Part shown: positions 1 through 64,000 of the stretch, in pieces
How positions within the stretch are numbered: the first letter of the stretch is position 1
How the letters are laid out: each line of letters starts with the position of its first letter
Sequence record: NZ_CP025192.1
Length of the DNA: 64,000 nucleotides
From: a plasmid
Direction: 5' to 3' (one strand)
Notes under the pieces: model-generated
Told to the model about the DNA's origin: nothing
The model's database searches: none
Seen by the model: only the letters and a program-made list of their open reading frames with translations
Made by a program: the position numbers and the translations under genes

Positions 1-3
1 CGC

Positions 4-195
4 ATGCTGCGCAACCGCGCTGTCTACACCCGCGTCGATGTGCCCGGCATCTACCAGACCAGGGTGCTGACGCCGGAACGGCTGGCGGAGGTCCTCGGCT
101 CGGCCGCGGTGAAGGAGAGGTGGAAGGTGAAGGCCTGGCTCAACACCATGCCCGAGGATGAGGCCGTCGCCACCTATCATGAGGCCGCCGGCTGA
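4..195 (+). CDS. Hypothetical protein, probably the C-terminal part of a gene that begins upstream of the window.
   Basis: The ORF runs to the window edge and has natural amino-acid composition. It converges on the imuA-like gene and overlaps its 3' end by 19 nt. I recognise no motif. Confidence 0.3.
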   Translation: MLRNRAVYTRVDVPGIYQTRVLTPERLAEVLGSAAVKERWKVKAWLNTMPEDEAVATYHEAAG

Positions 196-944
196 CGCCG
201 GTCGGCAGCGGATGAAACAGGGGAATCGCTCACGACCTCCAGGCTCGCCCTATCCGGGCGCCATCGCACCGACCAGGCGCCCCCAGGGCCACCGGCGGAG
301 CGGAGCAACGTGAGCCGCCAGCACGGCCCCATACCTTGGACCGGTGTCGCCGCTTCCACATGCCACCGGCTGCGAGCGGGCGACGACGTCCTCCGCGCCG
401 TACCCGGCAGCAGCAGCAGGCCGATGCCACCGCCGGCCTCGGCCGCGAGCTGCAAGCGCCGTGACGCCACCATGTCCGGCGCTGCGCCCTGCACCACGAG
501 CAGGGCACCGGCGACGGCGGGACACCGCAACGCTTCCTCGAAGGCCCAGAGCCCTTCTCTCGGCCGTTCGGCGCGCACGAGGACGAGGCTGGCGGGATCC
601 AGCCCGAACGCCGCGAGGCCTGGTGGCCAGGCCTCGGGGGAAGGGCTGATCCACAGCACTGTGCCCGCGGCGCGCGCCAGGACCAGCGCGCAGAAGCCGG
701 CCGCCGCGCCGGGATCGGCGGCGATCACCTCGTGCAGCGCGGCACGGGCAAGTCCTCCACCAGGGAGGTGAGCGTCGATCGTGCCGCACAGCGCGATCCC
801 GGCCGCCTCCGGCGCGCCGTTCCGCTCCATGCGCGCGACGCGGGCGCGCAGGGCGGCGAGGACGGCAGCGCAGTCGATGGGCTGTTCGCTGGTCGCCGCC
901 GGATCATCGGTCATCGGCGACGCTATGAATGATGAACCGAACAA
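177..944 (-). CDS. imuA: ImuA-like (RecA-fold, SulA-like) SOS mutagenesis cassette protein.
   Basis: About 255 aa. The central motif LPGGGLARAALHEV is typical of the ImuA family (LP.GGL..G.LHE). A GAAC-N7-GAAC box lies about 25 bp upstream of the ATG. Confidence 0.55.
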   Translation of the reverse strand: MFGSSFIASPMTDDPAATSEQPIDCAAVLAALRARVARMERNGAPEAAGIALCGTIDAHLPGGGLARAALHEVIAADPGAAAGFCALVLARAAGTVLWISPSPEAWPPGLAAFGLDPASLVLVRAERPREGLWAFEEALRCPAVAGALLVVQGAAPDMVASRRLQLAAEAGGGIGLLLLPGTARRTSSPARSRWHVEAATPVQGMGPCWRLTLLRSAGGPGGAWSVRWRPDRASLEVVSDSPVSSAADRRQPAAS

Positions 945-968
945 ATCAAGAACGATTCTCTGGCGCTA

Positions 969-983
969 CCCACATGGACGCGG
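969..983. promoter_or_regulatory. Alphaproteobacterial-type LexA box (GAAC-N7-GAAC) upstream of imuA.
   Basis: The sequence gaacAAATCAAgaac is read directly. The known alphaproteobacterial SOS box is GTTC-N7-GTTC / GAAC-N7-GAAC. It sits where the imuA promoter should be. Confidence 0.45.
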
Positions 984-1081
984 CATCCTGTCGCAGTTGA
1001 ACCAAGTACTGTGACGGCATGCCGGGAGAGCGTGCGACAGCAAGCATGACCAGTATGCCGCAACCGATAGGTGTCCTGATA

Positions 1082-3733
1082 CTACCGCCGTAGCGGGGCG
1101 GTAGTCTTGCATTCCGGAAAGCCTGAACAGCCAACTATCGGGCGGTAGCGCGCTTTCGGACGCTCCTTCATGTGACCAGTTTTGCAAGTCGGGCAGCTCT
1201 CGCCAGCGGCCATGGGCGTGGTCAGACGGATGCGGTTACCAGTCCGGCGCAGCTCACCTTGGGCGAGGTTGCGCTTGAAGTCGCACGCGCCGCATCCTTC
1301 GAAAGCTCCATAGGCACCCGAGCGCTGCGTCAGTATCCCCTTTCGGCATTTGGGGCACGGCTGAAGGTGCCCGCCGTCCTCCATCCACAATTTGATCAGC
1401 CCTTGGTCGGCCATCTCAATCAGAAAACGAGAGGGCGTAGACGCCTTGGTGTATATACGCACTTGCCGCCGAGCACGCGTCATGGCGACGTAGAAGACGC
1501 GGCGCTCCTCCGCCATGGGGAAGTCCTCGCCGTCCGGCATCGCGAGAACGAGCACCGGGTCGTCGGCGACTTGGCTGGGGAAGCCGAGATTGTCCTCGAC
1601 CATGTTGAGGATCATCACATAGTCGGCTTCGAGCCCCTTGGCCGAGTGGATCGTGCGGAATTCGATATCGAGTTCCTCGCCAAACTTTTGCCGCCAGGAT
1701 CCGATTTGGGCCTTAGGCTCATCGTGGTTGTAGCGGCCGAGCAGCATGACGCTAATCCGTCGGTCCTCCACACGATCGACCGCATCTTTCTGGATCTGCT
1801 CGTACAGCCGATTTAAGTGCGTCTCCACGCCCTGCAACGCCTGCTCCGACGAGTCGAAGGCGAAGGCCACGATCGACTGTCCTGCCCGCGTATTGGTCGT
1901 CTGAACCGTCTTTTCCAACTGGCGGGGATTCACTGAGATGAAGGCGCCCGAGGCGTCGCACAGCGACTGCGGGCAGCGGAAGGTGGTTACCATCCTTAGC
2001 TGTGAGGAGTGGGGGAACGTGCCGGCGAAGTCGGTCATTACCGTCAGATCGGCGCCCGCAAAGCGGTTGATGCTCTGCCAGTCGTCGCCGACGACGCAGA
2101 GATGCCCGCGCTGATCCGTCCGGTCGAGCAGCGCTTTCAAAAGTCTGACCCGCGCGCGTGAACTGTCCTGGAACTCGTCGGCGAAGATCATGGTATAGGG
2201 GCTGTTGTAGGCGCCGGCCTCGATCAGCGCCGCAGCCTCGACAAGCATATCGTCGAAGTCGATGCACGACGTATCTCGTAGCCGTCGCTCCCACTCATCC
2301 GCGATGCGCTCGTAAAGGGAGAGGAATCTCAGCGAGCGTGCCGAGTGCGCGTCGTCGTCGGACGCTTCGATCCGGCGACGGATGTCCGTCACCGTCGTGC
2401 CACCACCCTTCACGTGCTGCTGGAAACCGCGCACTAGGTTGGCTAGAGCCAGCGTGTCCATTGGCGGCTCGCCCTTAGCCGGACGGTTGGCGTCGTAGAC
2501 CAGTTGCACCCCACGCGCTTCGAGGGCTTCGGTGAGTTCACGAAAGCCTGCGCCACCCCGGACGCTGTGCGAAGTCGTCTCGAACAGGTCCGTCTCATGC
2601 TCCGCATGGCATTCGCGCTTCCATGCGACACCCACTAGATAGTCACCGGTGAAGTGCGGAGGCGGCATACCATCGCGCCCGAGCGCGAAGTGCTCGTGGT
2701 AGAGCTTGGCGTCGGGATAGTAGAAGTCGGGGCGATATTGCTGGTACGTAGCCGTCCGGGTGTCGTGCTGGTAATCCCGCTCGTACTGGTATTTCACGCC
2801 GTGGTAGAATAGCCAGTCCGCGATCAGCCGCTCCTCCTGGCTCTTCACCCAATCACCATTGGCGGTGCGAATGTCGCCGCGCCCGGATTCCTTTGGCTCG
2901 GTGAGATCTGCGGCGCGGCCAATGGGGCGCCCAAAGACCGTCCGGAACAGATCCCATTCGATCCCGAATCCCGGATCTCGGGCGCGCAGGTCCTCGACGA
3001 TCTTGACGATCATCTCGTTTTCCTGCCGTCGTTTGCCTATCCATCGGGCGACCGCCGGCTTTGGACCCTGCCTCGCCGTGATGACGTCCCTGCCGAAGGC
3101 ATGGAATGTCTTGACGGTGACGCGCTCCACGCCGTCGATCCCCTTCAGACGTTCACGCACCCGCTGACGAAGCTCGTCCGCAGCGTCGGTGTTGAAGGCG
3201 AGCAGCAGGATCTGTTCGGGTTCGGCCAGTCCTTGGTGGAGCACGTAGCCCGTCTTGGCGACCATCGTGGACGTCTTGCCCGAGCCGGCGGCCGCCACGA
3301 TCTGCACCGCATCGTCCATGCAAATGCAGGCATCCTTTTGTTCATCAGTCAACGGCGAGGCTTCGACCGTGTCGAAGAACACCTTCAACTTGGCCTTCTG
3401 GTCGGTCAGATGCTGCTGGTTGTGTGTTGCGAACTCGGCGAGGAGCTCCCTGGTCGCGACCCGGGTGACGGCACCGAAGCTGTCGTGCTCGGACCCTGGC
3501 GGGGGATAGGTTGCGATGATGCGATGCGCGGCGCTCTGCGGTATCCAGCGCGTCCGATCAACATCAGGCTCCCATTTGCTTCGCCAATCGCGTTCCTTTG
3601 TGGTTTGCTCCCGACGCCACCGGTCCGGGTCGAAGGGCTTTGTCGAACCGCCGCCGAAGGACGGTCGCTTGTCGTCTGAACCGAAAAGGCCGCCGACGAG
3701 CGCGACCGCGCCAAGGGCCAGCCATTCGATCAT
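1082..3733 (-). CDS. HelD/UvrD-family superfamily-1 helicase with an N-terminal hydrophobic segment and C-terminal tandem topoisomerase-type C4 zinc ribbons.
   Basis: 883 aa. Walker A is AAAGSGKTS within a HelD-like context (DEQKDACICMDDAVQIVAAAGSGKTSTM). The C-terminus carries CPKC...CGAC and CPTC...CSGFPEC Zn-ribbon repeats. Confidence 0.75.
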   Translation of the reverse strand: MIEWLALGAVALVGGLFGSDDKRPSFGGGSTKPFDPDRWRREQTTKERDWRSKWEPDVDRTRWIPQSAAHRIIATYPPPGSEHDSFGAVTRVATRELLAEFATHNQQHLTDQKAKLKVFFDTVEASPLTDEQKDACICMDDAVQIVAAAGSGKTSTMVAKTGYVLHQGLAEPEQILLLAFNTDAADELRQRVRERLKGIDGVERVTVKTFHAFGRDVITARQGPKPAVARWIGKRRQENEMIVKIVEDLRARDPGFGIEWDLFRTVFGRPIGRAADLTEPKESGRGDIRTANGDWVKSQEERLIADWLFYHGVKYQYERDYQHDTRTATYQQYRPDFYYPDAKLYHEHFALGRDGMPPPHFTGDYLVGVAWKRECHAEHETDLFETTSHSVRGGAGFRELTEALEARGVQLVYDANRPAKGEPPMDTLALANLVRGFQQHVKGGGTTVTDIRRRIEASDDDAHSARSLRFLSLYERIADEWERRLRDTSCIDFDDMLVEAAALIEAGAYNSPYTMIFADEFQDSSRARVRLLKALLDRTDQRGHLCVVGDDWQSINRFAGADLTVMTDFAGTFPHSSQLRMVTTFRCPQSLCDASGAFISVNPRQLEKTVQTTNTRAGQSIVAFAFDSSEQALQGVETHLNRLYEQIQKDAVDRVEDRRISVMLLGRYNHDEPKAQIGSWRQKFGEELDIEFRTIHSAKGLEADYVMILNMVEDNLGFPSQVADDPVLVLAMPDGEDFPMAEERRVFYVAMTRARRQVRIYTKASTPSRFLIEMADQGLIKLWMEDGGHLQPCPKCRKGILTQRSGAYGAFEGCGACDFKRNLAQGELRRTGNRIRLTTPMAAGESCPTCKTGHMKERPKARYRPIVGCSGFPECKTTAPLRR

Positions 3734-3820
3734 GCTGTGTTCTCGTCCTTTATCTTGCCCATTCTACGCGAGCGTGTTCTAGGGTGGGCGATGTCGCCGA
3801 CCAATTGGTGCAGTTTATCA

Positions 3821-4138
3821 TTAGGCAGCTGGATCCTTCCGGGCCTTCGCTAGCGCCTGTGTGCCACCGTTTCCGAGGCCCTCGCCTTGGAGAAGGCAAG
3901 CAGCGCCCGGGACCTGCATCCATTCTGCACCGATCGCCACCATTGCCTGCAAAGAGAACATGAACGAGAACCGCCCGCGCGAGACCTTGTTCTTGATGGC
4001 GCCCTCGGTGTCCTCGACCCCGATCGCCGCGAGCGCCTCGACGAGGCGCGCGTAGCTGATCCCTCGACGCATGATCTCCGCGCGCAGCATGTTCCGGGCG
4101 AGCGATTCCCAATCAGCTTCGGCTATTGCACCTTCCAT
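3821..4138 (-). CDS. DUF6471-like small helix-turn-helix protein.
   Basis: Only the C-terminal 105 aa of the 545-aa ORF (MEGAIAEADWESLARNMLRAEIMRRGISYARLVEALAAIGVEDTEGAIKNKVSRGRFS...) has natural composition and resembles DUF6471. The rest of that ORF is a Pro/Arg-rich artefact. Confidence 0.5.
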   Translation of the reverse strand: MEGAIAEADWESLARNMLRAEIMRRGISYARLVEALAAIGVEDTEGAIKNKVSRGRFSFMFSLQAMVAIGAEWMQVPGAACLLQGEGLGNGGTQALAKARKDPAA

Positions 4139-4198
4139 ATCATCCCCATCCGCCCACGAGGTATCGCATAGGGCGCAAAAGGCTACGTATAAGACACT

Positions 4199-4738
4199 TT
4201 GCCGGATGCCTCGCAGGCTCCCTTGCTCGGCGTCGGCAGCGTCTGCCGCCGCCAGGTCGGCGGCGCCGACGGCGTGCTGCGCGTGGTCGACACGCTGGAC
4301 CGGGCGCTCGGGGATGCCCCGGTGAGGCTGCATCTGTACGGGGTCAAGTCCGAGGCAATGCACGCCCTGCGCGACCACCCCCGCGTCGCCTCGGTGGACA
4401 GCCAAGCCTACGGCCAGACCGCCCGGCGTGCCGCCTTCCTGGGCGGTCGGAGCAAGACCGATGCCTTCCTCGCCCGGCACATGGTGGCGTTCCAGCGCCG
4501 CCAGGTTGCCCTGCTGGCGGCGCCGGGGCAGGGGGCTCGTGCCCCCTTCTTCCCGGCCGCCCTGCCAACGCCTCCGACTGATCCCATCGAGGCGCGGGTG
4601 GCTGTCGCGGCCGAGGAACTCCGGGCGCTCCACGAGGACGGTGAGGTGGCGCGGACCGATCTGCACCCTCTCGCCGCCTTGCAATGGGCCTTCCTCGACG
4701 AGAACCCGGATCCGGAGGCGGCGGCCGAGGCCGCCTGA
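4199..4738 (+). CDS. Hypothetical protein.
   Basis: 179-aa ORF with natural-looking composition and no recognisable motif. It competes with overlapping ORFs in other frames. Confidence 0.3.
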   Translation: MPDASQAPLLGVGSVCRRQVGGADGVLRVVDTLDRALGDAPVRLHLYGVKSEAMHALRDHPRVASVDSQAYGQTARRAAFLGGRSKTDAFLARHMVAFQRRQVALLAAPGQGARAPFFPAALPTPPTDPIEARVAVAAEELRALHEDGEVARTDLHPLAALQWAFLDENPDPEAAAEAA

Positions 4739-4739
4739 T

Positions 4740-5105
4740 GGGGGAAAGGAGAGACGAGAAAGGGGGAAGGAGAACGGGAGGGATGGGGGAGGGGAGGAGC
4801 GTCCGAGAGACGGGAATGGCCAGAACTGTATCGTCAATCCGCCCGTGCCGGTCGTCTCTCCTCGGGTTGCTGAGGTCTGAGCCACGTCGCCGGCCGGGCC
4901 TACCCCCGCTTTCCCCGTAGCCGGGGAAAGCGCCTGCGGTTTGGCCTTCTCGGTCAGGCGCCGGGGCCGCGCCGCGCGCGGGGCCTTGCCCCGCTTCGTC
5001 GCAACCCCCGCCCCCTCCCTCGCACGCCTCAGGGGTAGGCCCGCCCGCCGCCGCGTCTCTGGTCGACCGCACCCGAGGAGAGACGACCGGCACGGGCCGG
5101 AAGCC
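4740..5105. repeat. A pure-purine tract of about 60 nt followed by nested long inverted repeats immediately upstream of ssb.
   Basis: The stretch 4740-4800 contains only G and A. The inverted repeat ccgtgccggtcgtctctcctcgggt (about 4843-4867) pairs with acccgaggagagacgaccggcacgg (about 5072-5096). An inner repeat cgctttccccg/cggggaaagcg lies at about 4905-4932. A further pair is gcctaccccc (about 4900) and ggggtaggc (about 5035). Confidence 0.6.
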
Positions 5106-5137
5106 TCCTGGGGGAGAGAGATGAAGAGGGTACGACG

Positions 5138-5632
5138 ATGGCTGGTTCGCTCAACAAGGTCACGCTGATCGGTCGCCTGGGCGCTGACCCCGAGACGCGC
5201 CACTTCACCAACGGCGGCCAGGTGGTCAGCCTGAGCATCGCCACCAGCGAAACCTGGAAGGACCGCTCCGGCGTGCGCCAGGAGCGCACCGAGTGGCACC
5301 GGGTCTCGATCTTCACCGAGGGCCTCGGCGACGTCGTGGCCCAGCACGCCCGCAAGGGGGCGCTGGTCTACATCGAGGGCAAGCTCGAAACCCGGAAGTG
5401 GCAGGACCGCGAGGGCAACGACCGCTACAGCACCGAGATCGCGCTGCGCCCCTTCCACGGTGTCTTCACCTTCCTGGCCGATGCCCCCGCCTCGGGCGGC
5501 CGGGAGGAACCTGCCTCCGGCGATGCTCCCGCCGCCGATGCTCCCGCCGGCGGTGCCGCGCGCCGGGCCCGTGGCCGTGCCGCCCCGGCCAAGGTGCGCG
5601 CTGCCGACCTGGACGACGACGTGCCGTTCTGA
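5138..5632 (+). CDS. ssb: Single-stranded DNA-binding protein.
   Basis: OB-fold N-terminus (KVTLIGRLGADPE...RTEWHRVSIF), Gly/Ala/Pro-rich linker and the canonical acidic tail DLDDDVPF. Confidence 0.95.
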   Translation: MAGSLNKVTLIGRLGADPETRHFTNGGQVVSLSIATSETWKDRSGVRQERTEWHRVSIFTEGLGDVVAQHARKGALVYIEGKLETRKWQDREGNDRYSTEIALRPFHGVFTFLADAPASGGREEPASGDAPAADAPAGGAARRARGRAAPAKVRAADLDDDVPF

Positions 5633-5740
5633 GCGGCCCGGCTGGGCGCCCTTCGGGGCGCCCGGCGGCCTTCACCCGATCCCATCCCTTCCTTCGCCGG
5701 TCGGCCAGGCGGCCGCCCCGGCACACGAGGATTCCGTCCG

Positions 5741-6019
5741 ATGTCCACCACCCCGCTCGCCTCCGGGGCGCTGCCGCGCCCGCGCGCGCTCACCACCCTG
5801 GTCTTCCACGACGTCCACGAGGAGGGATTCCAGGGCGCCGTCGGCCGCTGCCACGACCTGTCCACGGTCCACCCCTACGCCTTCGTGTGCCGCGAGGCCG
5901 CGAACCTGCTGGGGAACCACCGGGCGCTCCGCAGCCTCTGCGACGGCTACAGCCTCCGCACCCCCGGCTACCGGCCGCCCCCGCTGCCCGATTTCGACGA
6001 CAGCGAGATCCCCTTCTGA
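5741..6019 (+). CDS. Small hypothetical protein whose C-terminus (DFDDSEIPF) resembles the SSB C-terminal tip.
   Basis: 92-aa ORF directly downstream of ssb. The terminal DFDDSEIPF resembles the SSB DDDIPF/DDDVPF tip. No other motif. Confidence 0.4.
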   Translation: MSTTPLASGALPRPRALTTLVFHDVHEEGFQGAVGRCHDLSTVHPYAFVCREAANLLGNHRALRSLCDGYSLRTPGYRPPPLPDFDDSEIPF

Positions 6020-6030
6020 GGAGCGACGCC

Positions 6031-6291
6031 ATGACCTTCGTGCTGATCTTCGATCCGGACCCGATCCTCGGCAACGCGCCGCGCTTCTTCGGGCCCTTCG
6101 CCACCGAGGCGGCGGCCAGGCGCCACGCCGAGGACACGGGCATGACCGGCGGCGTCGACTTCGATACCGCCGCGGCACAGGCCGATGCCGAGGAGGGACA
6201 CTCCGGGTATTCCGGCTCCTTCGCCTGCGCCATCGCCCGCATCGAGCCGGTGGACGGCGCGGACTTCCCCGTCGAGGGGGAGCCATCCTGA
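6031..6291 (+). CDS. Hypothetical small protein.
   Basis: Internal ATG of the longer ORF 5293-6291, preceded by GAGG (tgaggagcgacgccATG). Acidic protein of 86 aa. Confidence 0.4.
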   Translation: MTFVLIFDPDPILGNAPRFFGPFATEAAARRHAEDTGMTGGVDFDTAAAQADAEEGHSGYSGSFACAIARIEPVDGADFPVEGEPS

Positions 6292-6677
6292 TGCTGCGCC
6301 AGTACCACGCCCCGCGCCGCCTCGGCGGCGACAACCCCCTCGGCGTCGGCACCGTCGCCATCGGGGCGGTCTTCTACCTCCAGGACGACGGCCACTGGCG
6401 CGACCGCTATCGCGGCGTCGCTGTCTGCCGCGCCCCGTGGATCGTCGAGGCCTTCCTCAACGGCCATTACCATGCCGCCCGCCGCGATCCCGCAACCGGC
6501 CACTGGCTCAGCCTCGCTGTCGCCAACCGCACCGACCTGGCCCTGGTCCGCTCGCTGCGCGACGGCCGCCGCGCCACCGTCGCCATCCGCACCCTGCAGC
6601 TGCACGAGGACGAGGGCCTCGGCTGGCCCGACAACCCGCGGTCCCGGCCGCCCGCGATCCCGGCCCGCCCGGCCTGA
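6291..6677 (+). CDS. Hypothetical protein.
   Basis: ATGA start/stop overlap with the preceding gene (translational coupling). 128 aa with natural composition. Confidence 0.4.
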   Translation: MLRQYHAPRRLGGDNPLGVGTVAIGAVFYLQDDGHWRDRYRGVAVCRAPWIVEAFLNGHYHAARRDPATGHWLSLAVANRTDLALVRSLRDGRRATVAIRTLQLHEDEGLGWPDNPRSRPPAIPARPA

Positions 6678-6723
6678 CGGCCGGTGCGCGGCTCCCCGCT
6701 TCACTCCACACCCGGAAGAACCC

Positions 6724-6972
6724 CATGCCGACCACGCCCCACCACGGGCGGCCCGATCCGCCCGCCGTCACCGGCGGCCTCGCCTCCGCGCGGCGCTGGC
6801 AGGCCGAGGCCGCCGCCCTGCGCGAGCACGCCCAGGCGACGCGCCTCTCCCCCACCCAGCGTGCCTCCCTCCTGCGCGGCGCCGTGGCCGCCGACCGCCA
6901 GGCGGAGTTCTGGCTCGAGGGCTGCCGGCAGGATGCCGGCAGGGCGGCCGGCACCGCCGGGCTTCGCCGCTA
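6724..6972 (+). CDS. Hypothetical small protein.
   Basis: 82-aa tail of ORF 6185-6973, from an internal ATG after a Pro-rich artefact region. Confidence 0.3.
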
Positions 6973-7560
6973 GTCCCCCTGCGACGGGACCGCCCGGCGC
7001 CGCCGCACCGGCAGCGCCCAGGACAGGTCATCCTCCTCCTGCTCTGACCGGGGCCGCCACGTCTCGCCACGCCGCGCCAGTCCCACCACCGTCGCCGCCG
7101 CCGCCGCCTGCACCGACAGCACATAGGCCTCCAGCAGCAGCCGCGCCGCCTCGCAGGTCTGCGCGTCCGCACGGTCCCGCAGCACCTCCAGTCCGCTGTC
7201 ACGCCGCTGCTGCGACAGCTCCACCAGCCGATCCTGCGCAGCCGTCGCCGCCGCCCAGGCCTCGTCCGACACCTGCCGCGCCGCCTCGGCACGGTCCATG
7301 TAATCCGTCAGCAGATCCCGCAGCGCCGCGTCCCGCCGTGCCCCGCGCTCCGGCGGCACGTTCGCCTCCACATGCGCCGCCACCGCCGCCTCGGCCTCCT
7401 CCCGCAGCCGGGGCCGCGGCCCCTCCAGCTGGAACGCCTCGGCCACCTGCAGCACCACGCGCACGTCCGGTACCGCCTCGTGCGCCTCTGTTTCCTTCTC
7501 CGGCAGCACCCGCAGTAGCGGGAACCGCACCACATTCGCGCCGTGGGTCATCCTTCCCAC
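6970..7560 (-). CDS. Hypothetical protein.
   Basis: 196-aa ORF with natural composition, convergent with the small plus-strand genes. Confidence 0.4.
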   Translation of the reverse strand: MGRMTHGANVVRFPLLRVLPEKETEAHEAVPDVRVVLQVAEAFQLEGPRPRLREEAEAAVAAHVEANVPPERGARRDAALRDLLTDYMDRAEAARQVSDEAWAAATAAQDRLVELSQQRRDSGLEVLRDRADAQTCEAARLLLEAYVLSVQAAAAATVVGLARRGETWRPRSEQEEDDLSWALPVRRRRAVPSQGD

Positions 7561-7618
7561 TCCTCTGCTCGTGCGCTGGATTCTAGGCCGGAACGCCTTC
7601 GTAACGCAACATAGCGTG

Positions 7619-7650
7619 TTGCTTTTATTGAATATTTATCCTGGATTGGC
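7619..7650 (+). promoter_or_regulatory. AT-rich promoter-like element (ttttattgaatatttatcctggat) upstream of the Uma2 gene.
   Basis: AT-rich island in GC-rich DNA. It shares the core TTTTATTG..GAATAT..(C)TGGAT with the element at 9256-9290. Confidence 0.35.
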
Positions 7651-7664
7651 ATCCGGGTGAATGG

Positions 7665-8375
7665 GTGGAGCCGCCCTCGGCAATGCCCCCGCCGGCATCC
7701 GCCAGCAGACCCTCCTCCCCATATCCTCCGGAGATCACCATGCCGTCCCGTGCTAGAAAGAAGCCCATGAGCCAGGCCCGCCACCGCACGCCCAGCATGA
7801 CCCTCGCCGAGTTCCTCGCCTGGGAGCGGCAGCAGCCCGTCCGCTACGAGTTCGACGGCTTCCAGCCCGTCGCCATGACCGGCGGAACCGCCGCTCATGC
7901 CCGCATCCAGCGCAACCTTGCCTTCGCCCTCCATGGCCGCCTGCGCGGCTCCCCTTGCGAGTTCCTGGGCAGCGACATGAAGGTGCTGACGGCGCGCACC
8001 AGCCGCTATCCTGACGGCATCGTCACCTGCTCCAGGGCCGGTGACGCCGACACCACCGCGCGGGAGCCGGTCATCCTCTTCGAGGTCCTCAGCCAGAGCA
8101 CCGCCGACGACGACTTCGGTGTGAAGAGCATCGAGTACATGAACCTGCCCTCGGTCCAGCGCTACGTGCTGATCGACCAGAAGCTCGTCCATGCCACCGT
8201 CTTCTCGCGCCAGGATGGGCAATGGCTCGGTCGCGTCCTCACGGACGGCGATGCGCTCGATCTGCCGGAGATCGGCATCCGGTTTCCCCTTAGCGAGATC
8301 TACGAGGGGCTGGACCTGAGTGCCGAGGGGGCGGACGACACCGGCCCCTCCCGCGTGCCCGGACGACAGGACTAG
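7665..8375 (+). CDS. Uma2-family (DUF820) putative restriction endonuclease.
   Basis: MTLAEFLAWERQQPVRYEFDGFQPVAMTGGTAAHARIQRNLAFALHGRL is the Uma2 signature. The N-terminal approximately 45 aa are Pro-rich, so the true start may be an internal Met near 7767. Confidence 0.7.
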   Translation: MEPPSAMPPPASASRPSSPYPPEITMPSRARKKPMSQARHRTPSMTLAEFLAWERQQPVRYEFDGFQPVAMTGGTAAHARIQRNLAFALHGRLRGSPCEFLGSDMKVLTARTSRYPDGIVTCSRAGDADTTAREPVILFEVLSQSTADDDFGVKSIEYMNLPSVQRYVLIDQKLVHATVFSRQDGQWLGRVLTDGDALDLPEIGIRFPLSEIYEGLDLSAEGADDTGPSRVPGRQD

Positions 8376-8385
8376 AACACCGCGC

Positions 8386-8628
8386 ATGGATCCTGTTCAG
8401 CGACCTCCCTACCGCCCCTTCTGCGATACGCCGGCCGACCAGCCCGACGAGCGCCGCAAGGGACACATCTCCCAGGATCCGTTCGAACATTTCTGCGAGG
8501 AGTGCGGCGCCTGGGGCAGCTTCGGCTTCAGGATCGACAGCGATCCCGCGCATCCCGGTGTCTGGTACTGTGGCCAGCATCGCCGCGTCGGAGAGGAGCG
8601 CCTGGCTCGGGTGCGGCGGGGCGGATAG
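8386..8628 (+). CDS. Small Cys-containing hypothetical protein.
   Basis: 80 aa beginning MDPVQRPPYRPFCDTPAD and containing ...FCEECGAW...WYCGQH, which could form a zinc ribbon. Confidence 0.3.
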   Translation: MDPVQRPPYRPFCDTPADQPDERRKGHISQDPFEHFCEECGAWGSFGFRIDSDPAHPGVWYCGQHRRVGEERLARVRRGG

Positions 8629-9255
8629 CACATCCCCGGGGAACGCCGCCTCCGCCTTCGCTGCGGCGGCCGGGCACTACTCGCTCGCCTCTGGCTCACT
8701 CCCGGAGCCCCGCGTCGTCGTGGGTGGCACGCCTCCCAGCGGCAGCGCGACTGGAAACGACGCACCGGGCGTGACCCACTCCTCACCCGGGTCTCCGCCT
8801 GACGGTGACGATCCCGGTTCTGGCCACCGGCAGCGGCACGGCGTCAGCTGAACGGGAGCACCCGGGACTGCCGTCGCACGTCGGCCACTCGACCCACCCC
8901 CTGAAGGGGGTGGGCACGGGAAAGCAGCCTGGCCTCGCCGTCATGGCGACAAGTCTGAGGCCCGGCAACGGCTGCCGTCAAAGGGTGGGTCCTCGCCGTG
9001 CTCGCAGTCCTCGGCTTCGCCTCCGGGCTGCTCCGCGCGGCTCCGGTCCCGGCCTTCGGCCGCCTTTGACGCCATCCGCCGCCGAACCTCGAAGGCATTC
9101 GCAGGACGGGACGAAGAAAAGCCAGCCTCCTTCCCCTCTCCCGGCCGACACCGGGCCTCGCCGGCCCAGACCCGCAGGACGAACAAAGAAAAGATGCGGG
9201 GTGGGTCGTGTAATCAAGCGGTTTATCTCAAGTAAAACAGAATGATTTCCGAGTT

Positions 9256-9290
9256 TTATTGTTGAATATCAGCGTGGATCAGGTATTATC
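9256..9290 (+). promoter_or_regulatory. Near-consensus sigma70-like promoter (TTGAAT-N16-TATTAT) that shares an AT-rich motif with 7619-7650.
   Basis: The sequence ttttattgTTGAATatcagcgtggatcaggTATTATcc is read directly. Confidence 0.4.
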
Positions 9291-9383
9291 CAAATGCGGC
9301 CAACGAGGGCCGCAACAACAAGTCGCCCCCGCCGGTGGTACCAACACCAGACGGGGGCTGACCCGAAACAGGATAAGGCTCAT

Positions 9384-10068
9384 CATGTCCCAGGCTTCCG
9401 GCAACATCGCTCCCGCCACCACCGAGAACAAGGGCGCCGACGCCGCCCGCCCCACCAGGGCGCGCACCACTGCCAAGACTGGCAGGCCCGCCGCGGCGCA
9501 GCCGACGCAGGCTCCCGCTCGCCGCACCCAGGCCAACCGCCAGGGCATCACCCTCGCCGATGCGGGCCGTCTGGCCCCCACCCACGACATGATGAGCAAG
9601 GTCTATCGCGTCTTCGGCCTGGAGCCGGTGGACGTGGACGGCATCGCCACCGCGACCGAAACCAGCCTCATCCAGCAGTCCGAGGACCTGCGTTCCGCCC
9701 TCAGCGACAAGGCCATGGAGATGCATTTCCAGCGCGTCGTCGGCGCCTATGTCGGCAGCGCCTTCGGGGCCGCGCAGTTCTTCGACAGCAAGCGCGCCAC
9801 CGCCCGCGACATGGCCAGCAAGATGAACGACAACCGGGACGAGGACCGCGACGGGCCGAGCGGTTTCGAGAGCAAGGTTGAGCGCGCCCAGAGCTTCGCC
9901 GCCGATATGGCCCGCCAGAGCTACGCCCTCCTTGCCGCAGCCGAGGGCGCCGTTCGCGCCTTCGAGGAAATCACCGGCAACGCCTGGAAGCCCTACGTCG
10001 CCAGCACCCCCGAGAGCCAGGGTCTCGGACGCCAGGCCGCCCAGGCCCGCGCCTCCGCCTTCGACTGA
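9384..10068 (+). CDS. Hypothetical protein that is acidic and helical; this looks typical of the accessory genes on conjugative elements.
   Basis: A GGATAAGG-like SD lies before the ATG. 228 aa with natural composition and no motif recognised. Confidence 0.45.
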
Positions 10069-10400
10069 CACCACCGGGCGGGGGCTTCGGCCTCCGCCCT
10101 TCCCTCCGGCGGCGGCCAGGGGGGCGCCGCCCTCCGGGCTCTGCCCCCCTGGACCCCCCGCAGCCTCATCCCTTGCCGCTCACCCTTGCCGCGCCGCCGG
10201 TTTGCGGTCGGCGCTTCGCGCCGGAGCTTTCTCGCCGCGGCGCCTTCGGCGCCACTCCTTGGCCCTGGCTGAAACCGTGTCCGGGCCATGCCCCCTCCGG
10301 CATGTCAGGGCCGCCGCGTTCGCAACGCCGCTTCGCGACGCCGCGCCCGCCGCAGCCCGGACACGCCAGGGCGCATGGCATCCCACCGTTCCCGCGCGCC

Positions 10401-10778
10401 TCACTCCCCCGGCAGCAGCTGCCACGCCAACGGTACGTTGCCGTCCTCGTCCACCGTCCCCCCGCGCCGCGCCGCGCACACCTGCCGCGCCCGCCCCTGC
10501 TCCCCGACCACCGCGCCTTCCGAGTAGCTCTGCCCGGCGAACACGCACCCCGCCGCCGTCCGCCGCGTCGTCGCCCGCTCCGACCCGAACACGCTCCCCC
10601 CACCCCAGGCCCCCGTCTGGCTCTGGGCCGCACCGAACGGTCCCGCCACCGGCCCGTTGCCGAACAGCCCTCCCCCATTGCCCGGCGTGGTCACCACCGC
10701 CCCCGGCGCATAGCCCGGCGGCAGCAGCGTCTGCGCCATCCCCGCACCCGGCACCAGCAGCACCGCCAGCATCAGCAT
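10401..10778 (-). CDS. Secreted Gly-rich small protein.
   Basis: Signal-peptide-like MLMLAVLLVPGAGMAQ followed by a Gly-rich region and two Cys. Confidence 0.3.
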   Translation of the reverse strand: MLMLAVLLVPGAGMAQTLLPPGYAPGAVVTTPGNGGGLFGNGPVAGPFGAAQSQTGAWGGGSVFGSERATTRRTAAGCVFAGQSYSEGAVVGEQGRARQVCAARRGGTVDEDGNVPLAWQLLPGE

Positions 10779-11034
10779 TCGCGTCACGTCGAGGCCTCCT
10801 CCGATCCGCGGCGCCTTCCCCGCGCCGCCGCCGACACCCTCGCGCCGCCTCTTGCGAACGGCATCCCTCGCGTCGCTCGACACCGCGCGCGCCGTTCGCA
10901 TCGCTCCCTGTCAGGCTTCACAGATGCCCGACACCCTGCCAGACTTCCTTGTCCCCACCGCAAGACTTGCCGAGCGCGTTGCGGAATCCGGAACCTGTGT
11001 TCAACGCGAACACACCGCCGCCGCACCCACCACC

Positions 11035-11256
11035 ATGTCCGGCACTCGCCTCGGCCGCTGCCTCATCGTCATCGGCTGGGCCGAGCGTGAGCTCGCCCGC
11101 CGCACCGGCCGACACCAGACCCAGATCCGCCGCTGGCTCGGGGGTGCCTCTCCCGTCCCACCGGACGTCGCTGCCTGGATCGAGGACCTGGCTGCCTTCG
11201 TCGCGGCCCATCCCGGGCCGCGCCTGGCCGGCCTCAGCCGCCTCGCCGACCGCTGA
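11035..11256 (+). CDS. Small helix-turn-helix DNA-binding protein.
   Basis: GWAERELARRTGRHQTQIRRWLGG is an HTH-like motif. The start is uncertain within ORF 10852-11256. Confidence 0.35.
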   Translation: MSGTRLGRCLIVIGWAERELARRTGRHQTQIRRWLGGASPVPPDVAAWIEDLAAFVAAHPGPRLAGLSRLADR

Positions 11257-11422
11257 ACGCCAGGATCAGCACCACGAACCCGATCGCGCCACACCAGCCG
11301 ATCTGTGCCACCTCGCGCGCCTGCGGCCCGCTCGCCAGTAGCGCGCCCAGCACGCAGAACCCCGCTCCGGCGGCGAACCACGCTACCCCCGGCGGCAGCG
11401 TCCGCCGCATCCTGTCCAGCAT
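11234..11422 (-). CDS. Small membrane protein.
   Basis: 62 aa with two hydrophobic segments. Confidence 0.25.
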   Translation of the reverse strand: MLDRMRRTLPPGVAWFAAGAGFCVLGALLASGPQAREVAQIGWCGAIGFVVLILAFSGRRGG

Positions 11423-11552
11423 CCCGGTTCTCCCGATCCGCGCGCCCCGAGCGTCGCACCGGCCAGTATGCTATCGGACCCCGAGGGAAGTCCCGTGCCT
11501 CGCCGCCTCGGGGCCGCCCCCCGCCAGACGGCGGGAGGCGGCCCGCCTGTGA

Positions 11553-11972
11553 TCACCCGGCAGGGCGCGTGTAGTCGAAGCCTGGCCGCCCGTTGCTCAT
11601 CATCGCTGGCGTGCAGTGCGCGTTCGGATTGTTCGCGCTCCGCCAGGGCTTCACCTTATCAGCTTCCAACCATCCGGGCTGCCCGTTCATGTGCAGGACC
11701 TGGATGAAGTTGCCTTCCTGCCTTCTCGGTGTCGCCACAATCACCGTCTCGGACGCGACGCCGATCTGTTTCGCGGTCGGCGATGGCTGATCCCGGATTG
11801 GCGGCAGATTCTCGAACACCAGCATCTGCTCGTTGGTCAGGTTGAGCATCATGCAGGAATAGCCCTGGATATGGCCGGTCACATGCAGGGAGCGTGGCCC
11901 CTGTTGTGCCGACGCCACGGCGCATAATCCAAGAAGGGCTGCTCCGATCAGCGGAGCGAGTGCAAACTTCAT
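11553..11972 (-). CDS. Secreted hypothetical protein.
   Basis: N-terminal signal peptide MKFALAPLIGAALLGLCAVASAQQ. Codon usage is less GC-biased than the surroundings. Confidence 0.45.
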   Translation of the reverse strand: MKFALAPLIGAALLGLCAVASAQQGPRSLHVTGHIQGYSCMMLNLTNEQMLVFENLPPIRDQPSPTAKQIGVASETVIVATPRRQEGNFIQVLHMNGQPGWLEADKVKPWRSANNPNAHCTPAMMSNGRPGFDYTRPAG

Positions 11973-11984
11973 GTCTCAAACTCC

Positions 11985-12854
11985 TCAGATGCCGATCAGG
12001 ACTGACTGATAGGCGGCATCGCCCATCTTGGCCGCCACCGAAGCGCGCCATTGCCCGACGGTCGTCGTGGAGGTGATGCCGTTGCTCGAAAGTTGTGAAG
12101 CGCTGTAGCTGCTTAGCACGTTGCTCATGAGATCGGAGCTGTCGGCCTGTGCAAGCTTCACCGTATACGCCGTTCCGAAATTGTACCCGCCCCGCACGTC
12201 CAGCACCGTGGGATTGCTGATCCCGGCCGCCTGCAGCTTTTCGGCATAGGAACGGAGAAGGGCCGCCGCCGAGATCGCTTGGTTCGCCGGGTCCATCGAA
12301 CCGTCCACTCCGCGCTCGACCGTACCGGCCAGGCTCGCGTTGTAGCTCACCGCCTGTGTCAGGCCGCTCTCGAACGTGCTGTCCAGCATCTGGAACGCTC
12401 CCCGGATGCTGCTCCCCGAACTGGCCGACACGTTCTGGCAACCGCTCTCCACGAGGCATGTCGCCGCCAATGCCGAGGGGTTCACCCCCAGCGACGTCGC
12501 CGCCTCGCTCGCCGCCGTCCCCCAGGAGCGCGACGTCATCACGTCCAGCGCCGTGCTGCTGCCCGCCGCCGTCGCATCGCCACTCCCCGATCCCCCGTCG
12601 CTCGATCCGCTCCCCGTCGTCGACGCTGTCCCCTGGCTTGGCGTGATGCTGAACGAACCCAGCCCGATCTCCAGCACCCGTGGAATCACCTGCTCCGGCA
12701 CCCCGTTCATCGTCACGGTGCCCGATTGCGCCAGCGCCACCCCCGCCGGCCCGGTGATCACCAAGGCCACCCCCAGCATCATCCCGGGGCTGTCCAGGCC
12801 CCCTCCGCCTCGATATCGCTTCATCGCCGTCGCCTCCTTCGCGACGGCGACCAT
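11985..12854 (-). CDS. Lytic transglycosylase (SLT domain, VirB1-like) with a signal peptide.
   Basis: ATCLVESGCQ....RGAFQMLDSTF matches the SLT catalytic E-S ... G-(L/A)-(M/F)-Q pattern. N-terminal hydrophobic signal. It sits downstream of the transfer-associated genes. Confidence 0.55.
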   Translation of the reverse strand: MVAVAKEATAMKRYRGGGGLDSPGMMLGVALVITGPAGVALAQSGTVTMNGVPEQVIPRVLEIGLGSFSITPSQGTASTTGSGSSDGGSGSGDATAAGSSTALDVMTSRSWGTAASEAATSLGVNPSALAATCLVESGCQNVSASSGSSIRGAFQMLDSTFESGLTQAVSYNASLAGTVERGVDGSMDPANQAISAAALLRSYAEKLQAAGISNPTVLDVRGGYNFGTAYTVKLAQADSSDLMSNVLSSYSASQLSSNGITSTTTVGQWRASVAAKMGDAAYQSVLIGI

Positions 12855-12908
12855 CCTTCCAGACCCCCGTGCGAATGACGGTCCGTCCGGTCGCGACGAT
12901 GGTTTCCC

Positions 12909-13574
12909 TCAGCGCGTCGGCGCCGCCGGCCGGGCTGGCGTGGGCGGCAGCCCACGCGTCAGGTGCCCCTCCATCCTGCACCACATCTCCCCGTTCTGCG
13001 CCGTCACCATCCGCTCCTGGCACCGCTGCACCGTGACCCCAAGCGCCGCAGAGTCCTGCCAGAACGAGATCAGGTAGCCCGCCAGGAACACCCCCACGAA
13101 CGCCAGCGCCCCGCGCGTGTAGAACCCCGCCCGACGCCGCCGGTCGTAGGCCACCTCCTTGATGACCAGGCTCCCCCGCAGGGAATCCACGATCCCCGGC
13201 GCGACCTCCTGGACCATCCGCTCGATGACCCGCTTCCGCTCCACGTCGTTGGCCACCGCCGCGGCCTGTGCCTGCGCCGTCGTCGCGTTGGCCAGCCGGG
13301 TCGCCTCCCGCAGGCGTTCGAGTTCCTCCCGGCTCTGCACCTGCGCGGCCGCCACCACGCCACGCAGATCCTCTCCCATCCCCACGGCCATGCTGGCGAA
13401 CGCCCGCTGCGTCCCCGCCATGGCAGCCACGAAGGCCGCCTCCGGGTGCCCGGGAATCACGTCGAGCGCATCGAGCGCTCGCATGAGCTCGCGTTGCGCG
13501 TCCTCCAGGTCCTCCCGCGCCCGTTGGCCGCGCTCGACCAGCCCCGAGACCGTCGATGTCTGCATCCCGTCCAT
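12909..13574 (-). CDS. Coiled-coil protein with a C-terminal transmembrane helix (TraM-like position).
   Basis: Internal start MDGMQT gives a one-nt TGATG overlap with the upstream ATPase gene. Central Ala/Gln-rich coiled coil and a C-terminal TM helix (ALAFVGVFLAGYLISFW). Confidence 0.4.
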   Translation of the reverse strand: MDGMQTSTVSGLVERGQRAREDLEDAQRELMRALDALDVIPGHPEAAFVAAMAGTQRAFASMAVGMGEDLRGVVAAAQVQSREELERLREATRLANATTAQAQAAAVANDVERKRVIERMVQEVAPGIVDSLRGSLVIKEVAYDRRRRAGFYTRGALAFVGVFLAGYLISFWQDSAALGVTVQRCQERMVTAQNGEMWCRMEGHLTRGLPPTPARPAAPTR

Positions 13575-14392
13575 CACTCGGCCGCCTCCGCGGGCGCCGG
13601 CGTCGCCACGGGAAGCCTCGGCAGCCAATCCGGATTGATCTCGCCGAAGAACGCCGGCATCGCCTTCTGCCACCAGGTCGCCACCCGCGAGCGGTCGAAG
13701 ATCGAGGTCGGCGGGAACCCGGCCACCTGCTTCCCGTTCGCCGCGTCCGAGAAGCTCAGCCCCCGATCCGTCACCTGCGCCATGCAGCTGAGCGCCGGCA
13801 TCATCACGACCTCGGCACCCTTCTTCATGGCGGCCTTGAAGGTCTCGTGCTCGTAGATCTTGCCGAAAGCGAACTCGGCGTTCCGGCCGGACTTCAGCAG
13901 CCCCCGGTTCAGCACCAGCAGCGTCGCCTCGGGGCTGAACATTCCCTCGCCGGCACAGTTGTTCAGGTAGTCCAGGTCCGCGAACTCGGACCCGAGCAGG
14001 TGGACCGCCACCGGCCGGATGCCTGCCGCCTCCAGCTGCTCGACCAGTTGCGTCTCCTCCGCCAGCTGCGTCAGCGCCGTCTCACCGCCGCCGACGTCCA
14101 GGATCGCGTCGTAACGCTGCTCGATCTGCTCCATCATCCGGCCCTCGATCCAGGCCATCGTGTCCTCGGCACCGCCCTGCGGGGCCGACACGGCCTCCCC
14201 GTCGAACCGGTTGAGCGTGTGCGTGCTGTTCGCCTGGTCGGCGTTCCACAACCGCAGGTCCGCCCCTCGTTCCTTGAAATACTGGCCGACCGCATTGAGA
14301 AAGGTGGTCTTGCCCACCCGCTGCCGGCCGATCGCGATCAGCAGCACGGGCTTGCGCCCGTCCTGCGGGGTCTGGTTCCGGGTTTTGCTCAT
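13574..14392 (-). CDS. TraL-like ParA/MinD-fold P-loop ATPase (conjugal transfer accessory).
   Basis: Deviant Walker A IAIGRQRVGKTTFLNAVGQY. The gene lies between a basic DNA-binding protein gene and a coiled-coil protein gene, the same order as traK-traL-traM in the RP4 leader operon. Confidence 0.55.
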   Translation of the reverse strand: MSKTRNQTPQDGRKPVLLIAIGRQRVGKTTFLNAVGQYFKERGADLRLWNADQANSTHTLNRFDGEAVSAPQGGAEDTMAWIEGRMMEQIEQRYDAILDVGGGETALTQLAEETQLVEQLEAAGIRPVAVHLLGSEFADLDYLNNCAGEGMFSPEATLLVLNRGLLKSGRNAEFAFGKIYEHETFKAAMKKGAEVVMMPALSCMAQVTDRGLSFSDAANGKQVAGFPPTSIFDRSRVATWWQKAMPAFFGEINPDWLPRLPVATPAPAEAAE

Positions 14393-14393
14393 C

Positions 14394-14912
14394 CTACTGG
14401 CTCCTGCCGATCCTGAGCGCCCGGTCCGAATGCCGGAGCCGTGCCCTCAACTTGTCCATCTTCGCCTGCACCTCGGGCGGAAGGTCCGCGTCCGCCGGCG
14501 CCGGCGTGGATGAGGTGCCACCGTCCGACGCGAACGGCGGATGCGATTTTGGCGGGATGGGGGGATCGGGTCGCCGCTCGACCCCCGGGGGCGGTTGGGT
14601 GGTCTTCGGCGAGCGGTTTGCCTTCCGACCTTTTGCTTTGAGCGGCCTGTCTGCGGCACGGCGGTCAGCCTCTAGGCATACACGGCCCCACAATTGGATC
14701 AGGGATGGCACGCTGAGCTTCTGGCCATGCTTGCCGACGACGCCGGCCGCATGAAGCTTCTCCTGGATGGTCTCCCATCCAGGCCGGTCCTGGCGGAGCA
14801 CCTGGGCGAACTCGACATGCCGATCCAGCAGCCATTTGAAGGCTTCCGAGTGCCCTGGGGGCGGCTTCTCTCGGGATGCTCGTCGGATGGCTTTAAGCGT
14901 TGGGTCCTTCAT
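14394..14912 (-). CDS. Basic, Pro-rich DNA-binding protein (TraK-like candidate for oriT binding).
   Basis: 172 aa, highly basic. It is the first gene of the operon divergent from the relaxase operon, across a roughly 320-bp gene-free region. Confidence 0.35.
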   Translation of the reverse strand: MKDPTLKAIRRASREKPPPGHSEAFKWLLDRHVEFAQVLRQDRPGWETIQEKLHAAGVVGKHGQKLSVPSLIQLWGRVCLEADRRAADRPLKAKGRKANRSPKTTQPPPGVERRPDPPIPPKSHPPFASDGGTSSTPAPADADLPPEVQAKMDKLRARLRHSDRALRIGRSQ

Positions 14913-15234
14913 TAGACAGACCGCCCCAAGAGACTGAGGCGTGACCGCACCGCGGCCGAAGCCTGCATGCCTCGCTCACGTCCGGTGCGTGTGGCCCTCA
15001 CGTCAGCTTCACGTCCAGCTTCGATGGAACTCATTTCGGCGTTACGCCGGGACCATGTGGCGCTCACGCGGCGTGAAGGTGCCGCCAATGTCCGGTTAAC
15101 GTGGAAAGTCAGAGTCCATACACCAATGCACCGATGGTGCGCGGGCCTGCGGCCCAATCCTCGCTCCGACACGTCGATACCTCCATTCGCAAGCCTCCCT
15201 GGCAGTCTCCCTCCCCACCAGAAGGAGGTCCGCC
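14913..15234. promoter_or_regulatory. Candidate oriT and divergent promoter region.
   Basis: Gene-free region between divergent transfer operons. It contains three direct repeats YTCACGTCM, one inverted copy (ACGTGgaaag) and the palindrome tcacgcGGcgtga. Confidence 0.4.
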
Positions 15235-15549
15235 ATGGACGAGCCACCCAACACCAATCCCTTGCGAACGGCCGGATCGGCGGAAGTCCTCCGCCGCCTC
15301 GATCACCAGGACACCGTCCTGCGCCTCCTCGGCGAGCAGCTGGCGGCCATCATCAAGCTGCTCACGCCGGCTCCCCAGGAGGGGCCCACCACCACCGAGA
15401 TGCTCCAAGCCATCGTCGCCCTGCTCGGCGAGCACACGCCCCTGCTGCGCGATCTCGAGGGCCACGCCCTCAACCTCACGCGGGAGCTGCCCCGCCTGGT
15501 CGCCCACGAGGTCGTCCTGGCCCAGCGCTTCGGGGAGCGCCAGCCATGA
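15235..15549 (+). CDS. Relaxosome accessory protein (TrwA/TraJ-like position).
   Basis: 104-aa gene immediately upstream of the relaxase, coupled to it by an ATGA overlap. Confidence 0.4.
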   Translation: MDEPPNTNPLRTAGSAEVLRRLDHQDTVLRLLGEQLAAIIKLLTPAPQEGPTTTEMLQAIVALLGEHTPLLRDLEGHALNLTRELPRLVAHEVVLAQRFGERQP

Positions 15550-18500
15550 TGACCTTCCGCAAGCTCGCCGCCGCCAGCTCCGGCAAGCTGCTCCGCGCCT
15601 ACTTCACCGAGAGCGCCCCCGAGCCGGCCTTCGATCCGGCGGTCACACCAGGGAAGCATCTCGATCCCGGCGGGCGGCTGACCGCCTACTACACCCGCCG
15701 CGACAGCCGGGCCTCCTGGCGGCCGGACATGCCCATGGCCATCGCCGAGGCCCTCGGCATCGACGTCTCCCGCATGCCGAAGGACGAGGCGCTCGACCGC
15801 CTGTTCGAGGCCAGGCGGGCCGATACCGGCGAGGCCTGGTCGGGCCAGAAACGCGAGATCAGCGCCCTCGACCTGACCCTCGCCCCGCACAAGTCGGTTT
15901 CCCTGGCCGCCGAGTTCGCCGCCACGCCGGCCGAGCGCGCCGCGATCTGGCACGCCATCGACCGTGCCAACGACGCCACCATGCGCTACGTCGCCGCCGA
16001 GCTGGGCTGGGCCCGCAAGGGACAGGGCGGCGCGCTGGGCGCCGACCCCGGGGCGGTCGGCTGGGTCAGCTTCCGCCACCACACCGCCCGGCCGACCGTC
16101 TCGGTCCGCGACGGCAAGGAGGGGGCCACCTACCTCGCCACGGTTGCCACCATGGACGGCGACCCCCACGCCCATATCCACAACGCCCTGTTCAACGCCG
16201 TCGTCACCGAGGACGGGCGGGTCGGCTCCCTCGACACCAAGGCGCTGACCGGGACCCGCCTGCACGAGTTCGGCGCCTACTTCCAGGCCCGGCTGGCGGA
16301 CCACCTGCGGGAGCTGGGGGCGCGGGTGTCCTACGACCGCCAGCAGCAGGCGGTGGTGCTCGACGCCATCCCGCAGGCGGCCTCCGACCTGTTCTCCAAG
16401 GGCCGCCGGCAGGTCGAGCGGTCCGCCAAGGCCTACGCCACGAGCCAGGGCCTCGACTGGGACACCCTCTCCGCCGAGGGCAAGTTCAAGATTCTCGCCG
16501 TCACCGGCCTCGCCACCCGCCTGGAAAAGAACGGCCCCAAGGGCGACCGGGAGATCTGGCTGGCCCAGGCCGAGGCCATCGGCTGGAAGCACACCACCGT
16601 CATGGACGAGGTGGCCCACCCGAAGCTGTCGGACGCCGAGCGGTTCGACGCCGCCTACCGCTTCGCGGCCCGGCACCTCGCCACCGAGTTCCGCACCGCG
16701 GCGGTGATCGACCACGACAAGCTGCGCCTCTACGCCGCCCGGGGCCTGATCGGCACCGGCATCGCCGGCGGCACCGGGGACATCGACCGGGTGGTGGCGC
16801 TGATCGAGCGGCGCGGCATCACCCTGCGCGGCGAACAGGTCGCCCTCGTCGTCGGCCTCTCGGGCGACAAGGTGCGGGTGACCAACACCGCCCAGCTGCG
16901 GCTGGAGGAGGCGCTGCAGGCCGAGGCCCACCGGGCGGCGCGCGACCGCTCCGGCGCCCTGCCGGCCCGCGCCATCACCGCGGCGATCGACGCCGTCATC
17001 GGCGCCGGGCAGCTCGACCTCACCCGCGAGCCCGCCCATGCCGCCGCCCAGCGCGCGGCGATCTACGCCCTGGGCCAGGGCGGGGCGCTGTCGATGCTCA
17101 CCGGCGTCGCCGGCGCGGGCAAGACCACGCTGCTGCGGCCGCTGGTCGCCGCCTGGCAGGCCGACACGCGCTTCGCCGCGGGCGGCCGGGAGGTGATCGG
17201 CACGGCGACGGCCTGGCGGCAGGCCAGCGCCCTGGGGGAGGCCGGCATCGGCCAGACCCTGGCCATGGACCCGCTGCTGAAGGCCATCGAGGCCGGGCGG
17301 ATCGTGCCGACCCGCAACACGGTGCTGGTGATCGACGAGGTGAGCCAGGTCGCCCCCCGCGCCCTGCTGACGCTGCTGCAGGTGCAGGCGCGCACCGGCA
17401 TGACCCTCAAGGTGCTGGGCGACCGCGAGCAGGCGCAGTCGATCGAGGCGGGCGACGCGGTGGAGCTGATGCGCCGGGCGCTGCCGCGCGCGGAGCAGAC
17501 GGAGATCCTCGACACCGTGCGGCAGCGCAGCCTGGAGGACCGCCAGATCGCGGGGCTGTTCCGCGAGGGGCAGGCGGGCGAGGCGCTGGCCCGCAAGCGG
17601 GCGCGGGGCGACGGCTCGGCCCGGCTGCTGGGCGGCGACCAGGACCAGGTGGTGGAGCAGATCGCCGACCACTACCTGGCCCGGCGCGACGCCCTGCTGG
17701 CCGCTGGCTCGAAGCTGGAGGTGACCGTCTCGGCGCCGACCAACGAGGACGTGGCCGACATCAGCCGGGCGGTGCGCGCGCGGATGCGGGCGCGCGGCGA
17801 GATCGGCGCCGACGAGGTGGTCTACCGGGCCATCGACCAGCGCGGCGAGACCTACGACCTGCCGATCGCCACGGGCGACAGGGTGCGCCTGTTCCGGCGG
17901 ACCATGGGTCGGATCGACGGCAAGGTGGCGAACTTCGGCAGCAACGGCGACACCGTCACGGTGCTCGGCCGCACCGAGGCCGGCCTGCTGTTGCGCGACA
18001 AGACGGGGCGGGTGGGCGAGGTGGAGTGGCGCCGGCTGACGGACGGGGCGACGGGGCGGCTGCTGCTGGGCTTCGGGCACGCCCTGACGGTGGACGCGGC
18101 GCAGGGCATCACCTCGGGCGAGCACATCAACGCCCTGCCGCGCGGCACCGCCGGCGTCACCGCCTTCAAGGGCTACGTCGCCGAGAGCCGGGCGAAGGGC
18201 ACGACCTGGACCATGATCTCGGAGGCGGCCACCTTCGAGGCGGTCAAGCGCGGCCGCGCCCTGGGCGACGCCACGCCCATCACCAGCGAGGATCTCTGGG
18301 CCAAGGCGGCAGAGGGGCTGGCGCAGAAGCCCTACAAGCCGCTCGGCAGCGACCTGCTCTCCGACATCCGGGAGGGCAGGGAGAAGGCCACCCTGTCCTT
18401 CATCCGCTTCCAGCACCTGGTGGAGACGGCCGAGCACCAGGGGCGCGACCTCGGCCGCGAGATCCGGGAGCACCGGCAGGCGGTGGCCCTGCAGGCGGCG

Positions 18501-18668
18501 ATGCCGCGCAGCATCGCCGCCCTGGACGCGGCGCTGTCGCTGATGCGCGGAGGATCGGCGACTGCGGCCGAGGAGCATCTGCGGCGGCTGCGCGTCGAGA
18601 CGGAGGTGGCGCGCCGGGAGATCGAGGGGGTGGCGAAGCCGTCGACCCCCTCGGCGGGGATGGGATGA
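15546..18668 (+). CDS. MobF-family conjugative relaxase-helicase (TrwC/TraI-like).
   Basis: N-terminal TrwC-type relaxase domain with paired Tyr (LLRAYF ... LTAYYTRRD) and the 3-His motif DGDPHAHIHNALFN. C-terminal RecD-like helicase with Walker A GVAGAGKTT. Confidence 0.9.
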   Translation: MMTFRKLAAASSGKLLRAYFTESAPEPAFDPAVTPGKHLDPGGRLTAYYTRRDSRASWRPDMPMAIAEALGIDVSRMPKDEALDRLFEARRADTGEAWSGQKREISALDLTLAPHKSVSLAAEFAATPAERAAIWHAIDRANDATMRYVAAELGWARKGQGGALGADPGAVGWVSFRHHTARPTVSVRDGKEGATYLATVATMDGDPHAHIHNALFNAVVTEDGRVGSLDTKALTGTRLHEFGAYFQARLADHLRELGARVSYDRQQQAVVLDAIPQAASDLFSKGRRQVERSAKAYATSQGLDWDTLSAEGKFKILAVTGLATRLEKNGPKGDREIWLAQAEAIGWKHTTVMDEVAHPKLSDAERFDAAYRFAARHLATEFRTAAVIDHDKLRLYAARGLIGTGIAGGTGDIDRVVALIERRGITLRGEQVALVVGLSGDKVRVTNTAQLRLEEALQAEAHRAARDRSGALPARAITAAIDAVIGAGQLDLTREPAHAAAQRAAIYALGQGGALSMLTGVAGAGKTTLLRPLVAAWQADTRFAAGGREVIGTATAWRQASALGEAGIGQTLAMDPLLKAIEAGRIVPTRNTVLVIDEVSQVAPRALLTLLQVQARTGMTLKVLGDREQAQSIEAGDAVELMRRALPRAEQTEILDTVRQRSLEDRQIAGLFREGQAGEALARKRARGDGSARLLGGDQDQVVEQIADHYLARRDALLAAGSKLEVTVSAPTNEDVADISRAVRARMRARGEIGADEVVYRAIDQRGETYDLPIATGDRVRLFRRTMGRIDGKVANFGSNGDTVTVLGRTEAGLLLRDKTGRVGEVEWRRLTDGATGRLLLGFGHALTVDAAQGITSGEHINALPRGTAGVTAFKGYVAESRAKGTTWTMISEAATFEAVKRGRALGDATPITSEDLWAKAAEGLAQKPYKPLGSDLLSDIREGREKATLSFIRFQHLVETAEHQGRDLGREIREHRQAVALQAAMPRSIAALDAALSLMRGGSATAAEEHLRRLRVETEVARREIEGVAKPSTPSAGMG

Positions 18669-18720
18669 GGATCGGGGAGCCCGGCGTCATCTCGTCCTGA
18701 ACATCAGGCCCTGGTCGGCC

Positions 18721-21700
18721 TCAAGCCGCGGGAGGCGCCGCTGCCTTCCCGCGCAACGCCTCCCACAAGGCCCCCGGGCCGAGCAGGGCCGAGAGGATGC
18801 CGGCCCGGACGGTTTCCGAACCCAGCGCCTGGGTGCTCATGCTCTGATGCGCGGCCATCGCGTCGATGATGGCCGTCATCAACTCGTCCTGGAGGCTGGG
18901 CGAATTGGAGAACTGTTCCTTGGTGTTGGCCGTCGCCTGGGCTTTGAGGGTCTCCGATTCCAGCAGCTTTCCCTTGATGACGGTATCGACGTAGGCCACC
19001 GCATCGCCCTCGGTGACGTCGCCTTCGAACAGGTCGTTGATGGCCTGGATGATGGCGGCCAGACGCAGTTTCTGCTTGTCCTGGACCGCCCCCGAGCCGG
19101 TCTCGGTCATGGGCTGAAGTGGGTCCGGCGTCTTGTCGCCACCCAGGTTCAGTTTCTGTTGCCCGAGATCGCGCATGCGATGGTGGGTCAGCTTCAGGGC
19201 CGAGAGGTCGATCCCCTCCCGCTCGCGCCCGTAATCCAGCAATGGCAGCAGCAGCTTGGCGAAGAGGTAGAGCTTCTCGTAGTCCGTGTTGCCGTAGTCG
19301 AACATCTGCCCGAGAAACTCGTAGGCGCGGACATAGGTGCCGAGGTCGCGCTTGAAGAGCAGCAACGCCTCGACCTCGTCCTTGCCGGCCTTCTGCGCCC
19401 TGCTGCCCGCCGGCTCGGCCTTGGCGCTTCCCTGTGCCTGCCGGAACCGCACCAGCAACCGGTTGCTGACCGGTCCGATGGCGGCGTCTAGGTCTGCCTG
19501 CGTGGCCTGCGGACGGAGGACCGCCCGGACCACGCGCTCGACCTCATGCCAGTCGTAGCAGCCCTGGCCGTCCAGCTTGTTCCGTAGGTCCAGCACGATG
19601 TTCGGGTCGCTGGTGCCGCCCAGTTCCGCCGTGGTGTGATACTGCCGGAATGCGGCCAGGATCTCCTCCGGCTCGTTGACGAAGTCGACCACGTAGGTGG
19701 TGTCCTTGCCGGGATAGGCGCGGTTGAGCCGTGATAGGGTCTGCACGGCCTGGATGCCGCCCAGCTTGCGGTCCACGTACATGGCGCAGAGCAGCGGCTG
19801 GTCGAAGCCGGTCTGGAACTTGTTGGCCACCAGCAGCACGCTAAATTGCGGCGTGGCGAAGGCCTCGCGGATGTCGCGGCCGAGCAGGGCGGGGTTCATG
19901 TTGGTTTCGGTGAAGGGCTCCGGCCCGCTGTCCGGATCGTTCACCTCGCCCGAGAAGGCGACCAGCAAGCCGATGCCATAGTTCTGCTGCCGGACGTAGC
20001 TCTCCATGGCCCGCATCCAGCGCACCGCCTCCTTTCGGCTGGCCGTGACCACCATGGCCTTGGCCTGCCCGCCCAGGAGGTGGGCCACGTTCTGCCGGAA
20101 GTGCTCCACCACGATCCGGACGCGGGCGGCGATGTTGACGGGGTGCAGCCGCACCCACCCCATGATGCCCTTGCGCGCCTCGCCGGCATCGACCTCGGCC
20201 TCGGAGACCTCCCTGCCCCCATGGGTCAGCCGGAAGGCCAGCTTGTAGCTGGTGTAGTTCCGCAGCACGTCGAGGATGAAACCCTCCTCGATCGCCTGGC
20301 GCATGGCGTAGGTGTGGAAGGCGACCGGCAGGTTGCCGGGCCCGGCGGGCTGTTCGGGGTGCGGGCGCCGGCCGAACAGCTCCAGCGTCTTGGCCTTCGG
20401 CGTCGCCGTGAAGGCCACGTAGGTGATGTGCCGGTCCTGCAGGACGCGGGTCGCCATCTCGGCCGCGAGCAGGTCCTCCATGTCGACCTCGCCACCGTCG
20501 GCCAGGGCCGCCTGCTCCTCGGGCGACAGGGCGGCCTTGAGCTTCCCGGCCGTGGCGCCGGTCTGGGACGAGTGGGCCTCGTCGGCGATCACCGCGAAGC
20601 GCTTGCCGCTGGTGGCGGCGAGCCGCCTGATCTCGGCGATGGCAAAGGGGAAGGTCTGGATGGTGCAGACCACGATCTTCTTGCCGCCGTTGAGCGCCGC
20701 GGCCAGCTCCTGGCTCTTGCTGGCCCCCTCGCCGGTGATCGTCGCGACCACGCCCAACGTGCGCTCGAAGCCCTCGATGGCCTCGCGCAACTGCTTGTCG
20801 AGCACCGTGCGGTCCGAGACGACGAGGACCGTGTCGAACAGCTTGCGGTGCCCGGCGTCGTGCAGGTCGGCCAGGAAGTGGGCCGTCCAGGCGATGGAGT
20901 TGGTCTTGCCCGAGCCGGCCGAGTGCTGGATCAGGTATTTCTGCCCCGGCCCGTCCGCCAGCACCTGCGACACCAGCCGGCGGGTGGCGTCGAGCTGATG
21001 GAAGCGGGGGAAGATCCAGCCCTTGAGGCGCTTCTTGTCGTCCTTCACCGGCACCAGGTAGCGGCCGAGGATCTCCAGCCAGCTGTCGCGCTGCCACACC
21101 TCCTCCCACAGGTATGCGGTGGGGGCACCGTGCGGATTGGGCGGGTTGCCGGCCCCCATGTCCTGTCCCCGGTCGAAGGGCAGGAAGGTGCTGTCCAGAC
21201 CGGCGAGGTGGGTACACATGGCGACCCGACTGTTGCTGACGGCGAAGTGGACCAGGGCGCCGCCGGGGAAGCTCAGCAGCGGCTCCGGCAGGTTCCGGCC
21301 CGGCACCCTGGGCGGCCGGTCGTAGCGGTACTGGTCGATCGCGTCCCCGACGGACTGGGTGTAGTCCGACTTCAGCTCGGCGGTGGCCACCGGGATACCG
21401 TTGAGGAACAGTACGAGGTCCAGGCAGTCCTCCCCCTGCAGGGAGTAGCGGACCTGCCGCACCACCCGCAGCCGGTTGGCGGCGTAACGGCTCTGAAGCG
21501 CCTCGTTCATGCCGAGCGCCGGGCGGAACTGGCACAGGGACAGGCGCTGCTTGAGGCCCACCACATCCAGCCCGTCCCGCAACAGTGCCAGAATTCCCTG
21601 CTTGTCGAGCGCGGTGCGCAGGCGGTCGGCCAGGGTGGTGGAAGCGGCGGGGCCGTGGGTCTTGCTCAGGCTCTCCCAGGCCTCGGGCTGGGTGGCTTGT

Positions 21701-21840
21701 ACCCAGGCGATCAGATCCTCGGGGAAGAGGGCATGGGCACGGTCGTAGTGCGTGGCGGCACCCGGCTCGTAGAACCAGCCATGGGCTGCCAGGTAGGCGC
21801 AGATGCCCTCCTCGAAGGCGATCTCTTTGTGAAGGCTCAC
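18721..21840 (-). CDS. hsdR: Type I restriction enzyme R subunit.
   Basis: 1039 aa. N-terminal HsdR_N region, SF2 helicase Walker A HSAGSGKTNS, and a DEAH-like box ADEAH in FAVIADEAHSSQ. Confidence 0.95.
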   Translation of the reverse strand: MSLHKEIAFEEGICAYLAAHGWFYEPGAATHYDRAHALFPEDLIAWVQATQPEAWESLSKTHGPAASTTLADRLRTALDKQGILALLRDGLDVVGLKQRLSLCQFRPALGMNEALQSRYAANRLRVVRQVRYSLQGEDCLDLVLFLNGIPVATAELKSDYTQSVGDAIDQYRYDRPPRVPGRNLPEPLLSFPGGALVHFAVSNSRVAMCTHLAGLDSTFLPFDRGQDMGAGNPPNPHGAPTAYLWEEVWQRDSWLEILGRYLVPVKDDKKRLKGWIFPRFHQLDATRRLVSQVLADGPGQKYLIQHSAGSGKTNSIAWTAHFLADLHDAGHRKLFDTVLVVSDRTVLDKQLREAIEGFERTLGVVATITGEGASKSQELAAALNGGKKIVVCTIQTFPFAIAEIRRLAATSGKRFAVIADEAHSSQTGATAGKLKAALSPEEQAALADGGEVDMEDLLAAEMATRVLQDRHITYVAFTATPKAKTLELFGRRPHPEQPAGPGNLPVAFHTYAMRQAIEEGFILDVLRNYTSYKLAFRLTHGGREVSEAEVDAGEARKGIMGWVRLHPVNIAARVRIVVEHFRQNVAHLLGGQAKAMVVTASRKEAVRWMRAMESYVRQQNYGIGLLVAFSGEVNDPDSGPEPFTETNMNPALLGRDIREAFATPQFSVLLVANKFQTGFDQPLLCAMYVDRKLGGIQAVQTLSRLNRAYPGKDTTYVVDFVNEPEEILAAFRQYHTTAELGGTSDPNIVLDLRNKLDGQGCYDWHEVERVVRAVLRPQATQADLDAAIGPVSNRLLVRFRQAQGSAKAEPAGSRAQKAGKDEVEALLLFKRDLGTYVRAYEFLGQMFDYGNTDYEKLYLFAKLLLPLLDYGREREGIDLSALKLTHHRMRDLGQQKLNLGGDKTPDPLQPMTETGSGAVQDKQKLRLAAIIQAINDLFEGDVTEGDAVAYVDTVIKGKLLESETLKAQATANTKEQFSNSPSLQDELMTAIIDAMAAHQSMSTQALGSETVRAGILSALLGPGALWEALRGKAAAPPAA

Positions 21841-23189
21841 GCGGCCTCCGCCGGATGCTCGGCGGCTAGGTCGCGAACGTCTATCTTACCGGTAACGGCG
21901 GCGGAGATCAGAGCGGCGCGACGCTCGCGGAAAAGGGTGACGGCGCGTTCAGCTTCGGCGGTAAGGGCATCGACGATGGAGCTTGCTTCGGTCAGGAAGG
22001 CAATGATCGCCGTCTGCTCGCCAACAGGAGGCATTGGGATAGTGATTTCCTTCACCGTCTCGATGGAAACCTCGTTGAATGTCGAGCCCTGCCGCATCAA
22101 TGCCCAGTACTCAGTGGCGCTCTTGCTGCGCAGAAAGGCAACGAGAAACTCGGAAGTAACTGTTCCATTGCTTACGATGCGGGCGACGCCACGAGATAGA
22201 TTTACGCCGTGGAGCTCCTTATGGACAACATGGCAAGAACCGATCGATGCTCGGATTCCAAGAATGACCTCGCCGCCTTCCAGGCAGGTGCGTGGATAAG
22301 CCGCTGCAATTTCTGCGGTCGTTTTCTGTAACGAATCAAGATCGAACGAAGCGCTTGTCATGTTGGTCGTCTGTATGAATGGAACGCCTTCGTCCTGCGC
22401 GTCACCGGGCTGAACAATGCCATAGGAAATGCTGGTTCCGGGCAGGATCAGATGCTTGAGTCGCTTCACCTCCCAATGCGCCGGCACCTCCCCCAGCCAC
22501 TCCACGCCGGAGTCCTTCATCGGCACGTTGGGGTCGAGGCCCTTGGTGACGGCCTGGGAGATGACGGCCTGCCGCTTCTCCTTCAGCAGCGCGATTAGCC
22601 GCTCCTGCTCAGCCACCAGCGCGTCAATCTTGCCGGTCTCGCGGTCGAGGAAGGCGGCGATCGCGGATTGCTCGGCGGGCGGGGGCAACACGAACAAAAG
22701 ATTGCCCAGTTCCTCCGCATTCAGGTGCGGTTGCGCCGCTCGGAGCCGCAACAGGTTGATCTGTGCCTCAAGCATATACTTCGACAACAGCGCCGCCGCC
22801 GCGAAGGCGGGGGCTATTCCGGGCTTCATGCGAACGGCCATGTCAAAGCCAGCGATTGCACCAACCCAGTCTGCGGTCACGATCGCAGAGTCGCCCGTAT
22901 AGGCGCCGCTCCGGACCACCACGATATCCCCAAGCGCCAGTCGCGTGACTCGAGATTCCGGCAACGCCGCTTCGTCCACGTAGACCAGTCCCTCGGTGCT
23001 CAGTTCACCACGCTTCACATTGGTTGCGCGGAGGAAGCGGGTTCCGTCGAGGTGATATTCTGGTGGCTGTCCGAGACCGTAGGAAATTGTCGCAGCGCGC
23101 TTGAACGAGATGACAGCCCAGTGGCGCGGAATGTTGCCCATGGCAGAAATTCCACTCTCCCGATATTCCGGATACGCGGGAAACGTCAT
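21837..23189 (-). CDS. hsdS: Type I restriction-modification S (specificity) subunit.
   Basis: 450 aa with two target-recognition-domain halves separated by conserved helical repeats. Positioned between hsdM/rhuM and hsdR with 4-nt overlaps. Confidence 0.9.
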   Translation of the reverse strand: MTFPAYPEYRESGISAMGNIPRHWAVISFKRAATISYGLGQPPEYHLDGTRFLRATNVKRGELSTEGLVYVDEAALPESRVTRLALGDIVVVRSGAYTGDSAIVTADWVGAIAGFDMAVRMKPGIAPAFAAAALLSKYMLEAQINLLRLRAAQPHLNAEELGNLLFVLPPPAEQSAIAAFLDRETGKIDALVAEQERLIALLKEKRQAVISQAVTKGLDPNVPMKDSGVEWLGEVPAHWEVKRLKHLILPGTSISYGIVQPGDAQDEGVPFIQTTNMTSASFDLDSLQKTTAEIAAAYPRTCLEGGEVILGIRASIGSCHVVHKELHGVNLSRGVARIVSNGTVTSEFLVAFLRSKSATEYWALMRQGSTFNEVSIETVKEITIPMPPVGEQTAIIAFLTEASSIVDALTAEAERAVTLFRERRAALISAAVTGKIDVRDLAAEHPAEAA

Positions 23190-24244
23190 ACTTCGCCTTC
23201 TCCGCCAGCCTTCGGCTTGTGCCGCTTCAACAGGGCCTTCGCCGCACCTTCCAATTGCCGCAACGTTTCCATCTCGCCTTCCGCTTCCAGCGCAGCACGG
23301 CGGCGGGCAGCAAACGCCTCGTATTCCACGGCGGCCTTGCGGTCCGCTTCCTCCCGCGTCACCCGCCCGGCATGGGGCAGCACGGCGCGATCGTTGAAGC
23401 GCAGAAAGTCATCCAGCCGGGTCCTCCAGTCGGCCAGGAAAACCTGCTTACGGCGCCGCGCCTGGTCCTCCGCGAAGTCGAGGAACATCACCACGATGCG
23501 GTTCAACTCGGTGATTTCCGGCGCGGTCAGGTAGTTTTTCGCCACCGTCACATCGGCCTTGCGCACCCGCTCGCCAGCCCGCGCCGTCAGGCCCATGTTC
23601 GGCTTGGTGGCATCGGCGCGGCTGGCGATCAGTTCCGGCGCCGTCTGGCCGGTGGCGGCGAAGTGCAGCTTGTTCTGTACCACCTGGAACACCGCCTGGG
23701 TCTCCGCCGCCCCCGGCGCATAGTCGGCGGCCAGTGCGATGATCTCGCGCACCCGCAGATAGACCCGCCGTTCACTGGCGCGGATGTCGCGGATGCGTTC
23801 CAGCAGTTCATCGAAGTAATCCGGCATATCCGGCCCGGGCGGGTTCCGCAGCCGCTCATCATCCAGCACGAAGCCCTTGCGGAGGTATTCCTCCAGCCGT
23901 GCCGTCGCCCATTGGCGGAACTCGGTGCCGCGCGCGCTGCGCACCCGGAAGCCGACGGCAAGGATGGCCGGCAGGCTGTAATGCTGGATGGCGCGGGAAA
24001 CCTGCCGCTTCCCCTCGGTTCGAACTATCAAGTAGGACTTGATAGTTGCCTCCGGCGTCAGTTCGGCCTCCGCGTAGATGTTCCGCAGATGCAGGTCGAT
24101 GTTCTGCACGGTGGTCTGGAACAGCTCCGCCATTTGCGCCTGGGTCAGCCACAGCATGTCCTCGGCGAAGCGACATTCCAGTCGGGTACGGCCGTCCTCG
24201 GTCTGGTAGAGCAGCAGGGAGGAAGGCGGGGGTGCCTTGCTCAT
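23186..24244 (-). CDS. rhuM: RhuM-family protein inserted in the type I R-M operon.
   Basis: [34 protein letters not shown] is the RhuM-family signature. Overlaps hsdM and hsdS by 4 nt each. Confidence 0.8.
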
Positions 24245-26079
24245 CCCGCCAGCCCTTCGATCATCGCCCGGATACGGTCCGTCACCTGCTTCAGATCAGC
24301 ATCGATTTCCTCCAGCGGGCGCGGCGGCTCGAACACATAGAAGTGCCGGTTGAAGGGGATCTCGTAGCCCACCTTCGTCTTCTCCTCGTCGATCCAGGCA
24401 TCCGGCGCGTGCGGCTTCACCTCGCGATCGAAGTAGGCTTGGATATCCTCGGTCAGCGGTACGTTCTCCGTGTCCCGCAGCGCGCTGTCCGGCTGCGGCT
24501 TGCCCTTTCCCTTGCCCTTCTGGCCCAGCACCACCGCGCCCTTCTCATCGCGCAGCGGCCGCTCCACCGTGATGGTGCGGTAGCCGAAGGCCTCGTTGCG
24601 GAACAGGCGCGACATCGGCGCCAGCTTCACCGCGCCGCCCTCCGGGGCCGGGGGCGGCGCCTCACCCGCGCGCACCACCACGCGGCTCACCCGCCCCTCG
24701 GCATCCGTCACGCTGGCCACCTGCGCCTCCGCCGCCTCGCCGAACAGGCGGGTGACCTCGTCGGTCAGATCGTCGCCCATCTGCTTGCGCTTGGAGCCAA
24801 GGCTCTTGCGCATCTTGCTCCACATCGCCGAGGCGTCGATCAGCTGCACCAGCCCGCGCCGCGCCGCCGGCTTGCGGTTGGACAGGATCCAGACATAGGT
24901 CGCGATGCCGGTATTGAAGAACATGTCGGTGGGCAGGGCGATGATCGCCTCCACCAGATCGTTCTCCAGCACATGGCGGCGGATCTCGCTCTCGCCCGAT
25001 CCGGCGCCGCCGGTGAAGAGCGGCGAGCCGTTGAGCACGATGCCGATCCGACTGCCGCCCTCGGCCGCCGGCCGCATCTTGCTCAGCAGGTGCAGCAGGA
25101 ACAGCAGCGAGCCGTCCGAGATGCGTGGCAGCCCCGGCCCGAAGCGGCCGGCATGGCCCTTCTGCTCGGCCTCCTTGCGGACCTCCTTCTCCACCTTCTT
25201 CCACTCCACTCCGAAGGGCGGGTTGGAGAGCATGTAGTCGAATTTGCGGGCCGCGTGCCCATCCTCGGAGAGGGTGTTGCCGGGGACGATGTTGCGCACG
25301 TCCTGGCCCTTGATGAGCATGTCCGCCTTGCAGATGGCGTAGCTCTCGTCGTTCAGCTCCTGGCCGAACATGGTCAGCGAGGCCTGGGGGTTGTGCTCCA
25401 GCAGGTGCTCGGCCGCGACCGAGAGCATGCCGCCGGTGCCGGCCGTGGGGTCGTAGATGGTGCGGACGGCGCTGGTGTTGGGGGTGAGGATGTCGCTGTC
25501 CTCGATGAACAGCAGGTTCACCATCAGGCGGATGACGTCGCGCGGCGTGAAATGCTCGCCGGCCGTCTCGTTCGACACCTCGGCGAACTTGCGGATCAGC
25601 TCCTCGAAGGCCAGCCCCATGTCGTGGTTGCTGACCTGATCCGGGTGCAGGGGGAAGCCGGCGAAGCGCTCGGTGACCTGGTAGAGCAACCCGGCCTTGG
25701 CCAGCCGGTCGACCTGCTCGGCGAAGCGGAACCGCTCGAAGATGTCGCGCACGGCGGTGGAGAAGCCGCGGATGTAGGCCGCCAGGTTGGTGGCCAGGTT
25801 GTCCGGGTCGCCCATCAGCGTCTTCAGGTCGAGGGGCGAGGTGTTGACGAAGCTCGTCCTCGCCACGCGCAGCAGGAAGGGCTCCGGGTCGATCCCCAGC
25901 GGCTCCCGCGCCTTCTTCTCGGCCAGGACGGCGATTTTCGTGGGGGCTAGCACGCAGTCGAGGCGGCGCAGGACGGTGAAGGGCAGGATCACCCGACCGT
26001 ACTCGGAGGGCTTGTAGTCGCCACGCAACAGGTCAGCGACCGACCAGATCAGGGCAGAAAGGGAGACGGACTGGCTCAA
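24241..26079 (-). CDS. hsdM: Type I restriction-modification DNA methyltransferase M subunit.
   Basis: 612 aa. HsdM_N region ([36 protein letters not shown]), AdoMet motif and NPPF catalytic motif. Long C-terminal extension. Confidence 0.95.
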
Positions 26080-26385
26080 GAGCGGGATCCTGGCGGCTAA
26101 GCGAATGATTCGAAGGTGTTATTCACTATAGCCGCATTTGTTCCGCCCTGAACACGGCCCCCGGGGTGCATGGGACCTGGAGCGGCCGATGTCGCTGGCC
26201 CGCCGCGGGGTCGAGAGGCAGGCCGGAATAGCGGTGACCCACGCCGCGCTCCCATCGTCGCCGGTTGCCACCCCAAGGTGCGGCAGTCCGCGAGGAGGCG
26301 CGACCTGACAGCGGAACCGCCATCGTCGCAGACGCCCGGCCTGCCGCCGCAGGGCATTCGCATCGACACGCGGTCTTCTTCGAGC

Positions 26386-26868
26386 ATGTGCTCATTCCTT
26401 GCCGTTCTGCTCGCGCTCATTGCTCAGCCCGCCGTTGGGCAGGAGGGAGGCAGCGGCCGGCGCTGCGGGGTGCTGGGCGACAGCCTGGCTGTCGGCGCCG
26501 CCCGCCACGCCCCCGGCTGCGAGATGCGCGCCAGGATCGGCATCGGCAGCGCCGAGTTCGCCCGGACCTATGCCGCCACGCCCGTCCGGGCCGACGCGGT
26601 ACTGATCTCACTTGGCGCCAACGACGGAGGTCGCTCCGATACGCTGGACAATCTGGCGGCGGTCCACGCCGCCGTGGTCGCCCGCTCCGTCACCTGGATC
26701 CTGCCGGCCCGTGGCGATGGGGCGCGGCGGGCGATCCTGGCGATCGCGCACGCACTCGGCGACCGCCTCATCGAGACGCGCGCCGTCACCGGCGGCGACG
26801 GCCTCCACCTGACGGCGCAGGCCTATTGGGCCGTGGCGCAGATCCCCGTCGGCGCGGCCGCGCGCTGA
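26386..26868 (+). CDS. Secreted SGNH/GDSL-family hydrolase.
   Basis: Internal start gives signal peptide MCSFLAVLLALIAQPAVG, then GDSL block I (GVLGDSLAVG) and the C-terminal catalytic DGLHLT (DxxH). Confidence 0.5.
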   Translation: MCSFLAVLLALIAQPAVGQEGGSGRRCGVLGDSLAVGAARHAPGCEMRARIGIGSAEFARTYAATPVRADAVLISLGANDGGRSDTLDNLAAVHAAVVARSVTWILPARGDGARRAILAIAHALGDRLIETRAVTGGDGLHLTAQAYWAVAQIPVGAAAR

Positions 26869-27099
26869 GGCAGGGCGCTCAGTTCCGGCCAGGGACCGAC
26901 CCCGTTCCAGGCCTGCCGCAGCGCGCCCCTGACCACGGCCGCCACCCCCGGGGCCCGGTAGGGTAGCCAGTCAGGCCGTTGCAGCTTGTTGTGTCCGATG
27001 CGATAGAACGCCCGGGTGTTCGCTCCAGATACTGAGTGGGCAGGGTTTCAGCGTTGGTCGGGCCGCCAGCGGCGCAGACCAATGCCTGGAGGCCCACTC

Positions 27100-28326
27100 A
27101 TGGCTCAGCACTACCACGCCCAACCAAGTGCCTTGCGCCGTTTTCTCGATGGCCAGTCTTCCGCGGGACTGGTGCTGATGGCCGCCGCTGCCCTGGCGCT
27201 GCTGATCGCCAATTCGCCGCTGGGGCCGGGCTACGAGGCCCTGCTGCACGCCTATGTCGGGCCACTGTCCCTAGGCCACTGGATCAACGACGGCTTGATG
27301 GCCGTGTTCTTCCTGCTCGTCGGCCTCGAGATCAAGCGAGAGGTGCTGGATGGCCAACTCTCCACATGGTCACGCCGCGCCTTGCCAGGCATTGCCGCCG
27401 CCGGAGGCATGGCGGTGCCTGCGCTGGTGTACCTGGCCTTCAACTCCGGGCCTACGGCTCAGGGCTGGGCTATCCCGGCTGCCACCGACATCGCCTTCGC
27501 CCTCGGCGTCATCTCCTTACTCGGCAAGCGGGTTCCGGCCTCGCTGCGGATCTTCCTGACGGCCTTGGCCATCATCGACGACCTCGGCGCAGTGGTCATC
27601 ATCGCGCTGTTCTACACGGCGGGCATCTCGCTGCCCGACTTGGCAGGTGCCGCCGCCGTAGTGGTCGTGCTGGTCGCGATGAACCGGCTCGGCGTGCGCC
27701 GCCTCACGCCATACCTCCTCCTGGGGCTGCTGCTCTGGGTGCTCGTGCTGCGCTCCGGCATCCACGCCACGCTCGCGGGCGTGGTTCTCGCCTTCACCAT
27801 CCCTTTGCAGGGCACTCCAGGACGCCCGGATGCCGAGCGTGGCAGCCCGCTTCATCGGCTGGAGCACGCCCTGCACCTACCCGTCGGCTTCATAATTGTC
27901 CCCATCTTCGGACTGGCCAATGCAGGCGTCTCCTTCCTCGGCTTACCCGCGGAGGCTCTGGCGGCGCCGGTCACAATTGGCGTCGGGCTTGGATTGCTGG
28001 TTGGCAAGGTAGTGGGTGTTCTGGGCTTCACCCTGTTGGCCATCCGCCTCGGGCTCGCCGACATGCCAGCTTACGCTGGACGGCTACAGATGGTGGGGAC
28101 GGCGCTGCTCTGCGGCATTGGCTTCACCATGAGCCTGTTCATCACCCTTCTCGCCTTCCCCGGTGACCCGCTCCTCCAGGCGGAGGCCAAAGTCGGCATT
28201 CTCGCGGGCTCCTTCCTGTCTGGCTTGCTTGGCTATGCACTGCTCCGCGTAGCGCCACAGGACTGGCCAGGAACACCATCACGGCGGGTCCAAAGAGCAC
28301 CTACCGAGAGGGGTACGGTCGCCTGA
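27100..28326 (+). CDS. nhaA: Na+/H+ antiporter NhaA.
   Basis: GGAGG SD before ATG at 27100. NhaA hallmarks include [22 protein letters not shown] and twelve TM segments. Confidence 0.9.
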
Positions 28327-28646
28327 AAATCAGCGTCCGCTGACTTCGCCTTGAACATCGCGGGTGATGCTGATCGAAACGTCGCCTCTGCTTGGTCCCG
28401 AGAGCTTCGCTTCCAGAGGGATCGCCGAGAAAGGACAGCACGGTGAACACATCGCTACGGGTAGTTGGGGCGACGGCAGTGGTGGCCCTCGCCCGACGAG
28501 TCCGCCAAAATACAGCGCGACCCTCGGTGGCGCCGGGAGCGTCAGCAAATGTTCGCTGACGAGACGAACAGCGCGCTCGCCCGCACCGCAGCGCAGAGAG
28601 AGGCGCGGCAGGTTACGTCAAGGCCGGAAGCCCGTTTGGACGCTGC

Positions 28647-29924
28647 GTGAGCACTGCCTTGCGCGAGCGGCTGGAGGCACTCGGCGACGCCTTCTGGCTG
28701 CGTCCGGCGATCCTTGTCCTGCTCGGCCTTATCCTGGGCGAGGGGGCGGTCTGGACCGAGCAGTGGGACTGGACCCGATCCCTTCTTCCCGCAGGCTGGC
28801 TTTACGCTGGCGGCGAGGCGGGCGCCCGGGCCCTCCTGGGCGCCATCGCCACCTCCACCATCGGCGTCGCAGGCACCACCTTTTCCATCACCGTGGCCGC
28901 GCTCTCCCTCGCCTCCGGTCAGATGGGGCCGCGGCTCCTGCGGAACTTCGTCCGCGACGCGGGGAACCAGGTTGCCCTGGGCGTGTTCCTCGGCACCTTC
29001 GTCTACGCCTTGGTCGTGCTGCGGACCGTGCGCTCTGTGGAGGAAGGGGCCTTCGTGCCTCATCTCGGGGTCACCGGCGCCCTTGTCCTTGCCCTGCTCT
29101 GCGTCGGCACGCTCACCTGGTTCGTCCATCACATCGCCTCCGGCATCAACGTCGAGACCGTGATCGGCACGGTCCACGCGGAACTGCGGGATGCAGTTGC
29201 CCGGCTGACCCTCGACCAGCCGGATCCGGGGCCGATCGGCCCTGCCCCGGAGGGGCGAGCCATCACAGCAAAGGAAGGTGGATACCTCCGGGCTCTCGAC
29301 GAGGAAGGGCTCGCGGGCTGGGCGGCAGAGCATAATGCGACCCTGAACCTGCTCGTGCGACCGGGCGATTACGTCTTCACAGGCGTAGCCGTGGCCACGG
29401 TGTCGCCACCGGCCCTGGCCAAGGAGGCGGTGGGGAGGGTGCGCGAAGCCATGAGCCTCGGCGACCGGCGGGCGGCGGCGCAGGACCTGGAGTTCGCCGT
29501 GCGCCAGCTCGCCGAGGTCGCGGTCCGCGCCCTCTCGCCTGGCATCAACGACCCGTTCACAGCCATGGCGGTGCTGGACCGATTTGGCGACGTGCTCTGC
29601 GGCATGACCGACAGGCACCTGCCGGGCGCGGCCGTGCTCCGCGACGGGCGCGCCGTTCTGTTCCGGCGCGCGGTGGACTACGACGGGCTGCTCGACGCCA
29701 TGTTCCACATGATCCGGCAGAACGGCGCTGGCTCGGCCGCCGTGCTCCTCCGCCTCATGGAGGTCCTCGGCGCCGTGCTGGCGGTGGAGCAAGCGCTGGA
29801 GCGCGGCGCCGCGTTGCGCCGTCACGCAGACCTTGTTTTCGCCGCGGGGCGGCAGAACCTGGGCGAGCAGGCTGCGGTGGAGGACCTCGAGGCGCGCTTC
29901 GCCGCCCTGCCGCGGAGCTCCTGA
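28647..29924 (+). CDS. DUF2254 family membrane protein.
   Basis: GTG start. N-terminal TM helices followed by a soluble domain with the DUF2254-like architecture. Confidence 0.65.
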   Translation: MSTALRERLEALGDAFWLRPAILVLLGLILGEGAVWTEQWDWTRSLLPAGWLYAGGEAGARALLGAIATSTIGVAGTTFSITVAALSLASGQMGPRLLRNFVRDAGNQVALGVFLGTFVYALVVLRTVRSVEEGAFVPHLGVTGALVLALLCVGTLTWFVHHIASGINVETVIGTVHAELRDAVARLTLDQPDPGPIGPAPEGRAITAKEGGYLRALDEEGLAGWAAEHNATLNLLVRPGDYVFTGVAVATVSPPALAKEAVGRVREAMSLGDRRAAAQDLEFAVRQLAEVAVRALSPGINDPFTAMAVLDRFGDVLCGMTDRHLPGAAVLRDGRAVLFRRAVDYDGLLDAMFHMIRQNGAGSAAVLLRLMEVLGAVLAVEQALERGAALRRHADLVFAAGRQNLGEQAAVEDLEARFAALPRSS

Positions 29925-29959
29925 TTGACCCAGGGGCGGTAAGGCGACGACCATCCGGC

Positions 29960-30079
29960 TCACCCAGGATCTTCGCCCTTGCGACCGAGCAGGGTGTTTC
30001 GCGCGACCAAGCCAAGCGTGGAGCCTTGCACGATGATCGAGAACAGCACCACCGCGTAAGTCGCGGTGAGGATCGTCGC
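29960..30079 (-). pseudogene. 3' fragment of a gene truncated by the IS21-family insertion.
   Basis: The minus-strand ORF runs from inside the IS left end across the IS terminus at 30080. Only the C-terminal approximately 39 codons lie outside the IS. Confidence 0.3.
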
Positions 30080-30190
30080 TGTTGATTTGCACTGAGAGCT
30101 GACCCGGGAAGGGTCAGAGTTTCCGCCGAGAAATGACCCGTGTCTGTTCACCATCCCGACCGGCTGGTCGGGATTATCGGAGTGATCGAC

Positions 30191-31714
30191 ATGGAGTTGT
30201 TGAGCGTGATCCGCCGGTGGCACTACCGGGATCGCCTCCCGATCCGCGAGATCGAGCGGCGGACGGGTCTGTCACGGAACACGATCCGCAAGTACCTGCG
30301 GTCGGACGCCGTGGAGGTGCGGTTCAAGGTTCCCGAGCGTCCGAGCCGCCTGGACCCGTTTGCCGACAAACTCTCGGAATGGCTGAGGGTGGAGGCGGGC
30401 AAGGGTCGCAAGGGGCGCCGGACGGTGCGGCGGATCCACGCGGACCTGGTGGCCCTGGGTTATGGCGGATCCTACGGCCGGGTCGCAGCCTTCGTCCGGC
30501 GCTGGCAGGCGAGACGGGAGGTGGCGCAGCGGACCACCGGGCGCGGGGTGTTCGTACCGCTCGCCTTTCAGCCCGGCGAGGCCTTCCAGTTCGACTGGAG
30601 CGAGGACTGGGCGACGGTGGGCGGCAAGCGGCTCAAGCTGCAGGCCGCCCATACCAAGCTGTCGCACAGCCGGGCCTTCGTGATCCGGGCCTACAAACTG
30701 CAAACCCACGAGATGCTGTTCGACGCTCTGGCCGAGGCATTCCGGGTGCTCGGCGGGGTGCCGCGTCGCGGCATCTTCGACAACATGCGCACGGCCGTGG
30801 ATCGCGTCGGCACGGGCAAGGTCCGGCAGGTCAACGCGCGGTTCCAGGCCATGGCCAGCCACTACCTGTTCGAGCCGACGTTCTGCAGTCCGGCCTCAGG
30901 GTGGGAGAAAGGTCAGGTCGAGAAAAACGTGCAGGACGCCCGGCGGCAGATCTGGCAGGTCATGCCGCCCTTCGCAGACCTGCCCGCCCTCAACGCGTGG
31001 CTGGAGGCCCGCTGCATCGAGCGCTGGGGCGAACTGTCCCACGGGGTGCTGCCGGGCAGCGTCGCCGAGGTCCACGCGCGGGAGAGGGCGAGCCTGATGC
31101 CGATGGGGCGGGCGTTCGACGGCTTCGTCGAGCACGCCAAGCGGGTGTCGCCGACCTGCCTCGTGCACTTCGAGAGCAACCGCTACAGCGTCCCCGCCTC
31201 GTTCGCCAACCGACCGGTGAGCCTGCGGGTCTATCCCGACCGCCTCGTCGTGGTGGCCGAGGGCCAGGTCGTGTGCGAGCACGCCCGGATCGTCGAGCGC
31301 TCGCACGACGTTCCCAGCCGCACCGTCTACGACTGGCGGCACTACCTGGCGGTGATCCAGCGCAAGCCGGGGGCGCTGCGCAACGGCGCACCCTTCGCCG
31401 AGCTGCCGGAGGCGTTCCGCAAGCTCCAGGCCCAGCTCCTCCGGCGGCCAGGAGGCGAGCGGGAGATGGTGGACATCCTCGCCCTGGTGCTGCAGCACGA
31501 CGAGGGGGCCGTGCTCTGCGCTGTGGAACTGGCCCTCGAGGATGGCGTCGCCACCAAGACCCACATCCTCAACATCCTGCACCGCCTGACCGACGGCACG
31601 AGCACGGCCGCGGCGATCGATGCACCCCAGGCCCTCGCCCTGAACCAGGAGCCGAGAGCCGACACCGGCCGCTACGACGCGCTGCGGACCCGCGAGGTGC
31701 GCCATGCGTCATGA
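30191..31714 (+). CDS. istA: IS21-family transposase IstA.
   Basis: N-terminal HTH ([33 protein letters not shown]) and DDE integrase core. Confidence 0.9.
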
Positions 31715-32483
31715 TCCCGCCAGTGCCGCCCTCGTGGTCATGCTGCGTGGGCTCAAGATGTTCGGTATGGCCCAGGCAGTCACCGAGCTGGTGGAGCAGG
31801 GCGCGCCGGCGTTCGAGGCGGCGGTTCCCATCCTCTCGCAGTTGCTCAAGGCCGAGATGGCCGAGCGCGAGGTGCGCTCGATCGCCTACCACACCAAGTC
31901 GGCCAGGTTTCCAGCCTACAAGGATCTGGCGGGCTTCGATTTCGCGGCGAGCGAGGTCAACGAGGCCACGGTGCGGCAGCTGCACCAGGGCGAGTTCACC
32001 GAGCAGGCGGACAACGTCGTACTGATCGGCGGGCCCGGCACCGGCAAGACCCACCTCGCCACGGCACTGGGTGTCCAGGCCATCGAGCACGGCCGCAAAA
32101 AGGTCCGGTTCTATTCCACGGTCGACCTGGTCAATGCACTGGAACAGGAAAAGACCGCGAACAAGGCCGGGCAACTCGCCGACCGCCTGCTCCGCCTCGA
32201 CCTCGTCATCCTCGACGAGCTCGGCTACCTGCCGTTCAGCGCCTCGGGCGGTGCGCTGCTGTTCCACCTGCTCAGCAAGCTCTACGAGCGCACCAGCGTC
32301 GTGATCACCACCAACCTGAGTTTCAGCGAGTGGGGTGGCGTGTTCGGCGACGCCAAGATGACGACGGCCTTGCTCGACCGGCTCACACACCACTGCCACA
32401 TCCTGGAAACCGGCAACGACAGTTTCCGGTTCAGGAGCAGTTCGGCCGAACCCAGGAACAGGAGAGCTAAAACACCCGCTTGA
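31704..32483 (+). CDS. istB: IS21-family helper ATPase IstB.
   Basis: Walker [19 protein letters not shown] and Walker [10 protein letters not shown]. Confidence 0.9.
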
Positions 32484-32671
32484 CCCACGACCAGAGCCCG
32501 CGGGACATATCCCTGCACGGGTCAGTTCTCGATGAAAACCCCGGGTCAGTTCTCAGCGAAACTCAACAGGGTAAACGCCGAAGCGGCCGAAGGGTGCCGT
32601 CGCCGAGGGCTCCGCGGCGGCGGCCATCCCCAGCGGCGCGGCGAGGGTCGTGCGGAGCACCAGGGCGGGCC

Positions 32672-33436
32672 TCAGAAGAACAGCCGGACGCCGGTCAGGA
32701 AGGCCCAGCCGCCCACGTCCTCACCCTCGTTGCGGGCGTAGCGCGCGGTGTCGCCGAGCTTCCGCTCGTAGCTGACGCCAATGTAGGGCGACACCTCGCG
32801 GGTGACCTCGTAGCGCAGCCGCAGCCCGACCTCGACGTCGTTTAAGCCGCTGCCGATGTCGCGTTCGGGCACCTTCTGGAGCGCGAAGTTGGCCTCGACG
32901 TTGGGCTGGAGCACCAGCCGCTGCGTGATGTAGGCGTCGTAGGAGATCTCGGCGCGCGCCGAGAGGTCGCCCTTCTCGCTGACGAAGCCCTGGAGGTCGA
33001 CCTCGAACATGCCGGGCGCCAGCCCCTGCAGGCCGATGACGCCGTAGAAGCGGTCGGGGCGCGGGCGGATGTCGTAGCGGACACCGGCCTGGAAGTCCCA
33101 GTAGTAGCCGATCAGGCGCGAGTAGAGCAGTTGGACTTCGGCGTCCTCCACCCGGCCATTCCGCGCCGTCTCGCCTTCGGTCTTCAGCCAGACGCGGTTG
33201 ACGTCGCCGCCATACCAGGCCTGCCCGTCCCAACGGCCGATGTTCGGGCCGTCCAGTCCCCAGCCGTATTCGAGCTTCTCGAACAGTACCGCGCCGGTGA
33301 ACACTTCATGGCTGAACGGAGGCTCCGTGCTGTGCTGCATCGCCTGCGCATGCGCCGGTGCGACCTGGAGGATGCCCAAGGTCAGGGCGGCCAGGGAAGC
33401 GGCAGCAGTCAGGACGCTCTTGATCTTCATGACCAT
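32672..33436 (-). CDS. copB: Copper resistance outer-membrane protein CopB.
   Basis: Signal peptide MVMKIKSVLTAAASLAALTLG. The start ATG overlaps the copA stop by one nt (TGATG). C-terminal ...TGVRLFF ending resembles an outer-membrane beta-barrel signal. Confidence 0.8.
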   Translation of the reverse strand: MVMKIKSVLTAAASLAALTLGILQVAPAHAQAMQHSTEPPFSHEVFTGAVLFEKLEYGWGLDGPNIGRWDGQAWYGGDVNRVWLKTEGETARNGRVEDAEVQLLYSRLIGYYWDFQAGVRYDIRPRPDRFYGVIGLQGLAPGMFEVDLQGFVSEKGDLSARAEISYDAYITQRLVLQPNVEANFALQKVPERDIGSGLNDVEVGLRLRYEVTREVSPYIGVSYERKLGDTARYARNEGEDVGGWAFLTGVRLFF

Positions 33437-35367
33437 CACCGTGCCGAGGCCGTCTGGCGCGCCGGAACCACGGACACCTTGCGCATCATCCCGGTCTCCA
33501 TGTGGTAGAGCATGTGGCAGTGGAAGGCCCAGCCGCCGGGTGCGTCGGCCTCGATGTCCACGTCGACCGTCGAGCCGGGCTTGATGTTGACCGTGTGCAG
33601 CAAGGGGTTCTCGGCCCCGTTGCCGACCTGCGGCATCATCCACATGCCGTGCAGGTGCATCGGGTGGTTCATCATGGTCTCGTTGACGAAGCGGAAGCGC
33701 GCCCGCTCGCCGAGATGGAGTTGGATGGGCTGGGCCCGGCTGAAGTTGTTGCCGTTGATGGACCAGAAGTACCGCTCCATGTTGCCGGTCAGCCGGATCT
33801 CGATGACGCGGGTCGGCTCGCGCACGGGGTAGAGCGGCTTGGCGGCCCGCAGGTCGCGGTAGGACAGCACGCGGGCGCCCGGCGGGGCGCCGACGTCGTT
33901 CACCAGCGGGTCCGGCATCGCCATGCCGCCATGGTCCATTCCGGCCATTGCACCGGCGCCCGCCGCGCCATTGTTCATGTTGGGCATGCTGCCGTGGTCC
34001 ATGCCAGCCATGGAGCCCTGCTGCATGCCCTGCGGGCCTCCGGCGGGCATCTGCATTGCCGAGTGATCCATGCCAGCCATGCTTCCATGGTTCATGCCGC
34101 CCACGGACCCTTGCTGGGTGCCCATGGAGCCTCCAGCGGGCATCTGCATGGCGGAGTGGTCCATGCCGCCCATGTCCATCGGCGCGACATGGCCGGGCGC
34201 GTCCACCTCCGGCATCGGGGTTCCGCGGTCCAGCCCCTTGGGCCCGTAGTTCATGCCCATGTCGGCCATGGTCAGGACCGGGCGCGGGCGGTGCTGCGGC
34301 AGGGGCAGGGCGGGCAGGCCCTCCCGGGTGGCCAGGCTGAACTGCGCGAAACCCTGGCGCCCCATGGATTCCGCCAGCACCTGGTACTGGCGGCCGTCGC
34401 CCGGGCGGACCAGCACGTCGAAGGTCTCGGCCGGGGCGATGCGGAATTCATCGATAGTGACGGGGCGGACGTTGTTGCCGTGCGCCTGGACCACGGTCAT
34501 ATCGAGTCCGGGAATGCGCACGTCGAAATGCGTCATGGCGCCGCTGTTGATGAAGCGTAGGCGCACCGTCTCGCCCGGCCGGAACACGCCGGTGAAGTTC
34601 TGCGCCGGGGTGTGGCCGTTGACCAGGTAGGTATAGCCGCCGACATCCTCGATGTCGGTCGGGTCCATCCGCATGTCGCCCCACATGACGCGGTCGGAGA
34701 CGATGGCCGAGCGCGCGGCGGCGTCCGGCGCGCGGCGGAGCTCGCCGACCAGGCTGGCCAGGGTACGCTTGTTGTAGTTGTAGTAGCCGGGGTCGCGCTT
34801 GAGGTTGGCGATGACGTGGCTCGGCGTCTCGTCCGTCCAGTCCGACAACTGGACGATGTAGTCGCGGTCGTAGCCGAAAGGCTCCGGCGTCGCGGGGTCG
34901 ATGACGATGGAGCCGTAGATGCCGGACTGCTCCTGCACGCCCGAATGGCTGTGGTACCAATAGGTGCCAGCCTGCACGAGCGGGAAGCGGTACTGGTGCG
35001 TCCCGCCCGCGTCGATGCCCTGGAAGCCGTCGCTGATGCCCGGCACGCCATCCTGGCTGCTCGGCAGGATCAGGCCGTGCCAGTGGATCGAGGTGTGCTC
35101 GCGGAGTTGGTTGGTCACGTTGACCACCACTTCCTCGCCCTCGCGGAAGCGCAGGACAGGGCCGGGGATCTGCCCGTTGATGGCCATGGCCGGACGGCGG
35201 CGCCCGGTGATGTTGGCCGTCACGTGGGACAGGGTCAGGTTGAACTCGCGCGGCATCGCCCGCCCGACGGCGGGCTGCGCCAGGGCGTCGGGCGCGGCGG
35301 CGGGAAAGGCCAGGGCGGCGACCCCGAGCCCGAGGGCCTGCCGCCTGCTGAGCTTTTCATTGGTCAT
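33436..35367 (-). CDS. copA: Multicopper oxidase CopA.
   Basis: Tat signal (RRQALGLGVAALA), cupredoxin motifs (HWHG, HCH..H) and a Met/His-rich insert (MDMGGMDHSAMQMPAGG repeats). Confidence 0.95.
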   Translation of the reverse strand: MTNEKLSRRQALGLGVAALAFPAAAPDALAQPAVGRAMPREFNLTLSHVTANITGRRRPAMAINGQIPGPVLRFREGEEVVVNVTNQLREHTSIHWHGLILPSSQDGVPGISDGFQGIDAGGTHQYRFPLVQAGTYWYHSHSGVQEQSGIYGSIVIDPATPEPFGYDRDYIVQLSDWTDETPSHVIANLKRDPGYYNYNKRTLASLVGELRRAPDAAARSAIVSDRVMWGDMRMDPTDIEDVGGYTYLVNGHTPAQNFTGVFRPGETVRLRFINSGAMTHFDVRIPGLDMTVVQAHGNNVRPVTIDEFRIAPAETFDVLVRPGDGRQYQVLAESMGRQGFAQFSLATREGLPALPLPQHRPRPVLTMADMGMNYGPKGLDRGTPMPEVDAPGHVAPMDMGGMDHSAMQMPAGGSMGTQQGSVGGMNHGSMAGMDHSAMQMPAGGPQGMQQGSMAGMDHGSMPNMNNGAAGAGAMAGMDHGGMAMPDPLVNDVGAPPGARVLSYRDLRAAKPLYPVREPTRVIEIRLTGNMERYFWSINGNNFSRAQPIQLHLGERARFRFVNETMMNHPMHLHGMWMMPQVGNGAENPLLHTVNIKPGSTVDVDIEADAPGGWAFHCHMLYHMETGMMRKVSVVPARQTASAR

Positions 35368-35370
35368 CGT

Positions 35371-35523
35371 TCAATCCTTGGCCGCGACCGGCGCGGCATG
35401 GTCCTGCTCCTGAGCGCGTCCGCGGTCACCAAAGGCTTGGTGGGCCGAGGCCGCGGGCCGGGTCTGCGCCGCGACGGCGACAACGGCCATGGCGGCCGCC
35501 GCGATGGAGGTGACAAGGCGCAT
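35371..35523 (-). CDS. Small periplasmic protein, first gene of the cop operon.
   Basis: MRLVTSIAAAAMAVVAVAAQT signal-like N-terminus, about 50 aa, 4 bp upstream of copA. Weak GGGGAAG SD. Confidence 0.25.
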   Translation of the reverse strand: MRLVTSIAAAAMAVVAVAAQTRPAASAHQAFGDRGRAQEQDHAAPVAAKD

Positions 35524-35700
35524 CCGTGAGCTTCCCCGGTGGACACAGCGTGGGCGGGTCAACGGCTCGCCCGCCGAAGTCGATGGGGCCAGGATGTCCA
35601 CCAACTACGAGCCGGAGATTGCCCAAGTGTGACAAGATATTTCAGCCATCCGCCATCCGCTGTGCGCCGAGAGGCTGGCGGCACCCTAGCCGATTGACCA

Positions 35701-35719
35701 TATCCCTACCAGGGGGATA
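35701..35719. promoter_or_regulatory. CsoR/RcnR-family operator (TATCCCTACCAGGGGGATA) between the divergent cop operon and the fused MFS/spermidine-synthase gene. It lies directly after a TTGACC -35-like hexamer.
   Basis: The GC-tract pseudo-palindrome TATCCC-N7-GGGATA is read directly. A near-identical copy is at 37361-37379. It closely resembles the B. subtilis CsoR site TACCCTACGGGGGTA. Confidence 0.55.
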
Positions 35720-35805
35720 GGACAAATGCATGCATCTCGCTCCTCCCCTCCGTTTCCCGCAGCGTTTCGTGCCTGGCCATCACCGGCGGAGCGGGGAGTT
35801 CCTGG

Positions 35806-37317
35806 ATGCCGCGTCAGGAACGCGTCCGCCGCCTTGCCAAGCAGGTCTGGCCCATGCGTGACGGCAGAGACCGCTCCGCCGTCGGCTTCGCCGCCTTCGC
35901 CTCGGGCTGGAGCGTGATGTCGCTGGAGATGCTGGACGGACGCCTGATGGCGCCGGTCTTCGGCCAGACGATTCACCAGTGGGGCGCCATCATCGGCACC
36001 GCGCTGGCCTTCATGTCACTCGGCTACTGGGCCGGAGGACGCTTGGGCGGGCGGGCGAACGCCGCCAGGCTGCTGCCGCTGCTGCTGGCAATCGCCGCCT
36101 GCGCGGCGGCCCTGACGCCTTGGATCGGTCGCCCGCTGGCCAGTGCCCTCGAAAACCTGCTCGGCCCTTTGGCGGGAGCCGTCGCTACCTCGGCGGTGCT
36201 GATCGGCCCGCCCGCCTTCACCCTGGCCGCCGTCTCGCCACTCTGCGTGGCGCGGCTGGCGGCCTCCGGCTCTCCCGCCAAGGCCTCGGGCAGCATTTCA
36301 GCGCTGGCCGCGCTGGGGAGCATTGGCGGTACCTTCTTCGCCGCGTTCTATGCCATCCCCTATATGGGTCTGACGGCAGGCTACGCCTCCGCCTCCTTGC
36401 TGTCCGCCGCCGCCGCTTTGGCTACCGGCCTGGCCCCATTGCGCGCGGCACTGGTGATGGCACCGCTCGCTCTCGGCATCTGGGCCGAGCGGGCCCAGGC
36501 CAGTCGCTTCACCGAGTATTTCGAGACGATCTACAACACAGTGATGGTCTGGGACGCCCCGGAGGCGACCTACCTGCTGTTGAACTCGCCGCTCGCCGTG
36601 CAGTCGGCCCGGCGCAAAGACGGCCGCTTGACCGGCTCGTACTGGGAAATGATGGCGGCGGTGCCGTCCCTGACCCAGGGTCGGGACTCGCTGTTCCTGG
36701 GCGTAGCCGGAGGCTCGGCGGTGGATGCCATGACGAAGGCATGGGCGGACGTGCGGAGCACCGGCGTGGAGATCGACCCCGGCGTCACCGACGTCGCCCG
36801 GCGCCACTTCGGCCTGACCATTCCAGTGACGCATGACGACGCGCGCCGCTTCGTCGAAACGAGCCAGACGCAGTTCGACATCATCGTGGTCGACCTCTAC
36901 GCCACCGGCCAGATCCCCTCCCACGTCGCCACGGTGGAGTTCTTCCAGGCAGTGTCGCGGCGGCTCCGCTCCGGCGGCGTGGTGGCAGTGAACGTCTTCG
37001 GGGCCGGAGACCCTCGCAGCATCGTGGCACCCATGGCGGCGACGATGATGGCGGCTTTCCCAAGCGTGCTGGCGACCCAGACGGGCAGCGGCAACACTAT
37101 CCTGCTGGCTTGGCAAGAGCCTGTCGCGGTCGAGCAGGCGAGGGAGATGCTGGACGCCACGCCAGCCAGCGCGGCCTCGGCATCAACGAGAATGCAGGCC
37201 ACGCTGCGGGAAGCCAGCCTGGTGGCCAATGGCGCGGTCCCGCTGACCGACGAGTTGTCGGACATGGACACTCGGGCTGCCCGCGCCGTGGCCGCCCAAC
37301 GCCGTGCGCCGCGCTGA
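35806..37317 (+). CDS. Fused MFS-like membrane domain / spermidine-synthase-like (aminopropyltransferase fold) protein.
   Basis: Approximately 250 aa of Ala/Leu-rich TM segments. The C-terminal PABS-like region has GVAGGSAVDAM (AdoMet-binding-like) and IIVVDLYATGQIPSHVATVEFF. Confidence 0.65.
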   Translation: MPRQERVRRLAKQVWPMRDGRDRSAVGFAAFASGWSVMSLEMLDGRLMAPVFGQTIHQWGAIIGTALAFMSLGYWAGGRLGGRANAARLLPLLLAIAACAAALTPWIGRPLASALENLLGPLAGAVATSAVLIGPPAFTLAAVSPLCVARLAASGSPAKASGSISALAALGSIGGTFFAAFYAIPYMGLTAGYASASLLSAAAALATGLAPLRAALVMAPLALGIWAERAQASRFTEYFETIYNTVMVWDAPEATYLLLNSPLAVQSARRKDGRLTGSYWEMMAAVPSLTQGRDSLFLGVAGGSAVDAMTKAWADVRSTGVEIDPGVTDVARRHFGLTIPVTHDDARRFVETSQTQFDIIVVDLYATGQIPSHVATVEFFQAVSRRLRSGGVVAVNVFGAGDPRSIVAPMAATMMAAFPSVLATQTGSGNTILLAWQEPVAVEQAREMLDATPASAASASTRMQATLREASLVANGAVPLTDELSDMDTRAARAVAAQRRAPR

Positions 37318-37360
37318 CAAGACGGAATGGCCGCCGTTCCTAGGCCGACCGGCTTGACGG

Positions 37361-37379
37361 TATCCCTACCGGGGGGATA
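37361..37379. promoter_or_regulatory. Second CsoR/RcnR-family operator (TATCCCTACCGGGGGGATA), directly after TTGACGG and about 10 bp upstream of csoR/rcnR.
   Basis: Differs from the copy at 35701 by one base (A/G in the centre). Same -35 juxtaposition. Confidence 0.55.
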
Positions 37380-37389
37380 GCTCAGGAGA

Positions 37390-37668
37390 ATGACAGCCCC
37401 CCATGTCCATGCATCGCATCCGGAGATCGTGAAGCGCCTGAAGCGCGCCGACGGCCATCTCCGCAGCGTGGTCGAGATGATCGAGCAGGGCCGCCCCTGC
37501 CTCGACATCGTGCAGCAACTCCATGCGGTCGAGGCGGCCATCGCCAACGCCAAGCGGACCCTGATCCACGACCACCTCGACCACTGCCTCGACGATGTCG
37601 TGGGCGCGGTGCCGCGCGCCGACCGCGGCCCGATCGACGAGTTCAAGGCCATCACGAAGTATCTCTGA
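37390..37668 (+). CDS. CsoR/RcnR/FrmR-family metal-sensing transcriptional repressor.
   Basis: 92 aa. DUF156 signature (HxxxxxKRLKRxxGHLRSVxxMIEQGRPCLDIVQQLHAVEAAI). Candidate metal ligands are C37, H62 and C66, plus N-terminal His5, His7 and His10. Confidence 0.85.
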   Translation: MTAPHVHASHPEIVKRLKRADGHLRSVVEMIEQGRPCLDIVQQLHAVEAAIANAKRTLIHDHLDHCLDDVVGAVPRADRGPIDEFKAITKYL

Positions 37669-37678
37669 AGGCGCCTCG

Positions 37679-38857
37679 ATGACTCCTTTCTCCGAACTGC
37701 TGGCCCAAGGATCAGCCCACGCCTGGCTTTTCGTTCCCAGCGCCATCCTGCTGGGAGCCCTGCACGGCCTGGAGCCAGGCCATTCGAAGACCATGATGGC
37801 GGCCTTCATCGTCGCCGTTCGCGGCACCGTCACGCAGGCGGTTCTGCTCGGAGTAGCGGCGACCTTCTCGCACACGCTGGTGGTCTGGGGCATCGGACTC
37901 GGGGGCCTGTACCTTTGGAAGGGCTTCGACGCCGAGACCGCGGAGCCGTACTTCCAGCTTGCCTCCGCCGTGGCGATCATCGCCATGGCCATCTGGATGC
38001 TGTGGCGGACCTGGCGGGACCAGCAGGCCAGCAGTGCCCACGGACACTCGCATGACCATGGGCACCACCATGGCCATGAGCACAGCCATAGTGAGGGGCA
38101 TGGCCACAGCCACAGCCACGGCGAGGAGGTGCGGCGCATCGACACCGGCCATGGCGTCGTCGCCCTGGAGGTGTTCGAGGACGGCGTTCCGCCGCGCTGG
38201 CGGCTGCGGTCGGAGCGTGGTCCGCACTGGGCGGCCGAGGATGTGACGGTGGAGACCCTTCGTCCGGACGGGCAGCGCCAGAGCTTCGGCTTCGTCGACC
38301 GCGGCGGCTACCTCGAGTCCACGACCGATATTCCAGAGCCTCACGAGTTCACCGCCCGCCTGAGCCTGTCCCACGGCAACCATGCCCACGACTACGAGGT
38401 GGTCTTCGCGGAGCAGGGCGACGGTCACGAGCAGGAGCCTCTGGCTCCCGGTGCCTTCGCGACCACGGACGGCTACCAGGATGCTCATGAGCGCGCCCAT
38501 GCCAACGACATCCAGCGCCGGTTCGCCGGACGCGAGGTGACGACCTGGCAGATCGTGCTGTTCGGGCTGACGGGCGGGCTGGTGCCGTGCCCGGCCGCGA
38601 TCACGGTGCTGCTGATCTGCCTCCAGCTTCAGGAGTTCACCCTCGGCGCGGCGCTGGTGCTGTGCTTCAGCATCGGCCTCGCCATCACCCTGGTGACCGT
38701 CGGCGTCATCGCCGCGACCGGCATGCGCCACGCGTCCCGCCGCTGGTCGGGCTTCGACACCTTCATGCGCCGGGCGCCTTATGCCTCGGGCGCGCTCATC
38801 ATCCTGGTGGGCTTCTATGTCGGTGCCGTCGCGCTGACGCAGATCGCGGCGGCCTGA
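37679..38857 (+). CDS. rcnA: NicO/RcnA-family Ni/Co efflux permease.
   Basis: LHGLEPGHSK motif and a His-rich cytoplasmic loop (HGHSHDHGHHHGHEHSHSEGHGHSHSHGEE). Real start at the internal Met of ORF 37595-38857. Confidence 0.85.
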   Translation: MTPFSELLAQGSAHAWLFVPSAILLGALHGLEPGHSKTMMAAFIVAVRGTVTQAVLLGVAATFSHTLVVWGIGLGGLYLWKGFDAETAEPYFQLASAVAIIAMAIWMLWRTWRDQQASSAHGHSHDHGHHHGHEHSHSEGHGHSHSHGEEVRRIDTGHGVVALEVFEDGVPPRWRLRSERGPHWAAEDVTVETLRPDGQRQSFGFVDRGGYLESTTDIPEPHEFTARLSLSHGNHAHDYEVVFAEQGDGHEQEPLAPGAFATTDGYQDAHERAHANDIQRRFAGREVTTWQIVLFGLTGGLVPCPAAITVLLICLQLQEFTLGAALVLCFSIGLAITLVTVGVIAATGMRHASRRWSGFDTFMRRAPYASGALIILVGFYVGAVALTQIAAA

Positions 38858-39083
38858 TGCGGGCGTGTTCCGGCTGCGTGGGCGAAAGCTCAGGCCGGAA
38901 CGCGCAGCCCCGGACCTTACCCCTGCTATGGCATGCGCAGCCCGGAAAACTCAGGGACGGCCATCGGGTCGGCCACTCTTGCTTGACAGACCAGCACGCC
39001 ATTCACCATCCTGGGCGCAAGGGGACATCCGCGATCGCCCCGTGAGGCTTCGGCCGAAGCATCGCGTCCGACACTCCACAACC

Positions 39084-39932
39084 ATGGAGGGGACGCCCAT
39101 GCCTGCACCTGACACCATCACCACCACACAGCTCGCTCGGCTCGTCGGCCTGCCCGATGCACCGGTGCTGCTCGACGTACGGACCGAGGAGGACTACGCG
39201 GCCGACCCGCGCCTGCTCCCGGCTTCCTTCCGGCGCGAACATCGCGACGTGACCACCTGGATGGCGGGCCACGCCGGTCGGCACGTGGTGGTCGTCTGCC
39301 AGCGCGGCCTCAAGCTCAGCCACGGTGTCGCCGCCTGGCTGCGTCACGGCGGTGCCAGGGCCGAGGTGCTCGAGGGCGGCTTCGAGGCATGGGCTGCCGA
39401 AGGCCACCTGCTGGTGCATCCGAACCGCCTGCCGACACGCGATGCGCAGGGGCGCACGGTGTGGGTGACCCGTTCCCGGCCCAAGGTGGACCGGATTGCC
39501 TGCCCCTGGCTGATCCGGCGCTTCGTGGATCCGTCCGCCGTCTTCCTCTTCGTCGCGCCGTCCGAGGTCGGCGCGGTGGCCGAACGCTTCGGGGCCGCGC
39601 CCTTTGACGTCGAGGGGGTGTTCTGGAGCCATCGTAGCGAGACCTGCACCTTCGACACCATGGTCCAGGAGTTCGGATTGACCTCTGAGCCGCTGCTCCG
39701 GCTGGCGGAGATCGTCCGCGGCGCCGACACCGCCCGGCCCGACCTCGCGCCGCAGGCGGCGGGGCTGCTCGCGGCGTCCCTGGGCCTGTCCCGCATGCAC
39801 CGGGATGACCTGGCGCAACTCGACGCCGCAATGGGTCTGTACGATGCCTTCTACCGCTGGAGCCGCGATGCCGTCGCCGAGACCCACAACTGGCCAGCGT
39901 CGCCGAGCGCAGCTGGGAGGTCTGGCCAGTGA
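39084..39932 (+). CDS. chrB: Chromate resistance regulator ChrB with an N-terminal rhodanese-like domain.
   Basis: ChrB signature VWVTRSRPKVDRIACPWLIRRFVDPSAVFLFV. N-terminal rhodanese-like fold (VLLDVRTEEDY...VVVCQRGLKLSHG). The stop overlaps the chrA start. Confidence 0.8.
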   Translation: MEGTPMPAPDTITTTQLARLVGLPDAPVLLDVRTEEDYAADPRLLPASFRREHRDVTTWMAGHAGRHVVVVCQRGLKLSHGVAAWLRHGGARAEVLEGGFEAWAAEGHLLVHPNRLPTRDAQGRTVWVTRSRPKVDRIACPWLIRRFVDPSAVFLFVAPSEVGAVAERFGAAPFDVEGVFWSHRSETCTFDTMVQEFGLTSEPLLRLAEIVRGADTARPDLAPQAAGLLAASLGLSRMHRDDLAQLDAAMGLYDAFYRWSRDAVAETHNWPASPSAAGRSGQ

Positions 39933-41308
39933 ACGACAAAACAGTGCTCGAGGTCCGGCGGCCCGCCCCTTCCATCCCTGAGAGCCAGCCTGCGCTGCCT
40001 TCATTCGCCGAAGCCGTGCGCGTCTGGATGAAGATCGGCCTGCTGTCCTTCGGCGGCCCGGCGGGGCAGATCGCGCTGCTGCACCGGGAGGTGGTGGACG
40101 AGCGGCGCTGGATCTCCGACGCCCGCTTCCTGCATGCGCTGAACTTCTGCACCCTGCTGCCCGGGCCCGAGGCCCAGCAGCTCGCCACCTATCTTGGCTG
40201 GCTGTTGCACGGGGTGCGCGGCGGGGTGGCGGCGGGCGTCCTGTTCGTGCTGCCGGGCATGGCGGTAATGCTAGGCCTGTCCGTCCTCTACGCCACGCTG
40301 GGGCAGGTGCCGGTGGTCTCGGCGCTGTTCTTCGGCCTGAAATGCGCCGTGCTGGTGCTGGTGGTCGAAGCGCTCCTGCGTGTGGCGCGGCGGGCGCTCA
40401 AGACCAACGCCGCATGGGCACTCGCCACGGCCGCCTTCTTCGCGCTTTACGTCTTCGGCGTGCCTTTCCCAGCCGTCGTGCTGGCGGCGGCGCTGATCGG
40501 CTACTTCGCCCCCATGGCGTTCAAGGGCGGCAGCCACGGATCGGCCAAGGATGGCCCGCCCGCGCTGCTGGACGCGGTGCTGGCGGCGGATCCCGGCCGT
40601 CCCGCCCGGCTCGCCGTGCGCGCTTGGCGCGCGGGCTGGGTCGCGGTCGTGCTTTGGCTCCTTCCGGTCGCCGTGCTCATGGCAACCGGGGCCGGGGTCT
40701 TCGCCGACGTTGCCTGGTTCTTCTCCAAGATGGCGGTGGTGACCGTGGGCGGCGCCTACGCCGTGCTGTCCTACGTGGCGCAGGAGGCGGTGCAGGGATA
40801 CGGCTGGCTGTCGCCCGACCAGATGCTGGTGGGTCTTGGCCTTGCCGAGACCACGCCCGGCCCGCTGATCCTGGTCCTCCAGTTCGTGGGCTTCCTGGCG
40901 GGCTTCGGTCAGGGCGGGCTGGCCTGGGGCGTACTGGCGGCCGTGCTGACGGTGTGGGTCACCTTCGCGCCCTGCTTTGCCTTCATCTTCCTGGGCGCCC
41001 CCTATGTCGAAAGGCTGCACTCCAACCGGGAACTCACCAGCGCCCTGGCGGCGGTCACGGCCGCCGTGGTCGGCGTCATTGCCAACCTCGCGCTCTGGTT
41101 CGGCCTGCGGGTGCTGTTCGCCGAGGTGCGGCGGGTGGAGGTCGGACCGGCGGCCCTGGACATCCCGGTTCCGGACAGCCTGGACATCCTTGCCTTGGCG
41201 CTTGCCGCCGCCGCCGCGGCCTGCCTGTTTGGCTTCAAGCTCGGCCTGATGAGAACGCTCGGCATCACCGCGGCTCTCGGTTTAGTGGCGAAGCTCGCCC
41301 TGGGCTAA
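39929..41308 (+). CDS. chrA: Chromate efflux transporter ChrA.
   Basis: Duplicated CHR domains: the FGGP motif (LLSFGGPAGQIALLHRE) and its second-half repeat (VTVGGAYAVLSY). 459 aa. Confidence 0.9.
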   Translation: MNDKTVLEVRRPAPSIPESQPALPSFAEAVRVWMKIGLLSFGGPAGQIALLHREVVDERRWISDARFLHALNFCTLLPGPEAQQLATYLGWLLHGVRGGVAAGVLFVLPGMAVMLGLSVLYATLGQVPVVSALFFGLKCAVLVLVVEALLRVARRALKTNAAWALATAAFFALYVFGVPFPAVVLAAALIGYFAPMAFKGGSHGSAKDGPPALLDAVLAADPGRPARLAVRAWRAGWVAVVLWLLPVAVLMATGAGVFADVAWFFSKMAVVTVGGAYAVLSYVAQEAVQGYGWLSPDQMLVGLGLAETTPGPLILVLQFVGFLAGFGQGGLAWGVLAAVLTVWVTFAPCFAFIFLGAPYVERLHSNRELTSALAAVTAAVVGVIANLALWFGLRVLFAEVRRVEVGPAALDIPVPDSLDILALALAAAAAACLFGFKLGLMRTLGITAALGLVAKLALG

Positions 41309-41451
41309 GGCCGCTGCACGTGAGGGCTGCTTCCGGCATGCCGTGCCTGAAAGCGGACCGGCCGCTTCCGGCTAAGTCCAGTCGTTTAGGACGGCGTGCC
41401 GGGAGTCTGCCTCTATGCAATCGGTTTGCCTTCGACCTCCGTAGCTGGCCT

Positions 41452-42021
41452 CTACGAAGCCGACCGGGCGTCGCGGATGGAAAGCAGGAATACCTCGTGC
41501 AGGAAACCGGGTTGACCCCCGCCTACCTGATGGAATGCGAGAGCGTGAAGGTAGCGGCGTCTCTGGTGCCCCTCGATCAACCAGTAACGGGTTTCGGGGT
41601 GCTCACCCGTGTCCGTCAGGAGGCCGTCCGGCGCTTCAAGGATGACGGGCGGGATGTTCCAGGTTCCGGTCGCGTCCATCGTCCGACCCGGCTCGAACTC
41701 CTTGCCGTGGAATACGCGAAAGTTGAACTCGGGATCCTCGTCACTGTCCGGCATTCCCCAAGCGACATCCCTCAAGATGCGTTCCACGGTCCATCGCTCG
41801 ACGCGGCACGACAGGCACTCAAGCGGCAGATGGCAGAACGGAGAATGCCTCCAGCACTTGTACACCCACTGCTCCGCGACGAGCGGGTGCAGGTTCGTCA
41901 ATCGGTGGTGATTCCTCGCCCACCACGCTTCAAACGGCTCCTTGCCGAGGCTGCCTTCCCCAATCGGCTTCAGTGAGGCGTCCCAAGCCAGCGCGTGACG
42001 CGCGCGAACATCGACAAGCAT
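41452..42021 (-). CDS. Hypothetical protein.
   Basis: 189 aa with natural composition and Trp/His/Cys-rich. No motif recognised. Confidence 0.35.
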   Translation of the reverse strand: MLVDVRARHALAWDASLKPIGEGSLGKEPFEAWWARNHHRLTNLHPLVAEQWVYKCWRHSPFCHLPLECLSCRVERWTVERILRDVAWGMPDSDEDPEFNFRVFHGKEFEPGRTMDATGTWNIPPVILEAPDGLLTDTGEHPETRYWLIEGHQRRRYLHALAFHQVGGGQPGFLHEVFLLSIRDARSAS

Positions 42022-42072
42022 TGGTCCCGAGTAACAGTGCCTGAGATAGCGCTCAAGCCTCGGTGCATGGTG

Positions 42073-43314
42073 TCAGGGTCCCGCACCCGCCCTCCTGAGC
42101 ACGGCTGGCAGCAGTGCAAGCACCAACAGGATGTTGAGCACGGCGGCACCGCAGAGCGCAGCCAGCGTCGCCTGCGTCCCGAAGCTGTCCAGCAGCCAAG
42201 CGCCCAGGAAGGGCGAGGCTGCCTGAGCGATTAGAGTCGGCATCGCGATGCGGCCCATCAGCACGGCGTAGCCCTCCCTGCCGAAAAGCGCCAAGGGCAC
42301 CGTCCCGCGGGCGATGGAGCGGATGCCGCTGCCCATGCCGTACATTACAATGCCCGTTGCCACGATGCCGGGCGCGCCCACCAACATGCCCAGGCCGACG
42401 GCCACTAGAACGGCCGAGGCGATCAGGCTCCAGATCGGATGCGCCTTCCTGCCGAAGAGCATCTCCAGCACGCGGGCGCCAACCTGGGCCGGGCCGATGA
42501 GCGTGCCCAGAGCAACGGCGGCGGTGAGAGCCAGCCCCTGCGACTGGAGCAGGGTCAGCAGGTGGACCGAGATGACGGTCATGATGACCGCGGCCAGGGT
42601 AAAGCTCGCCGCCAGCATGACGAGGGCATAGCGCTGGCCCGCCCGCACAGGGCCCGGCACCGAAACAGCCTTGGCGGCCGTGGGTGCTGCGGCGGGCTTG
42701 GACGCCTCGCGCGGCACCCCGAAGAGGTAGAGCGGTAGCACCACCGTAAGATGGATGGCGGCGTAGGTCAGGCAGGCGCCGCGCCAGCCCAGGTGGTCGA
42801 CCAGCAAGGCGCTGAGTGGCCAGCAGACGGTGCTGGCGAAGCCGCCGAACAGGGTGACGTGGGTGATGGCCGGGCGGGCATGGTCGCCATACAGCCGCCC
42901 CAGCGTCGAGAAGGCCGGGTCATAGAGCCCGGCGCCCATGGCCAGGCCGAGGACGATCCAGGCCAGCACAAACACCGGCAGGCTGGGTGCCAGCCCGAGC
43001 AGCAGCAGGCCAGCGGAGAAGAGGACGGCGCTGGCCGCCAGAACGGGCCTGCCGCCGCGCTGCTCGATCAGGAAGCCGATGCGCGGCGACACCAGGCCAG
43101 ACACCAGCATGCCGATGGACAAGGCGCCCATGAGCCAGGTCAGCGGCCAGCCGGTGTCCGCCAGCACGGGCCCCGCCAGCACGGCCAGCAGGTAGTAGGA
43201 GGAACCCCAGGCGAGGATCTGGGCGACGCCGATGGTGGAGACGACCACCAGCCTGGAGCGGCTAGTGGCTGGACCTGTAGAGCCTGCGTCGGCCGGGAGG
43301 GCGGCCTGGCTCAT
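42073..43314 (-). CDS. MFS transporter.
   Basis: Twelve hydrophobic segments and an MFS motif A-like sequence (GLVSPRIGFLIEQRGGRP). Stop/start overlap with the upstream flavoprotein gene. Confidence 0.85.
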   Translation of the reverse strand: MSQAALPADAGSTGPATSRSRLVVVSTIGVAQILAWGSSYYLLAVLAGPVLADTGWPLTWLMGALSIGMLVSGLVSPRIGFLIEQRGGRPVLAASAVLFSAGLLLLGLAPSLPVFVLAWIVLGLAMGAGLYDPAFSTLGRLYGDHARPAITHVTLFGGFASTVCWPLSALLVDHLGWRGACLTYAAIHLTVVLPLYLFGVPREASKPAAAPTAAKAVSVPGPVRAGQRYALVMLAASFTLAAVIMTVISVHLLTLLQSQGLALTAAVALGTLIGPAQVGARVLEMLFGRKAHPIWSLIASAVLVAVGLGMLVGAPGIVATGIVMYGMGSGIRSIARGTVPLALFGREGYAVLMGRIAMPTLIAQAASPFLGAWLLDSFGTQATLAALCGAAVLNILLVLALLPAVLRRAGAGP

Positions 43315-44765
43315 TCGGCAGGTTCGGCCGAGAGGGGCACCTTCTGGTCAGCGGTCCCGCAGCACGGCGTGTCCTCAGCCAATTCAGGCTTGAGCGGGCA
43401 GCCCGCCCCCTGGATTGTCGTCGGCGTGCAGCATGCGGCTTCGGCATCGAGCGCTGCCACCACGCGGCTGCTGCTGCACACGCCGGTCTGCGGCAGGTCC
43501 AGCTCCACCCGACGTGCGGCCTCCATGTCACCCACGAGGAAGGCGGCAATGGAGCGCACCTGCTCGTAGCCGGTGGCCAGCAGGAAGGTGGGCGCACGGC
43601 CGTAGCTGGCCATCCCGGCAAGGAAAAGTCCCGTATCGGGCTGCTGGAGTTCGTGGGCACCGTGAGGCCGAACGGTGCCGCAGGAGTGCAGGTTGGGGTC
43701 GATGAGCGGGGCCAGCACGCGCGGGCATTCCAGCGCCGGGTCCAGGTCGAGGCGGACCTCACCGAGAATGCCGAGGTCGGGCCGCAAGCCGGTGGCGACC
43801 ACCATCTCGTCGGCTTCCGCCGTCTCCCCCTCGAGGCTCATGACCTGCAGGGAACCGTCGGCAGCCTGGCCGACCTCGTCCACCGAAAAGGGCGCGAGCA
43901 GCTCTACGGTGCCGCTTTCGACGAGGTGGTGCAGCTGCTGACCCAGGGCGCCGCGCTCCGGCAGCTGGTCGGCCGCGCCGCCGCCGTAAGCCCGCGTCAG
44001 GTCCGCGCTGCGGACCGCCCACAGGACGGTGGTGCCCGGCGCCTGCTCAGCCAAGCTGGCGAGGTCGAGCAGGGTGCCGACGGCCGAGTGGCCCGAGCCG
44101 ACGACAAGGACGCGTCGCCCGGCGTAGCGACCGCGGTCGGCGCCGAGGACGTCGGGCATGCCATAGCGGATGCGGTCGGCGGCCCGATGCTCGCCGATGG
44201 CGGGCAGGCCGGAGGCGCCCGCCGGGTTGGGATGTCCCCAAGTGCCGGTGGCTACGATGACGGACTGGACCAGGAGGCGGTCCTCCATGCCCTCAGCCTG
44301 GAACCTGACCTCGAAGGGCTGCCGCTCACGACCGGCGTCGCGAACCTTGCCAGCGCGCTGTCGGGCAACTCCGGTCACCCGGGTGTTCAGACGGAGGCGG
44401 CCAGCCATCTCCGGCAGGGCAGCGAGAGGTGCCAGGTAGTCCTCGACGAGGTCACGGCCGGTGGGGAACGCCTCGGCATCGGGCGCCGTCCATCCATGCC
44501 GCTCCAGGAGCGTGCGGCACGCCCGGTCCACGTTGTAACGCCACGGGGAAAACGTGTGAACGTGACCCCATCCCAGCGGCGCCGTGCCGACCGAGGGACC
44601 AACCTCGAACACCAGCGGCTCCAGGCCGCGCTCCAGCAGGTGCGCTGCGGCGGCCAAGCCAACCGGGCCGCCGCCGATGATGGCGATGGGCAGCGTTGCG
44701 GGGCTGGGGAAGCCCTCAGGGCCCCTGCTCTGAGGGGCAGGCTTGGCAGAGCAACAGGAGCTCAT
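43311..44765 (-). CDS. FAD/NAD(P)-binding oxidoreductase (flavin monooxygenase-like) with Cys-Cys motifs at both termini.
   Basis: Rossmann GxGxxG (AIIGGGPVGLAAAAHLL) and a second GxGxxG/A (VLVVGSGHSAVG). N-terminal MSSCCSAKP. C-terminal CSSSRV...ACCTPTT...CPLKP...PCCGTAD. Confidence 0.65.
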   Translation of the reverse strand: MSSCCSAKPAPQSRGPEGFPSPATLPIAIIGGGPVGLAAAAHLLERGLEPLVFEVGPSVGTAPLGWGHVHTFSPWRYNVDRACRTLLERHGWTAPDAEAFPTGRDLVEDYLAPLAALPEMAGRLRLNTRVTGVARQRAGKVRDAGRERQPFEVRFQAEGMEDRLLVQSVIVATGTWGHPNPAGASGLPAIGEHRAADRIRYGMPDVLGADRGRYAGRRVLVVGSGHSAVGTLLDLASLAEQAPGTTVLWAVRSADLTRAYGGGAADQLPERGALGQQLHHLVESGTVELLAPFSVDEVGQAADGSLQVMSLEGETAEADEMVVATGLRPDLGILGEVRLDLDPALECPRVLAPLIDPNLHSCGTVRPHGAHELQQPDTGLFLAGMASYGRAPTFLLATGYEQVRSIAAFLVGDMEAARRVELDLPQTGVCSSSRVVAALDAEAACCTPTTIQGAGCPLKPELAEDTPCCGTADQKVPLSAEPAE

Positions 44766-44820
44766 CTGACGGTTTCCTTCCTTATGCCTCGGTGGGCGAT
44801 GTATAGAGGCAAGCTGATGG

Positions 44821-45243
44821 TCAGCATTGGCATGCACCCTTGGCCCTGCCGCGAGCCTTGGCGGCACGGCCGGTCTCGGTCAGGGCGGTGGTGGCGTCCA
44901 TCCAGGCCCCTAAACCAACGCGGAATGCCTCCCGCCCCTTGTCGGTCAGGGTGTAGACCTTGCGCTCACGGCCGGAGACGACCTCGGCTTCCGATGTCAG
45001 GTAGCCGCCCTGCTCGAACTCCCGGAGCGTCGGATACAGGGCGCCCTCAGAGGGCGAGCAGCAGCCGTTCGTGGTCCGCTCCACCGCGCGCGCGATGTCG
45101 TAGCCATGAGCCGGGCCGTCGTGCAGCACCTGCAGGACGAAGAAGCGACTGAGCGCCATCTTGATGGTCCCGGCCCAGTAGCCTCGGTCCGTGAAGTCCG
45201 GCGGGGGACGAGGCACGGCACGAAGGATGGGCTGCTGTGACAT
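44821..45243 (-). CDS. PadR-family transcriptional regulator with Cys-rich segments.
   Basis: PadR wHTH (VLQVLHDGPAHGYDIARAVE...GALYPTLREFEQGGYL...GRERKVYTLTDKG). A vicinal CC in NGCCSPSEG and C-terminal GACQC. Confidence 0.8.
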   Translation of the reverse strand: MSQQPILRAVPRPPPDFTDRGYWAGTIKMALSRFFVLQVLHDGPAHGYDIARAVERTTNGCCSPSEGALYPTLREFEQGGYLTSEAEVVSGRERKVYTLTDKGREAFRVGLGAWMDATTALTETGRAAKARGRAKGACQC

Positions 45244-45896
45244 GGAGGAAGGCTATGCATCGATGGGCGATGCGTCAACAACAATGAAGGAGCGGCTCGG
45301 GGCATGTCTCAACCCACGCCCACAAGGTCCCAGACGCTAAGCCCGGCCGCCCTGGAAATCTGGCAGATGCCGCTGGCCCGCGCCCTCGGCCCACTCCGGC
45401 TCTCCGGCGGCACCGGCGGCGTCGGCATCAGCCTGATGCAGCGCCGGGTCGTGGGGTGGCGCCCGTTGCCCGACTGGGTCGACGGCACCGCCTGCGCGGC
45501 CGTCATGCGGCACGCCCTGCGGGAGCACCTCGATGCCGCGGGGCGCCTCGGGCTCTGGCGGCGGGGCTCGCAGGCAAGGACTCGATCCCGGCAAGGATTC
45601 GGCGGCGGGGCAGGGCAGGGCAGGGGGCCGCGACGTCCCGGCTGACTCACCGAATTTCTCGGCGCGGGAAGGGCGGGCATCTGGTAATCCCGGGCGCACA
45701 GCAGCAGGCCGGTCGGGCCGGGCCGCGTCGGCGCCATCCCGGCCGCCGCGCGGCTTGCGCTGCGACGGTGAGCCGGAGGCGGGTGCAGTCAAGTGGTCAA
45801 GGTCGTCTCCTTCGCGTCAGCCATGAAGTCCATCGAGGGTGATCCTCCTTGGTTTCCGTGGACACCCAGAGGCAAGCTTTGAGCTGGAGGTGTTCA

Positions 45897-46241
45897 ATGG
45901 ATCAGCAGGCGACGAGGGCCAAGCCACGTTCCTATACGGAGGACTACAAGCGCCAGGTCGTGGATATGGTGGTCGGTGGCGGGCGCACGCCGACGGCGGT
46001 GGCGGGCGAGGTCGGCCTGCACCCGACGCTGCTGTGCCGGTGGGTGCGCCAGTATAGCGCCGGCGGTGGCAAGACCGAGGTGCCGCGGCCTGCAGCTGCC
46101 ACCTCCCTCAAGCCCTTGCCGGTCCCGACGGCCGACCAGGCTGCCGAGATCGCGCGGCTGCGGCGCGAGTGCGACCGGCTCCGCATGGAGCGAGACATTT
46201 TAAAAAAGTCCATTTCGATCTTCGCGGGACCACTGAGATGA
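45897..46241 (+). CDS. IS3-family transposase OrfA (HTH).
   Basis: MDQQATRAKPRSYTEDYKRQVV... The leucine-zipper-like C-terminus ends at the frameshift site TTTTAAAAAAG. Confidence 0.8.
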   Translation: MDQQATRAKPRSYTEDYKRQVVDMVVGGGRTPTAVAGEVGLHPTLLCRWVRQYSAGGGKTEVPRPAAATSLKPLPVPTADQAAEIARLRRECDRLRMERDILKKSISIFAGPLR

Positions 46242-46644
46242 AGTTTCGTGTGGTCGAGGACTGCCGCGATGTCTGGGCGGTCCAGCCGTTGTGCCGTGTG
46301 CTGGGGATCTCGACCGCCGGCTACTACGCTTGGCGGTCGCGGCCGGATAGCAAGCGCGCCGTCGAGGATTGTGCCCTGCTGGCCGACATCCGCCAGGCCC
46401 ATGCCAACAGCGGTGGCCGTTACGGCAGTCCCCGTGTGTATGCCACCTTGCGGGCGCAGGGGCGACAGGTTGGACGTGGACGGATCGAGCGCCTGATGCG
46501 GCGGCATGGCGTGCGCGGCCTTGTCGCCCCGCACCGCCGCGTGCAAACCACCGACAGCCGCCACGCCTTCCCGGTCGCTCCCAATCTGCTGGAACGCAAG
46601 TTCTCCACCACCAGCAGGCCGAACCAAGTCTGGCTGGCAGACCT
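46203..46644 (+). pseudogene. IS3-family OrfB, 5' part, interrupted by an IS insertion.
   Basis: The integrase N-terminus ends at ...RPNQVWLAD and the reading frame then runs into the IR of the inserted IS. Confidence 0.75.
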
Positions 46645-46683
46645 TGAACCGCCCCGGGATTGCCGGAGGCCATTGGGCTTAAA

Positions 46684-47589
46684 TTATGCGGCCATGGGAG
46701 TGCCGTCCAGCATGGCGTAGTAGCGTTCTTCGGCTTCGGCAGGTGGTATATTGCCGATGGGCGCGAGAAGCCGGCGGTTGTTGAACCAGTCCACCCATTC
46801 CAGCGTGGCGTATTCGACGGCCTCAAAGGATCGCCACGGACCACGCCGGTGGATCGCCTCGGCCTTGTAAAGGCCGTTGATCGTCTCTGCCAAAGCGTTG
46901 TCGTAGCTGTCGCCTACACTGCCCACCGATGGCTCGATCCCGGCTTCGGCAAGGCGCTCGGTATATTTGATCGAGACATACTGGCTGCCGCGGTCGCTGT
47001 GATGGATCAGGCCACCACGACGGACAGGACGCCGATCATGGATCGCCTGCTCCAGGGCATCCAGCACGAAGCTGGCATGCGCCGTCCTGCTTACCCGCCA
47101 GCCCACGATATAGCGGGCGTAGACGTCGATCACGAAGGCCACGTAGACGAACCCTGACCAAGTCGCGACATAGGTGAAGTCCGACACCCACAGCATGTTC
47201 GGCGCCGGGGCGTGGAACTGCCGGTTCACCTGGTCGAGCGGGCAAGGCGCGGCCTTGTCGCTCATCGTCGTGCGCACCGGCTTGCCGCGGATCACGCCCT
47301 GCAAGCCCAGCTCGCGCATCAGCCGCTCCACCGTACATCGGGCTATGTCGAAGCCTTCGCGCCGCATCTGTCGCCAAACCTTGCGCACGCCGTAGACGCC
47401 GAAGTTCTCGGTAAAAACCCGCATCACCTCTGGCTTCAGGGCCCGATCACGCTGGGCACGCGACGATAAGCGCGAGGGATCGCGCCGCTGCGCCAGGTGC
47501 TCATGGTAGGTGGATGGGGCGATCGGCAGAACCCGGCAGATCGGCTCGACCCCATAGTCACCGCGATACTCGTCGATGAACGCGATCAT
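46684..47589 (-). CDS. IS3-family transposase OrfB (DDE integrase) of IS B.
   Basis: [29 protein letters not shown]...[11 protein letters not shown] (DDE core). Confidence 0.9.
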
Positions 47590-47912
47590 CGCTTGAACGG
47601 GCGGTCGAGCTCCGCCTGGGCAAAATACGCAGATGCCTTGCGCAGGATCTCGTTGGCCTGGCGCAGCTCGCGGTTCTCGCGCTCCAGCGCCTTGAGCTTG
47701 TCAGCCACATCGGTGGGCACACCAGCTCGTTTGCCGCTGTTCACCTCGGCCTTCTTCACCCACTCCAGCAGCGTGTGCCCCGAACAGCCGAACTTCTCAG
47801 CAATGGATGTGATTGCGGCCCAGCGGGACGGATGGTCGCCTTCGTGATCCAGCACCATGCGGACCGCCCGTTCACGAACCTCCGGTGCAAACTTGTTCGT
47901 CGTCTTGCTCAT
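47586..47912 (-). CDS. IS3-family transposase OrfA of IS B.
   Basis: [27 protein letters not shown]... with a leucine-zipper-like C-terminus. Overlaps orfB by 4 nt. Confidence 0.9.
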
Positions 47913-47965
47913 AGTAGACCCTTCCTCTCAGGAGTTGGGGCCTCCGACAATCCCGGGGCGGTTCA

Positions 47966-48434
47966 CCTGACCTACATTCCGACAGCTGAAGGTTGGCTGT
48001 ACATGGCCGCCATCATGGACCTGCACACCCGTAAGATCGTGGGCTGGTCCATGCGCGACCATCTTAGGGCCGAGCTGGCGACCTCGGCGCTGCTGATGGC
48101 CATCCAGCGCCAGCGTCCCAGTGCCGGCCTGATCCAACATTCCGACCGCGGCGTCCAATATGCCTGCGGTGACTACCAGGCGGCGCTGACCAAAGCAGCC
48201 ATCATCCCGTCGATGAGCCGGCGGGCCAACCCGCTGGACAACGCGCCAATGGAGAGCTTCTTCCATACGCTGAAAACCGAGCTGGTGCATCACCGGGCCT
48301 ATGCCACCAGGGATGAGGCCAAGCGCGACCTGTTCTCCTACGTCGAGGGCTTCTACAACCGACAGCGCCTTCATTCGGCCCTGGACTACCGCACGCCAGA
48401 CCAGGCAGAACGGCAGGCAGCAAACGTAGCGTAA
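47966..48434 (+). pseudogene. IS3-family OrfB, 3' part, of IS A.
   Basis: LTYIPTAEGWLYMAAIMDLHTRKIVGW...HSDRGVQYA...NAPMESFF (DDE integrase core), continuing the frame broken at 46644. Confidence 0.75.
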
Positions 48435-48655
48435 CCCGTCCACAGAAGTCGTGGAGGATCACCCCGAAGCCCGAGCTTTCCTGTCTCAGTTCAACGAGTT
48501 GCTGGTTGTTCAAGGCCGACTACTTCACCGACCTGCTGACCCGCCTCGTCAATGGCTGGCCCAACAGCCGCATCGACGAACTCATGCCGTGGTGCTGGGC
48601 CGCCAAAAACGGCAGTTGATCTCAAATACAGCCAGCATGGGTCTGTAGGCCTCGC

Positions 48656-48955
48656 TTACGGTATAGGCGTCGTCAACGCCCTTTGAGCCTCAACAACCGG
48701 CAGCGCGGCAGGAGACCTCTCCGCCGCCGCTGGAGGCAGTCGCGGTGTAGCCGGTCCGGGTGCGATCCCCGCGAGGAGATCCCGGCGCCAGGTGTAGAGC
48801 AGGCCCGTCCCGATCCCCTCACGCTGCGCGACCTCCTTGGCAACCACGCCGGGCTGCATCGCCTCCGCGACGATCCGCAATTTCTGCTCCGCGCTCCAGC
48901 GCCGACGCCGCTCACCGCGCGTCACCACCTCTACGAACTCGCTCCGAGCACTCAT
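48656..48955 (-). pseudogene. IS66-family orf1 (tnpA-like) remnant.
   Basis: ERRRRWSAEQKLRIVAEAMQPGVVAKEVAQREGIGTGLLYTWRRDL is the IS66 orf1 signature. No IS66 orf2 or orf3 follows, so this is probably a relic. Confidence 0.45.
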
Positions 48956-48982
48956 ACGATCACTCGTATGAGTGCTCGGAGC
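48940..48982. repeat. Perfect palindrome with 20-bp arms (GCTCCGAGCACTCATACGA-tca-CTCGTATGAGTGCTCGGAGC).
   Basis: Read directly. It lies at the junction between the IS66 orf1 remnant and the integrase fragment. Confidence 0.7.
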
Positions 48983-49074
48983 CGTGCTCTCCACCTTGTC
49001 TCCGTCCACCGAACGCCCCCTCACCAGGAGAGCAAACCTCGGAGGCTCAGCCAGGACCCTCAACCATGGGGTTC

Positions 49075-49436
49075 AGCCGACGGATACCGCCGAGGCGCTG
49101 CATGCCTATATCCAGACTGCCGGGATCGCTGACGACCGCAGGGGCTGGCTGTTCCGCACAGCGCCAGGCCACAAGGCAACCGAGCTCACCAATCAGCCGC
49201 TGGCCCAGGCTGACGCGTGGCGCATGTTGCGCCGCCGTGCTGTCGCCGCCGGCATCACAGCGCCGATCGGCAACCACACCTTCCGCGCGACCAGCATCAC
49301 CGCCTATCTCGCGAACGGCGGTGCTCTTGAGCATGCGCAGGAAATGGCAGCGCATGAGAGCCCGCGCACCACCAAGCTCTACAACCGCACCAAGGAGCGG
49401 CTGACGCAGGACGAGGTAGAGCGGATCAGACTGTGA
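49075..49436 (+). pseudogene. C-terminal fragment of a tyrosine recombinase/integrase.
   Basis: GNHTFRATSITAYLANGGALEHAQEMAAHESPRTTKLYNRT matches the H-x-x-R ... Y catalytic C-terminus of phage-type integrases. The N-terminal two-thirds are absent. Confidence 0.6.
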
Positions 49437-49474
49437 TGCGTCTCGATTCTCGTACTATTCACCATAAGGAGACC

Positions 49475-50164
49475 TCAAGCAGATTTCAGGTACTTTCGTC
49501 CACTTAGGGCGCTGTATATCTCACCTTGCATGAAAGCCATGATGGCTAAAGTCGTCGCGAGATAGTCAGATAACGCCTGATCGCTTGGGATCAACAATCT
49601 GTCGCCATGCGAAATCGCGTTCCTAATACCCAATAACTTGCTGATATTCGAACGGTGGACTTCGATAGAAAGGCAATCTAGTCCGAGTTGAAAAAGCAAT
49701 TTTTTAAGAACATCCGGCGACAAGTTGGATTTTGTGTCAACTACCTGATCCGGAATATCCACTTTATGCGCCGTAATTCTCTCATAAGACTCAACAAACA
49801 TCTGCTCGCGAGCTGATAGGTGCAATTGTGTGTCGTCCGGCATGCGATTGCGAAAAGTTTCGTGTTTGCTATTCGGGTCCCTTAACGCGGCAAAAACCTT
49901 ATGCAGAGTGGCAGCTGCAACTGGATAGCTAGCCTCGGCACAGGTCAACCCTAAAGCATTGAGCGCCGATGTATAGGAGAGAAGAGAAAATTTACAAAAT
50001 CCTTCAAGATGCGCGTACATTAGCAGAATGAGCGAGCGTTTAAGCATCGCCTGCTCATTTGCGGATGCTGCCGCCTGGATTAAGCGGTCTATCAGACGCA
50101 TTTCAGCCTCGCGACTGGCTCGGTCAGCTTCCAGGTCCTCAAAAACAGACTCAGGGGAACGCAT
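49475..50164 (-). CDS. HEPN-like protein (Rx4H motif), last gene of the methyltransferase-DUF262-HEPN operon.
   Basis: 229 aa, all-helical composition. GIRNAISHGDR fits the HEPN Rx4-6H motif. It overlaps the DUF262 gene by 14 nt. Low-GC codon usage. Confidence 0.5.
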   Translation of the reverse strand: MRSPESVFEDLEADRASREAEMRLIDRLIQAAASANEQAMLKRSLILLMYAHLEGFCKFSLLSYTSALNALGLTCAEASYPVAAATLHKVFAALRDPNSKHETFRNRMPDDTQLHLSAREQMFVESYERITAHKVDIPDQVVDTKSNLSPDVLKKLLFQLGLDCLSIEVHRSNISKLLGIRNAISHGDRLLIPSDQALSDYLATTLAIMAFMQGEIYSALSGRKYLKSA

Positions 50165-51287
50165 GGATGAGCCGTTGCCTTACAAAATTGATCCGATCAT
50201 TCAGCGGGCCAGGCGAGTTTTTCCCACCGCCAGTTGTTTGTCTGACAAATTCGCTGTCAAGCTTAATGCTTTTAAGGCAGTCAGCAATGGCGGCCATTAC
50301 GACGTGGTCTGTCGGGTCAAGTTTGTCGATGACGCTCTGAAGAGCAACTGTAATTGCCTCGAAATGGTACACACTGAAGCCCGACGCCAGATCGGTTCCA
50401 CTCTTATTCCTGAATGCAAAGGACTTGTCGCCTAGAGAGGCCTTCAAAACCGCAAAGGTCTTGCGAAAGTTGGCTTCCTCTCCAGCAAAGTCAAAACTGT
50501 GTGCGCGGCTTGGATCGGCGACGTCCTCCATATACTCTGTCAGAAAATCAGATACTTCGTGTTTGAATTTATCCAGCCGATTCTTGAGCGCGAAAAATCT
50601 TAAGACCAGTTCCTGATCGATCCCTGAAAGAAGCCGCGCCTCCGTCAAGGCGCTTGTGCAGACCTGAAAATCATCAACCCCGCTCATATTGATGATGAAA
50701 TCGGGAAACTCAGTACTGAGCATGCGAATTGTGCAATTACGAATCTGCTGCTCCGACAGGCCTTCTCCGCCTGTGTTAAGCCGCTTGAACATGTGATATT
50801 TGAAATGCGGATCAGCGCCCCTGCGAACAACCTCCACTCGAATGAATGCGCGCTTCAACCTGATCTGCATGGAGGTTGGCAGATCGTCAAAGGTGAGATC
50901 GTTCAGCGCGTGCACGATGTCACAATCTACAAGTTTCAGCTTGTCGCCCTTTTGAACAGGACGATCGAGATGAGGGGCGTCCAACGCGCCTCGTAAATGC
51001 AAGTAGGATGAAATCCGTTGCAGTCCGTCGATCAGCTGATAGCGGCCTTCCTCCTCCTCGATTACAAAGATCGGCGGCACAGGCATTTCTAGAATCAGCG
51101 ACTCTATGAGACGCGAACGCTGTCCTTCGGTCCACCTAAAGAGCCTCTGATAGTCCGGGGTGATGTTGAGCTCGCCTGCCTCGGCCATGTCGAGAAGTTC
51201 ATTGAAAGAAAGATCAAGTGCCTGAGTGCTGGCGCGTTTTAGCGTTCCCGCGACCTCCTCGATAAGGCGCGCGCTTGAGCCTGACAT
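50151..51287 (-). CDS. DUF262 (GmrSD N-terminal / ParB-like) domain protein.
   Basis: ITPDYQRLFRWTEGQRSRLIESLILEMPVPPIFVIEEEEGRYQLIDGLQRISS matches the DUF262 DGQQR-type signature. No DUF1524/His-Me finger motif is seen in the C-terminal half. Confidence 0.75.
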   Translation of the reverse strand: MSGSSARLIEEVAGTLKRASTQALDLSFNELLDMAEAGELNITPDYQRLFRWTEGQRSRLIESLILEMPVPPIFVIEEEEGRYQLIDGLQRISSYLHLRGALDAPHLDRPVQKGDKLKLVDCDIVHALNDLTFDDLPTSMQIRLKRAFIRVEVVRRGADPHFKYHMFKRLNTGGEGLSEQQIRNCTIRMLSTEFPDFIINMSGVDDFQVCTSALTEARLLSGIDQELVLRFFALKNRLDKFKHEVSDFLTEYMEDVADPSRAHSFDFAGEEANFRKTFAVLKASLGDKSFAFRNKSGTDLASGFSVYHFEAITVALQSVIDKLDPTDHVVMAAIADCLKSIKLDSEFVRQTTGGGKNSPGPLNDRINFVRQRLIHAFP

Positions 51288-51289
51288 CG

Positions 51290-52591
51290 CTAACGATCTC
51301 CACGTTGAAAACAGAGGACGGACTCAACTGTTCCGAGCCTGTTTGTGCGACCTGTAGCATGCGGATGAATCGCCGCCATAGTTCGATGCACTGTAAAATC
51401 TTCTCGTCGCATTAACTGCAGGTTCCGACTGGCTGCCATCTCTACCAGAACGGCAGGAAGATTATTGTGAATGTCTTTGTAGTGCGAATCCTGTACTACA
51501 AAAATCGCTGCTGCACCGTCCTTAAGAACACTGGAAATCCTGGAGATAGACCGGCTCATTTTATCGAAGTAGTCGAGATGCGTCTTTAAGTAATATCCTG
51601 CAGATGACTTGGACGGGTGAAGTCTAACTTTTTCTAAGAAGTCGCGGCAGGTGGTGCCCCACTGGTTATCGTATTCGATAGGTTGCGATGGGACGCGAGT
51701 TGAACCAATCATCCGCCGGCCAAGGGCATGCACATCCGACCGAATAAGGCCATTCAATACAGCCAATTCAATCTGAGTGGCCACTGCGTAGTCTATCCGA
51801 GTGCAGTAAGGTGGTGAAGTGAGCACAAAATCTACTGTCGCCTCCCCCGCGAAAAACGAAGTGCTATCTGCTAGTCGAGCTTCTGCGAAGGTGCATTTCA
51901 GAGGATGATCGTCTGCACACTTTGAAAGCGCTTCTGCCATGCCTCTAATCTGGGATAAAAAGGTGCTCCGCAGCTCGTCATCGCGGACATGAACGAGCTC
52001 CTCGGCAGATTTCGCCCTACGCCACCATGTCGGATTGGAAGATCGGAAGGTGACGGACGCACTTCGTGCCACAGCAAATAGTGCGACGTAGAAGGCTGAA
52101 GCGATGCTTGATAGACGATCAAGATCAGCGCCCCGTTCCGATATTGTGAACCGACCCACGAGGCTGCTTGAAATCGCCTGCTCGATTGCACGGACATGGC
52201 GCGCCGTCTCGTGATCGAACCAACTCAGCAGAGGATCATCCGCCGGAAGAGTCACTGGAACATCGCAATGATCAATTAGCTTCTGACCAAGTGGCTCAAG
52301 GCTGTCTGCTTCGCTTGGAGGTAGAAGCCTTGCTCGCGCAACAGCAATCATAACCGGATTGAGATCGAGACCAATCCCAAGGTGACCGTGATTCCGAGCT
52401 GCATAAATTGTTGTCCCGCTTCCGTTCCACGGATCCAGGACAACAGCACGTGGCGCTAGGCGTGCAGAGCTGATTATGTCGGAAGCAAAAGCCTCCGGAT
52501 AACCGGCGTAGTAGGGAAAAAACCCCTCCCATCCAACTTGTAGGCGCCGATTTCGCTTGGGAGACGGGATTGCGAGACTGTCGAACATCAT
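51290..52591 (-). CDS. DNA methyltransferase (N6-adenine or N4-cytosine) with motif I upstream of motif IV.
   Basis: AdoMet motif VLDPWNGSGTT near the N-terminus and catalytic LTSPPY about 220 aa downstream. A 3-nt gap separates it from the DUF262 gene. Confidence 0.75.
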   Translation of the reverse strand: MMFDSLAIPSPKRNRRLQVGWEGFFPYYAGYPEAFASDIISSARLAPRAVVLDPWNGSGTTIYAARNHGHLGIGLDLNPVMIAVARARLLPPSEADSLEPLGQKLIDHCDVPVTLPADDPLLSWFDHETARHVRAIEQAISSSLVGRFTISERGADLDRLSSIASAFYVALFAVARSASVTFRSSNPTWWRRAKSAEELVHVRDDELRSTFLSQIRGMAEALSKCADDHPLKCTFAEARLADSTSFFAGEATVDFVLTSPPYCTRIDYAVATQIELAVLNGLIRSDVHALGRRMIGSTRVPSQPIEYDNQWGTTCRDFLEKVRLHPSKSSAGYYLKTHLDYFDKMSRSISRISSVLKDGAAAIFVVQDSHYKDIHNNLPAVLVEMAASRNLQLMRREDFTVHRTMAAIHPHATGRTNRLGTVESVLCFQRGDR

Positions 52592-52643
52592 GTCTGCGCA
52601 GTCTGTAGGAGGTACGCAGGGGTCAAGTCTGCCTTGCTCTCCA

Positions 52644-52961
52644 TCATGCGACCGTTGTCAGCCCGTTCTTGGCGACGAGCGAGAGAAGCTTAAGGGACGG
52701 GCCTTGCGGGCGCTTCTCGCCGCGCTCCCACTGGCTGACGAGGCCCGTCGTGACGTTGAGATAGCGCGCGAACACGGCTTGGCTGGCCCCTTCCCGTTCA
52801 CGGAGAGCACGGATTTCTTCAGGTGTGAGCGGGCGCACGGGCGTCAGGCAGGCGTCGTCGAACTGGCGCATGGTCTGCTTGTCCATGAGCCCGGCATTGT
52901 GGAGGCCCTCGGCGGTCTCGTGGATCGAGGCCATGGCCCTGCTGCGATACTGCTTACTCAT
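52644..52961 (-). CDS. higA: HigA-type XRE-family HTH antitoxin.
   Basis: C-terminal HTH ARYLNVTTGLVSQWERGEKRPQGPSLKLLSLV (the toxin-first HigA2-like arrangement). 8-nt overlap with the upstream toxin gene. Confidence 0.7.
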   Translation of the reverse strand: MSKQYRSRAMASIHETAEGLHNAGLMDKQTMRQFDDACLTPVRPLTPEEIRALREREGASQAVFARYLNVTTGLVSQWERGEKRPQGPSLKLLSLVAKNGLTTVA

Positions 52962-53328
52962 CCTCCGTTACCTCCGTCAGCACGCCGGCGCCGATCGCTG
53001 TCGCGAGCGCCGCATCGTCATAAGCCAGCAACTGCGCCGCCAGCAGCTTGAAAGCGGCCAGCTCGTCATCGCGGATGTTGTCCTGCTCGTTCTTGGCGAA
53101 GCCATGCACGAAGAAGGACCGCTCCCCAACCCGGAAGAGGATGATCGTGCGGAACCCGCCCGACTTCCCTGCTCCCTCGCGGGCAATGCGCTGCTTGATG
53201 ACCCCGCCGCCCAGATCGGCGTCGATCAGTCCCCGCCCTGCCCTGCCGACCGCCTCGCGCAACGCCGCGTCGCTCAACCGCGCCTTCCTGGCGAACCGCG
53301 CAAACGGCTTGTTCTTGAATATCCTCAC
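52954..53328 (-). CDS. higB: RelE/ParE-superfamily toxin (HigB-like; toxin gene first).
   Basis: 124 aa. Its family and gene order match HigB2-like toxins that are paired with C-terminal-HTH antitoxins. Confidence 0.65.
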   Translation of the reverse strand: MRIFKNKPFARFARKARLSDAALREAVGRAGRGLIDADLGGGVIKQRIAREGAGKSGGFRTIILFRVGERSFFVHGFAKNEQDNIRDDELAAFKLLAAQLLAYDDAALATAIGAGVLTEVTEDE

Positions 53329-53365
53329 CTGCCCTCACCAACAGCCGCCGCGAGGTCATCCAAAA

Positions 53366-53390
53366 ATTACTATAGCACTTAGTGCTATAA
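53366..53390. promoter_or_regulatory. Palindrome TATAGCACT-TAGTGCTATA upstream of higB, likely the TA operator.
   Basis: Perfect 9-bp arms read directly, 40-60 bp upstream of the toxin start codon. Confidence 0.4.
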
Positions 53391-53658
53391 AATGCAAGGC
53401 GGGCGTCCCCCCTACCCTTGGGCCGCCAGACGGGGCCAGGCTGTGCCATAATGGCGGCTGAACCCGGTGTCGGGCGGGCTCAAGGCCTGCCCGGCCGTCT
53501 GCCAGAGGGCCGATGTGCAACCGCTGCGCTGACCGCCTCCCGCTTGAACTCCTCCGTCCAGCCCCGCTGACGTGGATCTCCCATCGCGCCCTCCAAGTCA
53601 TCATGACCTTACCTGAGCGCTCTCCACTTCTCCCGGGAAAGTCCAAGGAGGGGCTGTC

Positions 53659-53905
53659 CTGGACTCCTGCGGGGCAGTCCAGTGGCCCTGGACTCTTGCG
53701 GGACCCGAGTCGTCGGTCTCTCGGAGACATGGCGGAGCCTCGTCCACAGGGCAAACCTGGGCTTTTGCGGGTATCCCCAGGATTCATGCGGGATACCCTC
53801 GTGTAGAAATCAATGACTTATGAAGTTATCTACTGGGTTCCTGCGGGGCATAACTAATAGAGTTTCTAATAATCTTCAAATAGCTCGTCCCGCAGAAGTC
53901 CAGGT
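53659..53905. repeat. Iteron array: five direct copies of CTGG(A/G)(C/T)TC(C/T)TGCGGG plus one inverted copy, with an AT-rich segment (about 53800-53885). Candidate oriV.
   Basis: Copies at 53659, 53688, 53757, 53779 and 53833, with an inverted copy at 53887-53905. The AT-rich stretch gtgtagaaatcaatgacttatgaagttatctac...taactaatagagtttctaataatcttcaaatag lies in otherwise GC-rich DNA, directly upstream of the rep-like gene. Confidence 0.6.
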
Positions 53906-53950
53906 GGACACGCCACCCCAGATCGAGCACGTTCTTCAGCGAGATTTGGG

Positions 53951-54934
53951 ATGGCATCTGTGGAGGACGAGGCGATGGGGACAGTCCATCGACTCATTGA
54001 GGAGCACGGGCGGCAAGGGGCATTGAAAATGGCTCCAACCGACGGAGACCGCCGCGCCATCGAGGCCGCCATCCAGTACATGGCCGACGAGGACGCCGGG
54101 ATCGGCTTCCTCTACAGCGGTTGGTGCCAAGCCGCCCTACCCCACAAGAAGCTCGCTGACGATGCGGCCTGGAAGATCGAGACCGACCGGGTCGCGCTCA
54201 TCGTCGAGCCAGGGCGTCGCAACATCCCCGGTGGAGGCATAGAATGGGTCGGCGCACCTTACGGCTCGCGAGCCCGCCTCATCTTGCTGTTTCTACAGAG
54301 CGAGGCGCTCCGGACCAATTCCCGCGACATCGAACTCGGGAGAAGCCTACACATGTGGCTCGGGCGCCTCGGGATCCCGATCGGCGGCAAGAGCTTCAAG
54401 GACGTCCGGGAACAGGCCGAGCGCCTCTCTAGGTGCCGGATGACCTTCCACATCATCGCAGGCGACCGGGCTGGGCTGGTCAACCAGAACATTGTAGACA
54501 CTGCGATGTTCGTGCAGGAACCGTCGGCCGAGGGCCAGGGTTCCCTGTTTGTCGAAACAGCGCGCCTCTCGGAGACCTTTTTCGAGCAACTCAGGAAGCA
54601 CCCGGTGCCCCTAGAAGAGTCGGCGATACGGGCGATCTCAAATAACTCGCAAGCTCTCGACATCTACTGCTGGCTCGCATACCGGCTCCACGTTCTTCCG
54701 CCCGGGAGGCCGGTCTCGGTGTCCTGGCGGGCACTGTTCGGGCAGTTCGGGGCCTCCTACAAGCGCATCGATCACTGGAAAGAGCGCTTCGTGGACAGCC
54801 TGAAGATCGCGACTGCGGTCTACCCACACGCAAGCATCGAAGTGGCACCCGAGGGCCTCGTGTTGCGCCAGTCCCGCCCGCCGGTGGCGCCTCGCCTCGT
54901 CTCTGGCGGATCTCCCGCAAGAGCCCAAGGATAA
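53951..54934 (+). CDS. Replication initiator protein (RepA/RPA-like).
   Basis: 327 aa. The iteron array and AT-rich element lie upstream. Partial resemblance to alphaproteobacterial replication initiator protein A (FLYSGWCQAALPHKKL, LDIYCWLAYRL). The family assignment needs an HMM check. Confidence 0.5.
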   Translation: MASVEDEAMGTVHRLIEEHGRQGALKMAPTDGDRRAIEAAIQYMADEDAGIGFLYSGWCQAALPHKKLADDAAWKIETDRVALIVEPGRRNIPGGGIEWVGAPYGSRARLILLFLQSEALRTNSRDIELGRSLHMWLGRLGIPIGGKSFKDVREQAERLSRCRMTFHIIAGDRAGLVNQNIVDTAMFVQEPSAEGQGSLFVETARLSETFFEQLRKHPVPLEESAIRAISNNSQALDIYCWLAYRLHVLPPGRPVSVSWRALFGQFGASYKRIDHWKERFVDSLKIATAVYPHASIEVAPEGLVLRQSRPPVAPRLVSGGSPARAQG

Positions 54935-55391
54935 GCAGCACCGTTTTCCTGGACCCCGCAAAAGTCCAAGAAAAACCGGGCAGCTCGGGACCCCTCCTGA
55001 CGCTGGGGCGGCCAATCCTACCGCAGCCCCTTCCCGCCGCCGATCCATGCACCACGGTCCAGGAACGGGACAAACAGGTCCAGCTGGGGCCGGACGACCG
55101 GGCGCTTTCCGCTCATGCCCCCCTGCCCTTCTTGACGCGCTCCCTCTCCAGGGCCGCCAGGGCCATCTCAACGATCTCACCGAGCGCCTGGCTGCTTAAT
55201 GCCCGCTTTCCAAGATCAAGCCCCAGGATGTTCACCGTGCCTCCGGGTGCCGCCACCCAGTTCGATAGTATGATGCGTGTGGATCGGCATGGAATAGGAA
55301 CCCTGTTGGAGGGGTGATCGGCGTCCAAACGGGACCCCACTGACGGCGGGGTTCACAGTGGTTTCCGGGATGATCGGGAGCCAGTGCTGGG

Positions 55392-56644
55392 ATGCTGGTC
55401 GTGGAGACAGTGGCAAAGATCCGGCGCCTGCACCGGGTGCAGGGCAAGTCGATCAAGGCGATCTGTCGTGAGCTCGGGATTTCGCGAAAGGTGGTCCGGA
55501 AGGTTCTGCGGTCCGGGGAGACGGAATTCCGCTACAGCCGGGCGCGGCAGCCGCAGCCCAAGCTGGGGCCGTGGCAGGCCGAGCTGGAGCGCCTGCTGGA
55601 GGCGAACGAGGCGCGGCCGCGGCGCGAGCGGCTGACGCTGGTGCGGGTCTACGAGACGCTGCGTGAGCTGGGGTACGAGGGCGGCTACGACGCGGTCCGG
55701 CGACATGCGCGGGGGTGGCAGGCGTCACGGGCGACGGCGGTGGCAGCAGCCTTCGTGCCGCTGAGCTTCGCGCCGGGCGAGGCATACCAGTTCGATTGGA
55801 GCCACGAGGTCGTGCTGATCGGCGGCACGACAGTGACCGTCAAAGTCGCGCATGTGAGGCTGTGCCACAGCCGGATGCTGTTCGTCCGCGCTTATCCGCG
55901 CGAGACGCAAGAGATGGTGTTTGACGCTCATGACCGGGCGTTCGCCTTCTTTCGCGGTACCTGCACGCGGGGCATCTACGACAACATGCGCACGGCGGTG
56001 GACGCGATCCTGGTGGGACGGGATCGCGCCTACAACCGGCGTTTCCTGCGCATGTGCAGCCACTACCTGGTCGAGCCGGTGGCCTGCACTCCGGCCTCGG
56101 GCTGGGAGAAAGGTCAGGTCGAGAACCAGGTCGGGCTGGTGCGGGAGCGGTTCTTTACGCCGCGGCTGCGGGTGAGGAGTTACGAGGAGCTGAACGCCCT
56201 CCTGCTGGAGCGGTGCGTGTCCCATGCCCGGGCCAATCGGCATCCGGAGCAGAGGGAGCGGACCGTCTGGGAGGCGTTCGAGGCAGAGCGGCCAAGCCTG
56301 GTGCCTTACGCTGGGCGGTTCGACGGGTTCCATGCCGTGCCTGCCGCGGTATCCAAGACCTGCCTGGTGCGGTTCGACAACAACAAGTACTCGGTGATGG
56401 CGAGCGCGGTGGGGCGGCCGGTCGAGATCCGGGCCTATGCCGAGCGGATCGAGTTGCGCCAGGACGGCCGGGTGGTGGGCGAGCACCGGCGCGTGTTCGG
56501 CCGGGACCAGACGGTGTTCGACCCCTGGCACTACGTGCCCGTGCTGGCGCGCAAACCTGGAGCGCTGCGCAACGGGGCACCGTTCAAGGACTGGCTGCTC
56601 CCCAGTGCACTGGAACGGGTCCGCCGCAAGCTGGCCACAGCCAC
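55392..56644 (+). pseudogene. istA: IS21-family istA, 5' part, interrupted by an IS3-family insertion.
   Basis: MLVVETVAKIRRLHRVQGKSIKAICRELGISRKVVRKVL...RVRRKLATA and then the frame runs into the TGAACC IR of the inserted IS. Confidence 0.8.
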
Positions 56645-56683
56645 TGAACCGCCCCGGGTATGCCGGAGGCTGATTGGTTTGGG

Positions 56684-57586
56684 TTAGGCTGCCAGGGCGG
56701 GCTCCTCAAGCCTGGCGTAGTAGCGCGCCTCTGCTTCGGCCGGTGGCATGTTGCCGATCGGCTCGAGGAGGCGGCGGTGGTTGAACCAGTCGACCCACTC
56801 GAGGGTGGCATATTCGACGGCCTCGAGGGATCGCCACGGGCCACGGCGCCGGATGACCTCGGTCTTGAACAGGCCGATGACGGTCTCGGCGAGGGCGTTG
56901 TCGTAGCTGTCGCCGACGCTGCCGACCGAGGGCTCGATCCCGGCCTCGAGCAGGCGTTCCGTGTACCGAATGCTGAGGTACTGCCCACCCCTGTCGCTAT
57001 GATGGGTCAGGCCGCCCTTCGCCGGGCGGCGGTCATGCAGGGCTTGTTCCAGGGCATCGAGGACAAAGCCCGCATGCGCCGTCCGCGAGACCCGCCAGCC
57101 GACGATGCGGCGGGCGAAGACGTCGATGACGAAGGCGGCATAGACGAAGCCCTGCCAGGTCGCGACGTAGGTGAAGTCCGACACCCACAGCATGTCCGGT
57201 CGCGGCGCCCGGAACTGGCGGTTCACCTTGTCCGCCGGGCAGGGCGTGGCCTTGTCGGCGATCGTGGTCCTGACCTCCTTGCCGCGGACGACGCCGCGCA
57301 GGCCCATGCTCCGCATCAGGCGTTCCACCGTGCAGCGGGCCACCGCGATGCCCTCCCGGCCGAGCTGCCGCCAGACCTTGCGGGCGCCGTAGACCCCGAA
57401 GTTGGCCGCATGCACCTGCCGGATCCCCTCCATGAGCACCAGGTCCTGCCGGGCGCGCGGCGAGGTCTTGGCCGGATCACCACGCCGGGCAACATGGGCG
57501 TGGTAGGTCGACGGCGCGATCGGCAGCACCCTGCAGATCGGCTCGACACCGTAGACCCCGCGGTGATCGTCGATGAAGGCGATCAT
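56684..57586 (-). CDS. IS3-family transposase OrfB of IS C.
   Basis: About 75% identical by eye to the OrfB at 46684-47589 ([29 protein letters not shown]...). Confidence 0.9.
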
Positions 57587-57912
57587 GGCTTCGAGCGGCG
57601 GTCGAGCTCCGCCACCGCGAAATAGGCCGACGCCTTGCGCAGGATCTCATTGGCCTGGCGCAGCTCGCGAACCTCGCGTTCCAGAGCCTTGATCCGCTCC
57701 CCCTCCGCACTCGTCGGCCCAGGCCGCAGGCCCCGGTCGCGCTCAGCCTGCCTTACCCAGCCGCGCAGAGTCTCCGTCGTGCAGCCGATCTTGGCCGCGA
57801 TCGAGCCGATCGCCGCCCACTGCGAGGCGTGGTCGCCTCCGTGCTCCAGCACCATCCGCACCGCCCGTTCCCGGACCTCAGGCGAATACCGGTTCGACGT
57901 CTTCTTCGTCAT
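57583..57912 (-). CDS. IS3-family transposase OrfA of IS C.
   Basis: [28 protein letters not shown]... Overlaps orfB by 4 nt. Confidence 0.9.
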
Positions 57913-57982
57913 GGCTCCATCCTCTCAAGAATAGGAGCCTCCAGGGAAACCGGGGCGGTTCACCACCGATGGCGACCGGCAG

Positions 57983-58213
57983 ATGGTGGAGATCCTGACC
58001 AGGGTGTTGGACGACGGTCTGGCTGCGGTTGAGGCCGCTTGCAGCGAGGCGCTGCGTGAGGGCGTCCACTCGGCCGATGTCATCCTCAACATCCTCGCCC
58101 GCCAGCGCGAGCCACCGCCACCGGTGACCATCCTGACCCCGGAGGCGCTCCGGCTGCGGCATGCGCCCCTGGCCGACTGCAGCCGCTACGACAGCCTGAG
58201 GAGAGGACCCTGA
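57983..58213 (+). pseudogene. istA: istA 3' part of IS21 number 2.
   Basis: MVEILTRVLDDG...VILNILARQ matches the IstA C-terminus. Confidence 0.7.
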
Positions 58214-58941
58214 TGGAACGCACCGCTATCCTCGCCACCATGGGCGAGCTGAAGCTCTACGGCATGCGCGCGGCGTTTGACGCCATCATCACGACCGCCG
58301 TCAAACGCCAGCATGAGCCACAGCAGGTTATCGGCGACTTTGTCTCGGCCGAGATCGCCGAGAAGCAGGCGCGCTCGATCAAGTATCAGATCGCCACCGC
58401 CAAGCTGCCGCTGGCCAAGGACGTGGACGAGTTCGGGTTCGACGGTACCCCGGTTAACGAGGCTCTGGTCCGTGATCTCGCGGGTGGCGGGTTCCTGGCC
58501 CAGCAGCGCAACGTGGTGCTCGTCGGTGGCACCGGCACGGGCAAAACCCATTTGGCTATCGCCATTGCCCGGGCCTGCATCCGCGATGGAGCGCGCGGAC
58601 GGTTCTACAACGTGGTTGACCTGGTGAACCGCCTCGAGGCCGAGACCCGGGCCGGACGACAAGGGCGCATCGCCGATCATCTCTGCCGCCTGGATTTCGT
58701 TGTCCTCGACGAGCTCGGCTATCTGCCATTCGCCCAGTCCGGCGGCCAGTTGCTGTTCCACCTTGTCAGCCGTCTCTACGAGCAGACCTCGGTCATCGTC
58801 ACCACCAACCTCGCTTTTGGTGAATGGCCCAGCGTCTTTGGGGACGCCAAGATGACCACCGCCTTGCTCGACCGCCTCACTCACCACTGCGACATCGTCG
58901 AGACCGGCAACGACAGTTGGCGATTCAAGAACCGCGCCTGA
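58213..58941 (+). CDS. istB: IS21-family helper ATPase IstB (IS21 number 2).
   Basis: Walker [19 protein letters not shown] and Walker [10 protein letters not shown]. Confidence 0.9.
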
Positions 58942-58963
58942 ACGCCTTACAAGAGGGGTCCCT

Positions 58964-60609
58964 TTTGGGCTCTGACGCAATTTCGATGGCGGTCATCGGC
59001 CTGCTGCTATGACGCGGGCCTGGAGCAGGTCGAGATTCCCTCTGCCATACATCTGGCGTTTGACCACCTTCAGCTTGTTGATCTGCCCCTCGGCTTGGGC
59101 GTTGGACCAAGCGGAGGAAATTGCGGCTCGGACGGCGACATGATCCCGGGCGAGCCCGCGCGCGAACGGGGCCAGGAGGCTGGCTGCCGCCCTGTCGAGC
59201 CAGCCATCCAACGCGGCCTCATGTTTTCGGCGGATCAAGGCGTGAAAGGCTTCGACGATCTCCCGCGCCTGGACCAGGGTAGGCACCGCTGCTTCGATAG
59301 CAGCCACCGTCACAGTCTGCGTCTTGGACAGGCTGTCACGCGCCATGGTCATCAGGCGTGCCACGGTGCGGGCCGACGGAACACGGCTCAGCCCCTCGAC
59401 GTTGACCTGCTCTGACCGGCGGCGACGCGTCGCCCACTCTGCGACCACCCGCAGCGAGCCGTGGAAGCCGAGATCGCGAAGCTCGCGCCACAGCGCGGCG
59501 CCGTTGCGGACTCCAGCCGCCCAGCGCGCGTCCAGCCAGGGGAGGTGTGCGTCGAGCGAGCTTTCCCGCGTGCGGAACACATCCGCGCGCTGGCCGCGCA
59601 GGATGCGCCGCACCGTTCCGCGGCTATGACCGGTGCACCGGACGATCTCCTTGATCGCCTTGCCCGCCTTGTGCAGCGCCAAGACCGCGGCGTTGGCGTC
59701 CTCACGTCGGAGATAACCCTCGTACTGGAGCTTCTCCGCCGCGGTCAGCAGCCGGGGGTCGACCGTGGTGGCGCCGATAGCCGCGCGCACCTGGCGCATG
59801 CAGGCTCGGGTCGCGGCCAGAAAAGCCTGGCTGGCGTTCTCCATCAGGTGCCAACGATCGGCTACCTGCATCGCATCAGGTAGCGCCCGTGCCGCGGCCA
59901 GGGCGTAGGCGCCACCGCGGTCGCGGGTCACGATCTCGATCTGCGGCTGGCCGGACAACCAGGCCTGCGCCGTTGCGGGCTCGCGGTCGGGCAAGAGGGC
60001 GATAGTGCGTCGTCGCTCCAGGTCGCAGATCAGCGTGCCGTAACGGTGGTTGCGCTTCCACGCCCAATCATCGATCCCGACCGCCTGCGGTGGCGTGAAC
60101 GCTGGGCTTCCACGGCGCCGGACGACCCGCAGCAAGGTGTCGTTGCTGACCGGTAATCGCAGCCTCTGGGCGAAGCTCGCGGCCGGACGGCCGCCAAGCG
60201 CCAGGCCGAGGTGGTGGACGATCTCGTCCAGCCGGGCCGTGCGCCGAGCCCATGGCGTCGCAGCCACGAACCGTTCGGAGAAGATGCGGCGGGGGCACAG
60301 GGCACGGTCGCAGCGGAACCGCCGGACGAGGAGCTTCAATTCCACAGGACGCCCGCTCAACGGGAGATCGGCCAAGTTCCGAGTGTAGCGGCTGTGCACT
60401 CGATGGCTGACGCCACCACAGCCGGGACAGATCCCTGCTACCGTTGATGGTCGCACCGTCATCACCACCGCTGTGCCGGTCTCGTCCACGCTCTCCAGGA
60501 CGAATCCTGGCGGGATTAAAGCTGCTGGACTGAGGTTCCTCGCCATCCTGCTGATCCCTGACTGACCAGGGAACCCAGCACGTCAACTTCAGCAAAATTG
60601 AGTCAGAAC
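58964..60609 (-). mobile_element. ISL3-family insertion sequence (1646 bp) with an 8-bp target duplication CCCTTTTG.
   Basis: The ends GGCTCTGACGCAATTT and AAATTGAGTCAGAAC are mutually inverted. The direct repeat CCCTTTTG occurs immediately outside both ends (58956-58963 and 60610-60617). Confidence 0.8.
58993..60546 (-). CDS. ISL3-family transposase.
   Basis: 517 aa. N-terminal zinc finger (CPGCGGVSHRVHSRYTR), HTH and a DDE_Tnp_ISL3 core. Confidence 0.9.
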   Translation of the reverse strand: MARNLSPAALIPPGFVLESVDETGTAVVMTVRPSTVAGICPGCGGVSHRVHSRYTRNLADLPLSGRPVELKLLVRRFRCDRALCPRRIFSERFVAATPWARRTARLDEIVHHLGLALGGRPAASFAQRLRLPVSNDTLLRVVRRRGSPAFTPPQAVGIDDWAWKRNHRYGTLICDLERRRTIALLPDREPATAQAWLSGQPQIEIVTRDRGGAYALAAARALPDAMQVADRWHLMENASQAFLAATRACMRQVRAAIGATTVDPRLLTAAEKLQYEGYLRREDANAAVLALHKAGKAIKEIVRCTGHSRGTVRRILRGQRADVFRTRESSLDAHLPWLDARWAAGVRNGAALWRELRDLGFHGSLRVVAEWATRRRRSEQVNVEGLSRVPSARTVARLMTMARDSLSKTQTVTVAAIEAAVPTLVQAREIVEAFHALIRRKHEAALDGWLDRAAASLLAPFARGLARDHVAVRAAISSAWSNAQAEGQINKLKVVKRQMYGRGNLDLLQARVIAAGR

Positions 60610-60944
60610 CCCTTTTGCGCGCCGATCTGGGGTCCCAATTCAGTGCCGATTGACAGGTAGGGCGGCTCGTCGACCAGGAGGGCGTAGGCGCGTTGCAGAG
60701 CCTCCAGCTTCAGCGGATCGGTCTGCTCCGCGAAGCCCCGCAGCGTGCCCATCGCGATCTCCACCTCGCTCCGGCGCGGGGCCAGCGCCGCCTCGAACTC
60801 CGCTATCGAGGCGGCTTTCGCCGGCTCGACCGCGACCAGGAAGTCGAGGGCCGCCCGCACGTCGCGCTCGGTGATGAAGTGCGGGTGGTCGGGGCCGGCA
60901 TAGCGGATCACGGTGGGACGCGAGACGAAGGTCATGGCATGGCC
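60603..60944 (-). CDS. Hypothetical small protein.
   Basis: 113-aa tail of a long artefactual ORF. Natural composition. It follows the wHTH gene with a 13-nt overlap. Confidence 0.3.
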   Translation of the reverse strand, partial: GHAMTFVSRPTVIRYAGPDHPHFITERDVRAALDFLVAVEPAKAASIAEFEAALAPRRSEVEIAMGTLRGFAEQTDPLKLEALQRAYALLVDEPPYLSIGTELGPQIGAQKGF

Positions 60945-61867
60945 TCCTGGTGGGGCTTCGGGAGGGTGCGGGGGCGCCGCAGGCAGCGCTCCCCGGGGGG
61001 CGGCAGGCCGGGCATGTCGGCCCGCGCGTACCGGCCCCAGCCGATGCGGACCACCAGCCCCGCGACGCGCAGGGCACGCAGATGGCCGGTGACGTTCGAC
61101 ACCGAGCGGCCGACCTCGCCGGCGATGTCGCAGGCCTGCCGCGGGGTCTCCAGACAGGCCAGGATGGCGTCGCCCACGCGCCGCGGCCGCCGCCTCGGAT
61201 TCCCGCCCGACGGGGCCGGCAGGGAGACCAATCCCGTCCGTGAGGTTTCGGTCGCCACGTAGCGGCCGTGGCCGGTGCGGGCCAACTCGCCGCCGCGCAG
61301 CAGCGTCTGCGCCAGGTCGTTCACCCGCGACGTCGGCAGGTCCAGTGCCCAGGCCACGTCCTGGATGCGAAGTTCCTGCCCCGGTGCCGCCAGCAGGGCG
61401 CCACGCACCACCATCAGCTCCAGCGCACCGAGGCGGCTCGGCGTCAGGGGGCGCGTGCCGGCGCAGTGCCAGCGCAGCACCCGTTTCCGGTGACTTTCCG
61501 CGCTGCCGAGGCGGACCAGCGCCTGCAATTCGGTGGCAGCCGTGTCCATGGGCAGGCCGCTGCGCGCCGCGACATCGGCGAGGTCGATCAAGGCTCCACC
61601 CGCGAGCGCTGCCGCCACGCGCCGGCTCGGGGACCAATCCGGGGCAACCGGCCCATCCCGCAGGCCCGAGAGCGCATCGCGGGCGATCAGCAGGTCCTGG
61701 CAGTAGGGGCGCACCCGGCCGTCGCGGCAGAGCCGCAGCAGCCTCCGCGCCACCACGAGCGGCGCGGCGCCGCAGCGCCGGGCGAGATCCGCGACCCCTC
61801 GCGGCGTCGACAGCGCGGCCAGGAGGCGACCCGGCAGATCCTTTTCCATGGCCCGGGGTGCCGTCAT
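60932..61867 (-). CDS. Multi-winged-helix DNA-binding protein (putative transfer regulator).
   Basis: Two or three wHTH-like repeats (LRIQDVAWALDLPTSRVNDLAQTLLRGGELARTGHGRYV and ACDIAGEVGRSVSNVTGHLRALRVAGLVVRIGWGRYAR). ATGA overlap with the upstream coupling-protein gene. Confidence 0.45.
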   Translation of the reverse strand: MTAPRAMEKDLPGRLLAALSTPRGVADLARRCGAAPLVVARRLLRLCRDGRVRPYCQDLLIARDALSGLRDGPVAPDWSPSRRVAAALAGGALIDLADVAARSGLPMDTAATELQALVRLGSAESHRKRVLRWHCAGTRPLTPSRLGALELMVVRGALLAAPGQELRIQDVAWALDLPTSRVNDLAQTLLRGGELARTGHGRYVATETSRTGLVSLPAPSGGNPRRRPRRVGDAILACLETPRQACDIAGEVGRSVSNVTGHLRALRVAGLVVRIGWGRYARADMPGLPPPGERCLRRPRTLPKPHQEAMP

Positions 61868-63996
61868 GCCACGAGCCGCGTGACCAGGGAGCGCAGGAGC
61901 TCCGCAAGGACCTCCGGCGGCATCGGCGGCGGCTCGGGCAGGGTGATGACCCTGGCCTCGGCCACCGTCGCGCCGATCGCCGCCGCAGTGGCCCGGGCTT
62001 CCGCCGGATCGCTGCCGGCCTGCCGCTCGATGGCGGCCACCGCCTGTTCCAGACGCGGGTCGCGCCCCATGCCGAAGGTGCCGGCCGCCACGACCGACGC
62101 GGCGCCCGCCGCCTCCGGCGCTGCCCGGGTCGCCGTCTCCAGCATCGTGGTGCTCGACGTGCTGGGCGGCTCCGTCCCGGCCTCGCTGGCAGGGCGCGGC
62201 ACCTCCACCGTCCCGGCGGCGGCCAGGGCCACGGCTGCCGCCTCATCCAGGGTCGGCGCTGCCGCCGTCTCCGCAGCTGCCAGCATCGCCGCGAGGACCG
62301 GATCGTTCTCGGCCGCCTCCCGCCCAACCGGGACCAGCCCCTTACCGATCTGGGCCGACACCTCGCCGATCCGCTCTGCCGTCTTCCTGGTGTCCTCGGA
62401 GGGGCCGTGTAGCAGCACCGGGCGGTTGCGGCGGATCGACCCCTCGACCGGGATATCGGCGTGGAACAGCTTCGCGTAGATGCGCCGGCCGCCCAGCATG
62501 ACGATCGCCTCGCCCTCCAGCAGCCGCTGCAGATCCGACCAGGCGACGCGGTTGACCTTGCGGACCTCGGCCGAGGGACCCTCGCGGTAGTTGCCCGCCT
62601 CGCCCGCCACGAAGCTGGTGGCCTGCGTCACCTCGGTCTCGCCGGCGGTCTTCTCGATCCAGTCGCGGGTGCGCTGCGCGTCCTGCTGGCGCATGGCGAT
62701 GGTCAGGTTGGCGTTGCCGAGCAGCGAGGCGGTCTTCTCGCCGAGCCGGGCCCAGAGGCCGCTGACCTCCTGGAAGGCCAGCCAGAAGCAGATGTTGAGG
62801 CCGCGCCCCATCGCCAGCATGCGGTCCATGCCGTTGGTGGCGTAGTAGGCCAGCTCGTCGAACACGACGTAGAACGGTCCCTCGCCCATGCCGGGCTTGA
62901 GCGCGAAGATCTCGCGGCTGTCGCCCTCCAGCCGGGCGCCGAGCAGCTGCGCCAGCATGCCGCGCAGGCTGGCCACGACGATCTTGCCCAGCGAGGCCAG
63001 GGTGTCGTCGGAGTTCTCCAGCGCCGGCAGGTTGACGACGAGGATGCGCCGGTTCAGCACCACGTCGCGCATGTCGATGTCACCATGCAGCACCTTGAAG
63101 ATGTGGCCGAGGCTGACCGAGAGCTGCGTGAAGGGGCCGGTGAAGTAGAACAGCGCGAAGCCATGCTGCTTGGAGGGTTCCTCGCCCTTCTGCTTGTTGA
63201 AGGGCTGGGTGGTGTCGTAGCCCGGCAGCTCGCCGAGATAGGCGTTCAGCGGGTAGATGATCTCCTCGGGCATGTTGTTGACGTGGATCTCCGTCACCGT
63301 GCCGCTGATACCCTCGCGGTGCAGGAAGATTCTCCGGGTGGCGAGCGTGCCGATGGAGCGCAGCTCCAGCGCGAAGCGGATGGTCTCGATGTTGACCGGG
63401 ATGCCCCGGTTGTCGCGCATCCAGACCAGCACCGGGGCGATGGTGCCGACCAGCGCGATGGCGCGGGTGCGGAAGACGCCGTTGCTGTCCTCGGAGCGCT
63501 GCTCGCCCAGCTGGCTGACCAGCATCTCGCGCAGCGCGTCGGCATTGCCCGAGGCGAAGGGATTGAAGGTGTTGCTGTCCTTCACGCCGGAGGCGACGAG
63601 GAGGTTGAGGGCGAGCAGGTCGTCCTCGCGGCCGTAGCGCCGCAGCAGCGCCGCCACCTGGCCGAACAGCTGGTTGTCGGCCTTGCCGTCCACCAGCACG
63701 AAGCCCGAGCCCTGGGCGAGCGCGTTGGTCAGCAGGCTCAGGATGGCGGTTGTCTTGCCGGCGCCGGTGGTGCCGGGGATGGTGCCGTGCTGGCGGGCAT
63801 CCTCGTTGGTGATCCACAGCTCCTGCCCGCTCACCTGGTCGTTGCCGATGTAGAGGCTGCCCGCGGCCATGCGCGGGCGGCGGTCCTTGGGGCTGGGGTA
63901 GTTCCAGTCCGGCTGCGCGGCGCTGCGCGGCAGGCGCAGCGGCAGCCTGATACGCCGGCGCATCACCCAGGCCGCATAGGCGAGCGACCCCGGCAC
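61864..63996 (-). CDS. Conjugative coupling-protein-like ATPase (TraD/TrwB/TraG family). The N-terminus may lie beyond the window end.
   Basis: Walker A IPGTTGAGKTTAILSLL. FtsK/HerA-like P-loop architecture of about 700 aa. The ORF reaches the window edge at an in-frame GTG. Confidence 0.7.
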   Translation of the reverse strand: MPGSLAYAAWVMRRRIRLPLRLPRSAAQPDWNYPSPKDRRPRMAAGSLYIGNDQVSGQELWITNEDARQHGTIPGTTGAGKTTAILSLLTNALAQGSGFVLVDGKADNQLFGQVAALLRRYGREDDLLALNLLVASGVKDSNTFNPFASGNADALREMLVSQLGEQRSEDSNGVFRTRAIALVGTIAPVLVWMRDNRGIPVNIETIRFALELRSIGTLATRRIFLHREGISGTVTEIHVNNMPEEIIYPLNAYLGELPGYDTTQPFNKQKGEEPSKQHGFALFYFTGPFTQLSVSLGHIFKVLHGDIDMRDVVLNRRILVVNLPALENSDDTLASLGKIVVASLRGMLAQLLGARLEGDSREIFALKPGMGEGPFYVVFDELAYYATNGMDRMLAMGRGLNICFWLAFQEVSGLWARLGEKTASLLGNANLTIAMRQQDAQRTRDWIEKTAGETEVTQATSFVAGEAGNYREGPSAEVRKVNRVAWSDLQRLLEGEAIVMLGGRRIYAKLFHADIPVEGSIRRNRPVLLHGPSEDTRKTAERIGEVSAQIGKGLVPVGREAAENDPVLAAMLAAAETAAAPTLDEAAAVALAAAGTVEVPRPASEAGTEPPSTSSTTMLETATRAAPEAAGAASVVAAGTFGMGRDPRLEQAVAAIERQAGSDPAEARATAAAIGATVAEARVITLPEPPPMPPEVLAELLRSLVTRLVA

Positions 63997-64000
63997 CAGC

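Follow-up and report, generated by a model that had tools for sequence, protein, structure and literature searches.

What does the repeat-rich stretch of DNA directly upstream of ssb on this plasmid do? The stretch occupies positions 4740–5137 of the 64,000-nt segment of NZ_CP025192.1 that was analyzed (hereafter, the window). A first-pass annotation, made from the letters alone, had singled it out as a candidate single-strand promoter of the Frpo type in a conjugative leading region. To our knowledge, enterobacterial IncF and IncI plasmids are the only ones for which single-strand promoters have been demonstrated, and the searches for more of them that we know of relied on homology or on E. 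coli–type hexamers. A full-text literature search revealed no paper linking ssDNA promoters with Alphaproteobacteria. The window belongs to a 267-kb plasmid whose annotation includes RepA and ParA. Roseomonas mucosa plasmids NZ_CP025059.1 (reverse strand) and CP099475.1 are 100% identical to the window, which is rich in IS elements.

Our results suggest that the stretch contains a strand-specific DNA hairpin acting while the leading region is single-stranded; we put the probability of this reading slightly above one-half (~0.55). The features on which the analysis is based are as follows.

4740–4799, + strand: purine-rich, G-run-rich tract (57/60 purines, 95%)
4800–4812: small hairpin with a 4-bp stem, CGTC-CGAGA-GACG, located after the purine tract and before the large hairpin (from the folds)
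4841–5097, − strand (the strand proposed to fold and function): whole branched hairpin element, 257 nt
4841–4867: outer stem, left arm as read on the + strand and 3′ arm as read on the − strand; perfect inverted repeat
5071–5097: outer stem, right arm as read on the + strand and 5′ arm as read on the − strand; perfect inverted repeat
4908–4931: side-branch hairpin with 10-bp arms and a 4-nt loop (from the sequence and the folds of both strands)
4978–4994: apical hairpin with 7-bp arms and a 3-nt loop (from the sequence, the folds, and the consensus folds)
5098–5137, + strand: spacer between the hairpin base and the ssb start codon, 40 nt
5138–5632, + strand: ssb, the first gene downstream (Pfam SSB, E 1e-32)
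5741–6019, 6031–6291, 6291–6677, and 6725–6973, + strand: small genes after ssb, co-oriented with it (from the annotation)

Anatomy of the hairpin upstream of ssb

The inverted repeats had been described as 25-bp perfect arms located about 200 bp apart. They are present and slightly longer: each arm is 27 nt, the two are 100% complementary, and 203 nt lie between them. The arm sequence does not recur in the 64-kb window, and 100 shuffles yielded no match. Inside the outer stem, a second tier of pairing joins 4879–4906 with 5032–5059 (82% complementary), and the inner hairpins that had been placed between the arms are found at 4908–4931 and 4978–4994. The element is ~74% G+C and has neither an A+T-rich apex nor a UP-like element. 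It is present in a single copy in the window and its leading region, as judged by arm search, family hidden Markov model (HMM), and sliding fold. The reported position upstream of ssb and a series of small genes was borne out: the hairpin ends 40 nt before the ssb ATG, a Shine-Dalgarno–like GAAGAGG is located in the spacer at 5123–5129, and the small genes that follow, which had no match in Pfam or NCBIfam, are co-oriented with ssb.

The preceding ~60 nt had been described as containing only G and A. The tract is indeed purine-rich, but the strict composition does not hold, since two C and one T interrupt it. It begins 2 nt past the stop codon of the upstream gene and, on the − strand, forms an unstructured pyrimidine stretch 3′ of the hairpin. 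The tract sequence itself is not conserved, with BLAST matches in three records only. In 11/11 Roseomonas plasmids, a 50-nt, G-run-rich stretch with 86 to 94% purines is located between the upstream stop codon and the hairpin; such a tract is absent from Hyphomicrobiales members of the family described below, such as L013 to L016. We therefore treat it as an accessory of the Roseomonas clade that lies outside the family-wide core. The relatives also carry an equivalent of the small 4800–4812 hairpin, GTCC-GNAG-GAC.

When the 4740–5137 region was folded as ssDNA, the − strand, which is the template for ssb, reached −127.6 kcal/mol (z of −6.9) versus −112.6 kcal/mol (z of −3.0) for the + strand. 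The minimum free energies (MFE) of a 284-nt segment, calculated for DNA, differed in the same direction (− strand, −122.1 kcal/mol; + strand, −105.8 kcal/mol). In a 300-nt sliding fold of positions 1–22000 of the window, only the element stood out strongly: after GC correction, z was −6.6 for its − strand and −2.6 for the next best segment.

A conserved, covarying family with a template-strand preference

BLAST revealed the hairpin in 16 Roseomonas plasmids at 82 to 100% identity. In the more distant of these plasmids, homology starts exactly at the left arm (query position 142), and the element is 82 to 89% identical, while the adjoining coding DNA is 77 to 82% identical. The 257-nt span of the outer clamp is exact in 9/11 Roseomonas plasmids compared, and the outer stem ends 38 to 43 nt before ssb in the 10 of 11 relatives where it was identified. 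The element is intergenic in all RefSeq annotations. The exact span, the fixed place, and an identity at least equal to that of coding DNA indicate a conserved unit rather than a chance palindrome.

Matches to the element in a BLAST search of plasmids were limited to Roseomonas, Bradyrhizobium, and Rhizobium; the weak matches to the right arm led to homologous hairpins in conjugative plasmids of the latter two genera. The family was then scanned for in one genome per Genome Taxonomy Database (GTDB) species, using two conserved motifs spaced 160 to 190 nt apart. At least 119 matching stretches were found, and 106 among the matches listed were kept as members on the basis of sequence similarity. 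Among the matches listed, the members kept come from Bradyrhizobium, Rhizobium, Bosea, Afipia, Nitrobacter, Rhodopseudomonas, Mesorhizobium, Phyllobacterium, Ancylobacter, Parvibaculum, Roseomonas, Plastoroseomonas, and others. With one exception, matches in unrelated phyla look like chance. The exception is a plasmid of a “Terriglobus” metagenome-assembled genome (MAG) that carries a Roseomonas-type copy. The family HMM matches the window element at E 6e-31.

Four parts make up the family architecture: the outer clamp varies in sequence, the core is near-invariant, the upper stem is long, and a side hairpin completes the structure. Conservation is highest in the core, a TGCGGTC/GACCGCA helix with two bulges, GAnnn (5 nt, 5′ arm) and GCAAA (3′ arm); this core is partly fixed by the pattern used in the genome scan. 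L016, which was found independently by BLAST, carries this core with small changes. The side-branch hairpin at 4908–4931 is kept in the A1 and A2 alignments, where columns 91 to 116 are nearly invariant. The outer arms differ in sequence between clades, and their complementarity is kept.

Three clade alignments, taken in template-strand orientation, showed compensatory changes at 34/75, 14/73, and 23/101 pairs. Canonical pairs filled ~95% of the alignment cells, versus 32 to 45% when partners were slid by one to three columns and 84 to 92% after column shuffles. When all 45 representatives (members sharing less than 90% identity) were aligned with MAFFT and folded with RNAalifold, 24/39 predicted pairs had compensatory changes; this full-family alignment is rough, since indels between clades lost the outer stem, and the per-clade alignments were used for this reason. 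Conservation in related plasmids, on which the original proposal depended, is thus observed together with compensatory changes and extends beyond these plasmids. Judged by sequence, the hairpin is a new family across the Alphaproteobacteria, the published classes of single-strand promoters (PMC12672017) having been compared with it by description alone.

The preference for one strand is a property of the entire family. For the Roseomonas copies, the RNAalifold consensus of the − strand has 106 pairs, 14 of them compensatory, at −191.8 kcal/mol, compared to 95 pairs, 8 of them compensatory, at −144.5 kcal/mol for the + strand. In DNA folds, the template strand of the downstream gene was more stable than the sense strand in 45/45 nonredundant members, with means of −91.5 and −80.6 kcal/mol (Wilcoxon p 5e-9). 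The template strand also forms more G·T pairs, ~7 per representative versus 2.4 for the sense strand. Counted over the union of pairs predicted on either strand to avoid bias, the ratios of template to sense wobbles in the three clades are 160:36, 109:35, and 46:12, and the consensus energies of template and sense are −96/−53, −96/−62, and −183/−142 kcal/mol.

As a positive control, the same comparison was made for F Frpo/ssiD and ColIb Frpo1–3, using sequences from Supplementary Table 2 of PMC11541004. The transferred strands of these elements were more stable than the opposite strands by 10 to 17 kcal/mol and had 4 to 10 G·T pairs versus 0 to 3. The hairpin upstream of ssb therefore has a Frpo-like strand signature, which argues against a leader of the sense mRNA and against any purely double-stranded role.

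Leading-region context and the presumed transferred strand

Among the matches listed, 94 of the 106 loci have a gene for a 195-amino acid (195-aa) protein as the first one downstream of the element, and 7 have ssb there. The 195-aa protein of the relatives had no match in Pfam or NCBIfam; in the Bradyrhizobium and Rhizobium plasmids, the hairpin is located ~40 nt upstream of this unannotated gene, which is followed by ArdC. Across the family, the hairpin is 35 to 45 nt from the first gene and co-oriented with it. In most members, 56 to 71 nt separate the anchor motif from the ATG, for ssb and the unrelated 195-aa gene alike. Of the 78 loci with sufficient flanking sequence, 70 have an ArdC-like gene next; 47 loci encode a ParB_N protein ~3.9 kb upstream, and 39 have a DUF736 gene downstream; at every locus that has them, these genes are on the same strand as the downstream gene (all among the matches listed). 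Pfam searches confirmed ArdcN with a zincin peptidase domain, ParB_N, and DpdA in the relatives, and upstream of the element the Roseomonas relatives encode a DNA cytosine methyltransferase and a ParB_N protein and carry a DpdA-family gene. Such a repertoire has been described for leading regions and anti-defense islands (PMC11541004). The neighborhood thus appears typical of a conjugative leading region, in agreement with the arrangement that the first-pass annotation had recognized.

That annotation had also pointed to a MobF relaxase and a coupling-protein adenosine triphosphatase elsewhere in the window. The relaxase is there, while the genes annotated on the source plasmid over the window include no coupling protein. 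Two features are relevant here.

15546–18668, + strand: MobF/TrwC-family relaxase-helicase gene (Pfam TrwC, E 1e-39; AAA_30, E 3.5e-27)
15124–15142, − strand: R388-like oriT motif, consisting of the IR2-type hairpin GCGCACC-ATC-GGTGC followed by ATTG

The − strand sequence located approximately 400 nt upstream of the mobF operon is GCGCACC-ATC-GGTGC-ATTGGTGT-ATGGAC. The nicked strand of R388, which matches NC_028464.1 at 100% over 55 nt, reads GCGCACC-GAAA-GGTGCG-TATTGTCT/ATAG. The oriT-like motif has a single match in the window, with none expected by chance. Alignment with R388 (GTCT/ATAG versus GTGT/ATGG) places the putative nick near 15120/15119 on the − strand. In R388, the site is located upstream of trwABC; trwABC, ssb, and ardC all have the nicked strand as their template, and both ssb and ardC point back toward oriT. 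The window is a mirror image of this arrangement, so the − strand should be the transferred one. The transferred strand would then be both the template for ssb and the strand that folds better, and, by analogy with R388, the relaxase gene would be the last part to be transferred. The hairpin is ~10 kb from the putative nick, with opposite-strand genes in between. This assignment of the transferred strand covers the window plasmid. In pUSDA94-1 from Bradyrhizobium, two relaxase loci and no recognizable nic were found, and gene order was uninformative on the transferred strand. Since the element occurs with MOBF, MOBP, and MOBQ plasmids, a host factor is favored over a particular relaxase as its partner.

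Comparison with known signals and proposed function

The expected likeness to the Frpo elements (class 1) of F (Frpo1/ssiD and Frpo2) and ColIb-P9 (Frpo1–3) holds for strand asymmetry, anatomy, and context, and fails for sequence homology and copy number. The known elements, too, are imperfect hairpins of 250 to 330 nt formed on one strand only, with 114 to 126 pairs folded in F ssiD and ColIb Frpo compared to ~100 in the alphaproteobacterial element. They, too, sit within the leading region directly before ssb, establishment, and anti-defense genes, with the transferred strand as template (as we infer here), and combine thermodynamic strand asymmetry with an excess of G·T pairs. The hairpins of the Frpo entries in Supplementary Table 2 of PMC11541004 start a few tens of nucleotides from the start codon, as here. 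In contrast, an nhmmer search with the family HMM against four known (ColIb Frpo1, F ssiD, and F ssiE) or candidate sequences gave no match at E ≤ 10. The hosts are Enterobacteria in one case and Alphaproteobacteria in the other, and leading regions carry two copies in F and three in ColIb, whereas the element is present once.

Promoters of the ssDNA kind fall into several unrelated sequence classes, which were found by folding leading regions in 300-nt windows and retaining those with ΔG below −75 kcal/mol (PMC12672017). At −124.7 kcal/mol, the element lies below this threshold. Classes 1 to 3 are enterobacterial; their −35/−10 boxes were sought with PromoterHunter, and they were validated by 5′ RACE in transconjugants (PMC12672017). 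In Sinorhizobium meliloti, the leading region of pESBL, an enterobacterial plasmid, was induced far less strongly, and the authors suggested that promoters not recognized by distant sigma factors explain the drop (PMC12672017).

No −35/−10 hexamers were recognizable in the element. Consensus scans detected no sigma-70 hexamers on either arm in the window, L013, or L016, and a relaxed scan matched 1/45 representatives. Among six known or candidate Frpo/ssi sequences used as a control, only F ssiD was detected by the strict scan. Since most controls also fail it, the absence of hexamers is weak evidence. Sigma-54, RpoH-, ECF-, and Caulobacter-type motifs were compared to the conserved core by eye only, and none fitted.

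Single-strand origins and initiation sites offer another comparison. ssoA, ssoU, and the G4-type and PriA-type ssi signals are orientation-dependent hairpins of 150 to 300 nt that recruit RNA polymerase, DnaG, or PriA for priming, and some single-strand origins also support establishment after conjugative mobilization. The element shares with them an orientation-dependent single-strand hairpin of this size, but it belongs to a large theta-type replicon. An ssoA-type origin was ruled out, since the CS-6 motif TAGCGT is absent from both strands of 4841–5097 and the plasmid is a 267-kb RepA/ParA replicon. The fixed 35- to 45-nt spacing to the start codons of two unrelated genes, which priming would not require, favors a role in expression over pure priming.

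EGeRS1 of the pLS20 family (Firmicutes) is a multi-branched region of 400 to 600 bp upstream of establishment genes; like the element, it is conserved, GC-rich, and rich in inverted repeats, is located directly before ardC and establishment operons, and has no recognizable promoter (PMC8708921). The transferred strand of pLS20 is the non-template strand, and the authors excluded a single-strand promoter on these grounds (PMC8708921). For the element, in contrast, the strand that folds and the strand likely to be transferred are both the template. In R388, no equivalent hairpin was found upstream of the ardC-ssb operon, and the family HMM had no match there.

A wobble-pair excess fits ssDNA and an RNA of the same strand alike and cannot tell them apart. 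A structured antisense RNA, a ~260-nt rod made from the − strand that regulates ssb or the upstream gene, would be expected to show the same asymmetry (G·U wobbles and lower energy), and the covariation is equally compatible with it. Nevertheless, no Rfam family reached the gathering threshold near the element, matches at E ≤ 10 being chance-level miRNAs and snoRNAs only, and neither promoter-like nor terminator-like signals were detected on either strand in the window, L013, or L016. The perfect 27-bp duplex within a near-continuous helix of ~100 bp would be a substrate for RNase III, which is unusual for a stable bacterial small RNA. The structured part also does not overlap the likeliest target, the ribosome-binding site and start codon, and the element is tied to conjugative leading-region gene sets. 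Given that proven single-strand promoters carry the same signature, we regard an antisense RNA as unlikely. A hairpin in the sense mRNA, acting as a leader or inter-cistronic processing site, stabilizer, or barrier between the upstream gene and ssb, would suit a location flanked on both sides by co-oriented genes and held at a constant spacing to the ribosome-binding site, and the + strand folds well too. However, the sense strand is the worse folder in every one of the 45 members, wobble pairs and consensus energies favor the other strand in all three clades, and the stem is followed by neither a T run nor a terminator-like site, which makes this explanation less likely still.

Inverted repeats are also a common operator architecture, and large ParB_N proteins are encoded nearby in the relatives, so a double-stranded site (a cruciform or paired operators) bound by such a protein or by a repressor of establishment genes could be considered. 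Cruciform extrusion is not easy for arms separated by 203 nt, though, and DNA that stays double-stranded would leave unexplained both the covariation over ~100 pairs and the excess of G·T pairs on one strand; the arm sequences, moreover, vary between clades while complementarity stays. A double-stranded site is thus very improbable. Perfect 27-nt terminal inverted repeats around ~200 nt in an IS-rich window would also be expected of a selfish or structural repeat (a MITE or a transposon remnant), and a second oriT could be imagined as well. The window contains one copy and no dispersed ones, the syntenic position and orientation are constant in 106 loci among the matches listed, divergence tracks that of the neighboring genes, and no target-site duplication or flanking direct repeat is evident. 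As for an oriT, a separate R388-like motif is located beside the relaxase gene, the element is 10 kb from mobF, and it is present with three relaxase classes. We consider these origins the least plausible.

By its anatomy, context, and strand, the element is best described as a Frpo/ssi-like single-strand signal with candidate promoter activity. Within the reading of a strand-specific hairpin acting in single-stranded DNA, promoter function is the predicted role that we hold the more plausible, at somewhat less than even odds; priming only is a predicted role of low probability. During conjugation, the − strand would receive a nick near 15120 and pass into the recipient with its 5′ end leading, transfer proceeding toward lower coordinates. 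The ssb cluster would enter first and the hairpin sequence next, and 5097–4841 would snap back into a branched hairpin of ~100 bp that SSB could not melt. The duplex-like hairpin would recruit a host enzyme. The likeliest recruit would be RNA polymerase; as at Frpo, its transcription of ssb and the small genes would precede the making of the complementary strand. Instead of this, or besides it, a priming enzyme may initiate the complementary strand in the same direction, in the manner of an ssi/sso signal.

A bolder and more tentative reading is that the family represents a new Alphaproteobacteria-wide class of ssDNA control elements that work without sigma-70–type hexamers, with the core serving as a recognition site. 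Its reader would be either a host factor new to conjugative establishment (an alternative sigma factor, DnaG, or PriA) or the product of the first gene (SSB or the 195-aa protein). The bulged core helix provides a defined target for finding the host enzyme that reads ssDNA in these bacteria, and leading regions, along with their uncharacterized first genes, could be located with a model of the family that combines sequence and structure. The family spans more than 100 alphaproteobacterial plasmids and likely integrative and conjugative elements (ICEs) among the matches listed, and promoter activity would extend early expression from the incoming strand to plasmids of symbionts and opportunistic pathogens. 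If the bolder reading is true, the early expression of ssb, ArdC, and other establishment genes in rhizobia, Bradyrhizobium, and Roseomonas would be coupled to the entry of a plasmid or an ICE.

Sequences and genes flanking the hairpin

The surroundings of the 257-nt branched hairpin that precedes ssb in the window were compared with those in related loci. The features concerned are as follows:

Window 4740-4799, with its counterpart in the Roseomonas plasmids L003-L012: purine tract rich in G runs
L006:2011-3033, with a remnant at window 4223-4738 (+ strand): DpdA-family gene (Pfam DpdA)
L013:6098-6685 (a Hyphomicrobiales locus), and in other family loci: gene of a conserved 193-195-aa protein, first past the hairpin
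L051:7322-7667, L061:6071-6406, L062:4551-4892 and L117:3129-3468: second, shorter hairpin, same strand as the first

Because at least six runs of 3-5 G occur in the purine tract, its + strand could, judging from sequence, form G-quadruplexes; the - strand is C/T-rich across the same interval. Across all 11 Roseomonas plasmids it is the composition of the tract that is kept, and not its sequence.

Immediately upstream of the hairpin, relatives carry a gene for a 340-aa DpdA-family protein (Pfam DpdA, 55 bits). The window retains just a 171-aa C-terminal remnant, which scores under the Pfam cut-off (23.7 bits). DpdA is the DNA transglycosylase in 7-deazaguanine DNA modification, and such a DNA-modifying enzyme in a leading region could serve against restriction.

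In Hyphomicrobiales, the hairpin is followed by the 193-195-aa gene and then by ArdC. The 193-195-aa gene, which takes the place held by SSB in Roseomonas, is the first after the hairpin in 94 of the 106 kept family loci. Its product begins MTKTAR...TTxEMVRLxCPD...SESFGL and has no match in Pfam or NCBIfam.

Mobility functions and other elements of the window

Elsewhere in the window, the following elements were located, with Rfam matches taken at the gathering score:

2076-2786 (+): IS6-family transposase gene, left copy (WP_058390100.1)
15124-15142 (-), flanks 15105-15160: R388-like oriT core, in which ATTGGTGT/ATGG comes after an IR2-type hairpin
27014-27071 (+): nhaA-I riboswitch upstream of nhaA (Rfam)
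39016-39101 (+): chrB-a motif near chromate genes (Rfam)
47515-47631 (-) and 57512-57628 (-): ALIL pseudoknots, IS3-type frameshift signals (Rfam)
~52399-53109 (-): IS6-family transposase gene, right copy (WP_058390100.1)

The oriT core lies 400 nt upstream of the operon of the relaxase gene mobF. Despite this core, the window plasmid is classed as non-mobilizable in PLSDB, as are most relatives, and the annotated genes of the window include no T4SS or coupling protein. The inverted IS6-family genes, which encode the same protein, flank ~50 kb holding the leading region, mobF and a type I R-M system, together with the genes for resistance to copper, nickel and chromate; the left one of the pair truncates a UvrD-like helicase gene.

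Hairpin copies across loci, replicons and hosts

In some Rhizobium-type loci the second hairpin measures ~150 nt and is found 2-3.3 kb upstream of the first. It too lies just upstream of a gene start, and its match to the family model is weak and falls in the model's apical part. These loci recall F and ColIb, which carry multiple copies of the single-strand promoter Frpo.

Plasmid 2 of the 'Terriglobus sp.' MAG (L024, OZ241387.1), assigned to Acidobacteriota, carries a Roseomonas-type hairpin with 77% identity to the window and an SSB gene downstream, to be explained by either mis-binning or transfer between phyla. In several cases one strain has two or three family members, located on different contigs (L027/L033, L036/L059, L037/L110, L067/L087 and L092/L102/L115), and Roseomonas strains have several hairpin-bearing plasmids, with one hairpin per plasmid. 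The module therefore occurs on more than one co-resident element at a time.

Follow-up and report, generated by a model that had tools for sequence, protein, structure and literature searches.

Two copies of a 19-bp dyad on the plasmid analysed here probably serve one NreA-type repressor, as operators within two promoter cassettes of the same orientation which would drive the efflux genes nreA-rcnA and a fused MFS/spermidine-synthase-like (MFS/PABS) gene, with the neighbouring copper genes (cop) left outside the regulon. The window, i.e. the whole stretch of DNA that was analysed, comprises 64,000 nucleotides of a Roseomonas mucosa plasmid (record NZ_CP025192.1), and its gene calls were backed by Pfam and NCBIfam profile matches (Table 1). 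The locus is set within a copper resistance island and the region around it is rich in IS elements.

Table 1. Genes, promoter elements and operators of the locus (positions within the window)
Feature	Position	Strand	Basis
CopB gene	32672-33643	-	Pfam/NCBIfam
Multicopper oxidase CopA gene	33436-35367	-	Pfam/NCBIfam
Small orfX	35371-35523	-	gene call
Conserved cop upstream block TGAAATATCTTGTCACACTTGGGCAATCTCCGGCTCG, apparently outside the NreA system	35608-35644	-	alignment with paralogous cop locus
P1 -35 hexamer TTGACC	35694-35699	+	read from sequence
Site 1, predicted NreA-type operator TATCCCTACCAGGGGGATA (TCC-N9-GGA core, CA centre)	35701-35719	+	PWM 32.5 bits
P1 putative -10 TAGGAC, 18-bp spacer	35718-35723	+	assigned by position, as published TAGNAT
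43-codon ORF, TGA overlapping ATG 35854 (ATGCGTGA)	35730-35861	+	read from sequence; translation predicted
Fused MFS/spermidine-synthase-like gene, 487 aa (503 aa from ATG 35806)	35854-37317	+	Pfam/NCBIfam
P2 -35 hexamer TTGACG	37354-37359	+	read from sequence
Site 2, predicted NreA-type autoregulatory operator TATCCCTACCGGGGGGATA	37361-37379	+	PWM 28.4 bits
P2 putative -10 TAGCTC, then 6 nt, then nreA ATG	37378-37383	+	assigned by geometry, as in PMC12724321
nreA, 92-aa CsoR/RcnR-family (PF02583) repressor, NreA clade	37390-37668	+	Pfam
rcnA/mrdH-like His-rich NicO/RcnA Ni/Co efflux permease	37679-38857	+	PF03824; NF007454, 438 bits vs cutoff 195

The window contains exactly two copies of the dyad, TATCCCTACC(A/G)GGGGGATA, both on the plus strand, with A as the centre base at site 1 and G at site 2. 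These are the only matches to the pattern TATCCCTACCRGGGGGATA when up to three mismatches are allowed on both strands of the whole window. Shuffled sequences gave an expectation of 0.03 matches, and at least two matches were reached in none of 100 shuffles. A complete 183.7-kb sister plasmid also contains the dyad only twice. A preliminary description of this DNA had reported the layout in much the same terms, and most of it could be confirmed: two near-identical dyads are present, each with a TTGAC(C/G) hexamer one base ahead; one copy lies between the divergently oriented orfX and MFS/PABS genes (gap of 283-331 bp), the other ends 10 bp before the ATG of the repressor gene, and rcnA, the His-rich permease gene, starts 11 bp 3' of the latter. 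The features it located are real, only its start coordinate (35695) is off by one.

This arrangement has a counterpart in Mesorhizobium, where NreA acts as a Ni-responsive repressor of the CsoR/RcnR family and Ni relieves the repression (PMC12724321). Its operator TATCCTCTCGGGGGGGATA, of the form TATCC-N9-GGATA, is located between the -35 (TTG) and -10 (TAGNAT) elements of a leaderless promoter, with the A of the nreA ATG as transcription start in 5'-RACE; mutation of the TTG abolished expression, the operator core TCC-N9-GGA is essential, and mutagenesis demonstrated NreA-dependent repression through the element (PMC12724321). On the R. mucosa plasmid, both sites carry the TCC-N9-GGA dyad in the spacer after the -35 TTG, and both putative -10 elements keep the TAG, without the final T of the published TAGNAT. 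The spacing from the -10 over 6 nt to an ATG is identical at sites 1 and 2. Scanning of positions 35300-37800 returned no sigma-70 consensus promoter, no terminator-like site and no Rfam element. In view of the empty consensus scan, the promoters are assigned by homology to the one mapped in Mesorhizobium. Site 1 fits the published consensus TATCCYCtccrgGRGGATA and scores higher than site 2 by PWM; a CA operator centre, as present in site 1, caused 3-fold tighter repression in the Mesorhizobium orthologue (PMC12724321).

The 92-aa repressor matches PF02583 (Trns_repr_metal) with 77.3 bits against a cutoff of 22.8 and is 74% identical to NreA of Mesorhizobium sp. C089B and 60% identical to both A. 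xylosoxidans NreA and P. putida MreA. Besides His5/His7, it carries Cys37, His62 and Cys66. C37, H62, H65 and C66 align gap-free with the Mesorhizobium metal-pocket residues C38, H63, H66 and C67, and alanine substitution of C38, H63 and C67 (plus H66) resulted in super-repression (PMC12724321). In the same ungapped alignment, R16, R19, Q43 and K90 correspond to the DNA-surface residues R17, R20, Q44 and K91. Among 80 repressor orthologues, C37, H62 and C66 are kept in all and H65 in 79, and the N-terminal His pair is missing in a single one (L064). The best relative with a solved structure is the Ni sensor InrS (phmmer E = 7e-12); the PHVH motif of the repressor aligns on InrS His21, and Pro36 precedes Cys37 as in InrS, a position at which Geobacillus CsoR has Tyr. 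In CsoR, the Tyr ahead of the ligand Cys belongs to a Tyr35-His61-Glu81 allosteric network. The locus further departs from CsoR in its operator anchors (TCC/GGA and not TAC-N9-GTA) and in the neighbouring Ni/Co permease gene. From RcnR and DmeR it departs in the Z position, which is Cys66 and not the His of H-C-H-H, and in the operator sequence. The published DmeR box was also considered as the identity of the dyad and rejected, as both its sequence and the HCHH fingerprint differ. The 92-aa protein is a member of the NreA clade, InrS-like (H-C-H-C), and most likely not a copper CsoR. The earlier label 'CsoR-type' should be made more precise accordingly, as the relatives combine the repressor with Ni/Co transporters and the orthologue responds to Ni.

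For conservation of the operator, we compared 80 loci from Acetobacteraceae, Rhizobiales and others, with repressors 65-99% identical. A seed match (at least 15 of 19 positions, no more than 150 bp ahead of the repressor gene) was found in 57 of the 80 loci, and by PWM the motif is present in about 70. With both strands counted, there are 66 seed matches in these upstream segments; elsewhere in 890 kb there are only seven. TTGnnn stands directly ahead of the dyad in 48 of 59 distinct orthologous upstream regions, and the nreA ATG follows the -10 after 6 nt in six of the nine Acetobacteraceae orthologues shown (4-5 nt in the others). The cassette is also found ahead of mreA-mrdH on P. putida pWW0 and of a repressor-nreB pair on S. 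meliloti pSymA, where the upstream 22-mer is the same as that of site 1. The gene 3' of the repressor encodes RcnA in about 33 of the 80 loci, and ten sampled loci without RcnA have an MFS permease there in eight cases. Additional operator copies in the relatives front CDF, RcnA and HupE/UreJ genes, all of which are Ni/Co transporter families. Because the motif recurs upstream of the repressor gene in 57-70 of the 80 loci, and because of the NreA precedent, site 2 is assigned as the operator through which nreA-rcnA is autoregulated, which represents known biology. The same conservation, together with the published genetics on the 74%-identical orthologue, very strongly backs the link between the repressor and rcnA proposed earlier. 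The earlier proposal that both dyads serve the adjacent CsoR/RcnR-family repressor as operators, in promoter spacers behind a -35 hexamer, is likewise supported.

A closer look at site 1 revealed that its similarity to the nreA region is confined to about 45 bp, covering promoter, operator and ATG. It appears to be a full-strength copy of the nreA promoter/operator cassette, start codon included. The ATG, in the canonical position for a leaderless start, opens a 43-codon ORF which, with a GC3 of only about 0.63, does not have a strong coding signature. The MFS/PABS protein downstream consists of an N-terminal membrane domain and a C-terminal PABS-like domain (NF037959, 179.6 bits vs cutoff 40; PF01564, 24.5 vs 22.9). 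Since its scores for true aminopropyltransferase equivalogs are far under the cutoffs (60 vs 304), a spermidine-synthase-like enzymatic activity is only putative. RefSeq places the start of the gene at 35854 in strain HV2 and at 35806 in HV3; the N-termini of homologues and the DNA homology to a chromosomal orthologue both begin at 35854. Two other explanations of the upstream region were discarded: a former nreA copy, since deleted, of which site 1 would be what is left (flank alignments to nreA coding and upstream sequence were not above shuffled controls) and a riboswitch or structured leader (no Rfam match; fold z-score of 0.95, not significant).

The preliminary description had also included the MFS/PABS gene in the regulon. 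NreA control of this gene through site 1 is plausible, because site 1 outscores site 2 and its promoter geometry is identical, but the relatives do not show such a pairing: the gene was not found within 6 kb of the orthologous nreA in any of the 80 loci. As the pairing is absent from the relatives of either gene, it would represent a lineage-specific expansion of the regulon. The MFS/PABS protein has no known metal function, and its closest homologues are located in non-metal chromosomal contexts without the operator. A general link of the family to metals was considered and dismissed, with close homologues adjoining ETF, sugar-kinase, ornithine-decarboxylase and ABC-transporter genes; distant plasmid copies sit among conjugation, defence or sulfur genes.

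The cop operon had been tied into the same regulon, with site 1 acting bidirectionally so that the repressor would co-regulate orfX-copA-copB, MFS/PABS and nreA-rcnA. Site 1 does lie in the intergenic region common to cop and MFS/PABS, and with a nearly symmetric dyad the orientation is not decisive. We nevertheless regard this joint Cu/Ni control as very unlikely. Site 1 begins 178 bp upstream of orfX (counted from the ATG), with its -35 and -10 directed away from cop. When aligned with the cop paralogue on plasmid p3 of R. mucosa GlSt084, the sequence upstream of cop is conserved up to about 35644-35650, which leaves 56 bp to site 1; the paralogue lacks an NreA site, and its divergent neighbour is arsR. 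A response regulator and a histidine kinase (copRS) directly follow copB in HV2, HV3 and GlSt084 p3, plasmid TT14 has lost copA to an ISL3 insertion but retained site 1, and the operator adjoins copAB in none of the 80 orthologous loci. Furthermore, the effect reported in P. putida is weak and the protein dispensable for Cu induction. The cop genes look separately controlled, outside the NreA regulon, and the conserved block (Table 1) is a candidate for a promoter element or regulator box belonging to cop itself. A regulon centred on copper, with the repressor primarily a Cu(I)-sensing CsoR, could draw on the x-C-H-C ligand set common to CsoR, on the tightest in vitro binding of Cu by the P. 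putida homologue and on the location within a copper resistance island. It is unlikely in view of the co-transcribed Ni/Co permease gene (NF007454) and of the partners and extra targets in relatives, which are RcnA, NreB-like MFS, CDF and HupE/UreJ proteins. The Pro before Cys in place of the Tyr of the CsoR network and the N-terminal His residues aligning with the Ni ligand of InrS argue in the same direction, as does the in vivo response of the orthologue to Ni (PMC12724321). Tight binding of Cu in vitro is also reported for InrS, which nevertheless senses Ni in cells (PMC4235346).

Site 1 might also be a by-product, that is, a duplicated or recombined nreA promoter in front of a captured cargo gene, which may bind the repressor but has no adaptive role in metal tolerance. 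This view, which we consider rather unlikely, is favoured by the MFS/PABS homologues (64-85% identity, as well as the distant plasmid copies), none of which has the operator motif nearby or lies among metal genes, by the 0 of 80 nreA loci with the gene, by its frameshift in the sister plasmid TT14, and by the many IS elements of the region. On the other hand, the cassette is intact and scores above site 2, it comprises the -35, the -10 position and an ATG at the canonical offset, and the ORF ends exactly on the conserved MFS/PABS start. With expressed NreA, an intact operator and promoter would cause Ni-dependent transcription, adaptive or not. Site 1 could thus be regulatory in form and physiologically unimportant, because the MFS/PABS gene has no known metal role, its homologues lack the operator and the TT14 copy is frameshifted. 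The dyad as a binding site for a MerR-type activator, within a spacer of excess length, or as a REP-like mobile repeat unrelated to the repressor, would agree with its position in a promoter spacer and with the IS-rich plasmid, but is extremely improbable. The spacer has 18 bp and not the 19-20 bp of MerR-type promoters, and no MerR-family gene is annotated by RefSeq near the locus on three sister plasmids. A tblastn search of the whole window with CueR/MerR queries gave only a weak match (E = 0.015) inside an IS21 transposase, in agreement with the earlier statement that a MerR gene is lacking nearby. The preliminary description had named a repeated mobile sequence as the finding that would speak against a regulatory motif; the dyad has two copies in 183.7 kb, it tracks the repressor gene in 57-70 of 80 genomes, and published mutagenesis demonstrates that NreA represses through this element.

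For the preferred reading, an NreA-type repressor with two cassettes, we propose that the apo-tetramer of the 92-aa protein binds the TATCC-N9-GGATA dyad. As the dyad fills the spacer between the TTGAC -35 and the TAG-type -10, the bound repressor would occlude RNA polymerase, and binding of Ni(II), probably also of Co(II), would lead to its release. P2 would then drive a leaderless nreA-rcnA transcript, resulting in autoregulated Ni/Co efflux. P1 would give rise to a leaderless transcript opening with the 43-codon ORF, whose stop overlaps the MFS/PABS start; these transcripts may read on into nreA-rcnA, because no terminator is predicted between the MFS/PABS gene and P2. Motif statistics and the conservation of motif and residues come from the present analysis, whereas work by others on the 74%-identical orthologue established that it represses, that Ni induces, that the start is leaderless and that the TCC/GGA bases are essential. 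From these we infer binding at site 1, Ni control of MFS/PABS, coupling through the upstream ORF and read-through. More tentative, although possible, is the complete scenario in which the NreA cassette was copied before MFS/PABS together with its leaderless ATG and the gene is switched by Ni/Co through a translationally coupled 43-codon uORF.

Since autoregulated NreA operators ahead of Ni/Co efflux operons are already established, the outcome for this part is chiefly a better annotation: the 'metal-sensing transcriptional repressor' on plasmids of R. mucosa skin isolates can now be called NreA, with its operator and promoter marked. Excluding cop prevents a wrong annotation of Cu/Ni co-regulation. 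The second cassette is a modest new point, which offers a testable handle on the widespread, uncharacterised 'fused MFS/spermidine synthase' family and an example of how a compact 40-bp leaderless promoter/operator module is redeployed. If true, the cassette before MFS/PABS would point to a so far unrecognised response of the envelope to nickel/cobalt stress, of a polyamine or aminopropyl-transfer type, and provide a natural example of regulon growth through promoter-cassette duplication.

Among known systems, MreA-MrdH of P. putida KT2440/pWW0 was reportedly described by Haritha in 2009. The repressor and the permease are both 60% identical to the proteins of the R. mucosa plasmid (MrdH over its full length, with the same inserted domain), the upstream cassette on pWW0 is near-identical (TTGACCATATCCCCCCCAGGGGGATAGGAT), and both loci are plasmid- or island-borne with flanking mobile elements. 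In contrast to the nreA cassette of R. mucosa, the pWW0 operator is located about 37 bp before the ATG, so that the transcript is not leaderless, and pWW0 contains neither an MFS/PABS gene nor a second operator. P. putida MreA, renamed 'CsoR' (PMC11978298), is reported to bind Cu tighter than Ni or Zn in vitro, and induction of the system by Cd, Ni, Zn and Co was reported; the in vitro order is at odds with the Ni/Co partner genes. This preference for Cu counts against a settled Ni specificity of the NreA clade.

Synechocystis InrS (PDB 5fmn) shares the H-C-H-C ligands, the aligned N-terminal His and RPC instead of YC before the Cys, and has a dyad operator overlapping the -10 in the promoter of a Ni-efflux gene. 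It is, however, much more distant in sequence, is encoded apart from its target and controls the MFS gene nrsD from an internal promoter. Type-2 operators of CsoR (S. lividans ATATACCCCTNAGGGGTATAT, PMC3902906) are similar in their AT-rich inverted ends, their C- and G-tracts and a length of about 19-21 bp; they also overlap core promoter elements, and metal binding releases the protein. Their anchors, in contrast, are TAC-N9-GTA and not the TCC-N9-GGA of the R. mucosa plasmid, and CsoR senses Cu(I) and controls copZA. The type-1 boxes of DmeR/RcnR, TACT-G6-N-AGTA and ATAGGGTACCCCCCTATGCTATG, differ from both the CsoR and the NreA dyads.

The closest agreement is with nreAXY of Mesorhizobium sp. 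C089B (Jensen & Griffitts 2025, PMC12724321), as the R. mucosa repressor retains all metal-site and DNA-contact residues defined there by mutation, and both systems have the 19-bp TATCC-N9-GGATA placed between a -35 TTG and a -10 TAG, a start codon 6-7 nt after the -10, as in the leaderless arrangement, and a co-transcribed Ni efflux gene. On the R. mucosa plasmid, the -35/-10 spacer is one base longer and the -10 ends without the terminal T. Efflux in C089B involves the CDF protein NreX plus NreY, whereas the permease of the R. mucosa plasmid is of the RcnA/MrdH type. Finally, a genome-wide search in C089B returned good operators only ahead of nreA and nreA2, whereas the R. mucosa plasmid carries a second full-strength cassette before a non-transporter gene.

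The 19-mer TATCCCTACC(A/G)GGGGGATA occurs exactly twice in the 64-kb window, compared to 0.03 matches expected by chance in shuffled sequence, and no third copy was found elsewhere in the window with up to three mismatches allowed. Each copy follows a TTGAC(C/G) hexamer, as stated in the preliminary description, with one base in between, and its observation that no MerR-family gene is present was confirmed as well. A wider motif search returned only site 1 (before the fused MFS/spermidine-synthase gene, MFS/PABS) and site 2 (before nreA-rcnA) above 10 bits in a complete 183.7-kb sister plasmid. The locus, for which gene calls were confirmed by Pfam and NCBIfam, is 100 % identical between the window and three human-skin Roseomonas mucosa plasmids. 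Further along, the GC content falls from about 0.69 to 0.51-0.60, which suggests a separately acquired segment.

Features of the locus and its surroundings (window coordinates)
Feature	Position	Strand	Remark
IS21 element (istA/istB)	30140-32483	+	directly downstream of copB
CopB and multicopper oxidase CopA		-	Pfam/NCBIfam; small orfX ahead of both
orfX, 50 aa	35371-35523	-	ATG at 35523
Conserved block TGAAATATCTTGTCACACTTGGGCAATCTCCGGCTCG	35608-35644	-	5' of orfX-copA
TTGACC	35694-35699		before site 1
Site 1	35701-35719	+	dyad
43-codon ORF	ATG 35730; TGA 35859-35861		TGA overlaps ATG 35854
MFS/PABS	end at 37317		Pfam/NCBIfam
TTGACG	37354-37359		before site 2
Site 2	37361-37379	+	dyad
nreA, PF02583 repressor, 92 aa	37390-37668		Pfam/NCBIfam
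rcnA, His-rich NicO/RcnA permease	37679-38857		Pfam/NCBIfam
chrB, chrA			downstream of rcnA
Long ORF call	38865-39932		probably over-extends chrB
chrB-a RNA motif (RF03078)	39016-39101	+	RefSeq chrB start at 39099
GC-poorer segment	48000-54000		possibly acquired separately

Both dyads, initially described as CsoR-type, are real NreA-type operators. We sampled 80 loci with repressors of 65-99 % identity from one-genome-per-species contigs of Acetobacteraceae, Rhizobiaceae, Bosea, Ancylobacter, Azospirillum and others. In the 90 bp 5' of the repressor genes we observed TATCCyyyCCaGGGGGATAGG, in most cases stopping a few bases short of the start codon. In 57 of the 80 loci, the 150 bp upstream hold a sequence that agrees with the window dyad at 15/19 positions or more, and only 7 such matches were found in 890 kb outside these upstream windows. 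Using a PWM built from these sites, about 70 loci gave a match at the upstream position. Of 59 distinct upstream regions, 48 have a TTGnnn hexamer immediately 5' of the dyad. Short BLAST searches against plasmids located the site 1 cassette element upstream of mreA-mrdH on P. putida pWW0, and a 22-mer identical to that of site 1 upstream of a repressor-nreB-like pair on S. meliloti pSymA.

RcnA is encoded 3' of the repressor in about 33 of the 80 loci, and an MFS permease in 8 of 10 sampled loci without RcnA. The few additional dyad copies within these 80 loci lie before genes of the CDF, RcnA and HupE/UreJ types and, in one case, before a YchJ-like gene. Two operators of about 33 bits in Rhizobium daejeonense (L032, 1923-1943 and 7657-7677, both minus strand) sit before genes for a secreted 167-aa protein and a YchJ/SEC-C-motif protein, and one in a Rhodoferax MAG (L026, 3321-3341, plus strand) before a HupE/UreJ gene; an NreA regulon is thus not always limited to the repressor's own operon. 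On plasmid HV2 (L096, 18746-18766, minus strand), a weak half-site-like match (9.3 bits, ...GGAGGATAGA) about 107 bp 5' of a cation-diffusion-facilitator gene in a czc-type cluster is probably due to chance.

With 32.5 bits against 28.4, site 1 outscores site 2, and it has a CA centre, which confers 3-fold tighter repression in the Mesorhizobium orthologue (Jensen & Griffitts 2025, PMC12724321). Its flanks (tagcCgaTTGACCa...GGATAGGaca) are closer than those of site 2 to the nreA promoters of related Acetobacteraceae. At both sites, exactly 6 nt lie between the putative -10 (TAGGAC and TAGCTC, respectively) and an ATG, which is the nreA start at site 2 and ATG 35730 at site 1; this spacing is 6 nt in six of the nine Acetobacteraceae orthologues shown and 4-5 nt in the others. 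Based on this spacing and the overlap of its stop with ATG 35854 (ATGCGTGA), we infer that the 43-codon ORF is a leaderless uORF whose translation is coupled to that of MFS/PABS. ATG 35854 is likely the true MFS/PABS start; homologues start about 10 residues ahead of the conserved GFAAFA motif, this ATG is the annotated start in one RefSeq record, and it is also where nucleotide homology to a chromosomal orthologue of 85 % identity sets in. The MFS/PABS leader holds no Rfam element. As no terminator-like site was found between MFS/PABS and the site 2 promoter, read-through of the site 1 transcript into nreA-rcnA is possible.

The operator-MFS/PABS pairing is lineage-specific. No MFS/PABS homologue lies within 6 kb in any of the 80 nreA loci, none of the nine loci holding six MFS/PABS homologues (64-85 % identity) has an NreA motif or metal-related neighbours, and distant plasmid copies lack metal linkage as well. 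The second cassette before MFS/PABS would be a plausible lineage-specific regulon expansion. In plasmid TT14 the MFS/PABS gene is split by a frameshift. Alignment of the site 1 flanks yielded no evidence for a decayed nreA gene.

The preliminary description had joined the cop operon, MFS/PABS and repressor-rcnA in one metal regulon. This stands for repressor-rcnA, whose NreA operator is kept in relatives, and is plausible for MFS/PABS; the tie to cop is unsupported. Site 1 starts 178 bp 5' of the orfX start codon, and the site 1 promoter is directed away from cop. GlSt084 p3, a fourth R. mucosa plasmid, carries a paralogous cop cluster (79 % identity) with arsR as divergent neighbour and no NreA motif at this locus. 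Between the paralogues, block TGAAATATCTTGTCACACTTGGGCAATCTCCGGCTCG, the ribosome-binding site and the start are sharply conserved, and conservation is gone past about 35650. On HV2, HV3 and p3, response regulator and histidine kinase genes lie immediately 3' of copB, and in TT14 (L091, CP099475.1, plasmid pTT14-4, 18127-22017) copA is cut short by an ISL3 insertion while site 1 is kept. Because of this distance and direction, the paralogue, the sister-plasmid regulators and TT14, we place cop outside the regulon, most likely under independent control. The one line of support for a cop link is indirect: in P. putida, three cop genes rose about 1.3-fold when MreA was deleted, and 5-20 μM of the protein shifted a copA-I promoter fragment; Cu induction did not require MreA.

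The 37-bp block is almost invariant despite diverged surroundings and is a candidate binding site or promoter for the cop-linked two-component regulator. The IS21 element occupies a place that in sister plasmids holds the response regulator/histidine kinase pair together with DUF411, a P-type ATPase and copCD; the window variant has lost the cop-linked regulators from there. The similarity of OrfX to a 192-aa protein of the plastocyanin/azurin family (L094, 6115-6693), whose gene precedes copA in the GlSt084 p3 cluster, is confined to the N-terminal signal-peptide region, and orfX looks like a truncated remnant of that gene. TT14 retains both NreA sites and intact nreA and rcnA.

After its His-rich loop, the permease has an insertion of about 115 residues (about 150-265) that forms a soluble domain; the same domain stands alone 3' of the repressor in L026 and L040, two comparison loci (tblastn; RcnA residues 136-264 only). 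Downstream, a chrB-a motif (64.8 bits, gathering score 43.9) is located between the rcnA stop and the RefSeq chrB start, a position suggesting that the long ORF call is probably too long for chrB. A leader element of its own thus seems to precede chrBA.

With regard to known systems, the window repressor shares 74 % identity over 89 ungapped residues with Mesorhizobium NreA, a 93-aa member of the 'NreA clade' of the CsoR/RcnR family, which represses nreAXY until relieved by Ni (PMC12724321). Its operator TATCCTCTCGGGGGGGATA (consensus TATCCYCtccrgGRGGATA) occupies the spacer between -35 TTG and -10 TAGNAT, repression requires TCC-N9-GGA, and the A of the nreA ATG is the transcript start by 5'-RACE (PMC12724321). 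C38A, H63A and C67A are super-repressors, and R17, R20, Q44 and K91 are required for repression (PMC12724321); the window repressor keeps all seven residues. Its identity to both A. xylosoxidans NreA and P. putida MreA is 60 %. Among solved relatives the Ni sensor InrS is the best match, with the PHVH motif of the window repressor aligned on InrS His21, and like InrS the repressor has Pro before the ligand Cys, whereas the CsoR network has Tyr there. Its Z position is Cys and it therefore lacks the RcnR/DmeR fingerprint HCHH; the boxes published for RcnR/DmeR are also unlike the window dyad. The permease is 60 % identical to MrdH over its full length. Because of these likenesses to Mesorhizobium NreA, InrS and MrdH, site 2 and nreA-rcnA belong to a characterised system, and the autoregulated nreA-rcnA unit is known biology.

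Follow-up and report, generated by a model that had tools for sequence, protein, structure and literature searches.

That a MAE_28990-family HEPN protein shares an operon with a ParB protein and a DNA methylase was recorded in Table 1 of Anantharaman, Makarova, Burroughs, Koonin & Aravind 2013 (Biol Direct 8:15; PMC3710099). The entry is a single table line derived from comparative genomics, carrying no name, experiment or mechanism, and its authors took the operon as R-M-linked defence with ParB as the nuclease and the HEPN protein as a back-up (PMC3710099). DUF262 and HEPN proteins also constitute PD-T4-2 of E. coli ECOR65, a validated anti-T4 system which protects E. coli in its native host (Vassallo et al. 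2022; PMC9519451), and DUF262 domains are modification-sensing NTPases in GmrSD, BrxU and SspE (PMC10952713, PMC12065111). Our literature search retrieved no mechanistic study of PD-T4-2 or of any DUF262+HEPN+methyltransferase system, and no experiment on any member of the trio described below.

A three-gene cassette on a Roseomonas mucosa plasmid

The window, i.e. the whole stretch of DNA that was analysed, comprises 64,000 nucleotides of a Roseomonas mucosa plasmid (NZ_CP025192.1). The five minus-strand open reading frames claimed in a first-pass annotation are all present as described, the Pfam domains of the MTase, DUF262 and HEPN proteins agree with those it had assigned, and the motifs it had quoted (DPWNGSGTT, SPPY, DGLQR and RNAISH) were found in the corresponding genes, which are as follows:

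51290-52591, minus strand: DNA methyltransferase (MTase), first gene of the cassette, 433 aa (Pfam N6_N4_Mtase, 1.4e-11)
52409-52435, minus strand: MTase motif I, DPWNGSGTT, N-terminal
51788-51820, minus strand: MTase motif IV, TSPPYCTRIDY (SPPY at 51806-51817), C-terminal
50151-51287, minus strand: DUF262 protein without DUF1524, 378 aa (Pfam GmrSD_N, 5.4e-24)
51132-51149, minus strand: DUF262 motif QRLFRW
51015-51029, minus strand: DUF262 motif DGLQR
50775-50789, minus strand: DUF262 motif FKRLN
49475-50164, minus strand: HEPN predicted RNase, 229 aa (Pfam HEPN_RiboL-PSP, 1.9e-24; HEPN_MAE_28990, 2.6e-24)
49607-49624, minus strand: HEPN catalytic Rx4H motif RNAISH (R181-H186)
52644-52961, minus strand: HTH (XRE/MqsA-C-like) antitoxin-type gene, 105 aa (Pfam HTH_3, 1.3e-07); neighbour, outside the cassette
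52954-53328, minus strand: RelE/HigB-like toxin (PF06296), 124 aa (Pfam RelE, 2.4e-47); neighbour, outside the cassette

The MTase, DUF262 and HEPN genes are indeed tightly coupled, and the spacings quoted earlier (-3, 3 and 14 nt), which were slightly wrong, are here corrected to a 14-nt overlap of the DUF262 and HEPN genes, a 2-nt gap between the MTase and DUF262 genes, a 52-nt gap between the HTH and MTase genes and an 8-nt overlap of the RelE and HTH genes. Downstream of the HEPN gene lies a truncated integrase on the other strand, no third gene following the DUF262-HEPN pair, and repA is located approximately 0.6-1.4 kb from the cassette. A promoter/terminator scan of the locus yielded matches no more numerous than in shuffled sequence, and no att-like or inverted repeats bounding the cassette were found in its flanks.

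The GC content of the cassette is 48-52% as compared to 67% for the replicon, which identifies the trio as a foreign cassette, and all three genes share this composition (GC3 0.49-0.59). Upstream of the trio a toxin-first pair is present as had been noted, the RelE gene preceding the HTH gene, and its domains together with the overlap of the two genes are those of a HigBA/RelE-type type II TA system. A role for this pair in the system is not supported, however, as its GC3 values are host-like (0.81 for the HTH gene and 0.85 for the RelE gene) and the pair is absent from the 83 other loci fetched, being linked to the trio in no other locus; among 84 loci the RelE gene occurs only in the Roseomonas plasmid and homologues of the HTH gene in just two. 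The TA pair is therefore considered incidental and was ruled out as a part of the system.

The catalytic motifs of the trio are invariant across homologues. In the MTase, AdoMet motif I and the catalytic SPPY (invariant in 73 homologues) flank a hypervariable segment of approximately 150 aa that is presumed to be the target-recognition domain, with residues 95-250 displaying a mean pairwise identity of 28%; the Pfam N6_N4_Mtase match is split in two stretches, PADLOC MTase_II models also match, and the motif order is permuted as compared to the beta-class enzymes 2zie and CcrM. The DUF262 protein is predicted to consist of a ParB/Srx-like NTPase domain, which has a mean pairwise identity of 72% across phyla, and a C-terminal helical ParBDB-type domain, and the reported absence of the DUF1524 nuclease half was borne out by Pfam, which finds only GmrSD_N in this protein. 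The MTase and HEPN proteins show a median identity of 35-37% across homologues with all active sites invariant, including the Rx4H motif recognized in the first reading. A PDB sequence search returned no solved relatives of either the DUF262 or the HEPN protein, and no PADLOC model matches this HEPN (E<=0.1).

Comparison with named systems

In common with the operon listed in 2013 the locus encodes a MAE_28990/RiboL-PSP HEPN protein with an Rx4H motif, belonging to a family with conserved Rx4-6H, and a ParB-fold (DUF262) protein and a DNA methylase whose genes form an operon with it and are conserved across taxa. No structural difference from that operon was found, the context of the Microcystis MAE_28990 locus being as described in PMC3710099. 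PD-T4-2 likewise has a DUF262 protein that lacks DUF1524 and, encoded directly after it, a small HEPN protein (PF18735/PF18737). Distant homology between the window's DUF262 protein and PD-T4-2_A extends across their two domains (PADLOC 5.1e-35, covering positions 41-355 of the 363-position profile), and hhalign against a bona fide PD-T4-2_A (locus L180) gave a probability of 99.6% at 27% identity, with PD-T4-2 set apart in the DUF262 tree on a long branch of its own (approximately 29-30% identity). PD-T4-2 differs, however, in lacking a methylase, whereas the present locus and 66 of 80 relatives have an MTase gene coupled on the upstream side, and in the size of its HEPN protein (169 aa versus 229 aa); the present HEPN has no detectable similarity to PD-T4-2_B of L180 (hhalign probability 0.5%), the only common ground being the HEPN family at Pfam level. 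In BLASTP this HEPN likewise matched none of the HEPN proteins from the E. coli IncF plasmid and phage P2_4B2 pairs.

The best PADLOC score of the DUF262 protein was obtained with the NsnA model of Menshen (NsnABC; Millman 2022; Li et al. 2025), at 1.3e-54 over profile positions 48-375 of 385; the protein has the NsnA architecture (ParB-DUF262 plus ParBDB), and the NsnA motifs QRxxxW, DGxQR and FxxxN are present and invariant. Menshen has a similar logic of a sensor with a variable effector and is often found near methylases, but its NsnB ATPase and inPIN-nuclease NsnC are both missing here, where HEPN is directly coupled to the DUF262 gene, and identity with Menshen was ruled out as the NsnA-like component alone is present. 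The closest structures to the DUF262 protein are those of BrxU and SspE, which along with GmrSD share the N-terminal DUF262 NTPase domain and its three motifs. These enzymes carry a DUF1524 His-Me nuclease, however, the absence of which rules out a GmrSD/type IV identity, and here the effector is a separate predicted RNase; SspE also works with a host DNA-modification module, albeit SspABCD rather than a single predicted amino-methyltransferase. PADLOC models for SspE and HEC-06 match only the first 30-75 residues of the DUF262 protein. Embedding of a HEPN RNase with a DNA-modification system is also seen in PrrC-EcoprrI and other R-M-linked HEPN anticodon nucleases, but hsdMSR genes are missing from the present locus and its HEPN protein carries no ABC-ATPase domain, DUF262 replacing the regulator. 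No type II R-M endonuclease domain (PD-(D/E)XK, HNH, GIY-YIG or PLD) was found in the operon by Pfam, the sole REase-labelled match being PADLOC PDLC03418 (1e-07) on the DUF262 domain itself.

In agreement with the first-pass annotation, HMM searches identified no named system covering all three genes. Its claim of novelty is nevertheless not sustained, as the trio appears in Table 1 of the 2013 survey (PMC3710099), the DUF262+HEPN pair corresponds to PD-T4-2 (PMC9519451) and RefSeq already gives these genes these names, the HEPN gene included. The trio on this plasmid is a further member of the kind predicted in 2013 and not a new system, and for this window the finding is a correct annotation rather than a discovery.

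Conservation and exchange of partners

In 66 of the 80 homologous loci surveyed, a set spanning at least ten phyla, the MTase, DUF262 and HEPN genes follow one another in this order on a single strand, and in most of these loci the DUF262 and HEPN genes overlap by 4 nt and the MTase and DUF262 genes are spaced by 0-20 nt. Loci of canonical order occur in Alpha-, Beta- and Gammaproteobacteria, delta-proteobacterial lineages (Thermodesulfobacteriota, Bdellovibrionales), Acidobacteriota, Bacteroidota, Bacillota, Planctomycetota, Cyanobacteria, Chloroflexota and Actinomycetota. Such recurrence of one gene trio in an unchanged order is far beyond chance; co-occurrence was not lost in the homologous neighbourhoods surveyed, and the trio constitutes a single cassette that is conserved, co-inherited and horizontally mobile. 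Relatives were detected by two strict peptide patterns in 260 species-representative genomes, and in more than 470 metagenome stretches. Correlation of pairwise divergence among the MTase core, the MTase TRD, the two DUF262 domains and HEPN reflects co-inheritance only and does not discriminate which protein reads the motif.

The methylase family is shared by several DUF262/effector combinations, which is new here. Elsewhere the same family (38-54% identity) is followed by a different DUF262 protein and a 216-aa protein with an invariant Rx4H-R motif, a partner family for which hhalign against the HEPN family was negative, or by a SIR2-like protein and DUF262; in these sister cassettes methylase and DUF262 are constant and the effector varies. 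A member of this MTase family was also found, without partners, on one phage-like contig. Two further new observations are that the methylase can be replaced and that it can be lost. At locus L062 a 1147-aa Eco57I/MmeI-type methylase takes the usual MTase position, which makes a methylase appear functionally needed. DUF262+HEPN pairs without an adjacent MTase persist nested within the trio clade (L059, and L071 with L080, the latter two being 84% identical), so that at least two losses of the methylase have occurred within the clade.

Proposed mechanism and alternatives

The trio probably represents a methylation-guided immune system, and we infer a defence role with unmethylated DNA as the trigger, signalling from DUF262 to HEPN and RNA as the target. 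The MTase, whose gene is always the first of the operon, would methylate the host's DNA at a motif specified by the hypervariable domain in its middle, while the DUF262 protein, combining a ParB/Srx-type NTPase with a ParBDB DNA-binding domain, would serve as an NTP-driven sensor of DNA modification state. On encountering unmodified incoming DNA, DUF262 would activate the translationally coupled HEPN RNase (R181/H186), which may cleave cellular and/or phage RNA, thereby stopping translation and leading to abortive infection or growth arrest; on a plasmid and beside repA, as here, such a logic would carry a penalty for loss of the plasmid too. An R-M-like logic is plausible and gains support from the methylase replacement at L062 and from the pairing of the MTase family with other DUF262 proteins and effectors, yet strict R-M logic is disfavoured by the repeated loss of the methylase, and strict lethal dependence on a linked methylase by the nested MTase-less pairs. 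Also counted against the model are the activity of PD-T4-2 without any methylase and the lack of both a PADLOC match and detectable similarity to PD-T4-2_B for HEPN. With these points weighed, we give somewhat less than an even chance to the full reading, namely a self-contained, horizontally mobile defence cassette with R-M-like logic and an RNA-targeting effector.

Methylation might instead be an activator of the sensor and not a shield, in an Ssp-like 'licensing' whereby the host methyl mark would load or activate the DUF262 NTPase and a DUF262-HEPN complex would then act on the invader. Phosphorothioate marks stimulate SspE in this way, but neither PD-T4-2 nor the MTase-less pairs would then function without some other mark to read, and an RNase effector offers no obvious route from a host-DNA-bound sensor to invader selectivity; we regard this arrangement as unlikely. 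The 2013 proposal, in which a ParB-like DUF262 DNase would restrict unmethylated DNA and HEPN would be a second-line RNase which the R-M proteins keep inactive until a phage inhibits them, is similarly improbable. It finds an analogy in PrrC-EcoprrI; in GmrSD, BrxU and SspE, however, DUF262 is the NTPase sensor and cleavage is performed by the DUF1524 domain absent here, and sister cassettes have other toxic effectors, SIR2-like proteins for example, in place of HEPN, which suggests that this position holds the primary effector rather than an accessory one.

Type II R-M systems can behave as plasmid-addiction modules, a precedent for supposing that plasmid loss would dilute the methylase, leave sites unmodified and cause HEPN to kill segregants, with any anti-phage effect being secondary. 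The plasmid location, the proximity of repA and the adjoining RelE TA pair are consistent with such post-segregational killing. Only two plasmid records, both from R. mucosa, contain this exact trio, however, whereas the best-anchored loci (among those obtained by protein look-up or genome scan) lie on long chromosomal contigs with unrelated flanks, and 12 of 16 matching IMG/VR viral contigs carry the full trio; addiction as the main function thus seems quite doubtful. That a defence island merely brings a solitary methylase next to a PD-T4-2-like DUF262+HEPN pair independent of it would be in keeping with the clustering of defence genes, the existence of MTase-less pairs and the 27.9% of Menshen operons that are linked to R-M-like systems or methylases, part of which adjoin methylases (PMC12065111). 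Chance neighbourhood is nonetheless strongly disfavoured, and we consider it very improbable, given the order and near-zero spacing shared by 66 of 80 loci, which come from many phyla and have unrelated flanks, the foreign composition common to all three genes, the different methylase at the same position in L062 and the presence of a methylase with no accompanying restriction endonuclease.

The methylation-gated RNase model may, more tentatively, extend to a distinct and very widespread R-M-like immunity class, in which methylation would mark self from non-self, a DUF262 NTPase would be the reader and a toxic non-DNase effector would execute abortive infection gated by an epigenetic mark, the effectors being interchangeable (a HEPN RNase here; in sister cassettes, a SIR2-like protein or a second one resembling HEPN). 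The cassette is common and strongly conserved across phyla. If the model is true, restriction-modification and abortive infection would be linked in a three-gene unit, and a function would be assigned to a large share of the proteins annotated as 'DUF262 domain-containing protein' and 'MAE_28990 family HEPN'.

Genes of the locus and their plasmid setting

The five minus-strand open reading frames that the first-pass annotation had named were found where it placed them, its domain calls were borne out by Pfam for every gene, and the peptide motifs it cited were translated from the expected coordinates.

Genes of the locus (window coordinates, strand, product)
52954-53328, minus, RelE-type toxin (Pfam RelE PF06296, 2.4e-47)
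52644-52961, minus, HTH antitoxin-type gene (Pfam HTH_3, 1.3e-07)
51290-52591, minus, DNA methyltransferase (Pfam N6_N4_Mtase, 1.4e-11, in two stretches)
50151-51287, minus, DUF262 protein (Pfam GmrSD_N, 5.4e-24)
49475-50164, minus, HEPN protein (Pfam HEPN_RiboL-PSP, 1.9e-24; HEPN_MAE_28990, 2.6e-24)

The Pfam search detected no DUF1524 domain in the DUF262 protein. The tight coupling that had been described for the trio stands, as the DUF262 and HEPN genes overlap by 14 nt and the methyltransferase and DUF262 genes are separated by 2 nt, the spacing values themselves having been slightly off; the HTH gene lies 52 nt from the methyltransferase gene and overlaps the RelE gene by 8 nt. RefSeq names the members of the trio 'DNA methyltransferase', 'DUF262 domain-containing protein' and 'MAE_28990/MAE_18760 family HEPN-like nuclease', and the toxin-antitoxin pair 'type II toxin-antitoxin system RelE/ParE family toxin' and 'DNA-binding transcriptional regulator', with repA (53951-54934) annotated as adjoining the locus. 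The segment is 100% identical to the Roseomonas mucosa plasmids NZ_CP025063.1 and CP099475.1.

The trio genes have a GC content of 48-52% (GC3 0.49-0.59), as compared to 65% (GC3 0.81-0.85) for the RelE/HTH pair, 64% for repA and 67% for the whole window. Among the first 84 homologous loci the RelE gene was present solely in the Roseomonas plasmid and the HTH gene in two. The methyltransferase, DUF262 and HEPN genes thus form one foreign cassette, outside of which the RelE/HTH pair lies. Repeats delimiting this cassette were not found by a repeat search around the trio, and consensus promoter and terminator scans of the locus were uninformative. Directly downstream of the HEPN gene is a truncated tyrosine-recombinase ORF (48972-49436); at its 5′ edge lies an inverted repeat (48941-48982; perfect 19-nt arms, 4-nt spacer) that may be a leftover of the element that brought the cassette. 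At 53659-53850, 100-290 nt upstream of repA, an 18-nt sequence (CTGGACTCCTGCGGGGCA) is directly repeated in three copies, 83-100% identical, which may represent iterons of the plasmid origin. Two different IS3-family copies (46638-47776 and 56638-57773, 74-79% identical) in direct orientation and almost exactly 10 kb apart bracket the cassette, the toxin-antitoxin pair, repA and an IS21-type transposase. The HV2 plasmid NZ_CP025063.1, which has the cassette in common with the window, contains in addition a type I R-M operon (43360-50718 of the record; 36961-44319 of the fetched locus L200) with a RhuM-family gene between hsdM and hsdS; the same long ORFs are absent from the corresponding part of the window, which therefore appears to derive from a related but rearranged plasmid.

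Conservation of the trio and the partners of its methylase

Relatives of the DUF262 protein are abundant, with 4680 at E<1e-5 among the candidates scored and representatives in 260 species when one genome per species was scanned. The best 80 loci (51-78% identical), which were analysed by ORF and HMM analysis, derive from Alpha-, Beta- and Gammaproteobacteria and delta-proteobacterial lineages (Thermodesulfobacteriota, Bdellovibrionales), as well as from Acidobacteriota, Bacteroidota, Bacillota, Planctomycetota, Cyanobacteria, Chloroflexota and Actinomycetota; among the gammaproteobacterial orthologues are those of Pseudomonas corrugata (L028) and Izhakiella (L047). The canonical same-strand trio was present in 66 of these 80 loci, and homologous loci usually show a 4-nt overlap between the DUF262 and HEPN genes with the methyltransferase gene within about 20 nt of the former. 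Three look-ups gave the same gene order, with unrelated flanks, for Bradyrhizobium, 'Roseomonas aeriglobus' and Rhizobium alike, and the whole trio accompanied 12 of 16 DUF262 matches on viral contigs. The synteny data count against mere adjacency of the three genes, which is very unlikely. Some of the non-canonical loci are contig ends, two (L019, L020) carry IS insertions, one (L035) has a convergent methyltransferase gene and two (L023, L043) have other methyltransferase genes nearby. Three loci (L059, L071, L080) encode the DUF262 and HEPN proteins with no methylase within 6 kb; all three fall inside the trio clade of a neighbour-joining tree, indicating at least two secondary losses of the methylase. 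L062 (2335-5778), a metagenome-assembled locus to which the methylase-free L059 is sister, encodes an 1147-aa Eco57I/MmeI-type methylase upstream of DUF262 and HEPN in place of the usual 430-aa enzyme. The pair-only loci L177 and L178 lie outside the trio clade, and bona fide PD-T4-2, the DUF262 and HEPN anti-T4 pair, on a long branch.

Conservation of catalytic residues, scored over about 75 homologues, was pronounced in the HEPN protein, where R181, N182, H186 and G187 are kept in at least 97% despite a median identity of just 35%. The DUF262 motifs QRxxxW, DGxQR and FxxxN are invariant, and the methyltransferase has conserved blocks (DPWNGSGTT, NPTWW, TSPPYCTRIDY, VVQDSYYKD) together with a hypervariable stretch at residues 95-250. 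Motif I of this enzyme is N-terminal and SPPY C-terminal. With respect to TTHA0409 and CcrM, which belong to the beta class, the motif order is permuted, and it resembles the alpha-class layout of amino-methyltransferases; SPPY points to N4-cytosine or N6-adenine as the probable methylated base.

Mean pairwise identity per region over 96 complete trios
DUF262 N-domain, 72%
DUF262 C-domain, 46%
Methyltransferase core, 46%
HEPN, 39%
Methyltransferase middle domain, 28%

A metagenome search with the methyltransferase family, from which 80 loci (38-54% identical) were analysed, revealed four arrangements. The first has the orthologous DUF262 and HEPN genes downstream, and the second a different 349-aa DUF262 protein (GmrSD_N 1.4e-18) with a 216-aa protein that has no Pfam or PADLOC match; owing to its invariant 'VR[HN]F[YF][AS]HR' (Rx4H-R) motif, the latter probably represents an unannotated HEPN-like effector family.

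Sister cassettes with the 349-aa DUF262 and 216-aa proteins (locus, coordinates within it)
L124, 5267-6972
L135, 5805-7489
L126, 1573-3269
L133, 5735-7452
L130, 5767-7475, minus strand
L185, 3361-5064

The third arrangement comprises a SIR2-like protein (Pfam SIR2_2 0.0028, PADLOC SIR2 1.2e-06) followed by a third kind of DUF262 (L088, 3332-5457; L091), so that the effector is swapped within the same methyltransferase-DUF262 framework. Since methylase and DUF262 recur together as the toxic partner varies, HEPN is likely to be the effector and DUF262 the sensor or transducer. The fourth is a four-gene cassette without DUF262 (L092, L096, L101, L107, L117, L119 and L143, at about 5800-10300 in each), preceded by a RES-domain toxin pair and made up of three genes whose products (about 286, 369 and 477 aa) lack a Pfam match, followed by one for a P-loop (GAGKT) protein; its methyltransferases are the closest metagenomic relatives (50-53% identical) of the trio enzyme, and it may constitute another uncharacterised methylase-linked system. 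Separately, a phage-like IMG/VR contig (L184, 4986-8176) carries a solitary methyltransferase of the family (50% identical) adjoining an oppositely oriented GpA-type terminase gene; this enzyme may be a phage-borne protective methylase.

Relation to named systems and proposed mode of action

The trio had been put forward as a candidate novel system, a claim that does not hold, as its gene-neighbourhood type was published in 2013, with a matching MAE_28990 HEPN entry in Table 1 of Anantharaman et al. (PMC3710099); the window locus belongs, as a so far uncharacterised member, to the methylase-linked clade noted in that survey. Furthermore, PD-T4-2, to which its DUF262-HEPN core is distantly related, has been validated by experiment. 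It was isolated from ECOR65 by Vassallo et al. 2022 as 'DUF262, HEPN' (two CDS, 1.54 kb); HHpred assigned component A to DUF262 and component B to HEPN_RiboL-PSP/HEPN_MAE_28990, and without the system T4 plaquing on ECOR65 rises (PMC9519451). PADLOC matched the window DUF262 protein to NsnA (1.3e-54) and PD-T4-2_A (5.1e-35), and the window HEPN protein to none of its models. Menshen (NsnABC) consists of NsnA (ParB-DUF262 and ParBDB), the ATPase NsnB and the effector NsnC (Li et al. 2025, PMC12065111). The window locus was not assigned to Menshen, as NsnB and NsnC are absent, nor to GmrSD, as DUF1524 is absent, nor to strict PD-T4-2, as its HEPN is of a different lineage and a methylase is added. 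IMG/VR yielded a genuine PD-T4-2 (L180; matches to component A at 9e-156 and to component B at 8e-52), the DUF262 protein of which is 27% identical to the window family (hhalign probability 99.6%, over both domains), whereas no similarity to the window HEPN family could be detected for its 169-aa HEPN. An E. coli IncF plasmid, the P2-like phage P2_4B2 and a B. cereus plasmid each carry a two-gene pair of DUF262 and 'MAE_28990 family HEPN' at 27-33% identity, and the HEPN partners in these pairs are also missed by the PD-T4-2_B model. The pair of Peduovirus P2_4B2 (L181, 30104-31979 of the record; DUF262 of 381 aa and a 239-aa protein, both annotated as hypothetical) is PD-T4-2-like and lies at the end of the phage genome, in a P2 variable region.

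The modification-protected, R-M-like mechanism suggested in the first-pass annotation is reasonable and has been somewhat strengthened. R-M-like discrimination with an RNase output is the best-supported reading, tentative as it is: the methylase, first in the operon, would mark self DNA, the DUF262 protein, as NTPase and DNA-binding component, would read the modification state, and a HEPN dimer would cleave RNA, steps beyond domain identity that we infer from the characterised DUF262 enzymes GmrSD, BrxU and SspE and from HEPN RNases. It has been suggested that Menshen-adjacent methylases might act with DUF262 against non-modified genomes (PMC12065111), and the analogy with PrrC led Anantharaman et al. 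to propose a second-line defensive role for R-M-linked HEPN RNases (PMC3710099). Counter-evidence to R-M-like discrimination comes mainly from the trio clade itself, within which some DUF262-HEPN pairs are retained with no methylase linked to them, and from PD-T4-2, which works without any methylase. Rival readings are that the self mark licenses the system in an Ssp-like manner, that, as in the 2013 model, the ParB-like protein is the DNase and HEPN the guard, or that the cassette has a role in plasmid addiction. The literature search turned up no study of mechanism for either PD-T4-2 or the trio. Its abundance and conservation make the cassette a good target for mechanistic experiments.
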